This document shows positions 1 through 64,000 of a DNA stretch of 64,000 nt, one piece after another. The stretch is taken from positions 1 through 64,000 of the forward strand of contig NIVC01001045.1 in the NCBI GenBank assembly GCA_002269645.1, written 5' to 3'. The notes beneath the pieces are model-generated. The model saw only the letters and a program-made list of their open reading frames with translations, had not been told where the DNA came from and did no database searches. The position numbers and the translations under genes were made by a program. This DNA comes from Macrostomum lignano (lineage: Eukaryota). Numbering within the stretch: position 1 is the stretch's first letter; each line of letters starts with the position of its first letter.

Positions 1-3000
1 GCCGCCGTCTGATTCGCTGCTTTCGGGTTGAAAAATCGATCAGAAATCGATAATTAGTGATTTTTTGGCTGATTGGGTGCCCGAAAAATGAATGAATAAA
101 ATTTTAAAAGAATGCTAGATCAAAGGCGGATACCGCAACAAGTTGTACTAATGTCTGGCTAAAATTGACTAAGTTGTTAAAAAGTCTGCTCCAAGTGCTC
201 ATGTGTCAAAAGTGATTGGAAATCGATCAGAGTAGTGATTTTTAAATGTTTGCTTGAAATCAGCAAAAATACGCAATGGGACGGCATTATTTTATGACGG
301 CTGATTTCCCACATAACGATCGCATATTTACAGTGTGCAATTTCTGGAGATTCGCGTTCATTGGGTAAAAAATTATGATAAAAAACTTGTTTACTTGTGA
401 CACTTTTGTTACTTCCGGGGCTAATTAACCGGGAAATGGTAGGAATTTTGCACTGAAACCAATGCACACGCCGGGGGAGCTTGTCGGGGAATACTCCCCG
501 GGGAATTGGACCGGGGACCCTGGGAGAAAAAAGTATAAAAAATGTATTTGTAACTTAATTTTTGCCGTTAAAATAAGAAAATGATTCACAGACAGCTGAT
601 TGAAACTCTGTCTATGCTATTTTACCGCATAACTGCTTAATTTCAATGTTTTACATGTATTTCAAACACAACACACGTTTAAACGTTTTTCACTACCAGT
701 CTTTCAATCAAGGAAATTGCACGTAGAAACCCGTCAGGAAAAAGAAGCCTCACTGACTACTGAGTTGGTCTGCGTTGACGGCTTGACGCATTTGACGACG
801 CAGGCGCAGCGCTGCGTCCTGCGTCAGTCACTGACGCATGGGGGGTGTCATACATATACTCCCAATTGGACAAGAACAAAATGGTGATTTATAACTGTAT
901 TTTCCGCCTCCGAGTCTGGACTCTTTCTGACAAAGGTGCGCGCACGATTTCGTGATGCCACGTTGTCAAATACAGTTTTAAAAACATTGTTTTTACCCTT
1001 GCGCCTTGAACATGTAGTACAAAGCTTAAATCAAAGTTTAAAAAATTCCACTTACGAATCTAAGTTATCCGCCGTTTTTACTTATCTTTTCTTTTCCCCG
1101 GGGCCCCAGGGGTCCCCAGGGAATGACAGTAAATTCCCCGGGTCCCCGATAAGATAATTCCCTGGGAATCGACATCCCTATTCACTTCCTAAAAATCATT
1201 CGACGTTAGAGACATCTTACAATGACTCTCCCCTACTTTATCTATTAGGCTAACTTTATGTATGACACGACACAAAATATTAGGAGCATCAGCGTTAATA
1301 ATGCCTTGGAAGTTTTTAAATAATCGATACAACACTAGGTATTATAAAATTCCAACCCCAAAGCTCACTGGGGCGACAAGACTTTGTCTTCATTAACTAG
1401 TGCCTTATGTATAATATGCTATAAATTTTATTGGTTTAATCAATAATCAATCAATAGTCTAGTCATTTTATATATATATATTTTAAGTACTAGTAATTTA
1501 TATAAACTAAATTTAGTTTAAAATCTGTTTAAAAAAAGAATTTGTTGCCTATATTCTTATATTGTGTTTAACTTTTGTTAATACTTTTAAACTTTTTAGC
1601 TTGTTCAAAACACTTCGCGTTTAAATTTACCCACATTTTTGTAAGTTCTTATTTAAAATGACCAAACACAACACTAAGATAGTGAAAGTGCTGTGTCTGT
1701 TACTAGGCCCCACTTTTGCTGTGGTTGATTAGTTTTAGCATGTTTGTGAGCGAATCTAGGATTTTAAATTTTAGTGATGTAACATTACGTAAATTCTACT
1801 ACTACATACACTAAATGTGACAACTCAATTTTTAAAAATTTGTTTGTACACGTGGGTTGGGTGTGCAAGCACCAACCAGTGTACTTCTAAAGTAATTCAC
1901 TTCACTGTTCTGCTTATTGTTTAGGTTTTTAAAAACGTTTTTAAATTTATATGCTGGCTTAAATTCTTAACAGCTTTCCCAATGTCAATCTAGTTTTTTG
2001 GGCCATATGGGGTTTTTGGCCCCTTGAAAATTTCATTGGCAACTGGATTTTAGGCATCAGAGGCCAATCTAGCAATTTCACTTTCTCTGTGCCAGTTACC
2101 AATTAAAAAAACTGATTTTGTAAGTGTAAAAAAAGTGCCATATAAAATTGATATGATGGATTGGAAATTGGAATTGTTAGTTTGTTTTTGTTTGCAGCAT
2201 AGATAGATAGCAATCTTAGACTCAAGTTGAGAGAACTAATTTCTGCTTTTCAAATGTAGCCTTGGAAATAGAGGCCTATTCATTCTCAAGAATTTGGCTA
2301 GTTGCCAATGGGAAACTGAAAATAGCCATTGGCAACTAGATTTTGAGCCCCAACTCAAGGCCAAGGGCCAGCAGCTGGCAAAGTTCTAGCTTTCTAACCT
2401 TAAAAAACCTAGAATTGTCAATGAAGTGTGCCTTTTGCTCAAAACCCTTTGTTAATTTTTTGTCAAGTTAATCTCTACATATAAATATAATATGAATAAA
2501 GACTAATTATAATCTAGGCTAGGCCCATAGTCAAAAAGGTGGCATAGTGTGCGCCAGAATAATTTTTTTGGGACAATTTGTGCGCCGTCTATGCGCCATC
2601 TATGTGCCATTTGTGCATTGTCTATGCGCCGTCTGTGTGCCACTCTTCACGAATAGAGTTTTCTAAGAAAGGCCTTTGTACAAAAAGCCTTTTTAAAATG
2701 TTATATATATTTCATTTTAAACAAACTTAAATTATACCTACAAATAGAGTAATGCAAAATTGACATTTTTAGCGATAATTTATACTAATTTTATTTACTG
2801 TTAATTTTAAAGAAGCAAAAAGTTTATCATTGACTTTCTAGACTATACAAATCTCCTTTATTTTACATAAAATTGTTAATTTGCATTACAATTTTCATGC
2901 ATGTCACGGACCTTATGCGCCACAATTATGCGCCGCATGCGCTAGGGACCTTAGTGTGCGCCATGATTGTGCCCCAAGTGTGCCAAGGACCCCTTGTGTG

Positions 3001-3130
3001 CGCCGCGCTTGTGCGCCAATGTGCGCCAAGACCCTTTGTGTGCGCGGGAATTTTCCCCTCAGAGGCCACCTTCCTGACTATGGAGCTAGGCATTGTCATT
3101 GACATCTAGGTGGCTAAGCTTAGGGCTAAA

Positions 3131-3690
3131 CATACATGCGCAACAGTTGGCCAAGTTAGCTAATTCGGCTGACCAATTTGGCAGCCAACCAAGGTAAGTT
3201 GTAAAAATGCACACCCAAATAAATACCTAAGTAGTACTAAGTAGATGACAAGGCATTTTGCCCTAATAAGACAGTCATAATTATTCCTGCCATATGCCAA
3301 AAGTTGCAATAATTTTGCTTTAGGGTTTCTTGGCATAAACCCGATTATTACTTATCAGACAAGACCCAAAGTAGTTGGGTCAAGATGTTTGCTTTTTAGG
3401 CCTTTTTATATACATGCCCAACCTCAAAATTTTACCCATCTAGTGTGACTTAGTTTTGTCCAAATTTTTGACTTAGTTTTTCCCAATTGCAACCTAATTT
3501 TCACTTTGTATATGACTTTTCTTGCCTTGTTCTCTTTTCTTCTCCTTTCTCTCTTCTCCCTCCTTTCTTTTCCTTTTCTCTTCCTCTCCTTTCTTTCTTC
3601 CCCCAATCTTTCGATTTTGCAACTTATCTTGGCTAGTGGCCATTTCACCTGTCTAGTTTGGATGGGTTGGACAGGTGTTGGGCAATTATG
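3131..3690. mobile_element. Decayed relatives of the 13600-13899 MITE
   Basis: 3131-3189 aligns without gaps to the reverse complement of 13841-13899 (49/59). A second start TATACATGCCCAACCTCAAAATT near 3408 resembles the MITE left end, with GTTGGGCAATTATG near 3677-3690 as a possible partner TIR. Confidence 0.7.
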
Positions 3691-4181
3691 CCTATCTATA
3701 TAAAATATGTAAGCTTTTTGTAATCATTTTGTATCATCATTATCATGTATCATTTTGTAAGCTTCCTATGAATAAACTCATTTCTGTTATTATTTATTAG
3801 GCCTGACTTAACGTTTTTAGCATTTTTTAGATATAAAAAACAATATAAAAACAAGAAGTTATTAAAGAAATTATTAAATTCAGGCAAAATAAAAATAGAA
3901 AATGCAAAATAAACTTCTTTGTTTCAAGTCCCAAATGCTAGTTTAGGGCTAATAAACTAGAATGTTATTATTTTAATAAATGTAAATGTATTTTAATATA
4001 TAAATTTAGATTTGAGTTTTCTTAAATTAGTGTAGTCTCACATCTGTACTCATACAGTCAGTTTACAAACTGGAGCACAAAAGGTTAACTGCTTGGTGCC
4101 CTGCTTCCTTTCACATTTGATGCTGTTGTTGCAGTTTCTCAGAAGCACTATTATCAACTCTCTGTCTAAGCTGAAGCAGTC

Positions 4182-5870
4182 ATGACTCAATACACCGCCG
4201 CCAGTGTTAGGCAAAGCTTCATCGACTTCTTTGCCCAGAAGCACAAGCACACCTATGTGCACTCATCGTCGACTATTCCATATGACGATCCAACCCTGCT
4301 GTTTACCAATGCTGGCATGAACCAGTACAAGCCTATCTTCCTGGGCACAGCCGATCCCAACTCTGACATGGCCAAATGGACGAGGGCTGTTAATTCCCAA
4401 AAGTGCATTAGAGCAGGCGGCAAGCACAACGATTTAGACGATGTTGGTAAAGATGTTTATCATCACACTTTCTTTGAGATGCTGGGCAATTGGTCGTTTG
4501 GCGATTATTTCAAATTGGAAGCTTGCACCTGGGCCTGGGACCTGCTCACTAACGTCTGGGGCTTGCCCAGGGATCGTCTGTACGTCACTTATTTTGGCGG
4601 CAACGAGGCCCAGGGCCTGCCATCCGATGAGGAGGCTCGCGACATCTGGATCAGCTTGGGCCTGCCGCCTGACCGAGTGCTGCCATTCGGCATGAAGGAC
4701 AACTTCTGGGAGATGGGCGAGACTGGACCATGCGGTCCCTGCTCCGAGATTCACTTCGATCGGATTGGAGGCGGTAGAAATGCCGCGGATCTTGTCAACA
4801 TGGACGATCCGGACGTGTTGGAGATTTGGAATCTCGTATTTATCCAGTTTAATCGCGAGCCAGATGGCAACCTGAGATTGCTGCCTAATAAGCATATTGA
4901 TACCGGCATGGGAATGGAGCGAATTCTCTCTGTGCTTCAGGTGTGTTGAACATCTTTTTTGTGTCTTCTCGTAGTTGAAATGACTAAATTGACACAATCA
5001 TTTCTCACTTATTATTCCGTGCCACTAACCTTAGCTATCTTTGTCTAATTACGGTTTATCAATTTTCCCTGTAAATACCCTCCATGTCATCCCTGTAAAT
5101 ACCCTCCATGTCATCCCTGTAAATACCCTCAATGTCATCCCTGTAAATACCCTCCATGTCATCCCTGTAAATACCCTCAATGTCATCCCTGTAAATACCC
5201 TCCATGTCATCCCTGTAAATACCCTCAATGTCATCCCTGTAAATACCCTCCATGTCATCCCTGTAAATACCCTCCATGTCATCCCTGTAAATACCCCTAT
5301 GTCATCTCTTTAAATACCCCTATGTTATCCCTGTAAATACCCTCCATGTCATCCCTGTAAATACCCTCCATGTCATCCCTGTAAATACCCTTCATATCAT
5401 CCCTGTAAATACCCCTGTCATCTCTTTAAATACCCCGTCATCCTTGTCCCTCCATTCGAACCAAATTGTCTGCAGCCCATATGCATTACCCATCTATCTA
5501 GTCGATTCCACAACCCGCAGGGCCACCGATCCAACTACGACACCGACGCATTCCAACCGCTGTTCGCCGCCATCGAGAAGTTCACCGGCAGCCGGCCCTA
5601 TTCTGGCCGGGTGGGCGCCGAAGACACCGACGGAGTTGACATGGCCTACCGAGTGCTGGCCGATCACGCCAGGACGCTCACTATTGCGCTGAGCGACGGC
5701 GGCAGGCCAGATAACGCCGGTCGGGGCTACGTGTTGCGCAGGATTTTGCGCAGGGGCGTGCGTTACGCTGTTGAAAAGTTGCGGTCTCCGCCAGGACTGT
5801 TGGAGGCTCTGGTTGGTGAATTTGCTGCTTGGGATGTGTGTCGGGTCTCTATACTGTCCGCCTATCCTCC

Positions 5871-5914
<44 letters not shown>

Positions 5915-8900
5915 AGATAGATAGATCTCGCTTCGCTCGCTCTTTCTCGCTATCTACTATCTATAGCCAGGACCTGCACCGGAGCGGTTACGAAAATTAG
6001 ATTTCTCGGTAGTTGCACGTACTCTTTTGCACTACTTGAGTAGTCTGATTTTCGTTCGGCATGGCTGGTTCCAGCAGGTAGTTCCTCTGGATAAAAGCGC
6101 TTACCGCGCCCATTGGCTTTCCAGCTGCCTTAATCGTTTCCGGTGATCTTGTGTGCGTGCTTTCAGCTTGATTGGCTGCGGCAAGCAAGCTCGAAAGAGC
6201 TCGCTTCGCTCGCTCTTTCTCGCTATCTACTATCTATAGCCAGGACCTGCACCGGAGCGGTTACGAAAATTAGATTTCTCGGTAGTTGCACGTACTCTTT
6301 TGCACTACTTGAGTAGTCTGATTTTCGTTCGGCATGGCTGGTTCCAGCAGGTAGTTCCTCTGGATAAAAGCGCTTACCGCGCCCATTGGCTTTCCAGCTG
6401 CCTTAATCGTTTCCGGTGATCTTGTGTGCGTGCTTTCAGCTTGATTGGCTGCGGCAAGCAAGCTCGAAAGAGCTCGCTTCGCTCGCTCTTTCTCGCTATC
6501 TACTATCTATAGCCAGGACCTGCACCGGAGCGGTTACGAAAATTAGATTTCTCGGTAGTTGCACGTACTCTTTTGCACTACTTGAGTAGTCTGATTTTCG
6601 TTCGGCATGGCTGGTTCCAGCAGGTAGTTCCTCTGGATAAAAGCGCTTACCGCGCCCATTGGCTTTCCAGCTGCCTTAATCGTTTCCGGTGATCTTGTGT
6701 GCGTGCTTTCAGCTTGATTGGCTGCGGCAAGCAAGCTCGAAAGAGCTCGCTTCGCTCGCTCTTTCTCGCTATCTACTATCTATAGCCAGGACCTGCACCG
6801 GAGCGGTTACGAAAATTAGATTTCTCGGTAGTTGCACGTACTCTTTTGCACTACTTGAGTAGTCTGATTTTCGTTCGGCATGGCTGGTTCCAGCAGGTAG
6901 TTCCTCTGGATAAAAGCGCTTACCGCGCCCATTGGCTTTCCAGCTGCCTTAATCGTTTCCGGTGATCTTGTGTGCGTGCTTTCAGCTTGATTGGCTGCGG
7001 CAAGCAAGCTCGAAAGAGCTCGCTTCGCTCGCTCTTTCTCGCTATCTACTATCTATAGCCAGGACCTGCACCGGAGCGGTTACGAAAATTAGATTTCTCG
7101 GTAGTTGCACGTACTCTTTTGCACTACTTGAGTAGTCTGATTTTCGTTCGGCATGGCTGGTTCCAGCAGGTAGTTCCTCTGGATAAAAGCGCTTACCGCG
7201 CCCATTGGCTTTCCAGCTGCCTTAATCGTTTCCGGTGATCTTGTGTGCGTGCTTTCAGCTTGATTGGCTGCGGCAAGCAAGCTCGAAAGAGCTCGCTTCG
7301 CTCGCTCTTTCTCGCTATCTACTATCTATAGCCAGGACCTGCACCGGAGCGGTTACGAAAATTAGATTTCTCGGTAGTTGCACGTACTCTTTTGCACTAC
7401 TTGAGTAGTCTGATTTTCGTTCGGCATGGCTGGTTCCAGCAGGTAGTTCCTCTGGATAAAAGCGCTTACCGCGCCCATTGGCTTTCCAGCTGCCTTAATC
7501 GTTTCCGGTGATCTTGTGTGCGTGCTTTCAGCTTGATTGGCTGCGGCAAGCAAGCTCGAAAGAGCTCGCTTCGCTCGCTCTTTCTCGCTATCTACTATCT
7601 ATAGCCAGGACCTGCACCGGAGCGGTTACGAAAATTAGATTTCTCGGTAGTTGCACGTACTCTTTTGCACTACTTGAGTAGTCTGATTTTCGTTCGGCAT
7701 GGCTGGTTCCAGCAGGTAGTTCCTCTGGATAAAAGCGCTTACCGCGCCCATTGGCTTTCCAGCTGCCTTAATCGTTTCCGGTGATCTTGTGTGCGTGCTT
7801 TCAGCTTGATTGGCTGCGGCAAGCAAGCTCGAAAGAGCTCGCTTCGCTCGCTCTTTCTCGCTATCTACTATCTATAGCCAGGACCTGCACCGGAGCGGTT
7901 ACGAAAATTAGATTTCTCGGTAGTTGCACGTACTCTTTTGCACTACTTGAGTAGTCTGATTTTCGTTCGGCATGGCTGGTTCCAGCAGGTAGTTCCTCTG
8001 GATAAAAGCGCTTACCGCGCCCATTGGCTTTCCAGCTGCCTTAATCGTTTCCGGTGATCTTGTGTGCGTGCTTTCAGCTTGATTGGCTGCGGCAAGCAAG
8101 CTCGAAAGAGCTCGCTTCGCTCGCTCTTTCTCGCTATCTACTATCTATAGCCAGGACCTGCACCGGAGCGGTTACGAAAATTAGATTTCTCGGTAGTTGC
8201 ACGTACTCTTTTGCACTACTTGAGTAGTCTGATTTTCGTTCGGCATGGCTGGTTCCAGCAGGTAGTTCCTCTGGATAAAAGCGCTTACCGCGCCCATTGG
8301 CTTTCCAGCTGCCTTAATCGTTTCCGGTGATCTTGTGTGCGTGCTTTCAGCTTGATTGGCTGCGGCAAGCAAGCTCGAAAGAGCTCGCTTCGCTCGCTCT
8401 TTCTCGCTATCTACTATCTATAGCCAGGACCTGCACCGGAGCGGTTACGAAAATTAGATTTCTCGGTAGTTGCACGTACTCTTTTGCACTACTTGAGTAG
8501 TCTGATTTTCGTTCGGCATGGCTGGTTCCAGCAGGTAGTTCCTCTGGATAAAAGCGCTTACCGCGCCCATTGGCTTTCCAGCTGCCTTAATCGTTTCCGG
8601 TGATCTTGTGTGCGTGCTTTCAGCTTGATTGGCTGCGGCAAGCAAGCTCGAAAGAGCTCGCTTCGCTCGCTCTTTCTCGCTATCTACTATCTATAGCCAG
8701 GACCTGCACCGGAGCGGTTACGAAAATTAGATTTCTCGGTAGTTGCACGTACTCTTTTGCACTACTTGAGTAGTCTGATTTTCGTTCGGCATGGCTGGTT
8801 CCAGCAGGTAGTTCCTCTGGATAAAAGCGCTTACCGCGCCCATTGGCTTTCCAGCTGCCTTAATCGTTTCCGGTGATCTTGTGTGCGTGCTTTCAGCTTG

Positions 8901-11900
8901 ATTGGCTGCGGCAAGCAAGCTCGAAAGAGCTCGCTTCGCTCGCTCTTTCTCGCTATCTACTATCTATAGCCAGGACCTGCACCGGAGCGGTTACGAAAAT
9001 TAGATTTCTCGGTAGTTGCACGTACTCTTTTGCACTACTTGAGTAGTCTGATTTTCGTTCGGCATGGCTGGTTCCAGCAGGTAGTTCCTCTGGATAAAAG
9101 CGCTTACCGCGCCCATTGGCTTTCCAGCTGCCTTAATCGTTTCCGGTGATCTTGTGTGCGTGCTTTCAGCTTGATTGGCTGCGGCAAGCAAGCTCGAAAG
9201 AGCTCGCTTCGCTCGCTCTTTCTCGCTATCTACTATCTATAGCCAGGACCTGCACCGGAGCGGTTACGAAAATTAGATTTCTCGGTAGTTGCACGTACTC
9301 TTTTGCACTACTTGAGTAGTCTGATTTTCGTTCGGCATGGCTGGTTCCAGCAGGTAGTTCCTCTGGATAAAAGCGCTTACCGCGCCCATTGGCTTTCCAG
9401 CTGCCTTAATCGTTTCCGGTGATCTTGTGTGCGTGCTTTCAGCTTGATTGGCTGCGGCAAGCAAGCTCGAAAGAGCTCGCTTCGCTCGCTCTTTCTCGCT
9501 ATCTACTATCTATAGCCAGGACCTGCACCGGAGCGGTTACGAAAATTAGATTTCTCGGTAGTTGCACGTACTCTTTTGCACTACTTGAGTAGTCTGATTT
9601 TCGTTCGGCATGGCTGGTTCCAGCAGGTAGTTCCTCTGGATAAAAGCGCTTACCGCGCCCATTGGCTTTCCAGCTGCCTTAATCGTTTCCGGTGATCTTG
9701 TGTGCGTGCTTTCAGCTTGATTGGCTGCGGCAAGCAAGCTCGAAAGAGCTCGCTTCGCTCGCTCTTTCTCGCTATCTACTATCTATAGCCAGGACCTGCA
9801 CCGGAGCGGTTACGAAAATTAGATTTCTCGGTAGTTGCACGTACTCTTTTGCACTACTTGAGTAGTCTGATTTTCGTTCGGCATGGCTGGTTCCAGCAGG
9901 TAGTTCCTCTGGATAAAAGCGCTTACCGCGCCCATTGGCTTTCCAGCTGCCTTAATCGTTTCCGGTGATCTTGTGTGCGTGCTTTCAGCTTGATTGGCTG
10001 CGGCAAGCAAGCTCGAAAGAGCTCGCTTCGCTCGCTCTTTCTCGCTATCTACTATCTATAGCCAGGACCTGCACCGGAGCGGTTACGAAAATTAGATTTC
10101 TCGGTAGTTGCACGTACTCTTTTGCACTACTTGAGTAGTCTGATTTTCGTTCGGCATGGCTGGTTCCAGCAGGTAGTTCCTCTGGATAAAAGCGCTTACC
10201 GCGCCCATTGGCTTTCCAGCTGCCTTAATCGTTTCCGGTGATCTTGTGTGCGTGCTTTCAGCTTGATTGGCTGCGGCAAGCAAGCTCGAAAGAGCTCGCT
10301 TCGCTCGCTCTTTCTCGCTATCTACTATCTATAGCCAGGACCTGCACCGGAGCGGTTACGAAAATTAGATTTCTCGGTAGTTGCACGTACTCTTTTGCAC
10401 TACTTGAGTAGTCTGATTTTCGTTCGGCATGGCTGGTTCCAGCAGGTAGTTCCTCTGGATAAAAGCGCTTACCGCGCCCATTGGCTTTCCAGCTGCCTTA
10501 ATCGTTTCCGGTGATCTTGTGTGCGTGCTTTCAGCTTGATTGGCTGCGGCAAGCAAGCTCGAAAGAGCTCGCTTCGCTCGCTCTTTCTCGCTATCTACTA
10601 TCTATAGCCAGGACCTGCACCGGAGCGGTTACGAAAATTAGATTTCTCGGTAGTTGCACGTACTCTTTTGCACTACTTGAGTAGTCTGATTTTCGTTCGG
10701 CATGGCTGGTTCCAGCAGGTAGTTCCTCTGGATAAAAGCGCTTACCGCGCCCATTGGCTTTCCAGCTGCCTTAATCGTTTCCGGTGATCTTGTGTGCGTG
10801 CTTTCAGCTTGATTGGCTGCGGCAAGCAAGCTCGAAAGAGCTCGCTTCGCTCGCTCTTTCTCGCTATCTACTATCTATAGCCAGGACCTGCACCGGAGCG
10901 GTTACGAAAATTAGATTTCTCGGTAGTTGCACGTACTCTTTTGCACTACTTGAGTAGTCTGATTTTCGTTCGGCATGGCTGGTTCCAGCAGGTAGTTCCT
11001 CTGGATAAAAGCGCTTACCGCGCCCATTGGCTTTCCAGCTGCCTTAATCGTTTCCGGTGATCTTGTGTGCGTGCTTTCAGCTTGATTGGCTGCGGCAAGC
11101 AAGCTCGAAAGAGCTCGCTTCGCTCGCTCTTTCTCGCTATCTACTATCTATAGCCAGGACCTGCACCGGAGCGGTTACGAAAATTAGATTTCTCGGTAGT
11201 TGCACGTACTCTTTTGCACTACTTGAGTAGTCTGATTTTCGTTCGGCATGGCTGGTTCCAGCAGGTAGTTCCTCTGGATAAAAGCGCTTACCGCGCCCAT
11301 TGGCTTTCCAGCTGCCTTAATCGTTTCCGGTGATCTTGTGTGCGTGCTTTCAGCTTGATTGGCTGCGGCAAGCAAGCTCGAAAGAGCTCGCTTCGCTCGC
11401 TCTTTCTCGCTATCTACTATCTATAGCCAGGACCTGCACCGGAGCGGTTACGAAAATTAGATTTCTCGGTAGTTGCACGTACTCTTTTGCACTACTTGAG
11501 TAGTCTGATTTTCGTTCGGCATGGCTGGTTCCAGCAGGTAGTTCCTCTGGATAAAAGCGCTTACCGCGCCCATTGGCTTTCCAGCTGCCTTAATCGTTTC
11601 CGGTGATCTTGTGTGCGTGCTTTCAGCTTGATTGGCTGCGGCAAGCAAGCTCGAAAGAGCTCGCTTCGCTCGCTCTTTCTCGCTATCTACTATCTATAGC
11701 CAGGACCTGCACCGGAGCGGTTACGAAAATTAGATTTCTCGGTAGTTGCACGTACTCTTTTGCACTACTTGAGTAGTCTGATTTTCGTTCGGCATGGCTG
11801 GTTCCAGCAGGTAGTTCCTCTGGATAAAAGCGCTTACCGCGCCCATTGGCTTTCCAGCTGCCTTAATCGTTTCCGGTGATCTTGTGTGCGTGCTTTCAGC

Positions 11901-13327
11901 TTGATTGGCTGCGGCAAGCAAGCTCGAAAGAGCTCGCTTCGCTCGCTCTTTCTCGCTATCTACTATCTATAGCCAGGACCTGCACCGGAGCGGTTACGAA
12001 AATTAGATTTCTCGGTAGTTGCACGTACTCTTTTGCACTACTTGAGTAGTCTGATTTTCGTTCGGCATGGCTGGTTCCAGCAGGTAGTTCCTCTGGATAA
12101 AAGCGCTTACCGCGCCCATTGGCTTTCCAGCTGCCTTAATCGTTTCCGGTGATCTTGTGTGCGTGCTTTCAGCTTGATTGGCTGCGGCAAGCAAGCTCGA
12201 AAGAGCTCGCTTCGCTCGCTCTTTCTCGCTATCTACTATCTATAGCCAGGACCTGCACCGGAGCGGTTACGAAAATTAGATTTCTCGGTAGTTGCACGTA
12301 CTCTTTTGCACTACTTGAGTAGTCTGATTTTCGTTCGGCATGGCTGGTTCCAGCAGGTAGTTCCTCTGGATAAAAGCGCTTACCGCGCCCATTGGCTTTC
12401 CAGCTGCCTTAATCGTTTCCGGTGATCTTGTGTGCGTGCTTTCAGCTTGATTGGCTGCGGCAAGCAAGCTCGAAAGAGCTCGCTTCGCTCGCTCTTTCTC
12501 GCTATCTACTATCTATAGCCAGGACCTGCACCGGAGCGGTTACGAAAATTAGATTTCTCGGTAGTTGCACGTACTCTTTTGCACTACTTGAGTAGTCTGA
12601 TTTTCGTTCGGCATGGCTGGTTCCAGCAGGTAGTTCCTCTGGATAAAAGCGCTTACCGCGCCCATTGGCTTTCCAGCTGCCTTAATCGTTTCCGGTGATC
12701 TTGTGTGCGTGCTTTCAGCTTGATTGGCTGCGGCAAGCAAGCTCGAAAGAGCTCGCTTCGCTCGCTCTTTCTCGCTATCTACTATCTATAGCCAGGACCT
12801 GCACCGGAGCGGTTACGAAAATTAGATTTCTCGGTAGTTGCACGTACTCTTTTGCACTACTTGAGTAGTCTGATTTTCGTTCGGCATGGCTGGTTCCAGC
12901 AGGTAGTTCCTCTGGATAAAAGCGCTTACCGCGCCCATTGGCTTTCCAGCTGCCTTAATCGTTTCCGGTGATCTTGTGTGCGTGCTTTCAGCTTGATTGG
13001 CTGCGGCAAGCAAGCTCGAAAGAGCTCGCTTCGCTCGCTCTTTCTCGCTATCTACTATCTATAGCCAGGACCTGCACCGGAGCGGTTACGAAAATTAGAT
13101 TTCTCGGTAGTTGCACGTACTCTTTTGCACTACTTGAGTAGTCTGATTTTCGTTCGGCATGGCTGGTTCCAGCAGGTAGTTCCTCTGGATAAAAGCGCTT
13201 ACCGCGCCCATTGGCTTTCCAGCTGCCTTAATCGTTTCCGGTGATCTTGTGTGCGTGCTTTCAGCTTGATTGGCTGCGGCAAGCAAGCTCGAAAGAGCTC
13301 GCTTCGCTCGCTCTTTCTCGCTATCTA

Positions 13328-13394
<67 letters not shown>

Positions 13395-13478
13395 TCTGTC
13401 TATCTATCTATCTGTCTATCTATCTATCTATCTGTCTATCTATCTATCTATCTATCTGTCTATCTATCTATCTATCTG

Positions 13479-13517
<39 letters not shown>

Positions 13518-16500
13518 GTCTGTCTGTCTATCTATCTATCTGTCTATCTGTCTATCTATCTATCTATCTTCTATTATCTATCTGTATATCTATTTAGCTC
13601 ATACATGCGCAACCTCCAAAATTCGGTCGGCCGTGCGACTTAGTTTTAACAAAAAATGCGACGTAGTTTTTGGCTAAAAATGCGACTTACATGTAAAAAA
13701 AACCCTAAAGCAAAATTACCGCAACTTTGGGTAAACGGCAGGAGTAACTATGACTGTCTTATTAAGCTAAAATGCCTCGTCAGCTACTTAGTACTACTGC
13801 TTGGGTGTTTTTTCGGGTGGCCATTTTTGCGACTTCTTTGGTTGGCCGCCAAATCGGTCGGCCGGATCGGCCGACTCGGCCGACTGTTGCGCATGTATGA
13901 TTTAGCTAGCTATTTATCCAATACCCAATTAAATTTAAACCCAAGGTGGACGTTGTCTGCCAGTCGCTGGGCTCCGCATTTCCCGAGCTAAATCGCGACC
14001 CGGACACGGTGCGCGAGATCATCGCCGAGGAGGAGGCGCAGTTCCTCAAGACGCTCCGCCGGGGCCAGCGAGTGCTGGAGCGCACCCTGGCCAAGGTGCC
14101 AGCAGGTCAGCCTGTGCCTGGCGACGTTGTGTGGCGCCTGTACGACACCTACGGCTTTCCCACTGACCTGACCAAGCTCATGGCAGAGGAGCGCGGCCTG
14201 GCTATTGACGAGACCGGCTTCGAGGCCGCCAAGGAGGCTTCGCTGTTGGCCTCGCAGGCCGCCGGCGGCGGTGTCGGCGTCTCGGTTGATCTGGACGTTC
14301 ACGCACTGGCCGAGCTCAAGGACGGCATGGCCATCGCTCAGACTGACGATTCACCTAAGCTGACCTACACAACCGACAGTGACGGAGTCTACGCCTATCC
14401 AAATCGGATTAGCGCCACTATTAAAGCTATTCGCTATCGTCAGGCCTTTGTGGACTCGGTCCCATCCGGTGTCGAGTGCGGATTCGTACTGGACCGGACC
14501 TGCTTCTACGCTGAGCAGGGCGGCCAGATATTCGACGAAGGCGTGATGACTAAGACTGGCGAAGGTGCCGGCGACGATGCGGCCGAGTTTATGGTTAAGA
14601 ATTGTCAGGTAAATTTTTAATTAACAACCCTGATTTTTAATTAACAATCAGGTAATATTCAGTACTGTAGACTGTTGGGTTTTTAGCCCAGTGGTTAGAG
14701 CATCCGACCCACAATTGGAAGGTCGGGGGTTCGAATCTTCGACCCACTCTGAACAATTTACTCTGCATTGCTTCAGTTCACCCAGCTGTAAAATGGGTGC
14801 CAGCTGGGGTAATTGAAGGTGTGTGGCGACCCCCCCCCCAGTCATTGGACTGAACAGTCGTACGCAGCCTTCAGCCGTACACGCAGTAGCTGCGGCTGAG
14901 CTGTCGGTTGCACATCTAACCCAATTAGTGCAGGTGAAAACCAATTATTATTAGGTTAAGTAGAATTGACATTGATTCGTGCACGTTTATTCTGGTTAAT
15001 TATTTGGCTGGGAAATAAAACAAATTAATGAACAGCTCGCGTAGGTTAAGCTGAGTTTGCTTTGGTTAGTACGCATTCAGCGCAAAGTTGATTTTTAAGA
15101 ATTTGCTAGTTATAAAAAATTAATAATTAATTAAGCAGGCTTTATTAGCATTGTAAAAGTTAAGCAGAGTTTACCGCGGTTAGTGCGCAATAACTAAATA
15201 TTTTATTCAATCTATAACTAAGTATGCATTTATTATCATTGTTGTTACAATTAATTCCCAGGTACGCGGTGGCTACGTTATTCACGTTGGCACAACCGAA
15301 GGCGAATTCAAAGTTGGCGACGAACTAATTCTCTCTGTTGATATGCAACGGCGCAAACCGGTGATGCAGAATCATACGGGTACTCACGTGCTGAACTACG
15401 CTCTACGCCAGGTGCTCGGAGTTGATGCCGATCAGAAAGGCTCTCTAGTTGCCCCTGATCGGCTGCGATTTGATTTCGCTTGCAAAGCCGCCATGACTCA
15501 GGAGCAGATTGGCCAGGTTGAGAATATTGTTAACGAGGTTGTAAGCAAACGGCAGCCTGTCTATGCTGCTATGGCTTCGCTGGCTGAGGCTAAAGCTGTT
15601 CAGGTATGGCGGGTTTGCTATGAAGAATTAAGATCCCTAATCCCATGTTTGGGATCCCTAATCCCATATTTTAAATCTCTAATCCCATTTTTGAGATCCC
15701 TAATCCCATATTTGAGATCCCTAATCCCATATTTGAGATCCGCAATCCCATATTTGAAATCAGCAATCCCATATTTGAGATCCCTAATCCCATATTTGAG
15801 ATCCGCAATCCCATATTTGAAATCAGCAATCCCATATTTGAGATCCGCAATCCCATATTTAAAATCTCTAATCCCATATTTGAGATCCCCAATCCCATAT
15901 TTAAAATCTCTAATCCCATATTTGAGATCCCTAATCCCATATTTGAGATACACAATCTCATATTTGAGATCCGCAATCCCATATTTTAGATACGCAATCC
16001 CATATTTGAGATCCGCAATCCCATATTTGAGATCCGCAATCCCATACTTGAAATCCCCAATCCCATATCTGAGATCCCTAATCCCATATTTGGGATGCAT
16101 GCTCAATCCCATATTTGAGATGCATGCTCAAGCCCATATTTGAGATCCCTCAATCCCATATTTGAGATCCTAAGTCCCAGGTTTGAGATCCCAAATGCCG
16201 TACTCGTATTTAATATCCTCGATGCCATATTTGGTATCCTCAAATATAATGTTTAATAATGTTTAATAATATTTCCCAATCGTCTACCCCACTTTGCTAG
16301 GGTCTTCGCGCCGTATTTGGAGAAGTCTACCCGGATCCAGTTCGCGTTGTCAGCGTTGGCGTCGAGGTCGACAAACTGTTGGCAGATCCCAACGGTCCGG
16401 CCGGCTCTTCAACTTCTGTCGAGTTCTGCGGCGGCACCCATTTGCACAATGCTGGACACATTGGCCAGATGGCCATCATCTCCGAAGAGGCCATCGCTAA

Positions 16501-18888
16501 GGGTATTCGACGGATTGTAGCCGTTACTGGCACAGAGGCGTCTCGGTGAGTTGACTGGCACGTGACCAAATTCCGATATTCCCAGATTCTCAAAACAGGA
16601 CGTCGGTACTACCAAATCCTTAATTTGGGATGCCAATATTCCCAGATCCTCAAATTGGAATGCCAATACTCCGAGATCCTCAAATGGGATGCCAATACTC
16701 CCAGATCCTCAAATTGGGATGCAATACTCCCAGATCCTCAAATTTGGATGCCAATGCTCCCAGATCCTCAAATTGGGATTCCATACTCCCAGATCCTCAA
16801 ATTGGGATGCCAATGCTCCCAGATCCTCAAATTGGGATTCCATACTCCCAGATCCTCAAATTGGGATGCCAATGCTCCCAGATCCTCAAATTGGGATGAC
16901 AATACTCCCAGATCCTCAAATTGGGATGCCAATACTCCCAGATCCGCAAATTAGGATGCCATTACTCCCAGATCCTCAAATTGGGATTCCATACTCCCAG
17001 ATCCTCAAATTGGGATGCCCATTCTCCCAGATCCTCAAATTGGGATGCCAATGCTCCCACATCCTCAAATTGGGATGCCAATACTCCCAGATCCTCAAAT
17101 TGGGATGCCATCACTCCTTGATCATCAAATTGGGATTCCATACTCCCAGATCCTTAAATTGGGATTCCATACTCCCAGATCCTCAAATTGGGATTCCATA
17201 CTCCCAGATCCTGAAATTGAGATTCCATACTCCCAGATCCTCAAATTGGGATTCCATACTCCCAGATCCCAGATTACACATAATGCCTTGTATTTTACAA
17301 CAAATTTCCAATAAAAAACAACTCAACAGAGCCCGACATTCTGCCGACCTGCTCGAAGCCGACGTGACCAGCCTAGAAGGTCTGGCGTCAGCTTGCACAG
17401 ACGTAGCGGAGGCGCGCGGCCTCGCCCGTAGAATAGTCGATCTTAGCACCCTAGTCGCCCAGTCCACCACTCCGTCGGTTCGTCGTGAGGCCATGCGTCG
17501 CCGGCTAGCGGACGCTAAGCGCCGACTAGACGATCTGGATCGCAGTAAGAAGGCCGCCCAGGCCAACCAGATGATGGAGGAGGCCAAGCAATTGAGCGCC
17601 AAGGCTGCTTCTGGTGGCGGCGCCAGTCCGCCAGCTTTTCTAGTGCACGCCTTCGATTCTGAGGGCGGAGCTAAAGCGGTTAATACGGCGCTTAAACAGC
17701 TGTCTAAAGACTGCCCGGAGACTGCGTTCCTCTGTCTGAGCGTTGACGCCGCCGCTGGGAAGGTATGGTTCAATTCGAATAGATGGATTCACAGGTTTTT
17801 TTTATTAATAACTAGGCAAATAGATTTAAAGAAAAGACAGGTATAGGTAAGGTTAATATCTGAGTAAATAGATTAATTGTTATCTGAGTGGATAGATTGA
17901 TATCTGAGTAGATAAATTAATATCTGAGTAGATAGATAGATTGATATATGAGTAGATAGATTGATTGATATCTGAGTAGATAGATATTGATATCTGAGTA
18001 GATAGATTATCTGAGTAGATTGATTGATTGATATATGAGTAGATAGATTGATTGATATCTGAGTAGATAGATATTGATATCTGAGTAGATAGATTATCTG
18101 AGTAGATTGATTGATTGATATCTGAGTAGATAGATTATCTGAGTAGATAGATTGATTGATATCTGAGTAGATAGATTATCTGAGTAGATAGATTATCTGA
18201 GTAGATAGATTATCTGAGTAGATAGATTATCTGAGTAGATAGATTGATTGATATCTGAGTAGATAGATTATCTGAGTAGATAGATTATCTGAGTAGATAG
18301 ATTATCTGAGTAGATAGATTATCTGAGTAGATAGATTATCTGAGTAGATAGATTATCTGAGTAGATAGATTATCTGAGTAGATAGATTATCTGAGTAGAT
18401 AGATTATCTGAGTAGATTGATTGATTGATATCTGAGTAGATAGATTATCTGAGTAGATAGATTGATTGATATCTGAGTAGATAATATATCCAGTACTCGT
18501 AGAAAGATTGACATATATGTAGATCATAGGTATCTAGAAATATAGGTTCTCGGATATCTAAAAAAATATATTTTTGAGTATCTGGGTAGACAGGTTCATG
18601 GGTATCTGAATAGATGCACAAATTTATAGAAAAATATATTTAAAAATAATATCCTCAAGCTCACTTCTCTGTCCGTCGCTCTCGCAGGTGGTCTGCCTAG
18701 CCCAGGCTCCCAAATCCGCAATCGATCGCGGCCTGAAAGCTAACGAATGGATCGGCCACGTGTCGCCAGCCATCGACGGTCGCGGCGGCGGTCGAGACAA
18801 TGCCGCCCAGACTGCTGGCGGCAAGGTTGACGGAATCGCCGAGGCCAAAAAATTGGCTGTGGAATTCGCCAAGGCTAAACTGGGCTGA
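4182..18888 (+). CDS. AARS1: Alanyl-tRNA synthetase, cytosolic type; 7 coding exons: 4182-4940, 5521-5811, 13946-14608, 15262-15603, 16301-16545, 17330-17762, 18688-18888
   Basis: All six introns are GT-AG with consistent phases. The joined protein follows eukaryotic AlaRS without large gaps: [81 protein letters not shown], editing-domain HTGTH and EFCGGTH, C-terminal [11 protein letters not shown], then stop at 18886-18888. Confidence 0.97.
5067..5440. repeat. 24-bp minisatellite (CCCTGTAAATACCCTCCATGTCAT)n in AlaRS intron 1
   Basis: Directly visible; gives the 8-aa periodic ORFs at 5041-5313. Confidence 0.95.
5927..13335. repeat. Tandem array of about 27.1 x 273-bp units in AlaRS intron 2, flanked by (TATC)n tracts
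   Basis: 27 identical 63-aa minus-strand ORFs spaced exactly 273 bp apart (5997 to 13095). The array starts and ends with CTCGCTTCGCTCGCTCTTTCTCGCTATCTACTATCTAT. Confidence 0.99.
13336..13570. repeat. (TATC/TGTC)n microsatellite; a shorter (TATC)n tract lies at about 5870-5913
   Basis: Directly visible. Confidence 0.95.
13600..13899. mobile_element. 300-bp hAT-type MITE
   Basis: Perfect 14-bp TIR CATACATGCGCAAC (13600-13613) / GTTGCGCATGTATG (13886-13899), with 8-bp TSD ATTTAGCT at 13592-13599 and 13900-13907. An 8-bp TSD is characteristic of hAT. Confidence 0.9.
14677..14935 (+). mobile_element. tRNA-derived SINE in AlaRS intron 3
   Basis: A-box TAGCCCAGTGGTTAGAGC, anticodon-arm-like TCCGA-CCCACAA-TTGGA and B-box GGTTCGAATC, but acceptor and T stems are broken. 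The head is followed by a body with TTCACCCAGCTGTAAAATGGGT, which resembles a conserved SINE central domain (from memory, unverified). Confidence 0.7.
15629..16190. repeat. 21-bp minisatellite (ATCCCATATTTGAGATCCCTA and variants) in AlaRS intron 4
   Basis: Directly visible; 7-aa periodic read-through LRSLIPY. Confidence 0.95.
16575..17270. repeat. 29/30-bp minisatellite (ACTCCCAGATCCTCAAATTGGGATGCCAAT) in AlaRS intron 5
   Basis: Directly visible. Confidence 0.95.
17855..18490. repeat. GATA-derived compound repeat (TCTGAGTAGATAGATTA, about 17 bp) in AlaRS intron 6
   Basis: Directly visible. Confidence 0.9.
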
Positions 18889-19068
18889 AACTGTGAATTA
18901 TACAATTCATTGATTAGGTTGCGGGTTGCTAAATTGTTTTCAAGAATTAGCATAGCATTTGCTTTGGTGTCACCTGTGTGTGGATATTTACTGCTGGCTG
19001 TGTGTGTGTCGTTTAAATAGTACATGTATTTGAAAGACAACTAATTTATACTTTATTAACTCTACTAG

Positions 19069-19365
19069 TGTCGCGACTTTCCTAGTCATTTCTTTAGTTC
19101 GCCTTCACTTGTCTCTGTTTGCTGTTTTCTCTCTCTCTCTGTGTCTAGCTCCAGACATTAACTTAGGGGGTTTGAATTGCAGATAATAAAGAGAGAGGTG
19201 GAGTGCACGACTAAATAGAGAGGCGAGAATGGAGAACCAATCAGAAGGCAGCAAGGGAGAGAGAGATAAGAATAACAAGATTGAGCTAGACACAGAGAGA
19301 GAGAGAAAACAGTAAACAGAGACAAGTGAAGGTGAACTAAAGAAATGACTAGGAAAGTCGCGACA
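19069..19365. mobile_element. 297-bp long-TIR MITE with TGT...ACA ends (Ginger-like, tentative)
   Basis: About 83-bp near-perfect inverted repeats (19069-19151 / 19283-19365), ends TGTCGCGAC / GTCGCGACA, 5-bp direct repeat ACTAG on both sides (19064-19068, 19366-19370). Confidence 0.8.
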
Positions 19366-19964
19366 ACTAGCAGCTTAATTTATTTATATTAAGAAATATC
19401 AAGTCCTTAATTAGACGTTAATAGTACATAAAGTTTTTGGTTTATAATTATAGGCCTTGGGATCGCAGATAATAAAACGCCTCAAATTGACTCTTAGGCG
19501 ATTATTTGACGTCATTTCGTCGTTTTAGAGGATCATTTCTTTCCTATTTTACCTGTCTTTTGAGTTTTTGAGTTACCTAAATTCAATTTATATGACTTGA
19601 TATTTCTAATGCTATAAGGAAACTTTATTACTACTGTTAAAATTAAAACAAATCATATCGCTGCTCAAGTTATTGTTATAATTCGAATATTATTAGTATT
19701 ATAATGGTAGGCATAAAATATATTACTAAAATTGAGCAGCAAAAGGATGCAGGTCTAAGCAGAATGCAGTTGCTTAATAACAGCACAATCAAACATTTTA
19801 CTGTATGATTAATTATTTTGCTTTGCTATTTAGTTTAATAACATTATATGCCCGCCAAAAAATCTACCGCTTTTCTGTGCAATTCTGGCCGAAATCAGCA
19901 ATGCTTCCAGAAAAAGAAGCAGCCATCAGCCAGGAATGCAGGATGCAGCTCCATCCGCTGCCCA

Positions 19965-20530
19965 CTGGGCCAGCATCCCAGATCCTCAGTTTCTGGGCCA
20001 GTCTCCCAGATCCTCAGTTGCTTGGCCAGTCTCCCAGATCCTCAGTTGCTTGGCCAGCCTCCCAGATTCTCAGTTGCTTGGCCAGCCTCCCAGATTCTCA
20101 GTTGCTGGGCCAGCCTCCCAGATTCTCAGTTGCTAGACTTCCAGCCTCCCAGCTCCTCAGTTGCTAGACTTCCAGCCTCCCAGCTCCTCAGTTGCTGGGC
20201 CAGCCTCCCAGATCCCCAGTTGCTGGACTTCCAGCCTCCCAGATCCTCAGTTTCTGGGCCAGTCTCCCAGATCCTCAGTTGCTTGGCCAGCCTCCCAGCT
20301 CCTCAGTTGCTTGGCCAGCCTCCCAGCTCCTCAGTTGCTGGGCTAGCCTCCCAGATCCTCAGTTTCTGGGCTAGCCTCACAGATCCTCAGTTTCTGGGCT
20401 AGCCTCCCAGATCCTCAGTTTCTGGGCTAGCCTCACAGATCCTCAGTTTCTGGGCTAGCCTCACAGATCCCCAGTTGCTGGACTTCCAGCCTCCCAACTC
20501 CTCAGTTGCTGGGCCAGCCTCCCAGATCCC
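19965..20530. repeat. 28-bp minisatellite (CCTCCCAGATCCTCAGTTGCTGGGCCAG)
   Basis: Directly visible. Confidence 0.95.
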
Positions 20531-21224
20531 CATTTGTGCATTGGGATGCTTGGAACTAGCTGAGAAAGCATAACTGTCAGAATTTAAGTTGGTGGGTTTC
20601 GGCTGCTTCTTTTTCACTGTTAAGATGATAGGGCGCCTCAATGGATGATTGCGACCAAAATTGGCTCCGCAGAAGCAGACAGAGAAGCAGCCAAAAGTGC
20701 TTCTATTACAGACTCCTTAGAAAAGTTGAATTAATAAAATAGCGTTGCAGCTTTTGTGCCTGTTGCATTACAATAATTCAATATTTATTGCTTTGTTCAC
20801 ACAATCGCACAGGAAGACTTGTAGCGAGCACATCCGTGTGTAGCACTTTACCGTTGACTTTTTTCTGGTTATTTTTTGCCTCGCTTTTTGCCATTTTTCG
20901 CGCGTGTGTTTTGTTGGCCAGTTGTGTTTCCTTTCTGTCTGTCTTCTATTTAATAAGTTCATAATTACAGGACATTTTATTTGCTTGCTAAATTCTTTAG
21001 CTTTCACCTGTGTTCTAATGCTATTTTAATGGCCCGATGAATTAGCGATAATCGAATAATTATAGCTAATTACATAGTAATTCTGATGTGCTATAATTAT
21101 ATATGCGATCAAAAATAAATAATGAACGCGAGTGCAGCCTGTTGCACTCTATTTTGAAAGATGTATAGTTTTTTATTAATTTATTTATCCCTGTAGCTTG
21201 ATATGTAGTGTTGAAAACGCAGCG

Positions 21225-21592
21225 CTCCATCCCAGACCCCTAGTTGCTGGGCTTCCAGCCTCCCAGATTTTTAGTTGCTGGGCCAGCCTCCCAGAGTGTC
21301 AGTTGCTGGGCCAGCCCTCCCAGATCCTCAGTTGCTGGGCCAGTCTCCCAGAGTGTCAGTTGCTGGGCCAGCCTCCCAGAGTGTCAGTTGCTGGGCCAGC
21401 CTCCCAGAGTGTCAGTTGCTGGGCCAGCCTCCCAGAGTGTCAGTTGCTGGGCCAGCCTCCCAGAGTGTCAGTTGCTGGGCCAGCCTCCCAGAGTGTCAGT
21501 TGGTGGGCCAGCCTCCCAGAGTGTCAGTTGGTGGGCCAGCCTCCCAGAGTGTCAGTTGCTGGGCCAGCCTCCCAGAGTGTCAGTTGGTGGGC
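21225..21592. repeat. 28-bp minisatellite (CCTCCCAGAGTGTCAGTTGCTGGGCCAG), sister of the 19965-20530 array
   Basis: Directly visible; the consensus differs from the upstream array only in the central bases. Confidence 0.95.
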
Positions 21593-21808
21593 AATCTTTT
21601 GCATTTGAATGTTTTCTTTATTGTTTATAAAACAATATTTTTCTTCTGCTTTTCATTTCTGTTCTTTTTCGATTTGAAATTAGTAATTATATAATTAGTT
21701 TAGACTAATCTACTAGCTATAGCAATTGTAAGGTCCTAAATAATAAAAAAATATTATTTAAATAACTTAATTTAAAAATAATATTTTGAAGATCATTAAG
21801 CAATCACA

Positions 21809-23531
21809 ATGTCTACTGAGGACAATGCCGCCAAGCAGTTGAGCGATTCTGAGCAGCCATCTGAGCAGCAGCAGCAGCAGCAGCAGGTATCGCCAGGCAA
21901 ACAAGATGAGAATCAACAACAGGCCTCTCCAACAATGCCTGGCGCTAACAATAGCACGGCTGGCCAGCAGCAGAAGCAGTACGCCAACAATTATAACAGC
22001 GGCAACGATCGTCAATTGACCGCTCGCGAACGCGCTCGAATGGAAGAGATCGCCGTGTTGGAGGCTGAACTGGCCGAACTAAACGGAGACGCGTTGCCGA
22101 ACGCTCGCCGATTGCTTGAATTAGAAATCCACCGACTGCGCTGGGGCGTCACGGAAATGGTCGACCTGTTAAACAATCGCCGTTGCAAGATTCGCAGCAA
22201 AGTGCTCATACCGCAGGACCAATTTCCTGGATTTAATTTTGTTGGCAAATTGTTAGGCCAAGGCGGAGCTAGTCTGAGGAAACTGCAGGAGGAGAGCAAC
22301 GTCAAGATGTCCATTCTAGGCGCCGGTTCAATGCGGAACGATCGCAGAGAGCAGGAGTGTCTGGAGACTGGCGAGGCCAAGTATCAGCATTTGAAGCAGA
22401 CCTTGCACCTGCAGATTGACTGCCTGGCCGATCCCCCCGAGGCCTATTATCGGATTGGGCACGCATTGGCCAAGGTGACCAGTCCGCTGGCTGACTCACT
22501 GACTGACTGACCCACTTGACCCACTTGACTGACTCACTGACTGACTCACTGACTGCCTGACTGACTGACTGACTGGCTCACTGACTGACTGACTGGCTCA
22601 CTGACTGACTGACTGACTGACTGACTGACTGACTGACTGACTGCCTGACTGACTGACTGACTGACTGACTGACTGACTGACTGACTGACTGACTGACTGA
22701 CTGACCCACTGCCTGACTCACTGACTGACTGACCCACTGACTGGCTCACTGATTGACCCACTGCTTGGCTCACTGACTGACTGACTCACTAACTGACTCA
22801 CTGACTGACTGTCAAATGCATTGTAAAAATTGCAACTCCATCCCCAGGTAAAGGAGGCCATGACGCCCGACCCGAACGAGCTGGCCAACTTCTACAACAA
22901 CCCGATGGCGCCTCATCCGCACATGCCTCCGCATCACTACGGCCCCGGCGGTTACGGTCCGGCGCATCATCATCCACATCACATGCCGCCGCCACCACTG
23001 CCGCCGCAGCCGCAGCCTCCGATGTCTCATCCGCCACCACCTCATCATCATCCGCATGCTTACACGACTGGCCCGCCGCCACAGCACCACCAGCAGCAGG
23101 TGCCGCCACCGCCGCCTCTGCCGCCGCAGCAGCAGCAACAGCAGGGCGGCCGCAACAACCGCCTAAGTGGTCGTGTTGGCGGCGGACTGGCTGGTTACAA
23201 TCCTCCAATCGGGGCGCAGCAGCCGTCTGGTCAAATGCGCGGCGGCGGTCGCGGCGGCCGCAACAACGGCGGAATGCGCTCGAGCACAGGCGGCAGCGCC
23301 AACGGTCAGCAGCAGCAACAGCAGCTGGCTCCTAACGCCGCAGGCGACGCCGGGCATATTAACAATAGTGAGGGCATTAATAATGGTGGCGGAAATGGCG
23401 CCGGCAAAGCCGGTGGTAGCAACGGTAATTGGCATCGAGGTGCTGCCCCGCGCGGCCAGCAGTATTATCAGCAGCAGCAGCAGCAGCAAGCTCGCGGTGC
23501 CGGCGGCAGCTACACACAGGCTACCGCTTAG
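21809..23531 (+). CDS. KHDRBS: STAR-family KH-domain RNA-binding protein, Sam68/SLM (KHDRBS)-like; exons 21809-22474 and 22848-23531
   Basis: QUA1-like helix pair (LEAELAEL...ARRLLELEIHRL); maxi-KH KVLIPQDQFPGFNFVGKLLGQGG...KMSILGAGSMR...YQHL...EAYYRIGHAL, matching the Sam68 pattern; phase-0 GT-AG intron; Pro/Gln-rich tail with RGG motifs. Confidence 0.9.
22488..22811. repeat. (GACT)n microsatellite filling the STAR-gene intron
   Basis: Directly visible. Confidence 0.95.
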
Positions 23532-23599
23532 AATTATTGACACACAGGGGAAACCTATAATTTTTAGCCTAATAAATCTGTGCGGTCAGCAGTAGACTA

Positions 23600-23980
23600 A
23601 AATATTTTAAGTTTGGACGAGACGAGAGACAAACCTTAGAGGGGGCGCAGCTGCTAGTCTATATACACTAAAAACCTGTATGGTAGGCTGCTAGTGTATA
23701 ATGAGGCCAGGTGACGTATCAGTTGATTAGTTCACTACCTATAGTAAAGAACGACCCCTTAGTGGGGGCACAGGTGCTAGTCTTATATACTAAAAATGAC
23801 TTGTCTCTAAGTGGGTATGTGATCGTCTTCTATACACTAAAACCGTGCATGGTAGCTTTGTGAATCCAGATCACGGATGATTTGATTGATTTACTATGTT
23901 TAAATTTAAAACTATATTCATTCTGAAGAACGACACCTTAAGGGGGGCACAGTTGCTAGTCTAATATACTAAAAAATACA
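23600..23980 (+). mobile_element. Head-to-tail miniature Helitron-like units
   Basis: Three junctions CTAG|TCT(A/T)... at 23657/8, 23780/1 and 23959/60. Each has a C-rich/G-rich hairpin-like segment shortly upstream and an AT-rich TCTATATACACTAAAA-like start downstream. Confidence 0.6.
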
Positions 23981-25395
23981 CAGGTTTTTTAGGCTAAAAA
24001 TTCTCTAAAACTCTCAACGCAACTGCCGAAATGATATCAAGCGCGCCAAAATCTGACACATTTTTTTATTGTTTGTATTGATTGACGAATCTCGCGTTGT
24101 CGATATTTAGTTAGCGAATGAAGCCACAAGTGAAAGAGAAAGCAATTAGCAGAGAACATCACCAGTTGTACGCGTGTGTGTGATTGCTTGCTCACTCTGT
24201 AGTGAAATTCCAAGCGATCTGGCTATTTTTTGCCCATTTAAATGACTCTTGTGCCGCCGACTAAAGTGCGTCCACCCATCGCAATGTGGTCGCGACTTTT
24301 TTGCCCTTTATCCGGTAATAACAAGTTTTTTATATTATTTGCGTTAATTCTTTATTTAATTTCGTTTATACATTTATTTTTTGTCAAGCGCAGTTTTCCA
24401 CCTTTTTTCCCTCTGGTCCGACTGTTGTATTCGCGTGGCTGATGCTTTTTTCCGGTCTGTCTTTTGTGTGCGTGTGGAATTTTTTTGTCGGCATTTAAGT
24501 CTTCTTGTTATCTATTTTTTTGTTTGCTAGTTCGACTGTTGACTCTCCGCCGTAATAAAATTGCCCAAATTACTACTTTGCTAATTAATTAGCGTCAATA
24601 GTAACTTTATAATGTACTGTATTTGATTCTGATTAATAACGCATTAATTTCTATAAATGTAAAACTCCTCGCGACTTGAATTTGTGTATAAAAATTGAAC
24701 TTTTTCCTTATCAATACATCTATTAAACTGGCACTTGAATACAATTATCCACATGCTACTAATAGTAATATCATTATGGTGATTTGTTTATATTATAATT
24801 TACGAGTAGGCTTAACATTGTCTTCGTTTAATGGTTTTTTCTGCTCATTGCTGCTTATTGTAGTTTGTAACTTTTTCTTTATGAAAATTTCACTTCATCA
24901 CTAATGCTGTTTTAAATAACCAGCTCGAAATTCGAGTAAAGAAATGTTTTATTATTCTTTTTTTTCTTTTTAATTTTCAATTCTTTTTTCGATCGGTTTG
25001 ACTTTCCGGCTCTTATTAATACTGCTTATAATTTTGTGCAAATGTTTGTACTGTATGCTCCTGTTCAGCCATATTTATTATTAATTATAATACTAATTAT
25101 CAATAATTATACTTCTGCTACCGAATTTTGTTAGAAAACTTTTTGTTGCAGTTCTAATGTTTTTTGTTCTAATTTTAATCATCAAGTTTCACTTGCAGTT
25201 TCACGCCGAGTTACTACTAATTACTACTAATAATAATCCTATGCGTCAGTTGTTCTCTCTTTTTTCAAGAAAAAGTAATCGGTTGCGTTTGTACTTTGTG
25301 TCACGCCGCTGTTTTGTTTAAAAAATGACTCACTTGAGGGGATTTTCAGTCTTGGTTCTTTTGTTAATTGCTCTTCTTAATAAAGGTTGATAAAA

Positions 25396-25822
25396 CCTCA
25401 CCGTTGAAGGAAGCTCTTGTCCACGGAGTGACCTCACCGTTGAAGACGGTTCTTGTCCACGGAGTGACCTCACCGTTAAAGGAAGTTCTTGTCCACGGAG
25501 TGACCTCACCGTTAAAGGAAGTTCTTGTCCACGGAGTGACCTCACCGTTAAAGGAAGTTCTTGTCCACGGAGTGACCTCACCGTTAAAGGAAGTTCTTGT
25601 CCACGGAGTGACCTCACCGTTAAAGGAAGTTCTTGTCCACGGAGTGACCTCACCGTTAAAGGAAGTTCTTGTCCACGGAGTGACCTCACCGTTAAAGGAA
25701 GTTCTTGTCCACGGAGTGACCTCACCGTTAAAGGAAGTTCTTGTCCACGGAGTGACCTCACCGTTAAAGGAAGTTCTTGTCCACGGAGTGACCTCACCGT
25801 TTAAGAAAACTCTTGTCCATTG
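25396..25822. repeat. 36-bp minisatellite (CCTCACCGTTAAAGGAAGTTCTTGTCCACGGAGTGA), about 12 copies
   Basis: Directly visible; 12-aa periodic ORFs on both strands. Confidence 0.95.
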
Positions 25823-26192
25823 AGTGATGAGTGATCCGTCAGTTAAAGAAGTTAAATAACTACATGTATATCTGTTTAAGATAGCCTAAGCTTAATCTGC
25901 ATTAATCTGAAATGAAACTATAGAATTAAAGAAAATAAAACGCCAGATCGAGAAAACTTTTAACACTTATACACGAATCTTAAATATTGTCCAAAGGAAT
26001 GTTAAAGGACAAAGGAATGGTCGGACAGTTATAGATATCGTAAATTATATTTCAGGCCTGATAATTTGTGTCACAATCTTGTTTAGACTAATTCAATTTA
26101 TCGTGCTCACGAGAGTATAATAAGGATCAATTAACGTAAGTTCGGCAGGATAAGGCAGTTTGATCAGTTTTATGCAGGCGGTTAGCACAAAT

Positions 26193-27521
26193 TCATTTCT
26201 TTCCTAGAAGCGCAGTCTCCGCCGGCAGCAGTTTCCCGGAAAGGCGGCCCTCAGCGGCGGCCTGCAGCAGCCGCAGCGCCTGCCGAACGTCGTGGTGACT
26301 CACCTGAGCAGGCAGCCGTCGGATTCGGATGACTTCTTCGTCATCGCCTTCCTGACTGACCAGCAGCTGCAGTCTGTCGGCAAACCGGGCCTCCAGTCGG
26401 ACAGTCGCCGAGGTCAAGTCGAAGCTGCTCTGTCGCCGAACGAGGCCCAACTGGATGAAGCGGATGGCGGCGGGGTCGTCCTCGCTGTTGAACAGCGCGC
26501 TGATCTGCTTCAGTGCGCCGTCAGCTGTCGCTGTCACGGCCGCTTCGATCACGGCGACTCTGAGAGGCCCGGCGAGAGACTTCGGCAGCCCGAGCGAGCG
26601 GGTGAACACGGAGGCGAAGGCGGTTGCCATGGAGACTGGGATGCGGCGCAGAGTCTGGCTGGTAGCGGAAATGGCCAGGCGGTCGAATCCAGTTCTGACC
26701 AGCTCCACCAGCGTGGCGTTGCCGCCGTCCTCCGAGGTTGCAGCCGTTGGGCCTGCGGTCGTCGAAACCCCCAGCTGCAGTTCTTCCACCACCTCCGGCG
26801 CCTCGGGAGCATCGCTGGCGACCTCCTCGGCGGATCGGCGGCTGCGCAGCAGGCCGGAACTGGCGGCCACCCGACTTGCCGCGGCAGCGATGGCGAAGTG
26901 CCTCAGCCCAGCCTCCACCTGCCGCAGCTCCTCGGCCGTGAGGCCCCGCGGCACCTGCTGCGTCCAGGAGCGGCACCTCCTGATGAACCACCGGCGCTTG
27001 CAGCTTCGCATCGGCACAGGCGTTGTCTTGGCAACCAGCTGGGCGGTGGCGACGCTGTGCACGATGCCGAACTCAACGCTGACATCGTCGAGGCGCCGGC
27101 CAGCCCCGACGAAGGTCTCGTAGTGGCCGCGGCCGACCAGGGCGCTCACGGTGAAAGAGAACGTGTGGAAGGAGACGGAGCGAGCGAAGGCCAGGGCAGC
27201 CAGGCGGTTCGCCACCTCCTGAGGCAGTCCGCGAGACCTGATGGCCTGCTGCAACTCCTGCCGGGCCACCGAGCCCTGAACCAGTCGACTGTTGGCCCGC
27301 GGTGCCACCAGCAGACACGTCGGGCAGACCACTCCGCCAGGCAGGGGCGAAGCCAGCTGCCCCAGCTGACTGCGGAGCGCGCTGGATACTCCGGACTGAG
27401 CTGGGCGACTCAGCGCTCTGAAGGATGCGGGCTGAGGGCCGAAGCGCTTGGCAGACAGGGACTGAAGGCAGCAGCAGCTGCTCACGAGCGCAAGCAGCAG
27501 AAGATTTTCGCTGCAGAGCAT
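26193..27521 (-). CDS. Intronless predicted secreted protein of unknown family (about 442 aa from the second Met)
   Basis: Long non-repetitive GC-rich ORF. The ATG at 27521 is followed by a signal-peptide-like MLCSENLLLLALVSSCCCLQSLSA. No family recognised. Confidence 0.75.
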   Translation of the reverse strand: MLCSENLLLLALVSSCCCLQSLSAKRFGPQPASFRALSRPAQSGVSSALRSQLGQLASPLPGGVVCPTCLLVAPRANSRLVQGSVARQELQQAIRSRGLPQEVANRLAALAFARSVSFHTFSFTVSALVGRGHYETFVGAGRRLDDVSVEFGIVHSVATAQLVAKTTPVPMRSCKRRWFIRRCRSWTQQVPRGLTAEELRQVEAGLRHFAIAAAASRVAASSGLLRSRRSAEEVASDAPEAPEVVEELQLGVSTTAGPTAATSEDGGNATLVELVRTGFDRLAISATSQTLRRIPVSMATAFASVFTRSLGLPKSLAGPLRVAVIEAAVTATADGALKQISALFNSEDDPAAIRFIQLGLVRRQSSFDLTSATVRLEARFADRLQLLVSQEGDDEEVIRIRRLPAQVSHHDVRQALRLLQAAAEGRLSGKLLPAETALLGKK

Positions 27522-27949
27522 TCTGTTACTTGACAGGACAGCAGATTTATCTAGAGAATACTGGGTTGTTGTTGCCATGGGCCTCCTGCAGGGCTGCCGT
27601 ATTTATAGTATCAGAAATCACCTTGACATGGACCTCTGCGGGGGCCACCGCTTTCACATCTCTTTCCACTTTTTTCCTGCGAATGCTTCTATTTCTGTTT
27701 CCTGTGCTTGGCCTTCCGAATAAGGTGTTGCCGATTTCCGTGTGTGCCCGGAGTACCAAATGTGACTCAAATGCACCTTGAGCACCTGGTCGGCTGCAGA
27801 GCTTTCCGACTGATAAGACTCTTGCAGCCCACGCACTGGAACAAGTGGTTATAACTATTTTTAATTAGAATTCCCTTGTAGGTTGCCTAGACTTGACTTT
27901 GCGTTTTCTGAAGCTGGTAGCTGGTGAGGGAGAGGGGAGACAGCAGATA

Positions 27950-28165
27950 GGGAGGGAGACGGCAGAGAGGGAAAGGGAGACAGCAGAGAGGGAAAGGGAT
28001 ACAGCAGAGAGGGAGAGGGAGACAGCAGAGAGGGAAAGGGAGACGGCAGAGAGGGAAAGGGAGACAGCAGAGAGGGAGAGGGAGACAGCAGAGAGGGAAA
28101 GGGATACAGCAGAGAGGGGGAGGGAGACAGCAGAGAGGAAGAGGGAGACAGCGGAGAGGGGGAGA
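27950..28165. repeat. About 20-bp GA-rich minisatellite (GGGAGACAGCAGAGAGGGAAA-like)
   Basis: Directly visible. Confidence 0.9.
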
Positions 28166-28834
28166 GAGAGGGAACCAACCATGCAGCTAAAAGAACGTAG
28201 GTTTTCCATAGTTAAAATTAATAACTATCCACACATTTATGGGACTATCTTGATTTCCTCAGTCAGGCCCGTGAATGCAAGCAAGCAGAATTTTGGCACA
28301 CTCATAGCCGAATTCCTGTAGAAAGTTTTTGAAGTTGATTACTACTCGTGTGCGCGTGTACTTTTAGCTTGCGTGCAGTTTTTCAAGCACATTTCATTTC
28401 CCCGAGTCCCGCGCGCGCGTGTCGTGACGAAAGCCTGTTGACTTTTGGACAGAATAAAAATCAGCCAATTTTGATGAGCAAATAAATGGCTGACTTCCTG
28501 TTGAATAAAATAGGAAATTGTGCTGCTAACAACGAGTCGTGTCGTAGCGGTTCGAATGGCGGTGGAGCAGTGCGATGCTTGGTATCAGAATCTCATTCAG
28601 CCACTGGGCCGTGATCAAGCATTACTGATTGGAGGGTGCCTATGCATATAAATTGCTTGGCTACTTTTTTTGCTGCTACAAAACCGCAAGAAACTTCAAG
28701 CAACTCTGCTTTCTGGTGAGTTGACTTTTGTGGGATTGTTCTCTGTCTTCGATTGCGGCCCTGTACTAAGGGTCTTACTCTCTAACTGTAAGAATGTCAT
28801 GTAAAACAACCTTTGACACGTTTCGAAGAACAGT

Positions 28835-29010
28835 CTGACACAGATATGACTATGTTCTAACACAGAGATGACCCTGGTCTGACACAGATATAACCCTGTT
28901 CTGACACAGATATGACCGCATTCTGACACATATATGACCCTGTTCTGACACAGATATGACCCTGTTCTGACATAGAATAATCTGACGCAGCCGATGACCC
29001 TAGTCTGACA
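28835..29010. repeat. About 22-bp decayed minisatellite (TGACACAGATATGACCCTGTTC)
   Basis: Directly visible. Confidence 0.85.
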
Positions 29011-29082
29011 CTCACGCGCATGCAGATACGGACAGAGTTCCTCTCTCTCGACCCCAACAGTCTCCAATCGTGTCGGTCTCAG

Positions 29083-31012
29083 ATGAAGCCCGCAACTCTG
29101 ATCCTAACGATCTTCGCGCTGTCAGCTGCCGTCAGTCTCGACTGCATTCCCGGAACAGCCACTGCTTCCAGGCATTCCAGTAGTAGGCGGCAGCCGATTC
29201 GTTTCGGATCGTTCAACATCCAGATATTCGGCCGGAAGAAAGCGCGCGACGCATTCGTGATGAACAATCTGGCTAGGATTCTGAATCGCTACGATATTTT
29301 GGTTGTCATGGAGATTCGCGATAAGAGGTTTCTGTTATTCAGATACTAGTTACAATATTCCCGGGGGCCCGGGTTAAGAAGGCGTGAAACAAAACAATTT
29401 TTTGTTGAAGTCCGAATTTCGATGCAAAAAGTGTGACGGATTCAATTTAGACTACTGAGAAAAGTAGACGAATTAAGATTTGAATTTTTAAATTTCTCAC
29501 GTAGCTTGAAAAATGTCGGGCGTGTGGCTGCTTAGCTGAGCTGCTGCTCGTCCCGTTCTTTGAATTTTCGCATCTGAAGCAAGATGGTCCTTGGCAGCTA
29601 AACTGGACTGGAGTCCCGTGTCTAGAGGCGTTGATTGCGACCAAAGTTACGCACGCTCGCACATAAATTTCTTCTGCTTTTTTTTCAGTGGCGAAGCTTT
29701 TAGAAAGCTGGTTGAACGGGCGAATCGGGATGAGCGAAGAGACCCGTTCAGCTACGTCATCAGCGTCAGAACGGGCCGCACGGTGAGAGAAACTGCATGC
29801 TTTCATGGATTGTCAGATTTAGCTGGAGAGATTGAATAGTTATTATTCGAATATGCATCAGCTGTAGCTACATGTACAAAGACTAGTAACAGATATAACT
29901 ACAAAGTCTTGATCACAGACAGGTGGCTACAAAGTTTTGATCAAAGAGAGGTGGCTACAAAGACTTGATCACAGACCAGTAGCTACAAAGACTTGATCAC
30001 AGACCAGTAGCTACAAAGACTTGATCACATACTGGCAGATACAAAGACTTGATCACATACTGGCAGATACAAAGACTTGATCACAGACCAGAAGCTACAA
30101 AGACTTGATCACAGACCAGTAGCTACAAAGACTTGTTCACAGACAGGCAGATACAAAGACTTGATCACAAACAGGCAGATACAAAGACTTGATCACAGAC
30201 CAGTAGCTACAAAGACTTAATTACAGACCAGTAGCTACAAAGACTTGATCACAGACCAGTAGCTAAAAAAACTTTATCACAAAGAGGTGGCTACAAAGAC
30301 TCGATCACAGACAGGCAGCTGCAAAGACTTAATCACAGACCAGTAGCTACAAAGACTTGATCACAGGTATCTACAAAGACTCGAGATCACAGACAGGTAG
30401 CTAGAAAGACAGAGAGGTAGCTACAAAGACTTGCTATTATCAAATTAACGCCATTCTCAATCACGCCAGGTAAGCAAAGAGCAATACGCCGTTCTCTACC
30501 GAGAATCCGTGGCCGAAGTTCTGTCCGAACGGACAGTGGCCGATTCCGGCGACCGATTCCAGCGCGAACCATACGAAGTTCGACTCGCGATGAGACCGGC
30601 CGGTCGGTGCTCATCCTCGACCACCGTCCTCACGGTGATTTGTCTGCACACGGAGCCAGACGCCTCGGTGGAAGAGCTCAACGCCCTGCACGACATGCTA
30701 CGTCCCAGACATCGCGAGAACCTCCTGATTGCCGGCGACCTGAACGCCGACTGTCGCTACGTGAACCGCGGCGAGATGGCCGCCCTGCCGCTGCGGCTCG
30801 ATCCCGACTTTCTCTGGCTGATCGGCGACGGCGTGGACACGACTGTGAAGTCGACGGACTGCGCCTACGACCGGCTGATCGTCACGCACTCGGCCTACCA
30901 GCTCATGCCCGGTGCCAGGGTGTTCCGCTTCGATACGGAGTTCGGTTTGAGCACAGATCAAGCTGCTCAAATTAGCGATCATTATCCTGTGGAGCTGGAG
31001 ATTCTATTGTAG
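29083..31012 (+). CDS. DNASE1: Deoxyribonuclease I family protein with signal peptide; exons 29083-29327, 29689-29782, 30470-31012
   Basis: FNIQIFG, RYDILVVMEIRD, GRTVSKEQYAVLYR, FQREP, CLHTEP, GDLNADCRY, DTT, CAYDRL and ISDHYPVE. Both catalytic His and the acidic metal ligands are present; splice phases are consistent. Confidence 0.95.
29895..30430. repeat. About 28-bp minisatellite (AGCTACAAAGACTTGATCACAGACCAGT) in DNase I intron 2
   Basis: Directly visible. Confidence 0.92.
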
Positions 31013-31074
31013 AGCATGCGCTGAGCAACTCTTTACTAATTGCTGGTGGCATTGCGTGTCGGTTAAGGGTGCCG

Positions 31075-31945
31075 TTTTGAGCAATTGCGTCATTTTTAGT
31101 ATCTGGGTGCCATTTTAAGTATCTGGGTGCCATTTGAAGTATCTGGGTGCCATTTGAAGTATCTGGGTGCCATTTGAAGTATCTGGGTGCCATTTGAAGT
31201 ATCTGGGTGCCATTTGAAGTATCTGGGTGCCATTTTTAGCAATTGGGTGCCATTTTTAGCAATTGCGTGTCATTTTTAGCAATTGGGTGCCATTTTTAGC
31301 AATTGGGTGCCATTTTTAGCAATTGCGTGTCATTTTTAGTATCTGGGTGCCATTTGAAGTATCTGGGTGCCATTTTTAGCAATTGGGTGCCATTTTTAGC
31401 AATTGCGTGTCATTTTTAGCAATTGGGTGCCATTTTTAGCAATTGGGTGCCATTTTTAGCAATTGCGTGTCATTTTTAGTATCTGGGTGCCATTTGAAGT
31501 ATCTGGGTGCCATTTTTAGCAATTATGTGTCATTTTTAGTATCTGGGTGCCATTTTGAGTATTTGGGTGCCATTTTTAGTATCTGGGTGCCATTTTTAGC
31601 AATTGGGTGCCATTTTTAGCAAGTGGGTGCCATTTTTAGCAATTGGGTGCCATTTTAGCAATTGGGTGCCATTTTAGCAATTGGGTGCCATTTTAGCAAT
31701 TGGGTGCCATTTTTAGTATCTGGGTGCCATTTGAAGTATCTGGGTGCCATTTTTAGCAATTATGTGTCATTTTTAGTATCTGGGTGCCATTTTGAGTATC
31801 TGGGTGCCATTTTTAGTATCTGGGTGCCATTTTGAGTATTTGAGTATCTGGGTGCCATTTTTAGCAATTGGGTGCCATTTTTAGCAATTGGGTGCCATTT
31901 TTAGAAATTGGGTGCCATTTTTAGTGTCTGAGTGTTATTTTTAGT
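31075..31945. repeat. 20/21-bp minisatellite (ATCTGGGTGCCATTTGAAGT / AATTGGGTGCCATTTTTAGC)
   Basis: Directly visible. Confidence 0.95.
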
Positions 31946-32264
31946 ACATGAGGCTGGATACCATTTCTAGAGTCTGGGTGTCATGTCTTACAGGCAGGTG
32001 TCAGCTTCACAAGACAGATGTCATCAATCAGGTACCTTTACTTTGAGCTCACAAAATAAACTTTTTTAATGCTCCAGAAGTCTGACTCAACTGTTCTATT
32101 ATAATTAGTTTGAAGTATTTGATCCTCAGCTTCCCGAACCAAATATAATAATTCAATGGTTTTGTTTTGGCAATGTTTTGGTTTAATTTGCACCTTGACT
32201 TCGTTCATTCAGTGACGTGAGATAAACTGTTGCACTTTTCTTCTGGTTTCCTGGTTTCCCTCTC

Positions 32265-33455
32265 GCTCCTTCCTCTCCGCTCCCTCCTCTCCACTGCCTC
32301 CCCTCCGCTGCCTCCTCTCCGCTCCTTCCCCTCCGCTGCCTCCCCTCCGCTCCCTCCCCTCCGCTGCCCTCTTCTCCGCTCCCTCCTCTCCGCTCCCTCC
32401 TCTCCGCTCCCTCCCCTTCCGCTGCCCTCTTCTCCGCTCCCTCCTCTCCGCTCCCTCCCCTCCGCTGCCCTCTTCTCCGCTCCCTCCTCGATCCGCTCCC
32501 TCCTCTCCGCTGCCTCCTCTCCGCTCCCTCCCCTCCGCTGCCTCCTCTCCGCTCCCTCCCCTCCGCTGCCCTCTTCTCCGCTGCCCTTCTCTCGCTCCCT
32601 CCTCTCCGCTCCCTCCCCTCCGCTCCCTCCCCTCCGCTCCCTCCTCTCCGCTCCCTCCCCTCCGCTCCCTCCCCTCCGCTGCCCTCTTCTCCGCTCCCTC
32701 CTCTCCGCTCCCTCCTCTCCGCTCTCTCCCCTCCGCTCCCTCCCCTCCGCTCCCTCCTCGATCCGCTCCCTCCCCTCCGCTCCCTCCTCTCCGCTCCCTC
32801 CCCTCCGCTGCCCTCTTCTCCGCTCCCTCCTCTCCGCTCCCTCCTCTCCGCTCCCTCCCCTCCGCTGCCCTCTTCTCCGCTCCCTCCTCGATCCGCTCCC
32901 TCCTTTCCGCTGCCTCCTCTTCGCTCCCTCCCCTCCGCTTCCCTCTTCTCCGCTGCCCTCCTCTCGCTCCCTCCCCTCCGCTCCCTCCCCTCCGCTCCCT
33001 CCCCTCCGCTCCCTCCCCTCCACTCCCTCCTCTCCGCTCCCTCCTCTCCGCTCCCTCCTCTCCGCTCCCTCCCCTCCGCTGCCTCCTCTCCGCTCCCTCC
33101 TCTCCGCTCCCTCCTCTCCGCTCCCTCCCCTCCGCTCCCTCCTCTCCGCTCCCTCCCCTCCGCTCCCTCCCCTCCGCTCCCTCCCCTCCGCTCCCTCCTC
33201 TCCGCTCCCTCCCCTCCGCTCCCTCCCCTCCGCTCCCTCCTCTCCGCTCCCTCCCCTCCGCTCCCTCCCCTCCGCTCCCTCCTCTCCGCTCCCTCCTCTC
33301 CGCTCCCTCCTCTCCGCTCCCTCCTCTCCGCTCCCTCCCCTCCGCTCCCTCCTCTCCGCTCCCTCCTCTCCGCTCCCTCCTCTCCGCTCCCTCCCCTCCG
33401 CTCCCTCCCCTCCGCTCCCTCCTCTCCGCTGCCTCCTCTCCGCTCCCTCTCTCTC
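32265..33455. repeat. Pyrimidine-rich compound repeat (CTCCGCTCCCTCCT/CCC, about 14 bp)
   Basis: Directly visible; source of the G/R/E-rich and P/S/L-rich pseudo-ORFs. Confidence 0.95.
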
Positions 33456-33737
33456 CGTGTGTCCCAATTGTAACAAACAGTAAATTCTGTCTTAACAAAC
33501 AATTCTCAAAACAGATACCTACTTCAACATGTTGCTGTATATTTATAGAAGGTGCAACTTAGATTGAATTTGATTTTAGACGAGAAACCAAGTACATGTA
33601 CGTACTATTGTTACTTATTCCTAAGCAGACTTCATGCAAAATGACTCCATTTTTCACTTAATGTACGACCGTATAATATTTCGAGTAGAAGTTGTTTTTG
33701 CATCGTAAATACTCGTAGATGTACTCGATTTAAAATT

Positions 33738-34059
33738 TTAATCGCGTCGGAACCAGCGTTTAGCTGTGATGCCATCCCAGATTATTGTCTGAAAATTTGA
33801 ACAAAATACGCGGTCTTTAAAGAAACAAGGAAGGAAGAAAGGAAGGAAAGAAGGAAGGAAGGAAGGAAGGAAGGAAGGAAGGAAGGAAGGAAGGAGGAAG
33901 GAAGGAAGGAAGGAAGGAAGGAAGGAAGGAAGAAAGGAAGGAAGGAAGGAAGGAAGGAAGGAAGGAAGGAAGGAAGGAAGGAAGGAAGGAAGGAAGAAAG
34001 GAAGAAAGGAAGGAAGAAAGGAAGGAAGGAAAGAAGGAAGGAAGGAAGGAAGGAAGGAA

Positions 34060-34092
<33 letters not shown>

Positions 34093-34842
34093 GAAGGAAG
34101 GAAGGAAGGAGGAAGGAAGGAAGGAAGGAAGGAAGGAAGGAAGGAAGGAAGGAAGGAAAGAAGGAAGGAAGGAAGGAAGGAAGGAAGGAAGGAAGGAAGG
34201 AAGGAAAGAAGGAAGGAAGGAAGGAAGGAAGGAAGGAAGGAAGGAAGGAAGGAAGGAAGGAAGGAAGGAAGGAGGAAGGAAGGAAGGAAGGAAGGAAGGA
34301 GGAAGGCAAGCAGGAAGGAAGGAAGGAAAAAAAACTATGAAATAGTTGAAGTCAGAAAAAGTATCAACCTCACTAACCAGTAACAGTTCGCCACTGTCCA
34401 GCAGTTCTCGGACCTGCTTCCGCCCTGACCGCTTCAGCTCCTCAGCTGAAGCCGCTTCGCCCATGTGGATCACCAGCTTGCCGTCCTCCCAGCAGGCGAG
34501 GCACTGCACCGGGCAGCAATAATGGCTTGCTTGCTTGTGTGTTTACCAACTGGAGTAAAATATTTCATGTCAACTCAAGTTTTTTGATAAAGTTCTCACA
34601 TTCAACTCTGTCGATGTTCCACCGTTCCACCTGGCGATGCTATCGATTGGCAGCCTCGTCTCCGTGTTGAGCACCAGTGACTTCACCGAGAGCTGCACTT
34701 CCTCGCTGCCTCCGCTGCTGGCGTCCTCGATGCTGACCGAGACATTGAGCTTGGAGCCCAGCTTCTTGCCGATCCAGGACACGCCTTGGTGTGGGGCAGG
34801 GGTCTGTCTGTCTGTATGTATGTCTGTCTGTCTGTCTGTCTT

Positions 34843-34928
<86 letters not shown>

Positions 34929-35019
34929 CATGCAAGAACTCACCCATAGCGGTGAACACAGCCTCAAGATTTTCGTCTCGGTAAGAAGACCATTTGCCGA
35001 ACAGTTCTGAGTTTGCCAT
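33738..35019 (-). CDS. FABP: Fatty-acid-binding protein (FABP/iLBP family); exons 35019-34944, 34784-~34631, ~34525-34378, 33788-33738
   Basis: Exon 1 MANSELFGKWSSYRDENLEAVFTAM + phase-1 G|GTGAGT; exon 2 GVSWIGKKLGSKLNVSVSIE...KSLVLNTETRL; exon 3 VQCLACWEDGKLVIH...VRELLDSGELLL|GTTAGT; exon 4 TIIWDGITAKRWFRRD*. The exon 2/3 junction is uncertain. Confidence 0.85.
33826..34327. repeat. (GGAA)n microsatellite in FABP intron 3; (TCTG)n at 34802-34925 in intron 1
   Basis: Directly visible. Confidence 0.97.
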
Positions 35020-35365
35020 GTCTGCAGTGGCACTGGCAGATCTTCAATCAAACGACTAAAAAGAAATGACGCAGTAAAACACAAATGCCCCTTCATTGAT
35101 GCGCGAGTCGACTTTTATAAGTTTCTGTTCGTCCGGAATTCAGTTCAAAATTCTGAGCCGTCTATGCGGAAACTGGAAAGCAGATCAGTGTCTGTCTGGA
35201 AGATTTCGGTCGTGAGAAAACTAAACAAAACTAGCAAGTGCCTTCTTGTGGTGTTGTAAAATGGACTGAAATATTATAAAACTTGAAACTGGAGACTTCT
35301 GCAACTGCGGAAAATTATTGACTAGCACGTGACAGAAGCTCTGCATTGTAACATACAACCTATCC

Positions 35366-35822
<457 letters not shown>

Positions 35823-35885
35823 GAGGACTAAGGTGAGAATGAGGCGGAAGAGTTAGATCAAAAAGCAGGCTAAGCAGAATCATTA

Positions 35886-36052
35886 CACTGAGCACAAACG
35901 GAACTCCCGAGCAGTGTTCCAATGCCCATCGAATCCCATGCAGGTTCTTATAAGTCGGATTGTGGTAATGATCTTTAAAATTTGTCACCACCAAATCGCC
36001 GAACTCGTCGCTCTGCTTGTTAAAGTCGTCGATTTTCGTCCTGATCGGCGGA
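35886..36052 (-). pseudogene. Orphan exon of a beta-1,3-galactosyltransferase (GT31 family)
   Basis: After acceptor CCTTGCAG: SADQDENRRL, then a one-base frameshift to KQSDEFGDLVVTNFKDHYHNPTYKNLHGIRWALEHCSGVPFVL (GT31 D-x-Y-x-N-L-T-x-K motif with L>P). No DxD motif and no flanking exons found. Confidence 0.7.
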
Positions 36053-36059
36053 CTGCAAG

Positions 36060-37975
36060 GGGGTGCCAAAGCTACTGCAGGTGGCGCCAAAGCTACTGCA
36101 GGGGGCGCCAAAGTTACTGCAGGTGGTGCCAAAGCTACTGCAGGTGGCGCCAAAGCTACTGTAGGTGGCGCCAAAGCTACTGTAGGTGGCGCCAAAGCTA
36201 CTGCAGGGGGCGCCAAAGCTACTGCAGGGGGCGCCAAAGCTACTGCAGGGGTGCCAAAGGCGCCAAATACTGCAGGGGGTGCCAAAGGCGCCAAATACTG
36301 CAGGGGGTGCCAAAGGCGCCAAATACTGCAGGGGGTGCCAAAGGCGTCAAATACTGCAGGGGGTGCCAAAGGCGCCAAATACTGCAGGGGGTGCCAAAGG
36401 CGCCAAATACTGCAGGGGGTGCCAAAGGCGCCAAATACTGCAGGGGGCGCCAAAGCTACTGCAGGGGGTGCCAAAGGCGCCAAATACTGCAGGGGGTGCC
36501 AAAGGCGCCAAATACTGCAGGGGGTGCCAAAGGCGCCAAATACTGCAGGGGGTGCCAAAGGCGCCAAATACTGCAGGGGGTGCCAAAGGCGCAAAATACT
36601 GCAGGGGGTGCCAAAGGCGCCAAATACTGCAGGGGGTGCCAAAGGCGCCAAATACTGCAGGGGGTGCCAAAGGCGTCAAATACTGCAGGGGTGCCAATGC
36701 TACTGCAGGGGGTGCCAAAGCTACTGCAGGTGGCGCCAAAGCTACTGCAGGGGGCGCCAAAGCTACTGCAGTAGCTTTGGCACCCCCTGCAGTATTTGGC
36801 GCCTTTGGCACCCCCTGCAGTATTTGGCGCCTTTGGCACCCCCTGCAGTAGCTTTTGCACCCCCTGCAGTAGCTTTGGCACCCCCTGCAGTAGCTTTGGC
36901 ACCCCTGCAGTAGCTTTGGCGCCCCCTGCAGTAGCTTTGGCGCCACCTGCAGTAGCTTTGGCACCACCTGCAGTAGCTTTGGCGCCCCCTGCAGTAGCTT
37001 TGGCACCCCCTGCAGTAGCTTTGGCACCCCCTGCAGTAGCTTTGGCGCCACCTGCAGTAGCTTTGGCACCCCCTGCAGTAGCTTTGGCACCCCCTGCAGT
37101 AGCTTTGGCGCCCCCTGCAGTAGCTTTGGCGCCACCTGCAGTAGCTTTGGCACCACCTGCAGTAGCTTTGGCGCCCCCTGCAGTAGCTTTGGCGCCCCCT
37201 GCAGTAGCTTTGGCACCCCTGCAGTAGCTTTGGCACCCCCTGCAGTAGCTTTGGCACCCCCTGCAGTAGCTTTGGCGCCACCTGCAGTAGCTTTGGCACC
37301 CCCTGCAGTAGCTTTGGCGCCCCCTGCAGTAGCTTTGGCACCCCCTGCAGTAGCTTTGGCACCCCTGCAGTAGCTTTGGCGCCCCCTGCAGTAGCTTTGG
37401 CACCCCCTGCAGTAGCTTTGGCGCCACCTGCAGTAGCTTTGGCACCCCCTGCAGTAGCTTTGGCGCCCCCTGCAGTAGCTACTGCAGGGGGTGCCAAAGG
37501 CGCCAAATACTGCAGGGGGTGCCAAAGGCGCCAAATACTGCAGGGGGTGCCAAAGCTACTGCAGGGGGTGCCAAAGCTACTGCAGGTGGCGCCAAAGCTA
37601 CTGCAGGGGGCGCCAAAGCTACTGCAGGTGGCGCCAAAGCTACTGCAGGGGGCGCCAAAGCTACTGCAGGGGGCGCCAAAGCTACTGCAGGGGGCGCCAA
37701 AGCTACTGCAGGGGGCGCCAAAGCTACTGCAGGGGGCGCCAAAGCTACTGCAGGGGGCGCCAAAGCTACTGCAGGGGGCGCCAAAGCTACTGCAGGGGGC
37801 GCCAAAGCTACTGCAGGGGGCGCCAAAGCTACTGCAGGGGGCGCCAAAGCTACTGCAGGGGGCGCCAAAGCTACTGCAGGTGGCGCCAAAGCTACTGCAG
37901 GGGGCGCCAAAGCTACTGCAGGGGGCGCCAAAGCTACTGCAGGGGGCGCCAAAGCTACTGCAGGTGGTGCATATG
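36060..37975. repeat. 21/30-bp minisatellite (GCTACTGCAGGGGGCGCCAAA) with an inverted central block at 36769-37478
   Basis: Orientation flips at perfect palindromes centred on 36768/9 and 37478/9. Confidence 0.95.
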
Positions 37976-38049
37976 CTTTTGCCAACTGATTAGGGGTGGG
38001 TTAGGGTTAAGCCTAACAGAAGGCTGACTGTGGGTCGACAGGCGCACTG

Positions 38050-38325
38050 ATTTGCAAAGGGCTCCACTTGCATGCTGCCCCAATTCAGAAGCAGGTCGCG
38101 AGCTGGGGCGTGCAGCAGGAGCGGCGCCGCAGTGACGCCAGCCAGTTCCCCTCAGTGCGGCCCTGGGCTGGCATCCACTCGGCCGGCCAGAGCGAGGCCG
38201 TCTTCCCGGACAGTGCTGGTCGCCGAGGCCAAGCAGTGGCTTTCGAACTCGCGAATGTCCAAGACTGGACGGCCCGGTGGCCCGACCTAAACCCGATTGA
38301 GAACGCTTGGGCGCTGCTATAGGCG
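38050..38325 (+). pseudogene. Tc1/IS630-type DDE transposase relic
   Basis: FPSVRPWAGI (cf. SVMVWAGI) and DWTARWPDLNPIENAWALL (cf. WPARSPDLNPIENxW); internally deleted. Confidence 0.75.
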
Positions 38326-38357
38326 AGGAAGGCGTGGAGGCGAGGCTGGTGGGGAGC

Positions 38358-40166
38358 ATGCCTGGGATCTGGGATCAGCATGGGATTTGGGGTCAGCATG
38401 GGATCTGGGGTCAGCATGGGATCTGGGATCAGCATGGGATCTGGGGTCAGCATGGGATCTGGGGTCAGCATGGGATCTGGGGTCAGCATGGGATCTGGGA
38501 TCAGCATGGGATCTGAGATCAGCATGGGATCTGGGATCAGCATGGGATCTGGGGTCAGCATGGGATCTGGGGTCAGCATGGGATCTGGGGTCAGCATGGG
38601 ATCTGGGGTCAGCATGGGATCTGGGGTCAGCATGGGATCTGGGGTCAGCATGGGATCTGGGGTCAGCATGGGATCTGGGGTCAGCATGGGATCTGAGATC
38701 TGAGATCAGCATGGGATCTGGAACCAGCATGGGATCTGGAACCAGCATGGGATCTGGGGTCAGCATGGGATCTGAGATCAGCATGGGATCTGGGATCAGC
38801 ATGGGATCTGAGATCAGCATGGGATCTGGAACCAGCATGGGATCTGAGATCAGCATGGGATCTGGGATCAGCATGGGATCTGGGATCAGCATGGGATCTG
38901 GGGTCAGCATGGGATCTGGGGTCAGCATGGGATCTGGGGTCAGCATGGGATCTGAGATCAGCATGGGATCTGGGATCAGCATGGGATCTGAGATCAGCAT
39001 GGGATCTGAGATCAGCATGGGATCTGAGATCAGCATGGGATCTGGGATCAGCATGGGATCTGGGATCAGCATGGGATCTGGGATCAGCATGGGATCTGAA
39101 ATCAGCATGGGATCTGAGATCAGCATGGGATCTGCGACCAGCATGGGATCTGGAACCAGCATGGGATCTGGAACCAGCATGGGATCTGGGATCAGCATGG
39201 GATCTGAGATCAGCATGGGATCTGGGATCAGCATGGGATCTGGGATCAGCATGGGATCTGGGGTCAGCATGGGATCTGGGGTCAGCATGGGATCGGGGGT
39301 CAGCATGGGATCTGAGATCTGAGATCAGCATGGGATCTGGAACCAGCATGGGATCTGGAACCAGCATGGGATCTGGAACCAGCATGGGATCTGGAACCAG
39401 CATGGGATCTGGAACCAGCATGGGATCTGGAACCAGCATGGGATCTGAGATCAGCATGGGATCTGGGATCAGCATGGGATCTGGGGTCAGCATGGGATCT
39501 GGGGTCAGCATGGGATCTGGGGTCAGCATGGGATCTGAGATCAGCATGGGATCTGGGATCAGCATGGGATCTGGGACCAGCATGGGATCTGGAACCAGCA
39601 TGGGATCTGGAACCAGCATGGGATCTGGAACCAGCATGGGATCTGGAACCAGCATGGGATCTGGAACCAGCATGGGATCTGGGATCAGCATGGGATCTGA
39701 GATCAGCATGGGATCTGGGATCAGCATGGGATCTGGGATCAGCATGTGATCTGGGATCAGCATGGGATCTGGAACCAGCATGGGATCTGGAACCAGCATG
39801 GGATCTGGGATCAGCATGGGATCTGAGATCAGCATGGGATCTGGAACCAGCATGGGATCTGGGATCAGCATGGGATCTGGAACCAGCATGGGATCTGGGA
39901 TCAGCATGGGATCTGAGATCAGCATGGGATCTGGGATCAGCATGGGATCTGGGATCAGCATGTGATCTGGGATCAGCATGGGATCTGAGATCAGCATGGG
40001 ATCTGGGATCAGCATGGGATCTGGGATCAGCATGTGATCTGGGATCAGCATGGGATCTGAGATCAGCATGGGATCTGGGATCAGCATGTGATCTGGGATC
40101 AGCATGGGATCTGGGATCAGCATGTGATCTGGGATCAGCATGGGATCTGGGATCAGCATGGGATCC
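38358..40166. repeat. 18-bp minisatellite (GATCTGGGATCAGCATGG and variants), about 100 copies
   Basis: Directly visible; 6-aa periodic ORFs. Confidence 0.97.
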
Positions 40167-40470
40167 CGTAGAAAATGAGAAATTTGGGTGAGCGTGTTGA
40201 TTTTTCAAAGCTTATAGATTTTAACCCAGTTATTTAGTTTTCATTATAATATTGTAATAATTGCTAATTCAGTATTATTATTACTAGTTATAATTTAACC
40301 CTCTCAATGTTAGTCAGCAGTTCAACTTGTTAAGTCGCTGTTTACTTTTATCATATTTATTTTCTTATAGCACATTTTTAACAGAACAAAAATATAATTC
40401 GAAATACGCTACTAAATTAGTCAAATTGAGTAGTACAATGCGAAATCATCAATTATTAATAGATGCTTGA

Positions 40471-42344
40471 TTAGGCAAAATACTTGGCCGCCGCCGCGTC
40501 CATTACGCTGGCCAGACGGACGTCCCGACTGGATATGCCGCCGCAGGAGTGCGTGGTCAGCGTGACGTCAACTCGATTGTAGACGTTGAACCACTCCGGG
40601 TGGTGGTCCAGCTTCTCAGCGTTCAGGGCCGAGTTGGTCATGAAGGAAAATGCCTGGAATTGGGAGAAAATATTAATTGATTTCGGGGCTCTGCGATTGA
40701 CTGCAAGTCACATCTCACCCACAATAGAATTCAGCAAGTCACATCTCACCCACAATAGAATTCAGCAAGTCAGATCTCACCCACAATATAATTCAGCAAG
40801 TCAAATCTCACCCACAATAGAATTCAGCAAGTCAGATCTCATCCACAATAGAATTCCGCAAGTCAGATCTCACCCACAATATAATTCAGCAAGTCACATC
40901 TCACCCACAATAGAATTCAGCAAGTCACATCTCACCCACAATAGAATTCAGCAAGTCACATCTCACCCACAATAGAATTCAGCAAGTCACATCTCACCCA
41001 CAATAGAATTCAGCAAGTCAGATCTCACCCACAATAGAATTCAGCAAGTCAGATCTCACCCACAATATAATTCAGCAAGTCACATCTCACCCACAATATA
41101 ATTCAGCAAGTCAGATCTCACCCACAATAGAATTCAGCAAGTCAGATCTCACCCACAATATAATTCAGCAAGTCAGATCTCACCCACAATATAATTCAGC
41201 AAGTCAAATCTCACCCACAATAGAATTCAGCAAGTCAGATCTCACCCACAATAGAATTCAGCAAGTCACATCTCACTCACAATAGAATTCAGCAAGTCAA
41301 ATCTCACCCACAATAGAATTCAGCAAGTCACATCTCACCCACAATAGAATTCAGCAAGTCACATCTCACCCACAATAGAATTCAGCAAGTCACATCTCAC
41401 TCACAATAGAATTCAGCAAGTCAAATCTCACCCACAATAGAATTCAGCAAGTCAAATCTCACCCACAATAGAATTCAGCAAGTCAGATCTCACCCACAAT
41501 ATAATTCAGCAAGTCAAATCTCACCCACAATATAATTCAGCAAGTCAGATCTCACCCACAATATAATTCAGCAAGTCAGATCTCACCCACAATAGAATTC
41601 AGCAAGTCAAATCTCACCCACAATATAATTCAGCAAGTCAGATCTCACCCACCACAATAGAATTCAGCAAGTCAGATCTCACTCACAATAGAATTCAGCA
41701 AGTCAGATCTCACCCACAATAGAATTCAGCAAGTCACATCTCACCCACAATAGAATTCAGCAAGTCAGATCTCACCCACAATATAATTCAGCAAGTCACA
41801 TCTCACCCACAATAGAATTCAGCAAGTCACATCTCACCCACAATAGAATTCAGCAAGTCAGATCTCACCCACAATAGAATTCAGCAAGTCAAAATCTCAC
41901 CCACAATAGAATTCAGCAAGTCAGATCTCACCCACAATAGAATTCAGCAAGTCAAATCTCACCCACAATAGAATTCAGCAAGTCAGATCTCACCCACAAT
42001 AGAATTCAGCAAGTCAGATCTCACCCACAATAGAATTCAGCAAGTCAGATCTCACCCACAATAGAATTCAGCAAGTCAGATCTCATCCATTCACAATAGC
42101 ACAATCTCAGTCACGCATAAGATGTTGCTTTACAATGGTTGTATTTTGCATTTGAGAGTCACAGTAAGCTGTAGGCCTACCCTTAAGAAAATCACCCTTA
42201 GGGAAATAGCATGCATACCTGCTGAAAATCCTTGAACTTGTAACTCTTGAAGATGGCATCGCGACCATCAACCAGTTTCCAACTGCTCTGCAGTAGTGGA
42301 TCCAGCAGCTCCTGTCTCTGCTCTGGGCTCAGCTTGGAAGGACC
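40471..42344 (-). CDS. PCBD: Pterin-4-alpha-carbinolamine dehydratase (PCD/DCoH); exons 42344-42219 and 40653-40471; start-codon exon not located with confidence
   Basis: [14 protein letters not shown]...[21 protein letters not shown] | AFSFMT...[24 protein letters not shown]...D...A*, containing the catalytic HHP motif; phase-0 GT-AG intron. Confidence 0.93.
40703..42085. repeat. 31-bp minisatellite (ATCTCACCCACAATAGAATTCAGCAAGTCAG) in the PCBD intron
   Basis: Directly visible. Confidence 0.97.
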
Positions 42345-45300
42345 CTATGGTTGAAAACAACATTGCATAAAAATCTAGCAAATAAATAAAAATGCAAACA
42401 TGTTAACAGATATACCTTCTTAGTTGGGAGAGAAGTATCCATGCTAAGTAGTCGTTGTCCAACACACTGCCACAGTCTGCAAGGAAGTACAAGGCCATAG
42501 CTTGCATACAAATGTTGCATTAAGACAGTTTTTCACTCAATAATGCCTGAAATGAAAGTGATGCAATATTTTAATATGAAATTTAAACATAAAGTCACCT
42601 AAAGTACTGTCTTAATAAAATGTTTTAGATAACTGAAATATAGATAACTATTTTGCAAAAAATATTTCTTGAAAAAACAAAGGATTTATTAGATAAAAGA
42701 TTTTACTCTATATTCTTTTAATAATCAGTTTTTTACAAAGCTTACTATACTACTAAACAGCTGACCCTTTTATTCTTTGTATCTTTCTATATAAATGCAA
42801 TTAAAAAACTATAATATGGAACTCAATATATATAAAACAATTACTACAAATATAAAACAAAAAGTGAAATTAACTTTAGTTGCCATTACTTAAAGATAGA
42901 ATAATTTTTTTAAAACAATATAGTAATTATGGTATTGGTATGATGGCTATACTATAAAACATGGCTATACTATAAAACATAAAACATAAAACATGCAATG
43001 AAAAACCTAAGATCATTGTCAATGAGCAAACAAATATTGTCTTGTATAAATTTTCTTGAGAATTTCAATTCAATTGCGAGGACGAGGTCCATGTATATTA
43101 CTTAGCAGCAAATTTTATACCATTCAAATTAGTTTAACAACACTTCAAGTTTTGACATCATTTAAGAATCTTGGTCTAGGCTATCTAGCCAAGCAAGTAA
43201 TCAGCAATGAATTTTTCATTGGCAGGGTATATTATATTATATAGCTCGTATACGCCTGACGCCTACCGACTAAAATTTTAAACATTCTTGGAAAACATTG
43301 TTTTGAATAATTGTTTTTTGTAAATCGTGGCTTTGAAGTTAAAACACAGATATTATTGTTTTTAAAAAATATGTTTTTATCAACTAAAAGTAAAAGCACC
43401 AAACAAATTAGACGTGTTTATTATTAGGAAAGTTAAATTTGCATAGCACTTAAGCATTTTGAGTTTTGCTGACTTTGTTTCCTAGTCATTCAAATGAATT
43501 GCAAGAAGTTTTTTAAGGCAATTCTCTTGTCCAGTAGATGAGTGAGTACATTTAGATAAACTACCACGTTTTAGACATATCAGTTTCTTAAAACAGAAAA
43601 GAAGCAGCCTTTGAAGGCGGAGCAACGGCCAATGTCTACTTGCGCATGCTTTGAAGTTGAAGTACAAGCAGCTTATAGTACCGGTCCTGCTTACACAACC
43701 GTTGGATTAATTATCGGTCTTATCATCGGCTTCCTTTTAACTTTTATTTTAATATGGATCTTCTGTTTTAATACGAAGGTACGTTAGATCCTATTTAGAG
43801 CATAAAAATATTATGTAGTTCTTCTTGTCACTATTATTTGTAGATATATTTTGCCCCTGTCGTCGTGGGTTGGAAGCTAGAATTAGTTTTATTGAGTATG
43901 GTTTCTGATTTACTAAAATCTGTAGTCCCAATATACTAAAAATGTGATTTTTAGTGCTAAAACTGAAAAATAGTTTAAATTTAAACTCACAAAAACGACC
44001 CCAGTGAAAATTGCTTGAATTTTTTATCAAGTATGTAGACATTTGCGTGGAACCATATTCTAGGCTATTGAACTGTATCAAGATATAATTGTCAAAATCA
44101 TCCATACATACATAATGTTATCTACTGCATTAAAGCTTTTTGGTTTGGTATTTTTCACCAGATATTTGACTTGTTCTCATCCATGCAGCTCGCAGTCGCT
44201 GCTACAACACATCCCGGTGTAAAAGGTAGGCTAGGACATCTTTCGGACTCGACGGGTCCTCACGAGGGAATTGCGTCTGGTTTGGAAAAATGTCTAGTTT
44301 TTACATTAAATCACGCCAAAGGACTATATTCAGTTACTTAATGTAAAAAGTCCGTCATTCATTGTACTTCTGCGGGTCCGTTATTCGTCCGCAATGGTCC
44401 GTTTAGATCCGACTCTAAAAAATGAAAAAAATTTACCGCAGATTTCGATTAGTTTTTTGTTATAATTTTTAATTTAATTAACATTGTGTACTCCCAACTA
44501 GCACTTTGCGAAAGTGTGATTTAAGGTATATGCCAGCTGAAAAATAACCTTTTTGTAATTCTCCAATTGCATGGTTAATTACTACTTGAGATAGTAGAAA
44601 AGGTGGCAAAAATTTGTTTTCTAATTTCTTTTCAAAATTTTGTGTTTTGTGGCTTCGTTCGTGATTGCAGTCACGGGACTTTAGACGCTCTCCAGTTATT
44701 TGAAAATCATTCAATCGTTTTATGAGAATTAATATATTTACGTAGTTATTTAGGCTAATTTTTATGTTTAAATCTTTATCTACATCTTCGAATTGTGTGT
44801 CGTGTTATATGTGCCAACGGTCAGTCTGATCATGCTTTACAACTTTTGACTGTAGGGTTCTTGTGAAATTCTCTCTCACCCTTGACATGTTAGCAACCCT
44901 CCTCCCTCGTAAGCATTGACCTCTCAGCAATTCCCCCCAAGCCTTGACACCTCAGGAATGTTTTTCATGACCCTTCTTTTATGTCTGACATGACGCTTCT
45001 TTCATGTCTGACATAATGCTTATTTTATGTTTTACATGACCCTTCTTTTATTTTGTACATGACGCTTCCTGTTTGTCTGACGTGACACTCCTTTCATTTT
45101 TTATATGACGCCTTTTATGTCTGATATGATGCTTCTTTTATTTTTTACATGACGCTTCTTTTATTTTTATGTAATAGTAGGCTAGGGTACTTTTACACGC
45201 GTAAGTAGTTATTTCTTGACAAGTTAAAACTGCGCGGAAACCGAAAAAGCATTTAAAAAGTTTGCCTTACTGCACGATACATTATCGGTAATTCTATTTT

Positions 45301-45619
45301 GTTTTAATTCTGCCCATCAAAACCCTATATATACAAGTGAATTTTTGCCGCAAATACACCAGACGCGAACCGACTGAGCCGGCCACTCTCTCGCACGCAC
45401 TCTCATTTTCGTTGATAAGCCTTGCTTAGAAATATTTAAATCTTTACGAGTTTTTTTACTTTGAATCGAATAAAATCGAAAGTGCTACCAAGAATCTTAC
45501 TAATAAAGGTAATTGGGAAATTATACAAGCAAATCGTAAGAGTGACTTTGTGAACCCTCTGATCTCAGTAACGCCCAGAACTGGAAATAGTACATGTTAC
45601 CAGTAAAACCGCTCGGGCT

Positions 45620-45960
45620 AGAATACATCAGAAACGCTACCAGGATACGTCAGAAATACTGCCAGAATACATCAGAACTCAGAAACGCTCAGAATACATC
45701 AGAAACGCTCAGAATACATTAGAAACGTTACCAGAATACATCAGAAACGCTCAGAATACATTAGAAACGCTACCAGAATACATTAGAAACGCTACCAGAA
45801 TACATTAGAAACGCTACCAGAATACATTAGAAACGCTACCAGAATACATTAGAAACGCTACCAGAATACATTAGAAACGCTACCAGAATACATTAGAAAC
45901 GCTACCAGAATACATTAGAAACGCTACCAGAATACATTAGAAACGCTACCAGAATACATG
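45620..45960. repeat. 22-bp minisatellite (AGAATACATTAGAAACGCTACC)
   Basis: Directly visible. Confidence 0.93.
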
Positions 45961-46159
45961 AGAAGTAGTTAGGTCATTTCAATAGAGTAGAAGTTTACCC
46001 GGTGGCAATGGTGCGATTATAAAAGGATAGAACAAAACACCTACTACATTTATATGACGCTTATTTTATTTTTTGCATGCACACTTCTTTATGTCTGACA
46101 TGACGCTTCTTTTATGGGTTGCATGAATCTTCTTTTATGTACGACATGACAGCTTCTAG

Positions 46160-48079
46160 CCGAAGAAACTTGCCGGCTGTGGATGACACAGCGCCTCCGC
46201 GACCATCCGCAACCATCGGGGACGCCACGGCGAGACCCGTGGAGCAAAATCTGAGCGCAGTGCCTCCGAGAAGACACCTGCCACTCCAGCTGCCCAGCAG
46301 CTGAGCACCACCTCTGGAGCTGCCCGTCGTCGACTTAACAAGGCGAGGCGGGCCAAGGAGGGCGGAAGCCTAACCGGCGTCAGGGGCCAACAGCCCGCAG
46401 CAGTGAAAGCTTCCCAATCTGGGGCTGCGGCGGAAGAGGGCCCTGACCCCACTGAAGTCCCTGCCCAGGATAGGGAAGCTGATGCAGGTGGGAGGGTGGA
46501 CAGCCAACCCACCTGAAGACTCCACCGAACCCCGGGCCTCCTACGCTGAGTCGGCAGAGGCAACTGGTGGTTGTCATCCTGGGAAAGGACGTATGCCCGT
46601 CTCCCGACCAGCTGAAGCAGGTGAGCCGCACTGTTGATGGCCTCTTGTGGAAGCTCACTCTGAAGGGCACGCCTCTGAACATTCACTCGAATGCGACGAG
46701 GGACTCGTGCTGTCTTATTTGCCCCAGTGATGCTAACTCGGGACGACGGCTCCTTGAGCTGCTGCCCGAGCAGAGCTGGGACCTCAACCTAACCTTCTGC
46801 AGAGAGGACGAGTGCCCCCGGACCAAGAGGCTTCGAAGAATCTGGGTTCCGGCCAAGAGCGTCGTTACCTCTGCTGACGAGCTCCGGAAAGGACTGCTAG
46901 CAGTCAACCGAGAGCTCTCTACCGCGGGCCTAGTGATACATGACACCCTAATCTAAAGCGCACCGACGGCACCGGCTTCACATCCATCCTGGGGCTGTCG
47001 GACGCCTGGATGAGGCGCTATCCGCACGGCAGCTTCATCAACTTGCATGTACGCATCCGCTCGGCGGTCGGCGTAGGCCGACGGCGGTAAGCAGGGCGGG
47101 CGGGACGTGGAAGCGGCCGGGTCCGAGGCGGGAGCTTCTGCCCAGGCTCTCGAGGAGTGTGGTGAGCTCAACATCCTCACGGACTCGATCCTGAGCCAGA
47201 GGTATAAGGTCACTATTCAGCCTCCACACGAAAAGTCCACTTCTGAAGTCCACTGTTACACTGACGGCTCTATAAGGCATGGTCTTTCTGGCTTCGGAGC
47301 TTGCGTCTTCTTCAAGGGAGAAGTTGTGTGGAGCTACTCCCAGCACACTGGGCCCAACTCCAGTGTTTTTCAGAGCGAGGTGCTTGCCATCAGCTCCTGC
47401 GCGGCAGAGCTGCGCCGAAGGCAGCTTAGCGGTTGGAAATTTATTTTTCACTCTGACAGCCAAGCAGCCCTTCGGGCCCTCTGCCGCAGCACCACCAGCT
47501 CCAGGTCCGTCCTGGACTGCAACACCCAGCTCAACGGGCTTGCGCTAGGCAACCAGGTGGAGCTCAGATGGATCCCGGGCCACGCCGGTTTCCTCGGCAA
47601 CGAGCGCGCTGACCTGCTGGCCAAGGCTGGCTCCGCTGGCGCGCTGCTGGGGCCGGGCCCGGGAGCCCCCATCCTCGCCTCGGTGATCAACTCCCGCGTT
47701 AAGCGCTGGGCTGACTCCGAGCATCTCCGCAGGTGGCACGACACCCGGAATTGTAAGCAATCCCGTGCGGCCGTCCCCTGCCCCTCTCCTCTCCTGCGTA
47801 GAGCCCTCCTCAGGCTCAACCGCAGAGACCTCAGAGCAGTTAGCATGGCCCTCTCCGGGCATGGCTGCTTCTCTCGCCACCGCTTCCTTCAGGGCCAAGT
47901 ACCCGAGGAGCGGTGCCCCTTCTGCCCCTCAGGCAGTGAGAACGCCGAGCACTTTATCTGCCACTGCCCGTTTTCACCAGGGCCAGGCTCACTCACCTCG
48001 GGCCAAACTCGGATCTCTCCGACATTTGTATAGGCCCGAGAGCATCCTGCTGCTGGCCCGGTACCTCAGGGACACGTGA
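46160..48079 (+). mobile_element. Degenerate non-LTR retrotransposon (I/LOA-like): ORF1-like remnant joined to RNase H + C-terminal CCHC; no endonuclease or RT seen
   Basis: ORF 47107-48033 has the RNase H motifs YTDGS, FQSEV, SDSQAAL, WIPGH and GNERAD, then LSGHG and CPFC...EHFICHC. Upstream frames are interrupted; the ORF1 identity is inferred from position. Confidence 0.8.
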
Positions 48080-48239
48080 CGAGCTGAGTTCTTCCCCAAC
48101 GCCGTTGAGGAGGAAAAAGCGCTGCAGGCGAGACCTACGGGTCCCCCTGAGCGACATCACTTCGATGGAAGTCTTTGGTCGCCAGGGGCTAGCGGAATGG
48201 GCGGTATCCTCCGCCTCCTCGCTGCATCCGCCGGACGAT

Positions 48240-48588
48240 GCCCCCTGAAGCCGTCGAGGGCGCCCAGCGCCAGCTGGATCGGCTGTTAGGCGTTGCGGCG
48301 AGTGTCGGCCGGTGGTCAACACGCAGAAGACTGTCGTGTTCTGCGTGGCGGACGACATCGAGGCTGCAATTTTCTGCCGGGACGCTGACAAGCAGGTGAC
48401 GAGGCTTTCGTGTTGTCAGCAGTTTGTCTACCTCGGCGTTCTGGTGCCTGACGTTCACGAGGACTAGTGACGTCGCCGCGGACTTGCCAGGGCGGCCTTT
48501 CGTTCCGTGAGGGCTGTCCTGCAGTCCGAGGCCCTGCCTCACCGCCAGAGGGCGGCGTTGTTCCAGACGGTGATCGAGTCCGTCCTGT

Positions 48589-48590
<2 letters not shown>
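48240..48590 (+). pseudogene. Relic of the C-terminal part of a non-LTR reverse transcriptase (RTE-like)
   Basis: EGAQRQLDRLLGVAASVG / VVNTQKT...FVYLG...RRRGLARAAF...ALFQTVIESVL, with a frameshift and stops. Confidence 0.7.
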
Positions 48591-49112
<522 letters not shown>

Positions 49113-50634
49113 AGCTATACAAATCTAAATGTACTTTATATAAAAGCCATGGACGGACAGCATTTGAGTAAAAGTAATGTCGGATGAAAGGCTTTATGTC
49201 TAAATAATTGGACTTTCGCGTGCTCTTCAACCTCGCAATTGCAAATTTATTCGCCATAAAACAATGCCGACAGGGTGCCGTGTTATTACTTAATTGCAGG
49301 AAGGTTCGAGTTAATTTTCTGCGATCTTGGCCAAGGAGGCCCAGAACGTAGATCTTGAGTGGCGACTTTTTCTCGAACCAAAGTTTACGCATAAGATGGC
49401 CTTCTAGTCTTTCTTATCTCTCCAGAGAAGTTTACTCGCTTTTTTAGAGACTTATTGACTCAGCTCTCTAGAGAATTGCTGACTCATCTCTCTAAGTCTA
49501 GAGACTTGTTGACTCAGCTCTCTAGAGACTCGTTGACTCATATCTCTAGAGACACTGAGTCGTCTCTCTAGAGACTTGTTGACTCAGCTCTCTAGAGACA
49601 GAGTCGTCTCTCTAGAGAAGTTCTTTTATTCTGTCTTATTTTTTCAGATTGTGGCTGACTCGGCTCTCTATAAAGTTGACTGGTCCAGTTTATAAGTTGA
49701 AATTTTCTTGTTTAAAAAACTTAACTTTAGTCGTGAGTGCAGGGGCTCTTGTTCTACTGCTCAGACTTTTTTAGTCAAACATGAAGAGTTTGTTCAGCTT
49801 TAAAATGAGACCAAGTATAACTGGGGGGGGGGCTTTGGCCTCCTTGGCATGACCAATTATTTAATCGGCCAGGGCTCCAGCCTAATCACCTGAAGCGTCG
49901 GCAAAATTGGAATTAGGTAAGCATTAGAAGTAGATTGGCATATTAGCGCGACAAAAACAATAGAGAGTTGCATGTTTAGCAAGGCTGTTCCATGTTTTGA
50001 ATTGCACAAAATGTGCCCTCGATGTTGGCATTTTTAGTCTCTAGCCTTGGCTATATAGAGTTACCTTGTATTTTAATAATTCTCTCGAGACCAAGGACTA
50101 TTAACTTAATGTTACTTGGATTAGATTCAATCTGATATTAATTGTTGTATTAGCAGTGTCCAGTCCAGCTGCTATTCGTAAAACATCCTTGGGCATCTCT
50201 TGCATTTCTTGAGATGCGTTCGTGCAGGTTTGTTGCGCGCAAGCACGAGAGAAAGCGCTCACCTCCACTTACCCCGCCTCTTCTCAGCTTTCTACCTTAC
50301 TCAAACTCAGAGAAATGCAGCAGCAGCCACCGCAGTGCCAAAGGCTCTCAGACCCCACCCCTCCAACAAGACGTATTGTCTGCTTAACTTGGACAAACAA
50401 ACACAGAGAAGAGAAGAGAGGCAGACAAGACGCGAGAGAGAGAGAGAGAGAGAAAAAAAAATAAAGCAGCACTTTGCTTGCAACGAAACGACTGACTGCG
50501 GACTGCCCGTTCTCTTTTAGGAAAGCGCCCAAAGCACAGGCGTCAGCAGAAACAGAAGCAGAAGCAGAAACGCAGGGGTCGCGCTGGATAAGAACTACCA
50601 TCACAAGTTGGACTCGGGCAGAGCTGTGCCCGAC

Positions 50635-53600
50635 ATGGCTGCTACAGCAGGAAATGGCAGCATGGACTCTGTGACTACGCCAGCCAGTAAGTATGACTAT
50701 TGCAGATCTACCGAATGGTACATCTTCCTGGGCTGCAGTTTCGGAGTCTATGTCTGCATGCTCATACTCATCAGCGTCGGGCGGGTCGTCTGTCGGAGGA
50801 GTAAGCATCCCGAGGACAGTTCGGAAACTGACCAAGATGAAGACGAATTAAGCGGACAGCCTCACAGGCTGGGTAGTCAGGCTGGCATTGTCACCAGGGT
50901 TCACCTGTACAGCATGGCGCTGATGAAGGGAGCCAACAATCTGGGGAAATTTATGGTAAGTACATGTAGATTTTTTTCTATTTTAAACTTTTATTAGGAT
51001 CAAGATATTTTGTGCGAAGATGGGGGGTGTTACAGGTATGCACTGATGGGAAGATAATAGGGTAGGGAAACACAAAAGAGAGAGTCTTTGAGAGAGGAAT
51101 AGGGTACACTGAATGCGGTAAAGAGGATAGGATGGAGAGGATGGGATAGAGAGGATGGGATAGAGACGATAGGATAGAGACGATGGGATAGAGAGGATGG
51201 GATAGAGACGATAGGATAGAGATTATGGGATAGAGACGATGGGATAGAGACGATGGGATAGAGACGATGGGATAGAGACGATGGGATAGAGACGATGGGA
51301 TAGAGACGATGGGATAGAGACGATGGGATAGAGACGATGGGATAGAGATGATGGGATAGAGACGATGGGATAGCGAAGATGTGGATAGAGAGGATGTGGT
51401 AAAATATCTATTTTTATCAATATTCATAGGATTTAGACTGTCTACTAAAAATGCTATCAAAACATTTTTGCAACGATTAAATTTTTGCGTCTAACAAAAA
51501 ACTTGCAGCCAAGTTTTTTCCAAGGTGGTGACAAAAAAGCAGAAGAGTAGATAAAAAATTGAAGTTGGCTTTTTACAAAATGCGTATGTCATTATTCTAA
51601 CCTAATTCTAAGACCCATTAGTAAGGACTCTTAATTCACTTTATATCTGCTAATCGATGGTTATGACACCATTCTTGTTGATTTTTTCAGCTTCCATCAA
51701 TTGCGTACTAACCAAAACCAGCGTTGCTTAACTGACCAATAGCAGGAAGACTCGTTAAACACTAACCTATGCCTAGGACCCCATCATTGCAGTGATTCTT
51801 AGGCTTTTACACATCAGCAGCTCTCTATCGTTAACAAATTTCAGTTGGTGATTCACTCCCTCTGCGTCATCGCGTCCTTCGTCATCTACATCCTGATGAC
51901 CTATCAGTTCACAGACATCCAGACCGGGCCAATGGAAAGTCGCACTTTGTTGGTGTGCCATTCTACAAAGCATTTTCCTGTTGTGCACGTGGACTTTGCG
52001 ATTAACTTGTTCTATCTGGGATTTTTTATCATCAGGGTGAGATGCATTTTCTTCTTCTTTCGACTCGCTTGTACGTACTGGTGCAAGTTTTAGAATTCCT
52101 ATGCAAACACTGCGTTTGCTAAGTTATTTTCGCTACATATCGGCACTTGGTACAGATTTATAGAATTCTTAATGTGCACAGCCATCGACACGGATCACTG
52201 AGCTGGATTTCCTGACTCACTTGAATCTCTGACTCTGACTCTCGTGGTTCTCCAGAATCTGATTCTTTTCTGGCTGACTAACTCCGCCGCTCCTGACTCT
52301 CTAGCTCTCTGACTCTCTTGACTCTCTGACTCTCCTGACTCTCCTGACTCTCCTGACTCACTGACTCTCCTGACTCTCCCGACTCTCCTGACTCTCCCGA
52401 CTCTCCTGACTCTCCCGACTCTCCTGACTCTCCCGACTCTCCTGACTCTCCCGACTCTCCTGACTCTCCCGACTCTCCTGACTCTCCTGACTCTCTGACC
52501 ACTGGCTCTCCCGAATCTTGTGACTCTCTGACTCTGACTCTCCTGACTCTCTGACTCTCCCTGACTGTGACTCTCCCGACGCTCTGACTCTCCCTGACTG
52601 TGACTCTCCCGACGCTCTGACTCTCCCTGACTGTGACTCTCCCGACTCTCTGACTCTCCCTGACTGTGACTCTCCCGACTCTCTGACTCTCACTGACTGT
52701 GACTCTCTAACTCGGATTCTATGAGTAACGACTGCTTGGTTTATCGCTAATAAATATTCGAAAGAAAATTATCAAAAAAACTTCAATTCCAGCTTCTGTC
52801 AAGCAATTCACTGCAAGCATTCTGGCTGACCTTGGACACCATGGCTGACCACCTCACCCTGATCCCTTCCGTCATCATGTATGCCCTCAACAAGCACATG
52901 ATTGGTAAGCAGCCCGGGCTATCACTGCAGAACTGGAGTTTTTCCATAGTTGCTAAATGAATTGGGTCACAAACCAGCTTCGATTGAATAAGCCACCTTC
53001 ATTCACGCCACTGCACTTCAGTGTTCCAGTTCGCAAGAATCAATGGTCTGAAGTATTTGGTGAACTCCATGATCTATTGCAACATCCTGCGCACTGAGAA
53101 GTACATCAGACTGGTGTCCCTGCTGATTAGAATCATCTCCATCTGGGCCATCAGTGCGGGCCTCTACCAGCTGGTGAGTGTCCTCCCGGCACTCTCCCCC
53201 TGCACTCTCCCCTGCACGCTCCCCCGGCACTCTCCCCCTGCACTCTCCCCTGCACGCTCCCCCTGCACTCTCCCCTGCACTCTCCCCTGCACTCTCCCCT
53301 GCACTCTCCCCTGCACTCTCCCCCTGCACTGCACTCTCCTCCTGCACTCTCCCCTGCACTCTCCCCTGCACTCTACCCTGCACTCTCCTCCCGCACTCTC
53401 CTCCCGCACTCTCCCCTGCACTCTCCCCTGCACTCTCCCCTGCACTCTCCCCTGCACTCTCCCCTGCACTCTCCTTCCGCACTCTCCTTCCGCACTCTCC
53501 CCTGCACTCTCTCCTGCACTCTCCCCTGCACTCTCCCCTGCACTCTCCCCTGCACTCTCCCCTGCACTCTCCCCTGCACTCTCCCCTGCACTCTCCCCTG

Positions 53601-56600
53601 CACTCTCCCCTGCACTCTCCTTCCGCACTCTCCCCTGCACTCTCCTCCCTGCACTCTCCTCCCTGCACTCTCTCCGTGCACTCTCCCCCTGCACTCTCCC
53701 CTGCACTCTCCTCCCTGCACTCTCCCCTGCACTCTCCTCCCTGCACTCTCCCCGTGCACTCTCCCCTGCACGCTCCCCCGGCACTCTCCCCCTGCACTCT
53801 CCCCTGCACGCTCCCCCTGCACTCTCCCCTGCACTCTCCCCTGCACTCTCCTCCCTGCACTCTCCCCCTGCACCCTCCCCCGCACTCTCCCCCTGCACTT
53901 TCCCCCTGCACTCTCCTCCCTGCACCCTCCCCCGCACTCTCCTCCCTGCACTCTCCCCCTGCACCCTCCCCCTGCACCCTCCCCCGCACCCTCCCCCTGC
54001 ACTCTCCCCCTGCACCCTCCCCCTGCACCCTCCCCCGCACCCTCCCCCTGCACTCTCCCCCTGCACCCTCCCCCGCACTCTCCCCCTGCATTCTCCTCCC
54101 TGCACGCTCCTCCCTGTATCCTCCCTGCATTCTCCTTCCCTGCATTCTCCTTGCCTGCATTCTCCTCCCTGCACTCTCCTTCCCTGCATTCTCCACCCTT
54201 CAATCTCTTTCTTCCATTCGCCATACCACAATCGCCCAACACCAACCAGATTGAGAACGTGGGCGATTTCTGGCGCAAAGACGGCCTGACCAACGCTGTG
54301 TTTCACCAATACCACGATTGCTTCTACTATATGCTGATCACAATGAGCACAGTTGGCTACGGCGATATTTCGCCTCACTCCGTGATTGGAAAATTTTACA
54401 TCATCATTTTTATTGTTGTGGCGTTGGTAAGTTAACAGGCATGGACACTTGTCTTGTGTAAGGGTAACAACATGACCAGTATAAACATCATATCATTGTA
54501 GGGGCTGTTCACCAGCATCATTCCCGAGGTGTCCGACATTTTGACCGAGAAGAAAAAGTACAGAAGAAATCGAGTACACTTGAAGTCAGGAAAAAAGTAA
54601 GCTGAGAAAGAAAAGGACCCCAGTGATCTCTGATTGAGCCCGCATGTTGACTTCAAATTTCAGACACGTGGTTGTGGTTGGAAAGTTCACCTGCCAAATG
54701 ATGAAGACATTTTTCGACGATTTTTTTCATTCCGAGAGAGCCTCCAACGCGCGCGAATACGTTGCTATGCTGGGACTGTAAGTGCGAGAAATTTTCAGGA
54801 ATTTTAAAGAGTTTATTGCTCGTAGATATTTTTGACACAATCAGCCTCAATGCACCCCTTGCGATCAAATCAAATCAACTAATCAAATTATTCAAGGCCA
54901 TTCAAAATGGAAATTTCTCTAGCAGATACGTCTAGCTCAAGGTCACTCAGAGTGGAAATTTCTCTAGCAGATACGTCTAGCTCAAGGTCACTTAGAGTGG
55001 AAATTTCTCTAGCAGATACGTCTAGCTCAAGGTCACTTAGAGTGGAAATTTCTCTAGCAGATACGTCTAGCTCAAGGTCACTTAGAGTGGAAATTTCTCT
55101 AGCAGATACGTCTAGCTCAAGGTCACTCAGAGTGGAAATTTCTCTAGCAGATACGTCTAGCTCAAGGTCACTTAGAGTGGAAATCTCTCTAGCAGATACG
55201 TCTAGCTCAAGGTCACTTAGAGTGGAAATCTCTCTAGCAGATACGTCTAGCTCAAGGTCACTTAGAGTGGAAATTTCTCTAGCAGATACGTCTAGCTCAA
55301 GGTCACTTAGAGTGGAAATCTCTCTAGCAGATACGTCTAGCTTAAAGTCGCTCAGAGTGGAAATTTCTCTAGCAGATACGTCTAGCTTAAAGTCGCTCAG
55401 AGTGGAAATTTCTCTAGCAGATACGTCTAGCTCAAGGTCACTCAGAGTGGAAATCTCTCTAGCAGATACGTCTAGCTTAAAGTCGCTCAGAGTGGAAATT
55501 TCTCTAGCAGATACGTCTAGCTCAAGGTCATTGGGATGAGGGACAACATCGCCGAAGGCGTTGCGCTAGGGTGCCCGCGGCCCCTGAAATTATAATTATT
55601 TATCATATTAGTACACTATTTTTACTATATCATGGGGCGCCAATTTTCTAGTTGAGAGGTCGCCGAAAGTTACATTATCTCCGCATAAAGTACATCATTT
55701 TCCATCCAATAAAACTTTAGCGACGAGCCGGACCTGGAGCTGAAAGCGCTGATCAAGACCCGGGAGCTGTACGTGACCTACCTGCAGGGGAGCGTCATGT
55801 GCGTGAAAGACCTGCAGCGAGCCTGCTTGAAACAAGCCTCGGCCGTTGTTGTCATCTCCGATCAGCAGACTCGAAACGAAGAGGACGAAGATATGAAAAA
55901 TATCATGCGGGTGATTGCGGTCAAGGATTTTTGTCCGGATGTCCAGGTGCTGGTGCAGCTACAGCTCTATAGGAGCAAAACCTACCTGAGGAATATTCCT
56001 GACTGGAGGCCAATGCATGGGGACCAGGTGAGATTTCGCTGAAGAGAATAAAACCTATGAGAGATAACGTCACACGCTAGATTGAGATTATGAGATCACC
56101 TGACTGACTAAAATTGCGTCACCTACAAGTGAGCTTTGACCTTTAGGATGACGTCACCAGCTAGTATAGACTGAGATGACGTCACCACATCATCAGCTAG
56201 TATAGACTGAAGTGCAGTCACTAGCTAGTATAAACTGAGATGACGTCACCAGCTAGTATAAGACTGGACCATAGATAATTAATTAGTGTTTTTAGTATTT
56301 GTGGACTGGACTAAGACAACCTGGTTTTCGAACCTTCGGGGAACTGACATCACGTTAAACTGAAATGAAGTCAAAATCAAGATGACGTCATCTTTAAGAC
56401 GGAGATGATTCTTCATTACCTTAATTAACTTTGTAACCGAAAAAGTGTAAATAAACTTTTCAGGCTATCTGCATTAACGAGCTTAAATACGGGATTCTAG
56501 CTCAGAGCTGCCTTGTTCCCGGCCTGTCAACTCTGCTCTGCAACTTGCTCATGCTGCGCTCCTGCAAAAGCAACCAGTTCCCACAGTTCTCTTGGCAGGA

Positions 56601-59600
56601 AGCTTACTTGCACGGAGTTGAGTACGAATTCTACAAGGTAAGTGACCAAGTTCATGCAGTTCGTATAAGAAAAACTGGATGGGACCACTCGGCTAACTCA
56701 ATGTACATAAGTAGGCTTTACTGTGTACGATGCTATCCTCTCTTTCCTCCTTGAATTTCTATTGGATAATTCTCTCGACCAGTTATTTTTGCCAAGGTCA
56801 ATCACGTGTTGGCTGAGTGAGGGAAAGTACTATATCCAAGGACTTCGTACAAAGGGGCTTCCACAATAAACTTATTAAAATTTCTCAAAATAGCAGCCAC
56901 TTAAAACAATCAATCAATAAAATGGTGTAAGAACTTATTATTGATAGGAACTGGGACATGTCTTAATCCTTTAATGGAGGGGCCATTTTAAGCCCCTTTT
57001 AAAATCAGCCGACACGTGACTGACCTTGAAGACTGACCTTTCTCGGTTTCCTCGAGAAAAGTTCTAAAAATAGCAACCAATAATAACCATCAGCCAATGA
57101 TACTCGGACTTAAATTAATGAATCTCAGGTTCGATTCTCAGCCAATTTCAACGGCATGACTTTTCTAAAAGCGGCTGAAGTGTGCGCAGACAGACTGGGC
57201 ATTGTCCTCCTGGCTGTGGAGGATGGGAAAAGTGGTCAGAGGCGTACTATTATTAACCCTGGCTGTGGATTAAAGATCGACACGGACGTTATGGAAGCTT
57301 TTGTGATTGCCACTGACGAGCGAGAGGCCAGACGGTAGGTTGTTTAGCTTCCTTATTTATTTACACAATAGCTTTGCCTAATCGATGTGATTCTTTAGCT
57401 AATCTATACTGTAATATAGGCATCTGTACTGTAATTTAGGCATCTGTACTGTAATTTAGGCATCGTTCCAGTATGTTATGAGTCTTTACTGTAATTTTGG
57501 GATCCGCACAGTTATTAAAAATCCGACTTTACTCATTTAAACTTACCCGCCAAGTACTTGATCGATAAGTCAACAATCCAGCCTCGTGGCAAGTACCGCC
57601 TAAGTACTTTCCAAGTTTTCCAAGTACATTCGATAAGAACTTTCCAAGTCTGCAATGTTATCTCCAGTCACTTCTCAAGTAATTTCCAAGTACTTGGATG
57701 TAGAGACCGGGCGTGTACGTTGTAAACTTTGCAAGTCGATTGAAATTGGGCAACAACATTGCACACTTTTTAAGTTCATGACAATGATACTTTGCAAACT
57801 TGGTAAGTCAATAATGTCATCCAAGTACATGGTTGACTTGGGAAGTTTAGCATGTTTTTCCCGGATACGGTGTAGCAACTGCCTACATGCATAATCAAGG
57901 AAAAAGTCTTTTAATGAAATAGTCACAGAGTGTTTTGTTAAAACTTTGTAATTGAATTTTTATAGCCTATCAGATTATGCTTGTGTATCAAGCAACTCGC
58001 GTAAGTACTCAATATTTTTTAAACACTATTTACATCAATAAGTTTAAAACTCTAATATTTATTCTAAACCGTCATTTGAATTGACGCAAACTCCTCGTGC
58101 ACTTTAACAAACGTTTTCTTTCATTAATTGTTAAAAAAAATTTTACGCGATAACTGGACATTGTTTTGTGCACTAGCAGCAGCTTAACAAAACTTTAAAC
58201 TTCAAGTATTATAAATCGAATGAATTTTCTTAATTTTTACAATAAAACGGTCATTCCCCGAAACTTCACTCCCCAGATTTCACTCGCCTAAAAAAACTAC
58301 TCCAAACATCTCACGCTGGCCCCTAAAATTTTCAGTCCCAGAAATCTACAGCCTAAAGACACTCACTTAGCTGGGGATACTTCCAACTGATGTAATCCGT
58401 TTCTAGTGCTCCAAAATCAGGGACTACTTAACAACTTAGGACGTGACACTCGCGAGTTGTTAAGTAGTCCTTGCAAAAAATATGCTGGAAGATTTTTTTG
58501 AGTCCACAGCGCACCGCAGTTTCACCCGCTCCAGCTACTACTCATCAGATTAATAATTACGCGTATATTTAAACTCACCAATAAGCGCGGCAACTGCTGC
58601 AGCCACCTGCTTTTCCGCTCACGCGATCTCTAAAACTGCCGCAACTAACCCGCTCGCAGAGTGACCACTTACTTGGTTGAGCAACCGCGCGACTGCCAAT
58701 GCTGCGGCTTCTCGTGGGGCCGCGGTCAGCGGGTTACCCCATCATCGGCTGAGGTGACCAGCTGTGTGAGACTAAATAGCATTGTAGTCAGCGCTGCAGA
58801 GGCTGGTGAGTTCTGCTCATCTGGACTCGCAGACCGCTAACCTAGAGCTGCTGGCTTAGGCTTTGGTAACTGCAACTCTTGAAACCATGGCGGCGCGCTG
58901 TGGACCTCACCTGAGATATTTTATCAAGAACCAATCCTGCTACGAGTAACAGATTTTAGCCAAGCTTTTATGTTACTAGCGTAGTATGTATGCTATTTTA
59001 TTGTCTAACAAATAAACTAACTTGAAGTTTTTTTAACTTTAAGTTTAGTGTTAAATTTTCTAAATACTTAAAAGATTACTCATATAACTGATCTGTCAGT
59101 AAGGGGTCGCGAAATCTGATGGATTCCTCAGTGTGATTGTCGGGAAATCTGATGGATTCCTCAGTGTGATTGTCGCGAAATCTGATGGATTCCTCAGTGT
59201 GGTTGTCGCGAAATCTGATGGATTCCTCAGTGTGATTGTCGGGAAATCTGATGGATTCCTCAGTGTGATTGTCGGGAAATCTCATGGATTCCTCAGTGTG
59301 GTTGTCGGGAAATCTGATGGATTCCTCAGTGTGGTTGTCGCGAAATCTGATGGATTCCTCAGTGTGATTGTCGGGAAATCTGATGGATTCCTCAGTGTGG
59401 TTGTCGGGAAATCTGATGGATTCCTCAGTGTGGTTGTCGCGAAATCTGATGGATTCCTCAGTGTGATTGTCGGGAAATCTGATGGATTCCTCAGTGTGAT
59501 TGTCGGGAAATCTCATGGATTCCTCAGTGTGGTTGTCGGGAAATCTCATGGATTCCTCAGTGTGGTTGTCGGGAAATCTGATGGATTCCTCAGTGTGGTT

Positions 59601-62600
59601 GTCGCGAAATCTGATGGATTCCTCAGTGTGATTGTCGGGAAATCTGATGGATTCCTCAGTGTGATTGTCGGGAAATCTCATGGATTCCTCAGTGTGGTTG
59701 TCGGGAAATCTCATGGATTCCTCAGTGTGGTTGTCGGGAAATCTGATGGATTCCTCAGTGTGGTTGTCGCGAAATCTGATGGATTCCTCAGTGTGATTGT
59801 CGGGAAATCTCATGGATTCCTCAGTGTGGTTGTCGGGAAATCTGATGGATTCCTCAGTGTGGTTGTCGGGAAATCTGATGGATTCCTCAGTGTGATTGTC
59901 GGGAAATCTCATGGATTCCTCAGTGTGATTGTCGGGAAATCTGATGGATTCCTCAGTGTGGTTGTCGCGAAATCTGATGGATTCCTCAGTGTGATTGTCG
60001 GGAAATCTGATGGATTCCTCAGTGTGATTGTCGGGAAATCTCATGGATTCCTCAGTGTGGTTGTCGGGAAATCTGATGGATTCCTCAGTGTGGTTGTCGG
60101 GAAATCTGATGGATTCCTCAGTGTGATTGTCGCGAAATCTGATGGATTCCTCAGTGTGGTTGTCGGGAAATCTCATGGATTCCTCAGTGTGGTTGTCGGG
60201 AAATCTGATGGATTCCTCAGTGTGATTGTCGGGAAATCTGATGGATTCCTCAGTGTGATTGTCGGGAAATCTGATGGATTCCTCAGTGTGATTGTCGCGA
60301 AATCTGATGGATTCCTCAGTGTGATTGTCGGGAAATCTGATGGATTCCTCAGTGTGGTTGTCGGGTAATCTCATGGATTCCTCAGTGTGATTGTCGGGTA
60401 ATCTCATGGATTCCTCAGTGTGATTGTCGGGAAATCTCATGGATCTCTCAGTGTGGTTGTCTGGAAATCTCATGGATTCCTCAGTGTGATTGTCGGGAAA
60501 TCTCATGGATCCCTCAGTGTGATTGTCGGGAAATCTGATGCATTCCTCAGTGGGTATCGGGAACTCTCATGGATCTCTCAGAACTGGTTCAACCGTAATA
60601 CTAACAGTAGTGTATAGTAGTTGCATATAATAAAATTTTACACTATCTGAATTTGCAGTCAAACTGGACTCCAGCCTGGACTATCGCGGCTGCAGCGAAA
60701 ACCCGGACAGCTGTCGACACGGAGAAAAGCTTAGGTAAAGTCTATTCTGTTTTAATAAATTTATAGCAATATAATACCTAGGCAAAATTCGTCAATAAAT
60801 AATTAAAATACAATAATTTGCGTCTTAGCACTCGCAACGACAATCGGCCACTTTTTGAGCTTGAGTACATTGTTGATGGAGAATGTGAGCAGTAAGTATT
60901 ACTAGAGGCTAACTTTAGGAATAAAAGTTTATCAACTTTTTTTATAAGTAAAAGCAGTCTTTTTATATACGCTTCTTTTTTCTAAATCACCAAATTATAA
61001 GAAAATAACACCTTACCAAGCAGATCAATATTGTATAGTGCTGAACTTATATTTTGTGCGCACGTAGAAAAATTATAACTATACACATTTTGTTTTATTG
61101 TTTATTTATAATCTTGTAGTTTAAGCACGTTTAATTAGAAGCCATTATCATATTTTATTTTGCCTTTTCTGGGCAATTTAATTAGCCGGTTTCGTTACGT
61201 TCTTGCACGCTCTGCTACCACTTTGTAGCGTCTGCTAGATCAGAAGCCAAATGTGCACACAATATTAGATTCAGCATGTGGGGCAGGGAGTGAGGTGGGC
61301 GTCGCGAGAAAGGCAGGAAGAAGCCAATGGGCACACTTATCGGATTCAGCATGTGGGGCAGGGAGTGAGGTGGGCGTCGCGAGAAAGGCAGGAAGAAGCC
61401 AATGGGCACACAATATCAGATTCAGCATGTGGGGCAGGGAGTGAGGTGGGCGTCGCGAGAAAGGCAGGAAGAAGCCAATGGGCACACAATATCAGATTCA
61501 GCATGTGGGGCAGGGAGTGAGGTGGGCGTCGCGAGAAAGGCAGGAAGAAGCCAATGGGCACACAATATCAGATTCAGCATGTGGGGCAGGGAGTGAGGTG
61601 GGCGTCGCGAGAAAGGCAGGAAGAAGCCAATGGGCACACAATATCAGATTCAGCATGTGGGGCAGGGAGTGAGGTGGGCGTCGCGAGAAAGGCAGGAAGA
61701 AGCCAATGGGCACACAATATCAGATTCAGCATGTGGGGCAGGGAGTGAGGTGGGCGTCGCGAGAAAGGCAGGAAGAAGCCAATGGGCACACTTATCGGAT
61801 TCAGCATGTGGGGCAGGGAGTGAGGTGGGCGTCGCGAGAAAGGCAGGAAGAAGCCAATGGGCACACAATATCAGATTCAGCATGTGGGGCAGGGAGTGAG
61901 GTGGGCGTCGCGAGAAAGGCAGGAAGAAGCCAATGGGCACACTTATCGGATTCAGCATGTGGGGCAGGGAGTGAGGTGGGCGTCGCGAGAAAGGCAGGAA
62001 GAAGCCAATGGGCACACAATATCAGATTCAGCATGTGGGCAGGGAAGAAGGTGAGTGTCTGGAAAAGAGCCAAGTGGAAGCTTGGAAATGATTGCTCCAA
62101 TCAATCTGCAGACTTTGCTCGGTGGACGCTGGGAACCAAAATGAAGGAGCCTCATCATCGGAGTCTGAGCGCATCCTGTTGGACTCGAGCGGCTACTTCC
62201 ACTGGGCCCCGAATCACTCGATGGAGCAGGCGATGCTGCAGCCGAATACGCAGTACAATTTTCACGGTCACATTGTCGTCTGCGTGATGGAGAAGAGCGG
62301 CAAGGTGTGCCTGAACCTCACCACCTTTGTGATGCCACTGCGAGCTAGCAGCATCAGGCCCAGCAAGCTGAAGGACATCGTTTTCGTTGGAGCTATCGAC
62401 GTCATTCGCAACGAGTGGCCAATCATACAGAATTTTCCAAGAATTCACGTTCTAGATGTGAGCTGGTTAATTGTTTGATTTTTATAGGAACAAAATTTGG
62501 ACGCCTCACCACGAATGAGACAGTTTGTAAGGATTCAGTCACAGGTGAGACAAACAGGTCATAATGACTCAGCCACAGGTGGGACACACAGGTCATAATG

Positions 62601-64000
62601 ACTCAGCCACAGGTGAGACACACAGGTCATAATGACTCAGCCACAGGTGGGACACACAGGTCATAATGACTCAGCCACAGGTGAGACACACAGGTCATAA
62701 TGACTCAGCCACAGGTGAGACACACAGGTCATAATGACTCAGCCACAGGTGAGACAAACAGGTCATAATGACTCAGCCACAGGTGGGACACACAGGTCAT
62801 AATGACTCAGCCACAGGTGAGACACACAGGTCATAATGACTCAGCCATAGGTGGGACACACAGGTCATAATGACTCAGCCACAGGTGGGACACACAGGTC
62901 ATAATGACTCAGCCACAGGTGGGACACACAGGTCATAATGACTCAGCCACAGGTGAGACACACAGGTCATAATGACTCAGCCACAGGTGAGACACACAGG
63001 TCATAATGACTCAGCCATAGGTGAGACACACAGGTCATAATGACTCAGCCATAGGTGAGACACACAGGTCATAATGACTCAGCCATAGGTGAGACACACA
63101 GGTCATAATGACTCATTTTTGCGCACTTTACGCACGTAAAGGGATCCCCGCTGAACCGAGCCAACCTAAAAGCGGTCAACATCGAGTCGTGCCACAGTTG
63201 CATCATCCTATCGCCGAAGTCCACCCCGTACGAGCCGGACGCACAGATGGACCGCGAGACAATCCTGTGCACGTTGAACATCAAAACGATGAAGAAACCT
63301 GGGACGCAGAAGAAACTGGGCGATTGTATTCACATCATAACCGAGCTGAAGACTGAAGATGCCATTGCCTATTTAGATCAGGACGACGATGATGAGGTTG
63401 AAGAGCCCTACATGACTCAGGCCTTTGCCACGGGTAGAACCTTCTTCTTGAGCTTGTTGGGCTCGATAGTCACTACGGTAAGTCGAACTCGATTGCAATA
63501 CGTGCCTCTTTATTTCGTCTCGTATATTGAGTGAGGGATGGTTTTGGCCTGACGCTCTATGGAGTCTGCGTACATTGAGTGAGTGAGGGAAGGGTTTGGC
63601 CTGATTCTCTATGGAGTCTGCGTACATTGAGTGAGTGAGGGAAGGGTTTGACTTGATCGTCTATAGGGTATGGAGTCTGCGTAAATTGAGTGAGTGAGGG
63701 AAGGGTTTGGCCTGATTCTCTATGGAGTCTGCGTACATTGAGTGAGTGAGGGAAGGGTTTGGCCTGATTCTCTATGGAGTCTGCGTACATTGAGTGAGTG
63801 AGGGAAGGGTTTGGCCTGATTCTCTATGGAGTCTGCGTACATTGAGTGAGTGAGGGAAGGGTTTGGCCTGATTCTCTATGGAGTCTGCGTACATTGAGTG
63901 AGTGAGGGAAGGGTTTGGCCTGCTAGCCTGTGTGTACAATTCACACAGAAAAAAAGCGAACAGATGTACATTGACCCAGCTCCCTACAAAACGCTGCAGA
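50635..64000 (+). CDS. slo: Divergent Slo1/BK-type large-conductance K+ channel, 3' incomplete; exons 50635-50955, 51845-52036, 52793-52904, 53022-53173, 54250-54426, 54502-54596, 54664-54777, 55721-56027, 56464-56637, 57129-57334, (60675-60734), (60829-60891), 62112-62457, 63142-63477, 63964->64000
   Basis: S0 helix, S1-S6 and filter TMSTVGYGD; RCK1 (HVVVVG, YLQGSV, NIMRVIAVK, ELKYGILAQSCLVPGLSTLLCNL); RCK2 (HIVVCV, FVMPLRAS, GSPLNRANLKAVNI); Ca-bowl DQDDDDE. Splice phases are consistent throughout; exons in brackets are tentative. Confidence 0.93.
51125..51395. repeat. 14-bp minisatellite (GACGATGGGATAGA) in Slo intron 1
   Basis: Directly visible. Confidence 0.92.
52200..52712. repeat. 9-bp-based repeat (CTCTCCTGA / CTCTCCCGA) in Slo intron 2
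   Basis: Directly visible. Confidence 0.92.
53180..54195. repeat. 12-bp minisatellite (CTCTCCCCTGCA) in Slo intron 4
   Basis: Directly visible. Confidence 0.95.
54907..55530. repeat. 45-bp minisatellite in Slo intron 7, about 14 copies
   Basis: 15-aa periodic ORF EISLADTSSSRSLRV. Confidence 0.95.
59108..60560. repeat. 33-bp minisatellite (GAAATCTGATGGATTCCTCAGTGTGATTGTCGG) in Slo intron 10
   Basis: 11-aa periodic ORFs on both strands. Confidence 0.97.
61255..62040. repeat. 75/76-bp minisatellite, 10 units plus a partial one
   Basis: Directly visible; ORF starts are spaced 76 bp apart. Confidence 0.95.
62540..63116. repeat. 34-bp minisatellite (GTGAGACACACAGGTCATAATGACTCAGCCACAG), about 17 copies
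   Basis: Directly visible. Confidence 0.97.
63525..63920. repeat. 52-bp minisatellite in a Slo intron
   Basis: Directly visible. Confidence 0.92.

What the first reader, a model, noticed from the sequence alone, without database searches (positions are those of the whole stretch)
5927..13335. 7.4-kb array of 27 apparently identical 273-bp hairpin-rich units inside an essential gene's intron
Seen: unlike the degenerate minisatellites elsewhere in the window, the units show no visible divergence and keep their CpGs. Each unit has an 8-bp stem GAAAGAGC/GCTCTTTC around TCGCTTCGCTC, followed by a TCTACTATCTATAG start, further hairpins (ACTACT-TG-AGTAGT; CCAGCAGG...CCTCTGG) and two minus-strand CCAAT boxes. 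Inference: a very recent rolling-circle concatemer of a non-autonomous Helitron/Helentron-like element (the GAGCGAAGCGAG core recalls such termini from memory; a canonical CTRR end is missing), or a tandem small-RNA locus. Consensus polishing could also exaggerate the identity.
Basis: partly seen in the sequence, partly recalled or inferred. Interest (0 to 1): 0.7.

Follow-up and report, generated by a model that had tools for sequence, protein, structure and literature searches.

The report
Perfect 273-bp repeat in flatworm intron
A 7.4-kb block of 27 letter-for-letter identical 273-bp non-coding units sits in an intron of the alanyl-tRNA synthetase gene of a Macrostomum flatworm; it is most likely a very young ordinary tandem repeat in a repeat-rich genome, but each unit carries a strong RNA hairpin, so a small-RNA locus cannot be ruled out.

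Summary
From 5927 to 13335 the sequence is exactly periodic: 27 identical 273-bp units plus 38 bp. The array is non-coding and CpG-rich. It lies in intron 2 of an intact cytosolic alanyl-tRNA synthetase (AlaRS) gene, inside a (CTAT)n microsatellite. The neighbouring KH/STAR protein is 86% identical to a Macrostomum lignano protein, so the host is a macrostomid flatworm. Simple and tandem repeats make up about 15% of the M. lignano genome, and 31% of this window outside the array.

The Helitron reading is not supported. There is no CTRR end, the array edges do not fall on element-like termini, no other copy occurs in the window, and no Rep/helicase was found.

I raised and tested a spliced-leader (SL) RNA gene reading (GU donor in a stem, Hydra-type Sm motif, 3' hairpin). 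It fails: the published, genus-conserved Macrostomum leader is absent.

Each unit does carry a 26-bp-paired hairpin. It is much more stable on the strand that is sense to AlaRS (-27.9 vs -18.8 kcal/mol), and a TATA-like motif lies 28 nt upstream.

Best reading (about 0.5): a very recently amplified or homogenised, functionally inert macrosatellite. Main rival (about 0.25): a tandem hairpin small-RNA locus. No external copy of the unit was found.

The parts
5927..13335 (.). The array: 27 identical 273-bp units plus a 38-bp partial unit (7,409 bp)
   Evidence: Exact periodicity and unit identity. Stop codons in all six frames.
5927..6199 (+). First unit in array phase (CTCGCTTCGC...CGAAAGAG). 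50.5% GC, 19 CpG.
5990..6055 (+). Central hairpin of the first unit (repeats every 273 bp): ACGAAAAUUAGAUUUCUCGGUAGUUGCA - 10-nt loop - UGCACUACUUGAGUAGUCUGAUUUUCGU. It has 26 pairs (14 AU, 9 GC, 3 GU).
   Evidence: On the + strand -27.9 kcal/mol, z -7.45. On the - strand -18.8 kcal/mol, z -4.0. In GC-matched background only 2-3 loci in 56 kb (both strands) are as stable.
5960..5966 (+). TATA-like TCTATAG. The TATA starts 28 nt upstream of the hairpin base. It lies inside the microsatellite-like CTATCTACTATCTATAG.
   Evidence: Read from the sequence. Promoter function is inferred, not shown.
6009..6015 (+). Donor-like G|GUAGUU inside the hairpin stem. A second GGTAGTT lies at 6078-6084.
   Evidence: Read from the sequence. 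SL-style filter.
6047..6054 (+). Sm-type motif GAUUUUCG, 38 nt after the donor-like GU. In the MFE fold it is base-paired with the 5' arm of the hairpin.
   Evidence: Hydra SL RNAs use the same motif type (PMC7986045). The motif occurs at 0.35 per kb per strand in the background.
6071..6090 (+). Small 3' hairpin CCAGCAGG-UAGUU-CCUCUGG
   Evidence: On its own it is not significant (z -1.0 for the surrounding 53 nt).
6112..6116 (-). First CCAAT box (ATTGG on the + strand; context AAGCCAATGGGCG on the - strand)
6171..6175 (-). Second CCAAT box (context CAGCCAATCAAGC on the - strand, a good NF-Y-type Y-box)
6193..6219 (+). Hairpin with 8-bp stem, GAAAGAGC-TCGCTTCGCTC-GCTCTTTC. It spans the unit boundary in array phase.
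   Evidence: I4.: -10.8 kcal/mol, z -2.1, weak.
5871..5926 (.). Left flank: (CTAT)11 followed by the inverted AGATAGATAGAT, a short palindromic junction, then the array starts abruptly at CTCGC
13336..13593 (.). Right flank: (CTAT/CTGT) of about 65 copies. It continues directly from the unit's own ...CTATCTACTATCTAT, so this junction has microhomology.
5812..13945 (+). Host intron 2 of cytosolic alanyl-tRNA synthetase (donor CTG|GTTGGT, acceptor cccaag|GTGGAC). Without the array and microsatellites it would be about 0.4-0.7 kb.

Best explanation
This is a very young, or very recently homogenised, tandem repeat (macrosatellite) of a 273-bp non-coding unit. It lies in a spliced-out intron of the AlaRS gene of a Macrostomum flatworm, a genome unusually prone to tandem repeats.

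How it arose (inferred). A single 273-bp segment became established at a long (CTAT)n microsatellite and was amplified to 27.14 head-to-tail copies. The amplification could have been repeated replication slippage or unequal sister-chromatid exchange. Alternatively it could have been one rolling-circle-type synthesis or the capture of a small circular template at a break in the microsatellite. One junction shows microhomology to CTAT. The other carries a 12-bp inverted filler, as expected from end-joining repair.

Timing (inferred). All copies are identical, so the last common copy is recent, and gene conversion or unequal exchange may still be homogenising the array.

Effect (inferred). The array is removed with the intron. 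It therefore does not damage the essential host gene and needs no function of its own. A by-product is that every AlaRS pre-mRNA carries 27 copies of a stable sense-strand hairpin.

Shown: the structure, the perfect identity, the position, the non-coding nature, the host lineage, and the absence of Helitron and SL-RNA hallmarks.
For: - Exact periodicity and identity of all 27 units.
- No open frame.
- No Rfam family, ribozyme or tRNA in the unit.
- The host is Macrostomum. Simple and tandem repeats are about 15% of the M. lignano genome (PMC5730564). In this window 31% of the sequence outside the array is tandem repeat, in 26 arrays.
- The array is embedded in a (CTAT)n tract, and the unit itself ends in CTATCTACTATCTAT.
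- The AlaRS exons are intact and collinear around it.
- No trace of the unit in two metagenome scans, one viral scan, four literature sequence searches, two exact ORF look-ups, or a peptide search of 1.84 billion representatives. It is therefore not a widespread conserved element.
- Hairpins of comparable stability occur elsewhere in the window without any array.
Against: - It is an outlier among the window's arrays. Its unit is more than 3.5 times longer than any other, and it is the only array at 100% identity while the others are at 78-97%.
- It is CpG-island-like: 7 CpG per 100 bp, o/e about 1.07.
- The central hairpin is highly non-random (z -7.45). All three of its transition-type mismatches are G.U on the strand that is sense to the host gene.
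- A TATA-like motif lies 28 nt upstream of the hairpin base, and two Y-boxes lie further upstream.

These features are what a small-RNA transcription unit would show, and an inert repeat does not need them. No reads, transcripts or related genomes could be examined.
Confidence: 0.5

Rival explanations
1. A tandem hairpin small-RNA locus (miRNA-like or hpRNA/endo-siRNA-like). Each unit encodes one hairpin of about 66 nt. The hairpins are transcribed either as part of the AlaRS intron (same strand) or from a promoter in each unit (TATA-like motif at -28, two Y-boxes upstream). Dicer, with or without Drosha, would cut them into duplexes of about 22 nt. The predicted arms are AUUAGAUUUCUCGGUAGUUGCA and UGCACUACUUGAGUAGUCUGAU. 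Twenty-seven identical copies would give a high dose.
For: - Hairpin at -27.9 kcal/mol, z -7.45. It has 26 pairs over an arm of about 31 nt, and a 10-nt loop.
- It is 9 kcal/mol more stable on the + strand, which is the sense strand of the host gene, because of 3 G.U pairs.
- It is rare in GC-matched background.
- The TATA-like motif is 28 nt upstream of the hairpin base.
- The unit has CpG-island-like composition.
- Precedent: Drosophila hp-CG4068 has 20 tandem hairpins made from one transcript, with copy number differing between species. D. simulans has a cluster of 13 nearly identical tandem hpRNAs (PMC10317233).
Against: - No match to any Rfam miRNA or other RNA family, even at E<=10.
- No expression data.
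- The helix does not continue as a simple basal stem below the hairpin.
- About 200 bp of each unit has no role in this model.
- No complementary target was found in the window.
- The strand bias rests on only three positions (p about 0.125).
- Dyad symmetries are common in ordinary satellites.
- I picked out the features after seeing the sequence.
Confidence: 0.25
2. The repeat is real, but its perfection or its length is an assembly product. Consensus or short-read polishing erased differences between copies, or the assembler mis-estimated the copy number within a microsatellite-flanked repeat.
For: - Zero differences over 7.4 kb is unusual.
- Both flanks are microsatellites, which are error-prone.
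- Published Macrostomum assemblies were built from noisy long reads plus short-read polishing (PMC5730564; Pilon is cited in PMC10468722). It is not known which assembly this window comes from.
Against: - Twenty-six other arrays in the same window keep 3-22% inter-copy differences, so the pipeline did not homogenise repeats in general.
- At 7.4 kb the array can be spanned by ordinary long reads.
- The flanking exons are collinear and intact.
Confidence: 0.12
3. A head-to-tail concatemer of a non-autonomous Helitron/Helentron, made by rolling-circle transposition.
For: - The array has 27.14 rounds with an extra 5' portion of the unit at the right end, as read-through rolling-circle synthesis would give.
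- The left junction can be read as A|TC.
- Imperfect hairpins lie 8 nt before the unit-phase end and 18 nt before the right edge of the array.
Against: - No CTRR at either candidate 3' end.
- The left edge falls inside the loop of the supposed terminal hairpin.
- No TIRs of Helentron type.
- No other copy or fragment in 56.6 kb.
- No Rep or helicase domain in the ORFs tested.
- The similarity of the GAGCGAAGCGAG 'core' to Helitron termini is a recollection, not a test.
Confidence: 0.05
4. An array of spliced-leader RNA genes, or of another Sm-class small nuclear RNA. The transcript would have a 19-23-nt exon (..ACGAAAAUUAGAUUUCUCG), a GU donor in stem I, the Sm site GAUUUUCG and a 3' hairpin. 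This was my own hypothesis during the analysis.
For: - The + strand passes a SLIDR-style filter: donor in a stem, an Sm motif 20-60 nt downstream, and a 3' hairpin. In the background 5 loci per 112.5 kb pass it, and none of those has an upstream TATA.
- The Sm motif is the same type as in Hydra SL RNAs (PMC7986045).
- Tandem arrays homogenised by concerted evolution are typical of SL-RNA genes (PMC12582326; PMC4664967).
- The host lineage does use SL trans-splicing.
Against: - Macrostomum uses a single 35-nt leader, CGGTCTCTTACTGCGAAGACTCAATTTATTGCATG, from a 109-nt SL RNA with donor GTAAG. It is conserved in three species (PMC8629364; PMC10468722).
- That leader is absent from the unit and from the whole window.
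- The Sm-type motif is fully base-paired in the predicted fold.
- That motif is common, at about 0.1 expected per unit per strand.
- The candidate leader occurs in no paper searched.
Confidence: 0.03

Closest known systems
Minisatellite and macrosatellite arrays of Macrostomum genomes (simple and tandem repeats are about 15% of M. lignano; PMC5730564)
   Same: Head-to-tail non-coding repeats in intronic or intergenic DNA of the same lineage. This window alone holds 26 other arrays. The array is associated with microsatellites.
   Different: The unit is far longer: 273 bp against 76 bp or less in this window. Copy identity is perfect, against 78-97%. The composition is CpG-rich, and the unit has an internal hairpin with strong strand bias.
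Tandem hairpin-RNA clusters such as Drosophila hp-CG4068 (20 tandem copies from one transcript) and the D. simulans hp-tHMG cluster (13 nearly identical copies; PMC10317233)
   Same: Many (nearly) identical hairpin-bearing units head to tail within one transcription unit. They evolve fast in copy number and are lineage-specific, with no homologues elsewhere.
   Different: Here no small RNAs, no Dicer dependence and no target gene are known. The hairpin is short (26 pairs), and most of each unit lies outside it. The host is a flatworm, where such loci have not been described as far as I could find.
Spliced-leader RNA gene arrays. Examples: the Schistosoma mansoni cluster of about 110 genes (PMC7986045), copepod arrays (PMC4664967), and the 264-bp Ciona repeat (that figure is from memory, not checked here).
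   Same: Short tandem units kept identical by concerted evolution. In form, the unit also has a GU donor in a stem, an Sm-type motif and a 3' hairpin.
   Different: The exon is not the host's leader, and the Sm-type motif is paired in the predicted fold. It is not a member.
Helitron/Helentron concatemers and Helentron-borne satellites
   Same: A tandem array with perfect copies and a non-integer number of rounds. Hairpins lie near the candidate ends.
   Different: No TC...CTRR or TIR termini, no dispersed copies in view, and no RepHel. The left edge of the array lies inside a hairpin loop.
Ribozyme-bearing satellites and retrozymes (for example the schistosome Sm-alpha hammerhead repeats; recalled from memory)
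   Same: Flatworm lineage. Tandem units of about 300 bp with RNA structure.
   Different: No hammerhead or other self-cleaving ribozyme model matches the unit, even at E<=10.

Membership tests
Helitron / Helentron | Defined termini: 5'-TC and 3'-CTRR (Helitron), or short asymmetric terminal inverted repeats (Helentron), at the ends of the element | tested here: not met
   The right edge of the array is ...CTATCTACTATCTAT and the unit-phase 3' end is ...CGAAAGAG. CTRR occurs only at internal positions 119, 139 and 161. No terminal inverted repeat joins the two edges.
Helitron / Helentron | Subterminal hairpin about 10-12 nt upstream of the 3' end | tested here: inconclusive
   An 8-bp stem ends 18 nt before the right edge of the array. 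An imperfect 10-bp stem ends 8 nt before the unit-phase end. Neither is followed by CTRR. The left edge of the array cuts the first hairpin's loop.
Helitron / Helentron | Dispersed copies inserted at AT or TT sites without target duplication, and an autonomous RepHel partner in the genome | not testable with these tools
   Only 64 kb of the host is available. No other copy longer than 18 bp in the window. No Rep/helicase domain in 8 ORFs tested.
Spliced-leader RNA gene | The 5' exon is the leader actually found on the host's mRNAs | tested here: not met
   The published Macrostomum SL (35 nt) is absent from the unit and the window at up to 3 mismatches and by short-word BLAST.
Spliced-leader RNA gene | GU donor directly after a 16-50-nt exon, lying in stem-loop I | tested here: met
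   CUCG|GUAGUU lies within the hairpin stem. This is a match of form only.
Spliced-leader RNA gene | Single-stranded Sm site between two stem-loops, 20-60 nt after the donor | tested here: inconclusive
   GAUUUUCG lies 38 nt after the donor and is followed by a small hairpin. In the MFE and centroid folds it is paired with the 5' arm. The motif is common in the background.
miRNA / hpRNA tandem cluster | Stable hairpin on the transcribed strand | tested here: met
   z -7.45 on the + strand, which is sense to AlaRS, against -4.0 on the - strand.
miRNA / hpRNA tandem cluster | Discrete duplexes of about 21-23 nt with 2-nt overhangs, dependent on Dicer/Drosha | not testable with these tools
miRNA / hpRNA tandem cluster | Homology to a known miRNA family, or complementarity to a target gene | tested here: not met
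   No Rfam hit in the unit at E<=10. No antisense match in the window. Genome-wide targets are not testable.
Satellite / macrosatellite DNA | Head-to-tail repeats of constant period, non-coding | tested here: met
   Exact 273-bp period over 7,409 bp. Stops in all six frames.
Satellite / macrosatellite DNA | Further arrays or high copy number elsewhere in the genome (satellite in the strict sense) | not testable with these tools
   The host genome is not available. No copies in public collections that could be searched.
Ribozyme satellite / retrozyme | Self-cleaving ribozyme core in each unit | tested here: not met
   No hammerhead, HDV-like, twister or other model matched more than three consecutive units at E<=10.

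The most novel reading that the evidence does not exclude
The array is a lineage-specific tandem small-RNA factory of a flatworm. It holds 27 identical hairpin genes, each with its own CpG-island-like promoter module (Y-boxes and a TATA-like box). They are nested, in sense orientation, in the intron of a highly expressed housekeeping gene. They would yield one dominant miRNA- or siRNA-like species at high dose, in the manner of Drosophila tandem hpRNA clusters.
Probability: 0.25. Interest if true: 0.55.

Novelty: new member of a known kind. Interest (0 to 1): 0.3.

Why it matters
If it is only a young macrosatellite, it is a clean snapshot of how a long-unit tandem array is born at a microsatellite. 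The junctions are still legible, and it sits in one of the most tandem-repeat-rich animal genomes used as a laboratory model. It would also make a handy polymorphic marker.

If the hairpins are processed, it would be the first tandem hairpin small-RNA cluster described in a macrostomid flatworm. It would also be an example of a housekeeping-gene intron being used as a high-output small-RNA host.

Either way, the Helitron label should not be propagated. The SL-RNA-like appearance is a useful warning too: motif-based SL filters can be passed by unrelated hairpin repeats.

Tried and rejected
1. Spliced-leader RNA gene array. I rejected it once the host was identified as Macrostomum and its published, conserved SL proved absent. 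The leader candidates also matched no chaetognath SL, no copepod SL and no paper.
2. Known RNA families, ribozymes and tRNA: none in the unit.
3. Protein coding: stops in all frames.
4. Homologous arrays elsewhere: nothing found in two metagenome scans, one viral scan, four literature sequence searches, two exact ORF look-ups, or a peptide search of 1.84 billion representatives.
5. Orthologous intron in M. lignano, approached through the neighbouring KH gene: that protein's contig is not on record, and a more distant homologue's contig is not syntenic.
6. Raw folding energy as evidence: rejected as uninformative, because 4.5% of windows in this repeat-rich DNA fold as well. I replaced it with a GC-matched comparison.
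7. Acceptor-like sites upstream of the AlaRS and KH start codons as evidence about trans-splicing: not diagnostic.
8. The 12-mer AAGCCAATGGGC shared with the 76-bp minisatellite at 61.2-62.0 kb: about 1-2 such matches are expected by chance.
9. Host identification from AlaRS failed, because the protein is too conserved (best hits 76-78% and 54%). A literature search for the SINE-like element also failed.

Full report
**The observation.** Tandem Repeats Finder reports a single array at 5923-13335 with period 273 and 27.2 copies. A strict test, s[i]=s[i+273], holds without exception from 5927 to 13062. The array is therefore 5927-13335, 7,409 bp = 27 x 273 + 38, and all 27 units are identical. 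That includes two CCAAT boxes on the minus strand, 54 in the array and none on the plus strand. All six frames contain stops, so the array is non-coding. The unit is 50.5% GC with 19 CpG. Its CpG o/e is 1.06-1.09, against 0.68 for the rest of the window and a median near 0.4 for the 26 other tandem arrays. Those other arrays have units of 76 bp or less and 78-97% identity. This array is a clear outlier, and the assembly evidently does not homogenise repeats as a rule.

**Context.** The flanking ORFs encode a cytosolic alanyl-tRNA synthetase (AlaRS). Homologues map collinearly to 4185-4940, 5518 to about 5811, about 13946-14611, 15235-15627, 16301-16546 and onward. The array therefore lies in intron 2 (about 5812-13945; donor CTG|GTTGGT, acceptor cccaag|GTGGAC) of an apparently intact gene, on the sense strand.

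On the left, the array is preceded by (CTAT)11 and an inverted AGATAGATAGAT, and it starts abruptly at CTCGC, inside the loop of the unit's first small hairpin. On the right, the last partial unit ends in ...CTATCTACTATCTAT and runs straight into about 65 CTAT/CTGT repeats. The array is thus embedded in one microsatellite. One junction shows microhomology and the other has a short palindromic filler. No other copy or fragment longer than 18 bp of the unit exists in the remaining 56.6 kb.

**Host.** AlaRS is too conserved to place the organism. The best identities were 76-78% for exon 1 and 54% for exon 3. The neighbouring KH/STAR gene (21809-22510 onward) is 86% identical over its full length to a Macrostomum lignano protein, and the next hits are at 60-62%. 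The window therefore comes from a macrostomid flatworm, either M. lignano (a paralogue) or a congener. That genome is known for an unusually high load of simple and tandem repeats, about 15% (PMC5730564). This fits the 31% tandem-repeat content of this window outside the array.

**What the unit contains.** The dominant feature is a central hairpin at 5990-6055 in the first unit. It has 26 pairs (14 AU, 9 GC, 3 GU) and a 10-nt loop. As RNA it folds at -27.9 kcal/mol (z -7.45) on the + strand but only -18.8 kcal/mol (z -4.0) on the - strand. All three transition-type imperfections are G.U on the + strand.

Raw stability is not rare in this repeat-rich DNA: 4.5% of 70-nt windows do as well, mostly in GC-rich palindromic minisatellites. 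Among GC-matched windows, however, only 2-3 independent loci in 56 kb (both strands) reach it.

A TATA-like TCTATAG lies 28 nt upstream of the hairpin base, but it is part of the microsatellite-like CTATCTACTATCTATAG. Two Y-boxes lie about 90 and 150 nt upstream of the next unit's hairpin. The other small hairpins are not individually significant. No Rfam family matches the unit even at E<=10, including miRNAs, snRNAs, 5S and self-cleaving ribozymes. ARAGORN finds no tRNA.

**The Helitron reading.** The defining termini are missing. No CTRR lies at the right edge of the array or at the unit-phase end, and the only CTRR tetramers are internal. There are no terminal inverted repeats of Helentron type. 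The left edge cuts a hairpin loop rather than coinciding with an element end. No dispersed copy and no Rep/helicase domain is in view. Unequal exchange gives the same shape.

**The spliced-leader (SL) RNA reading (my own).** The + strand looks like an SL RNA in form. It has a 19-23-nt exon, a GU donor inside a stem, GAUUUUCG 38 nt downstream, and then a 3' hairpin. Hydra SL RNAs use exactly this kind of Sm site (PMC7986045). Tandem arrays kept uniform by concerted evolution are typical of SL-RNA genes (PMC12582326; PMC4664967). A SLIDR-style filter that I defined is passed by 5 loci in 112.5 kb of background, none of them with an upstream TATA, and by the unit's + strand.

Once the host was known, the hypothesis could be tested properly. 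Macrostomum uses one 35-nt leader, CGGTCTCTTACTGCGAAGACTCAATTTATTGCATG. It comes from a 109-nt SL RNA with donor GTAAG, present in eight copies in M. lignano (PMC8629364). It is highly conserved in M. cliftonense and M. hystrix (PMC10468722). It is absent from the unit and from the whole window. The Sm-type motif is also fully paired in the predicted fold, and about 0.1 such motifs are expected per unit per strand. I therefore reject membership. The episode shows that motif-based SL filters can be passed by an unrelated hairpin repeat.

**What remains.** Two readings fit.

(a) An inert, very young or actively homogenised macrosatellite. This has the higher prior in this genome, needs no function, and is harmless because it is spliced out.

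(b) A tandem hairpin small-RNA locus. It would be transcribed with the AlaRS intron, or from a promoter in each unit, and processed into small RNAs. There is a precedent in Drosophila tandem hpRNA clusters: 20 copies of hp-CG4068 from one transcript, with variable copy number between species, and 13 nearly identical hpRNAs in D. simulans (PMC10317233). The strand-biased hairpin, its sense orientation, the CpG-island-like composition and the perfect identity favour (b). None of them is decisive, and I selected them after seeing the sequence.

I put (a) at about 0.5 and (b) at about 0.25. An assembly-inflated version of (a) gets about 0.12, Helitron about 0.05 and SL or another Sm-class RNA about 0.03.

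**External evidence.** No copy of the unit or of its hairpin was found anywhere. The searches covered JGI metagenomes, IMG/VR, the open literature, gene calls of public assemblies and 1.84 billion protein representatives searched with the longest unit-derived peptide. The orthologous intron of M. lignano could not be reached. The question of dispersed monomers, transcripts and true copy number therefore stays open and needs the host's own reads and genome.

**Verdict.** The array is a new member of a known kind and of modest interest, unless small-RNA data show that the hairpins are processed.

Noticed in passing
window 14677-14746 (+): A tRNA-like sequence: Rfam tRNA at 33.5 bits, just above the gathering score, but ARAGORN negative. 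A conserved-looking tail follows it (...TTCACCCAGCTGTAAAATGGGTGCC...). It looks like the head of a tRNA-derived SINE inside AlaRS intron 3.
   Followed up: partly
window 36052-37964: Arrays of 21- and 28-bp units (GGCGCCAAAGCTACTGCAGGG and relatives) switch orientation near 36766 and 37480. They form large perfect palindromes, and 70-nt windows there fold at -50 to -58 kcal/mol.
   Followed up: no
whole window: Twenty-six tandem arrays besides the finding cover about 31% of the remaining sequence. Very long, pure tetranucleotide tracts of the same CTAT/TAGA family recur at 5871, 13321, 35366-35822 (114 copies, 100% pure) and 48591-49111 (130 copies).
   Followed up: partly
window 58418-58473 (+) and 2298-2339: Two isolated, near-perfect hairpins outside any array. 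One has a stem of about 24 bp (AGGGACTACTTAACAACT...AGTTGTTAAGTAGTCCT). The other is a 14-bp palindrome containing GCCAATGG. They are possible MITE-like or foldback remnants.
   Followed up: no
window 61242-62045 vs the unit: The 76-bp minisatellite shares the 12-mer AAGCCAATGGGC with the minus strand of the 273-bp unit. GCCAATGG(G) also occurs in the 2304 palindrome. About 1-2 such matches are expected by chance.
   Followed up: partly
window 47107-48033 (+): A 308-aa ORF with an RNase H domain (Pfam E 1.8e-12) and a Cys-rich tail. It looks like a remnant of a non-LTR retrotransposon.
   Followed up: partly
window 26193-27578: A GC-rich (about 61%) block with long ORFs on both strands (461 aa on -, 413 aa on +). 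There is no Pfam domain, and no exact match is on record. It is unclear whether either ORF is a real gene.
   Followed up: partly
window 21809-23531 (+), 30509-31012 (+), 62092-62478 (+): Neighbouring genes. There is a Sam68/STAR-type KH protein (86% identical to a Macrostomum lignano protein, which identified the host). There is also an exon resembling DNase I by eye, whose only Pfam match (Exo_endo_phos, 18.6 bits) is below the 24.5-bit cut-off, and a Slowpoke-like K+ channel RCK exon.
   Followed up: partly
window 4120-4181 and 21780-21808: Acceptor-like sites lie shortly upstream of the AlaRS start codon (gttgttgcag|tttctcag|) and the KH start codon (attttgaag|). They could be trans-splice acceptors, as expected for conserved genes in Macrostomum, or ordinary 5'-UTR intron acceptors.
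   Followed up: no

What the first reader, a model, noticed from the sequence alone, without database searches (positions are those of the whole stretch)
53021..53075. BK-type channel that keeps the Ca2+ bowl but has lost its main S4 gating charge
Seen: a gap-free alignment of S4 gives KHMIVFQFARINGLKYLVN versus Slo1 RSWLGLRFLRALRLIQFSE, so R207>Q, R210 kept, R213>G and E219>N. The S2/S3 charges (D153, R167, D186 equivalents), S0, the TVGYG filter, the S6 acidic ring (PEVSD) and the Ca bowl (DQDDDDE) are kept. In RCK1, D362, E374, R514 and E535 equivalents are kept, with D367>E and Mg-site E399>T; the S6 GG hinge is VA. Established: R213 is the principal S4 gating charge of Slo1. Inference: a largely voltage-independent, Ca2+-gated large-conductance K+ channel, a naturally evolved BK subtype.
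Basis: partly seen in the sequence, partly recalled or inferred. Interest (0 to 1): 0.7.

Follow-up and report, generated by a model that had tools for sequence, protein, structure and literature searches.

The report
Flatworm BK-like channel with one-arginine S4
This is a real, selectively constrained gene of the flatworm Macrostomum lignano for a BK-type calcium-activated potassium channel whose voltage-sensor helix keeps only one of its three arginines; it is a useful untested natural variant, but probably not voltage-blind, and such variants are common.

Summary
Window 50635-63477 (+) carries 14 GT/AG exons of a Slo1 (BK)-like gene. They match residues 1-881 of Macrostomum lignano protein BOX15_Mlig020881g2 apart from one residue. 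The S4 helix (KHMIVFQFARINGLKYLVN) is split by a 117-bp intron and aligns without gaps to Slo1: R207>Q, R210 kept, R213>G, E219>N. All other residue claims checked out.

The gene is not an artefact. Its GenBank model comes from RNA-seq transcripts. A second genomic copy differs by 14 synonymous and 1 non-synonymous change (dN/dS 0.02). Two M. lignano paralogues, 53-57% identical, keep the same Q-R-G-N pattern and the same intron. No alternative S4 exon exists in the window. A canonical R-R-R Slo1 coexists in the genome, so this is a distinct paralogue subtype.

Neutralising R213 in Slo1 removes about half the gating charge, not all of it. R210, now regarded as a co-equal gating charge, is retained. 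R207Q and E219 loss shift gating the opposite way to R213 loss.

Replacement of R213 is also widespread: 45 of 75 divergent Slo-like cluster representatives lack it.

Most likely this is a Ca2+-activated, weakly voltage-dependent channel. No function has been tested.

The parts
50635..50955 (+). Exon 1: start codon, extracellular N-terminus, S0 helix (50716-50790) and S0-S1 linker
   Evidence: ATG at 50635 and GT donor. The segment aligns to Aplysia S0. AlphaFold predicts a helix at residues 28-55.
51845..52036 (+). Exon 2: S1 and S2, with the D153 and R167 equivalents (HVDFAINLFYLGFFIIR, 51986-52036)
52793..52904 (+). Exon 3: S3 (D186 equivalent in MADHLTLIP, 52841-52867) and the first four S4 residues KHMI (52892-52903). 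It ends in phase 1.
53022..53173 (+). Exon 4: the rest of S4 (VFQFARINGLKYLVN, to 53065), the S4-S5 linker and S5. Q211 is the R207 site, R214 the R210 site, G217 the R213 site and N223 the E219 site.
   Evidence: It is the only S3-S5-like coding stretch in the window.
54250..54426 (+). Exon 5: turret, pore helix, TVGYGD filter (54349-54366) and the start of S6
54502..54596 (+). Exon 6: end of S6 with the inner acidic ring PEVSD (54523-54537), and the C-linker
54664..54777 (+). Exon 7: start of RCK1, with the D362, H365, D367>E and E374 equivalents (DDFFHSE, 54716-54736)
55721..56027 (+). Exon 8: RCK1, including the E399>T site
56464..56637 (+). Exon 9: RCK1 (R514 equivalent)
57129..57334 (+). 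Exon 10: end of RCK1 (E535 equivalent)
57966..58000 (+). Exon 11: 35-nt micro-exon of the RCK1-RCK2 linker
60659..60734 (+). Exon 12: linker
62112..62457 (+). Exon 13: start of RCK2. It carries the one residue that differs from P0001 (G717 here, S in P0001).
63142..63477 (+). Exon 14: RCK2 with the Ca bowl DQDDDDE (63376-63396). The last ~148 residues of the protein lie beyond the window end.

Best explanation
The window carries most of Mlig020881, an expressed and selectively constrained gene of Macrostomum lignano. It encodes a Slo1 (BK)-type K+ channel alpha subunit that belongs to a three-gene paralogue subfamily.

Shown by sequence and modelling:
- The full Slo1 architecture is present: S0, S1-S4, a TVGYGD pore, an inner acidic ring, and tandem RCK1/RCK2 domains with a Ca bowl.
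- The voltage-sensor charge network is cut down to a core of D153, R167, D186 and R210.
- R207, R213, E219, D133 and E180 are neutral.
- The Mg2+-site ligands D99 and E399 are gone.

Inferred from Slo1 mutagenesis:
- The channel is opened mainly by intracellular Ca2+ through the retained Ca bowl and the RCK1 site.
- It lacks Mg2+ activation.
- It keeps a reduced voltage dependence, not zero: roughly half the sensor charge via R210, plus the intrinsic charge of the pore.
- The losses of R207 and E219, which favour the active sensor, offset the loss of R213, which favours the resting sensor.

The voltage range of activation cannot be predicted from sequence.
For: Gene and identity:
- Fourteen GT/AG exons give one open reading frame that matches P0001 residues 1-881 apart from one residue.
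- P0001 is annotated on NIVC01000163.1. The GenBank models for that assembly derive from genome-guided RNA-seq transcripts (PMC5730564).

Constraint:
- A second genomic copy shows 14 synonymous and 1 non-synonymous difference, dN/dS 0.020, binomial p = 8e-9. Introns of the two copies are 92-100% identical.
- Paralogues Mlig015491 and Mlig020874 are 53-57% identical to this gene. They keep Q-R-G-N, a K/R at position 215, and the intron that splits S4.
- S4 is as conserved within the three paralogues (43% invariant) as S2 (50%) and S5 (51%).

Family membership:
- PDB sequence hits are Slo1 at 1e-109 to 1e-96, against the Slo3 gating ring at 1e-40 and Slo2.2 at 4e-29.
- The top 50 fold matches are all Slo1, and gating-ring TM-scores reach 0.92.
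- Pfam finds Ion_trans, Slo-like_RCK twice, BK_channel_a and Slowpoke_C.

Literature:
- R213 neutralisation cuts zJ by 0.30 e, about 50% (PMC2151507).
- R210 and R213 are both gating charges, and R207, E219 and E180 neutralisation shift V0 to negative voltages (PMC9231616).
- Aplysia R1Q shifts V0 from 173 to 6 mV. R3Q is silent at 0 Ca2+ but adopts the open conformation when Ca2+ is bound (PMC12218146).
- R213 mutants abolish Mg2+ sensitivity (PMC2174156).
Against: - There are no functional data for this protein or for any relative that lacks R213.
- Point-mutant effects in mammalian or Aplysia Slo1 may not transfer to a protein only 30-35% identical to them.
- In Aplysia Slo1 the single R213-equivalent mutant gave no macroscopic current without Ca2+, so a much larger loss of voltage gating is possible.
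- D367>E and N449>D might alter Ca2+ affinity.
- The transcript evidence concerns the whole annotation pipeline. I could not inspect reads across the exon 3-4 junction.
- The last ~148 residues are outside the window.
Confidence: 0.55

Rival explanations
1. One reading: a largely voltage-independent, purely Ca2+-gated large-conductance K+ channel. On this view the S1-S4 domain survives only as a structural scaffold.
For: - Two of the three S4 arginines are neutral, together with E219, D133 and E180.
- The Aplysia R3Q mutant (R213Q equivalent) gave no voltage-activated macroscopic current at 0 Ca2+ but adopts the open conformation when Ca2+ is bound (PMC12218146).
- Human R213Q has V0 = +394 mV, outside any physiological range (PMC9231616).
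Against: - R210, D153, R167 and D186 are invariant in the three paralogues and nearly invariant across 75 Slo-like representatives. That points to a working sensor core.
- R213 neutralisation removes at most about 50% of the charge (PMC2151507).
- R210Q on its own lowers zQ (PMC9231616).
- S4 is conserved as strongly as other helices in the three paralogues.
- BK pore opening itself carries about 0.3 e (PMC2151507).
Confidence: 0.2
2. Voltage dependence is essentially normal for a BK channel. On this view the sensor is decentralised (D153, R167, D186, R210), or the conserved K/R at position 215 takes over from R213.
For: - Ma et al. assign at least half of the gating charge to S2 and S3 residues, all of which are kept here (PMC2151507).
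- A basic residue two positions after G213 is conserved in all three paralogues: K, K and R.
- R207Q and E219 loss push activation to negative voltages and could restore a physiological V1/2.
Against: - Gating-current work found that D153, R167 and D186 do not carry charge (PMC9231616).
- Position 215 is out of the i+3 register of S4 arginines.
- Every R213 neutralisation tested lowers the voltage sensitivity.
Confidence: 0.15
3. It does not work as a homotetramer. It would be a modulatory subunit that co-assembles with the canonical Slo1 or other Slo paralogues of M. lignano and tunes their voltage range.
For: M. lignano has at least six Slo-family loci, so partners exist. Heteromers are known among Slo2 subunits; this is my own knowledge and was not tested here.
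Against: The pore, the filter and both Ca2+ sites are complete, so nothing suggests a defective subunit. No co-expression data exist.
Confidence: 0.08
4. It is a decaying duplicate or a mis-predicted gene model, and the real transcript uses another S4 exon.
For: The M. lignano genome is highly duplicated (PMC5730564), and the introns are full of minisatellites.
Against: - The open reading frame is intact over 14 exons with canonical splice sites.
- dN/dS between the two copies is 0.02.
- The same S4 pattern and the same intron position occur in two old paralogues.
- The model derives from transcripts.
- tblastn with nine Slo S3-S5 queries finds no other S4-like exon in the 64 kb.
Confidence: 0.02

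Closest known systems
Slo1 / BK (KCNMA1, slowpoke, SLO-1), e.g. Aplysia Slo1 5tj6 and human Slo1 6v22
   Same: - S0 plus six transmembrane segments, a TVGYGD filter and an inner acidic ring.
- Tandem RCK1/RCK2 gating ring with Ca-bowl residues D892, D895 and D897.
- RCK1 residues D362, E374, R514 and E535.
- VSD residues D153, R167, D186 and R210.
- It is the best sequence and fold match.
   Different: - Only 30-35% identical to canonical Slo1 proteins; the one canonical pair measured (Helobdella and a vertebrate Slo1) is 64% identical.
- R207>Q, R213>G, E219>N, D133>M and E180>T.
- Mg2+-site ligands D99>L and E399>T; also D367>E.
- It is a separate clade from the canonical Slo1 of the same species.
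Engineered S4-neutralised BK mutants (human R207Q, R210Q, R213Q; Aplysia R196Q, R199Q, R202Q; PDB 9di8, 9dit, 9dkf)
   Same: The natural S4 equals R1Q plus R3 neutralised on one subunit. The top PDB sequence hit is the Aplysia R196Q mutant itself.
   Different: The mutants are single substitutions in an otherwise canonical sensor. Here the changes are combined, sit alongside loss of the countercharges E219, D133 and E180, and have been fixed by selection in three paralogues.
Slo2 (KCNT1/2, SLO-2)
   Same: It has an RCK-bearing gating ring and a charge-poor S4. Slo2 channels show only weak voltage dependence (my own knowledge).
   Different: Slo2 lacks S0 and the Ca bowl. Its sequence match is far weaker (4e-29 against 1e-109). 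Slo2-like sequences form a 100%-supported outgroup.
Slo3 (KCNU1)
   Same: It is a divergent Slo1-derived paralogue with altered ligand sensing.
   Different: The probable Slo3 representatives keep R207, R210 and R213; their identity as Slo3 is my assignment from the S4 motif. The Slo3 gating ring matches less well than that of Slo1 (1e-40 against 4e-54). The window protein keeps the Ca bowl.
Uncharacterised Slo1-like paralogues lacking R213 in other animals
   Same: R210 is kept and R213 is replaced in:
- Tubulanus (R-R-G-E)
- Owenia (I or L)
- Acanthaster (I)
- Hydra (Y)
- Paramacrobiotus (Y or N)
- Penaeus indicus (Q-R-F)
- Calicophoron (N-R-S)
- Opisthorchis (N-R-C)

   Different: None groups with the M. 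lignano subfamily with support; pairing the three paralogues with Tubulanus gets 4% bootstrap. Most keep R207. The trematode forms have lost the Ca bowl.

Membership tests
Slo1 / BK | Extra N-terminal transmembrane helix S0 | tested here: met
   Residues 26-52 align to Aplysia S0. AlphaFold predicts a helix at 28-55 with pLDDT about 81-84.
Slo1 / BK | K+ pore with TVGYGD filter and inner-vestibule acidic ring (E321/E324) | tested here: met
   TVGYGD at 54349-54366. PEVSD gives E321=E and E324=D. The role of the ring in conductance is described in PMC2213566.
Slo1 / BK | Tandem RCK1-RCK2 gating ring | tested here: met
   Pfam finds Slo-like_RCK twice, BK_channel_a and Slowpoke_C. Fold TM-scores to BK gating-ring crystal structures are 0.87-0.92.
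Slo1 / BK | Ca bowl (D892, D895, D897) | tested here: met
   DQDDDDE at 63376-63396, with all three Asp present. Binding itself was not tested.
Slo1 / BK | RCK1 high-affinity Ca2+ site (D367, R514, E535) | tested here: inconclusive
   R514 and E535 are kept; D367>E is conservative; M513>L. The effect on affinity is unknown.
Slo1 / BK | S4 with the R207/R210/R213 arginine triad | tested here: not met
   The pattern is Q/R/G, so only R210 remains.
Slo1 / BK | Mg2+ site (D99, N172, E374, E399) acting on R213 | tested here: not met
   D99>L, E399>T and R213>G; N172 and E374 are kept. E399 is also absent from the other flatworm and nemertean Slo proteins examined.
Slo1 / BK | Orthology with canonical bilaterian Slo1 | tested here: inconclusive
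   - NJ tree with 300 bootstraps: the three paralogues form a clade at 100%, but its deeper position is below 50%.
- The canonical M. lignano pair (Mlig032474 and Mlig033054, 81%) branches elsewhere.
- All are inside the non-Slo2 group.
- Long branches are present and no maximum-likelihood tool was available.
Slo1 / BK | Large conductance with dual Ca2+ and voltage activation | not testable with these tools
   This needs electrophysiology.
Slo2 (KCNT) | No S0, uncharged S4, no Ca bowl, closest sequence relatives are KCNT proteins | tested here: not met
   S0 and the Ca bowl are present. The Slo2.2 match is 4e-29 against 1e-109 for Slo1. The Slo2-like outgroup has 100% support.
Slo3 (KCNU1) | Vertebrate paralogue with a degenerate Ca bowl and an intact S4 triad | tested here: not met
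   The Ca bowl is intact and the S4 triad is not. The Slo3 gating ring matches less well than that of Slo1.

The most novel reading that the evidence does not exclude
A conserved flatworm Slo1 subfamily has naturally reduced the BK voltage sensor to a single S4 arginine (R210) plus the D153/R167/D186 core. It has done so by neutralising residues that push the sensor in opposite directions: R207 and E219 against R213.

If the channel proves to be a Ca2+-gated BK with little or no sensor charge, it would be a natural separation of Ca2+ gating from voltage gating. If instead it keeps about half the charge carried by R210 alone, it would be an evolutionary test of the dispute over which S4 arginine carries the BK gating charge.
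Probability: 0.2. Interest if true: 0.65.

Novelty: new variant of a known kind. Interest (0 to 1): 0.45.

Why it matters
Which residues carry the gating charge of BK channels is still debated. One view holds that charge is spread over S2-S4. The other holds that R210 and R213 alone carry it.

Here evolution has fixed a sensor that keeps R210, D153, R167 and D186 but lacks R207, R213 and E219, and has held it under strong purifying selection in three paralogues. Recording from it beside the canonical Slo1 of the same animal, with G>R, Q>R and N>E reversions, would test the mutagenesis-based models in a natural background.

The wider survey shows that R213 is the least conserved and R210 the most conserved S4 arginine across divergent Slo-like proteins. 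That fits the newer emphasis on R210. It also points to a large uncharacterised pool of 'R213-less' BK-like channels in invertebrates.

The survey also lowers the singularity of this one gene. The protein is already in public databases as an automatically named 'BK channel'.

Tried and rejected
- **Alternative S4 exon.** I ran tblastn with the S3-S5 segments of nine Slo proteins, canonical ones included, against the whole window at E<10. Only 52793-53173 matched; the rest was low-complexity noise in minisatellites.
- **Pseudogene.** Rejected on the intact reading frame, dN/dS of 0.02 and conserved paralogues.
- **Co-loss of R213 and the Mg2+ ligand E399 across the family.** I expected this because Mg2+ acts through R213. 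It is not supported: Fisher p = 1.0 on 75 representatives. E399 is missing from most divergent Slo-like proteins whatever they have at position 213.
- **Sister relationship with the G213-bearing Tubulanus protein.** This got 4% bootstrap. A single clade of all divergent flatworm Slo proteins got only 47%.
- **The VA 'hinge' as a special feature.** Rejected, because the canonical M. lignano Slo1 and other invertebrate Slo1 proteins also lack GG.
- **Literature.** Searches for flatworm or Macrostomum Slo/BK channels and for Slo-family evolution found no description of this subtype.
- **Orthologues outside M. lignano.** Two word-indexed searches and one exhaustive HMMER search found none; the best foreign hit is 37% identical.
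- **AlphaFold.** It confirmed the fold but gives no side-chain geometry, so it says nothing on sensor function.
Full report
**What is at the coordinates**

The flagged bases are the 5' end of an internal exon on the + strand. Reading the DNA and assembling open frames between canonical AG/GT sites gave ten exons. Translated, they form one continuous Slo-type channel sequence. Using the database protein as a guide, I added a 35-nt micro-exon, a 76-nt exon and two RCK2 exons.

The final model has 14 exons between 50635 and 63477. All have AG acceptors and GT donors, and together they encode 881 residues. The last ~148 residues lie beyond the window end.

S4 is split by a 117-bp phase-1 intron. 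KHMI and the first base of the Val codon end exon 3 (52892-52904). VFQFARINGLKYLVN begins exon 4 (53022-53065).

**Identity**

The model matches residues 1-881 of P0001 apart from one residue (G717 here, S717 there). P0001 is Macrostomum lignano BOX15_Mlig020881g2, which UniRef names 'BK channel'.

Against solved structures the best sequence matches are:
- Aplysia Slo1: E = 1e-109 to 4e-109
- Drosophila Slo: 3.5e-98
- human Slo1: 1.4e-96
- Slo3 gating ring: 1e-40
- Slo2.2: 4e-29

(all)

An AlphaFold model reached mean pLDDT 76. It places helices where S0-S6 are expected, with S4 at residues 211-227 and pLDDT 80-86. Its 50 best fold matches are all Slo1 structures.

**Checking the residue claims**

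For human numbering I used a KCNMA1 sequence recalled from memory as a ruler. It shows the expected residue at all 31 published positions I checked. MAFFT then gave the table:
- **Kept:** D153, R167, N172, D186, R210, the filter residues T287 and Y290 (the full TVGYGD motif was read from the translation), E321, D362, H365, E374, R514, E535, D892, D895, D897.
- **Changed:** R207>Q, R213>G, E219>N, E324>D, D367>E, E399>T, GG310/311>VA.
D99>L, D133>M, E180>T, R201>K, N449>D, M513>L.

Every statement in the finding is therefore correct. The VA hinge is shared with the canonical M. lignano Slo1, so it is not informative.

**Is it a real, working gene?**

Four lines of evidence say yes.

1. *Transcript support.* P0001 is annotated on NIVC01000163.1. 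GenBank models for that assembly were derived from a genome-guided RNA-seq transcriptome, not from ab initio prediction (PMC5730564).
2. *Purifying selection.* That contig is a second copy of the locus, with introns 92-100% identical to the window. The 2,643 coding bases differ at 15 sites: 14 synonymous and 1 non-synonymous. This gives dS 0.024, dN 0.0005 and dN/dS 0.020, with binomial p = 8e-9.
3. *Conserved paralogues.* Two further M. lignano loci are only 53-57% identical to this gene: Mlig015491 (P0002/P0177) and Mlig020874 (P0178). Both carry the same Q-R-G-N pattern and a K/R at position 215. Both have the same intron splitting S4. Within these three paralogues S4 is 43% invariant, comparable to S2 (50%) and S5 (51%).
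4. *No alternative exon.* No other S3-S5-like exon exists anywhere in the 64 kb.

**Family context**

M. lignano has at least six Slo-family loci:
- the three paralogues with the Q-R-G-N pattern
- a canonical Slo1, Mlig032474 (R-R-R-D)
- Mlig033054 (R-R-H-D)
- Mlig020928 (N-R-R-E, no Ca bowl)

In a bootstrapped NJ tree the three paralogues form a clade at 100%. They are separate from the canonical M. lignano pair (81%) and from the canonical Slo1 of parasitic flatworms (100%). They lie inside the non-Slo2 group. Their deeper position is unresolved, below 50%, and long branches are involved.

No orthologue was found outside M. lignano. The closest foreign protein is a nemertean (Tubulanus) Slo1-like protein, 37% identical, with an R-R-G-E pattern.

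An exhaustive HMMER search of 1.84 billion cluster representatives returned 75 Slo-like sequences with R/K at position 210 and R/K at position 167. Only 30 of them have R at 213. The others have W (15), Y (11), H (4), G (3), N (3) and others. R is present at position 207 in 56 of the 75; position 210 was R or K by the selection rule, so these counts say nothing independent about it.

Named examples lacking R213 come from annelids, a sea star, Hydra, a tardigrade, a shrimp and trematodes. Loss of R213 is thus a recurrent natural state in divergent Slo1-like paralogues. Loss of both R207 and R213 is rarer.

**Mechanism**

The sequence shows a complete BK architecture with a pared-down sensor. 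What this does to gating is inference from Slo1 mutagenesis.
- Ma et al. found that neutralising R213 lowers zJ by only 0.30 e. They regarded the resulting ~50% loss of total charge as an upper limit for the contribution of S4 (PMC2151507).
- Carrasquel-Ursulaez et al. found that R210Q and R213Q each reduce zQ. R213Q moves V0 to +394 mV. R207, E219, E180 and D186 neutralisations move it to negative voltages, and D133, D153 and R167 neutralisations move it to positive voltages (PMC9231616).
- In Aplysia Slo1, R1Q shifts V0 from 173 to 6 mV. R3Q gives no current without Ca2+ but still adopts the open conformation when Ca2+ is bound (PMC12218146).
- R213 mutants abolish Mg2+ activation (PMC2174156).

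The flatworm protein combines changes that favour the resting sensor (R213, D133) with changes that favour the active sensor (R207, E219, E180). It keeps R210 and the invariant D153/R167/D186 core, and it lacks two Mg2+ ligands.

My best reading is a Ca2+-activated, Mg2+-insensitive K+ channel with reduced but not absent voltage dependence. 'Largely voltage-independent' is possible but is the less likely outcome.

**Comparison and novelty**

By architecture, fold and Ca2+-site residues it is a Slo1-family member. It fails two classical Slo1 features, the S4 arginine triad and the Mg2+ site, and it is not the orthologue of canonical Slo1. I file it as a new variant of a known kind.

The protein is already in databases under an automatic name. 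I found no paper on it or on any R213-less natural BK relative.

Interest is moderate. It is a clean natural test case for BK voltage sensing. It is, however, one of many such paralogues, and its phenotype is unmeasured.

Noticed in passing
window 4170-18885 (+), array at 5923-13335: An alanyl-tRNA synthetase gene lies here. Pfam tRNA-synt_2c matches 4170-4946 and 13910-14617, and I read a probable C-terminal exon near 18610-18885. One intron holds a 7.4-kb tandem array of 27 copies of a 273-bp unit at 99% identity.
   Followed up: partly
window 21800-22507 (+): An open frame with a KH (KHDC4/BBP-like) RNA-binding domain and a Gln-rich N-terminus. The gene model was not built.
   Followed up: no
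window 40474-40707 (-) and about 42201-42344 (-): A pterin-4a-carbinolamine dehydratase (PCD/DCoH) exon, Pfam E = 2e-20. A likely upstream exon lies on the far side of a 1.4-kb, 31-bp-unit minisatellite at 40703-42089.
   Followed up: partly
window 46100-48400: A retroelement remnant with an RNase H domain lies at 47077-48030 (+). The other genomic copy (L001) has about 1.9 kb of extra sequence at the point matching window ~47146.
   Followed up: no
window 51122-63922, introns of the Slo gene: Seven of the 13 introns inside the window, and the sequence after exon 14, hold a long minisatellite with units of 9-76 bp. One is 73-84 copies of a C-rich 12-bp unit that fills intron 4 right after the S4 exon. 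Intron lengths differ between the two genomic copies, for example 889 against 1334 bp and 2658 against 2052 bp.
   Followed up: partly
paralogue Mlig015491 (P0002/P0177; L003): This sister paralogue shares the Q-R-G-N S4 pattern but has D367>G, E324>A, H365>S and Ca-bowl D897>M (DQDDEME). Both high-affinity Ca2+ sites look damaged, so it may be a Ca2+-insensitive member of the subfamily.
   Followed up: partly
M. lignano proteins P0043/P0221, P0224, P0080: The species has at least six Slo-family loci. Besides the three paralogues with the Q-R-G-N pattern there is a canonical R-R-R Slo1, one with H at position 213, and a very divergent one (N-R-R-E) without a Ca bowl.
   Followed up: partly
representative proteins P0009-P0013, P0031, P0059, P0065-P0070, P0086, P0087 and others: A large, unnamed clade of Slo-like proteins from ENA/JGI assemblies has a fixed Trp at the R213 position and H374/Q399. 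Its taxonomic origin could not be found.
   Followed up: partly
PDB hits 9di8 / 9dic: The top PDB hit is an engineered Aplysia Slo1 R196Q mutant: 9di8 by sequence and 9dic by fold. R196Q is the R207Q equivalent, and the flatworm protein naturally has Q at that site.
   Followed up: yes
L001 26901-34563: In the other genomic copy the genes downstream of the channel encode an IRF-domain protein and a GCV_T/CAF17-like protein. They lie beyond this window.
   Followed up: no
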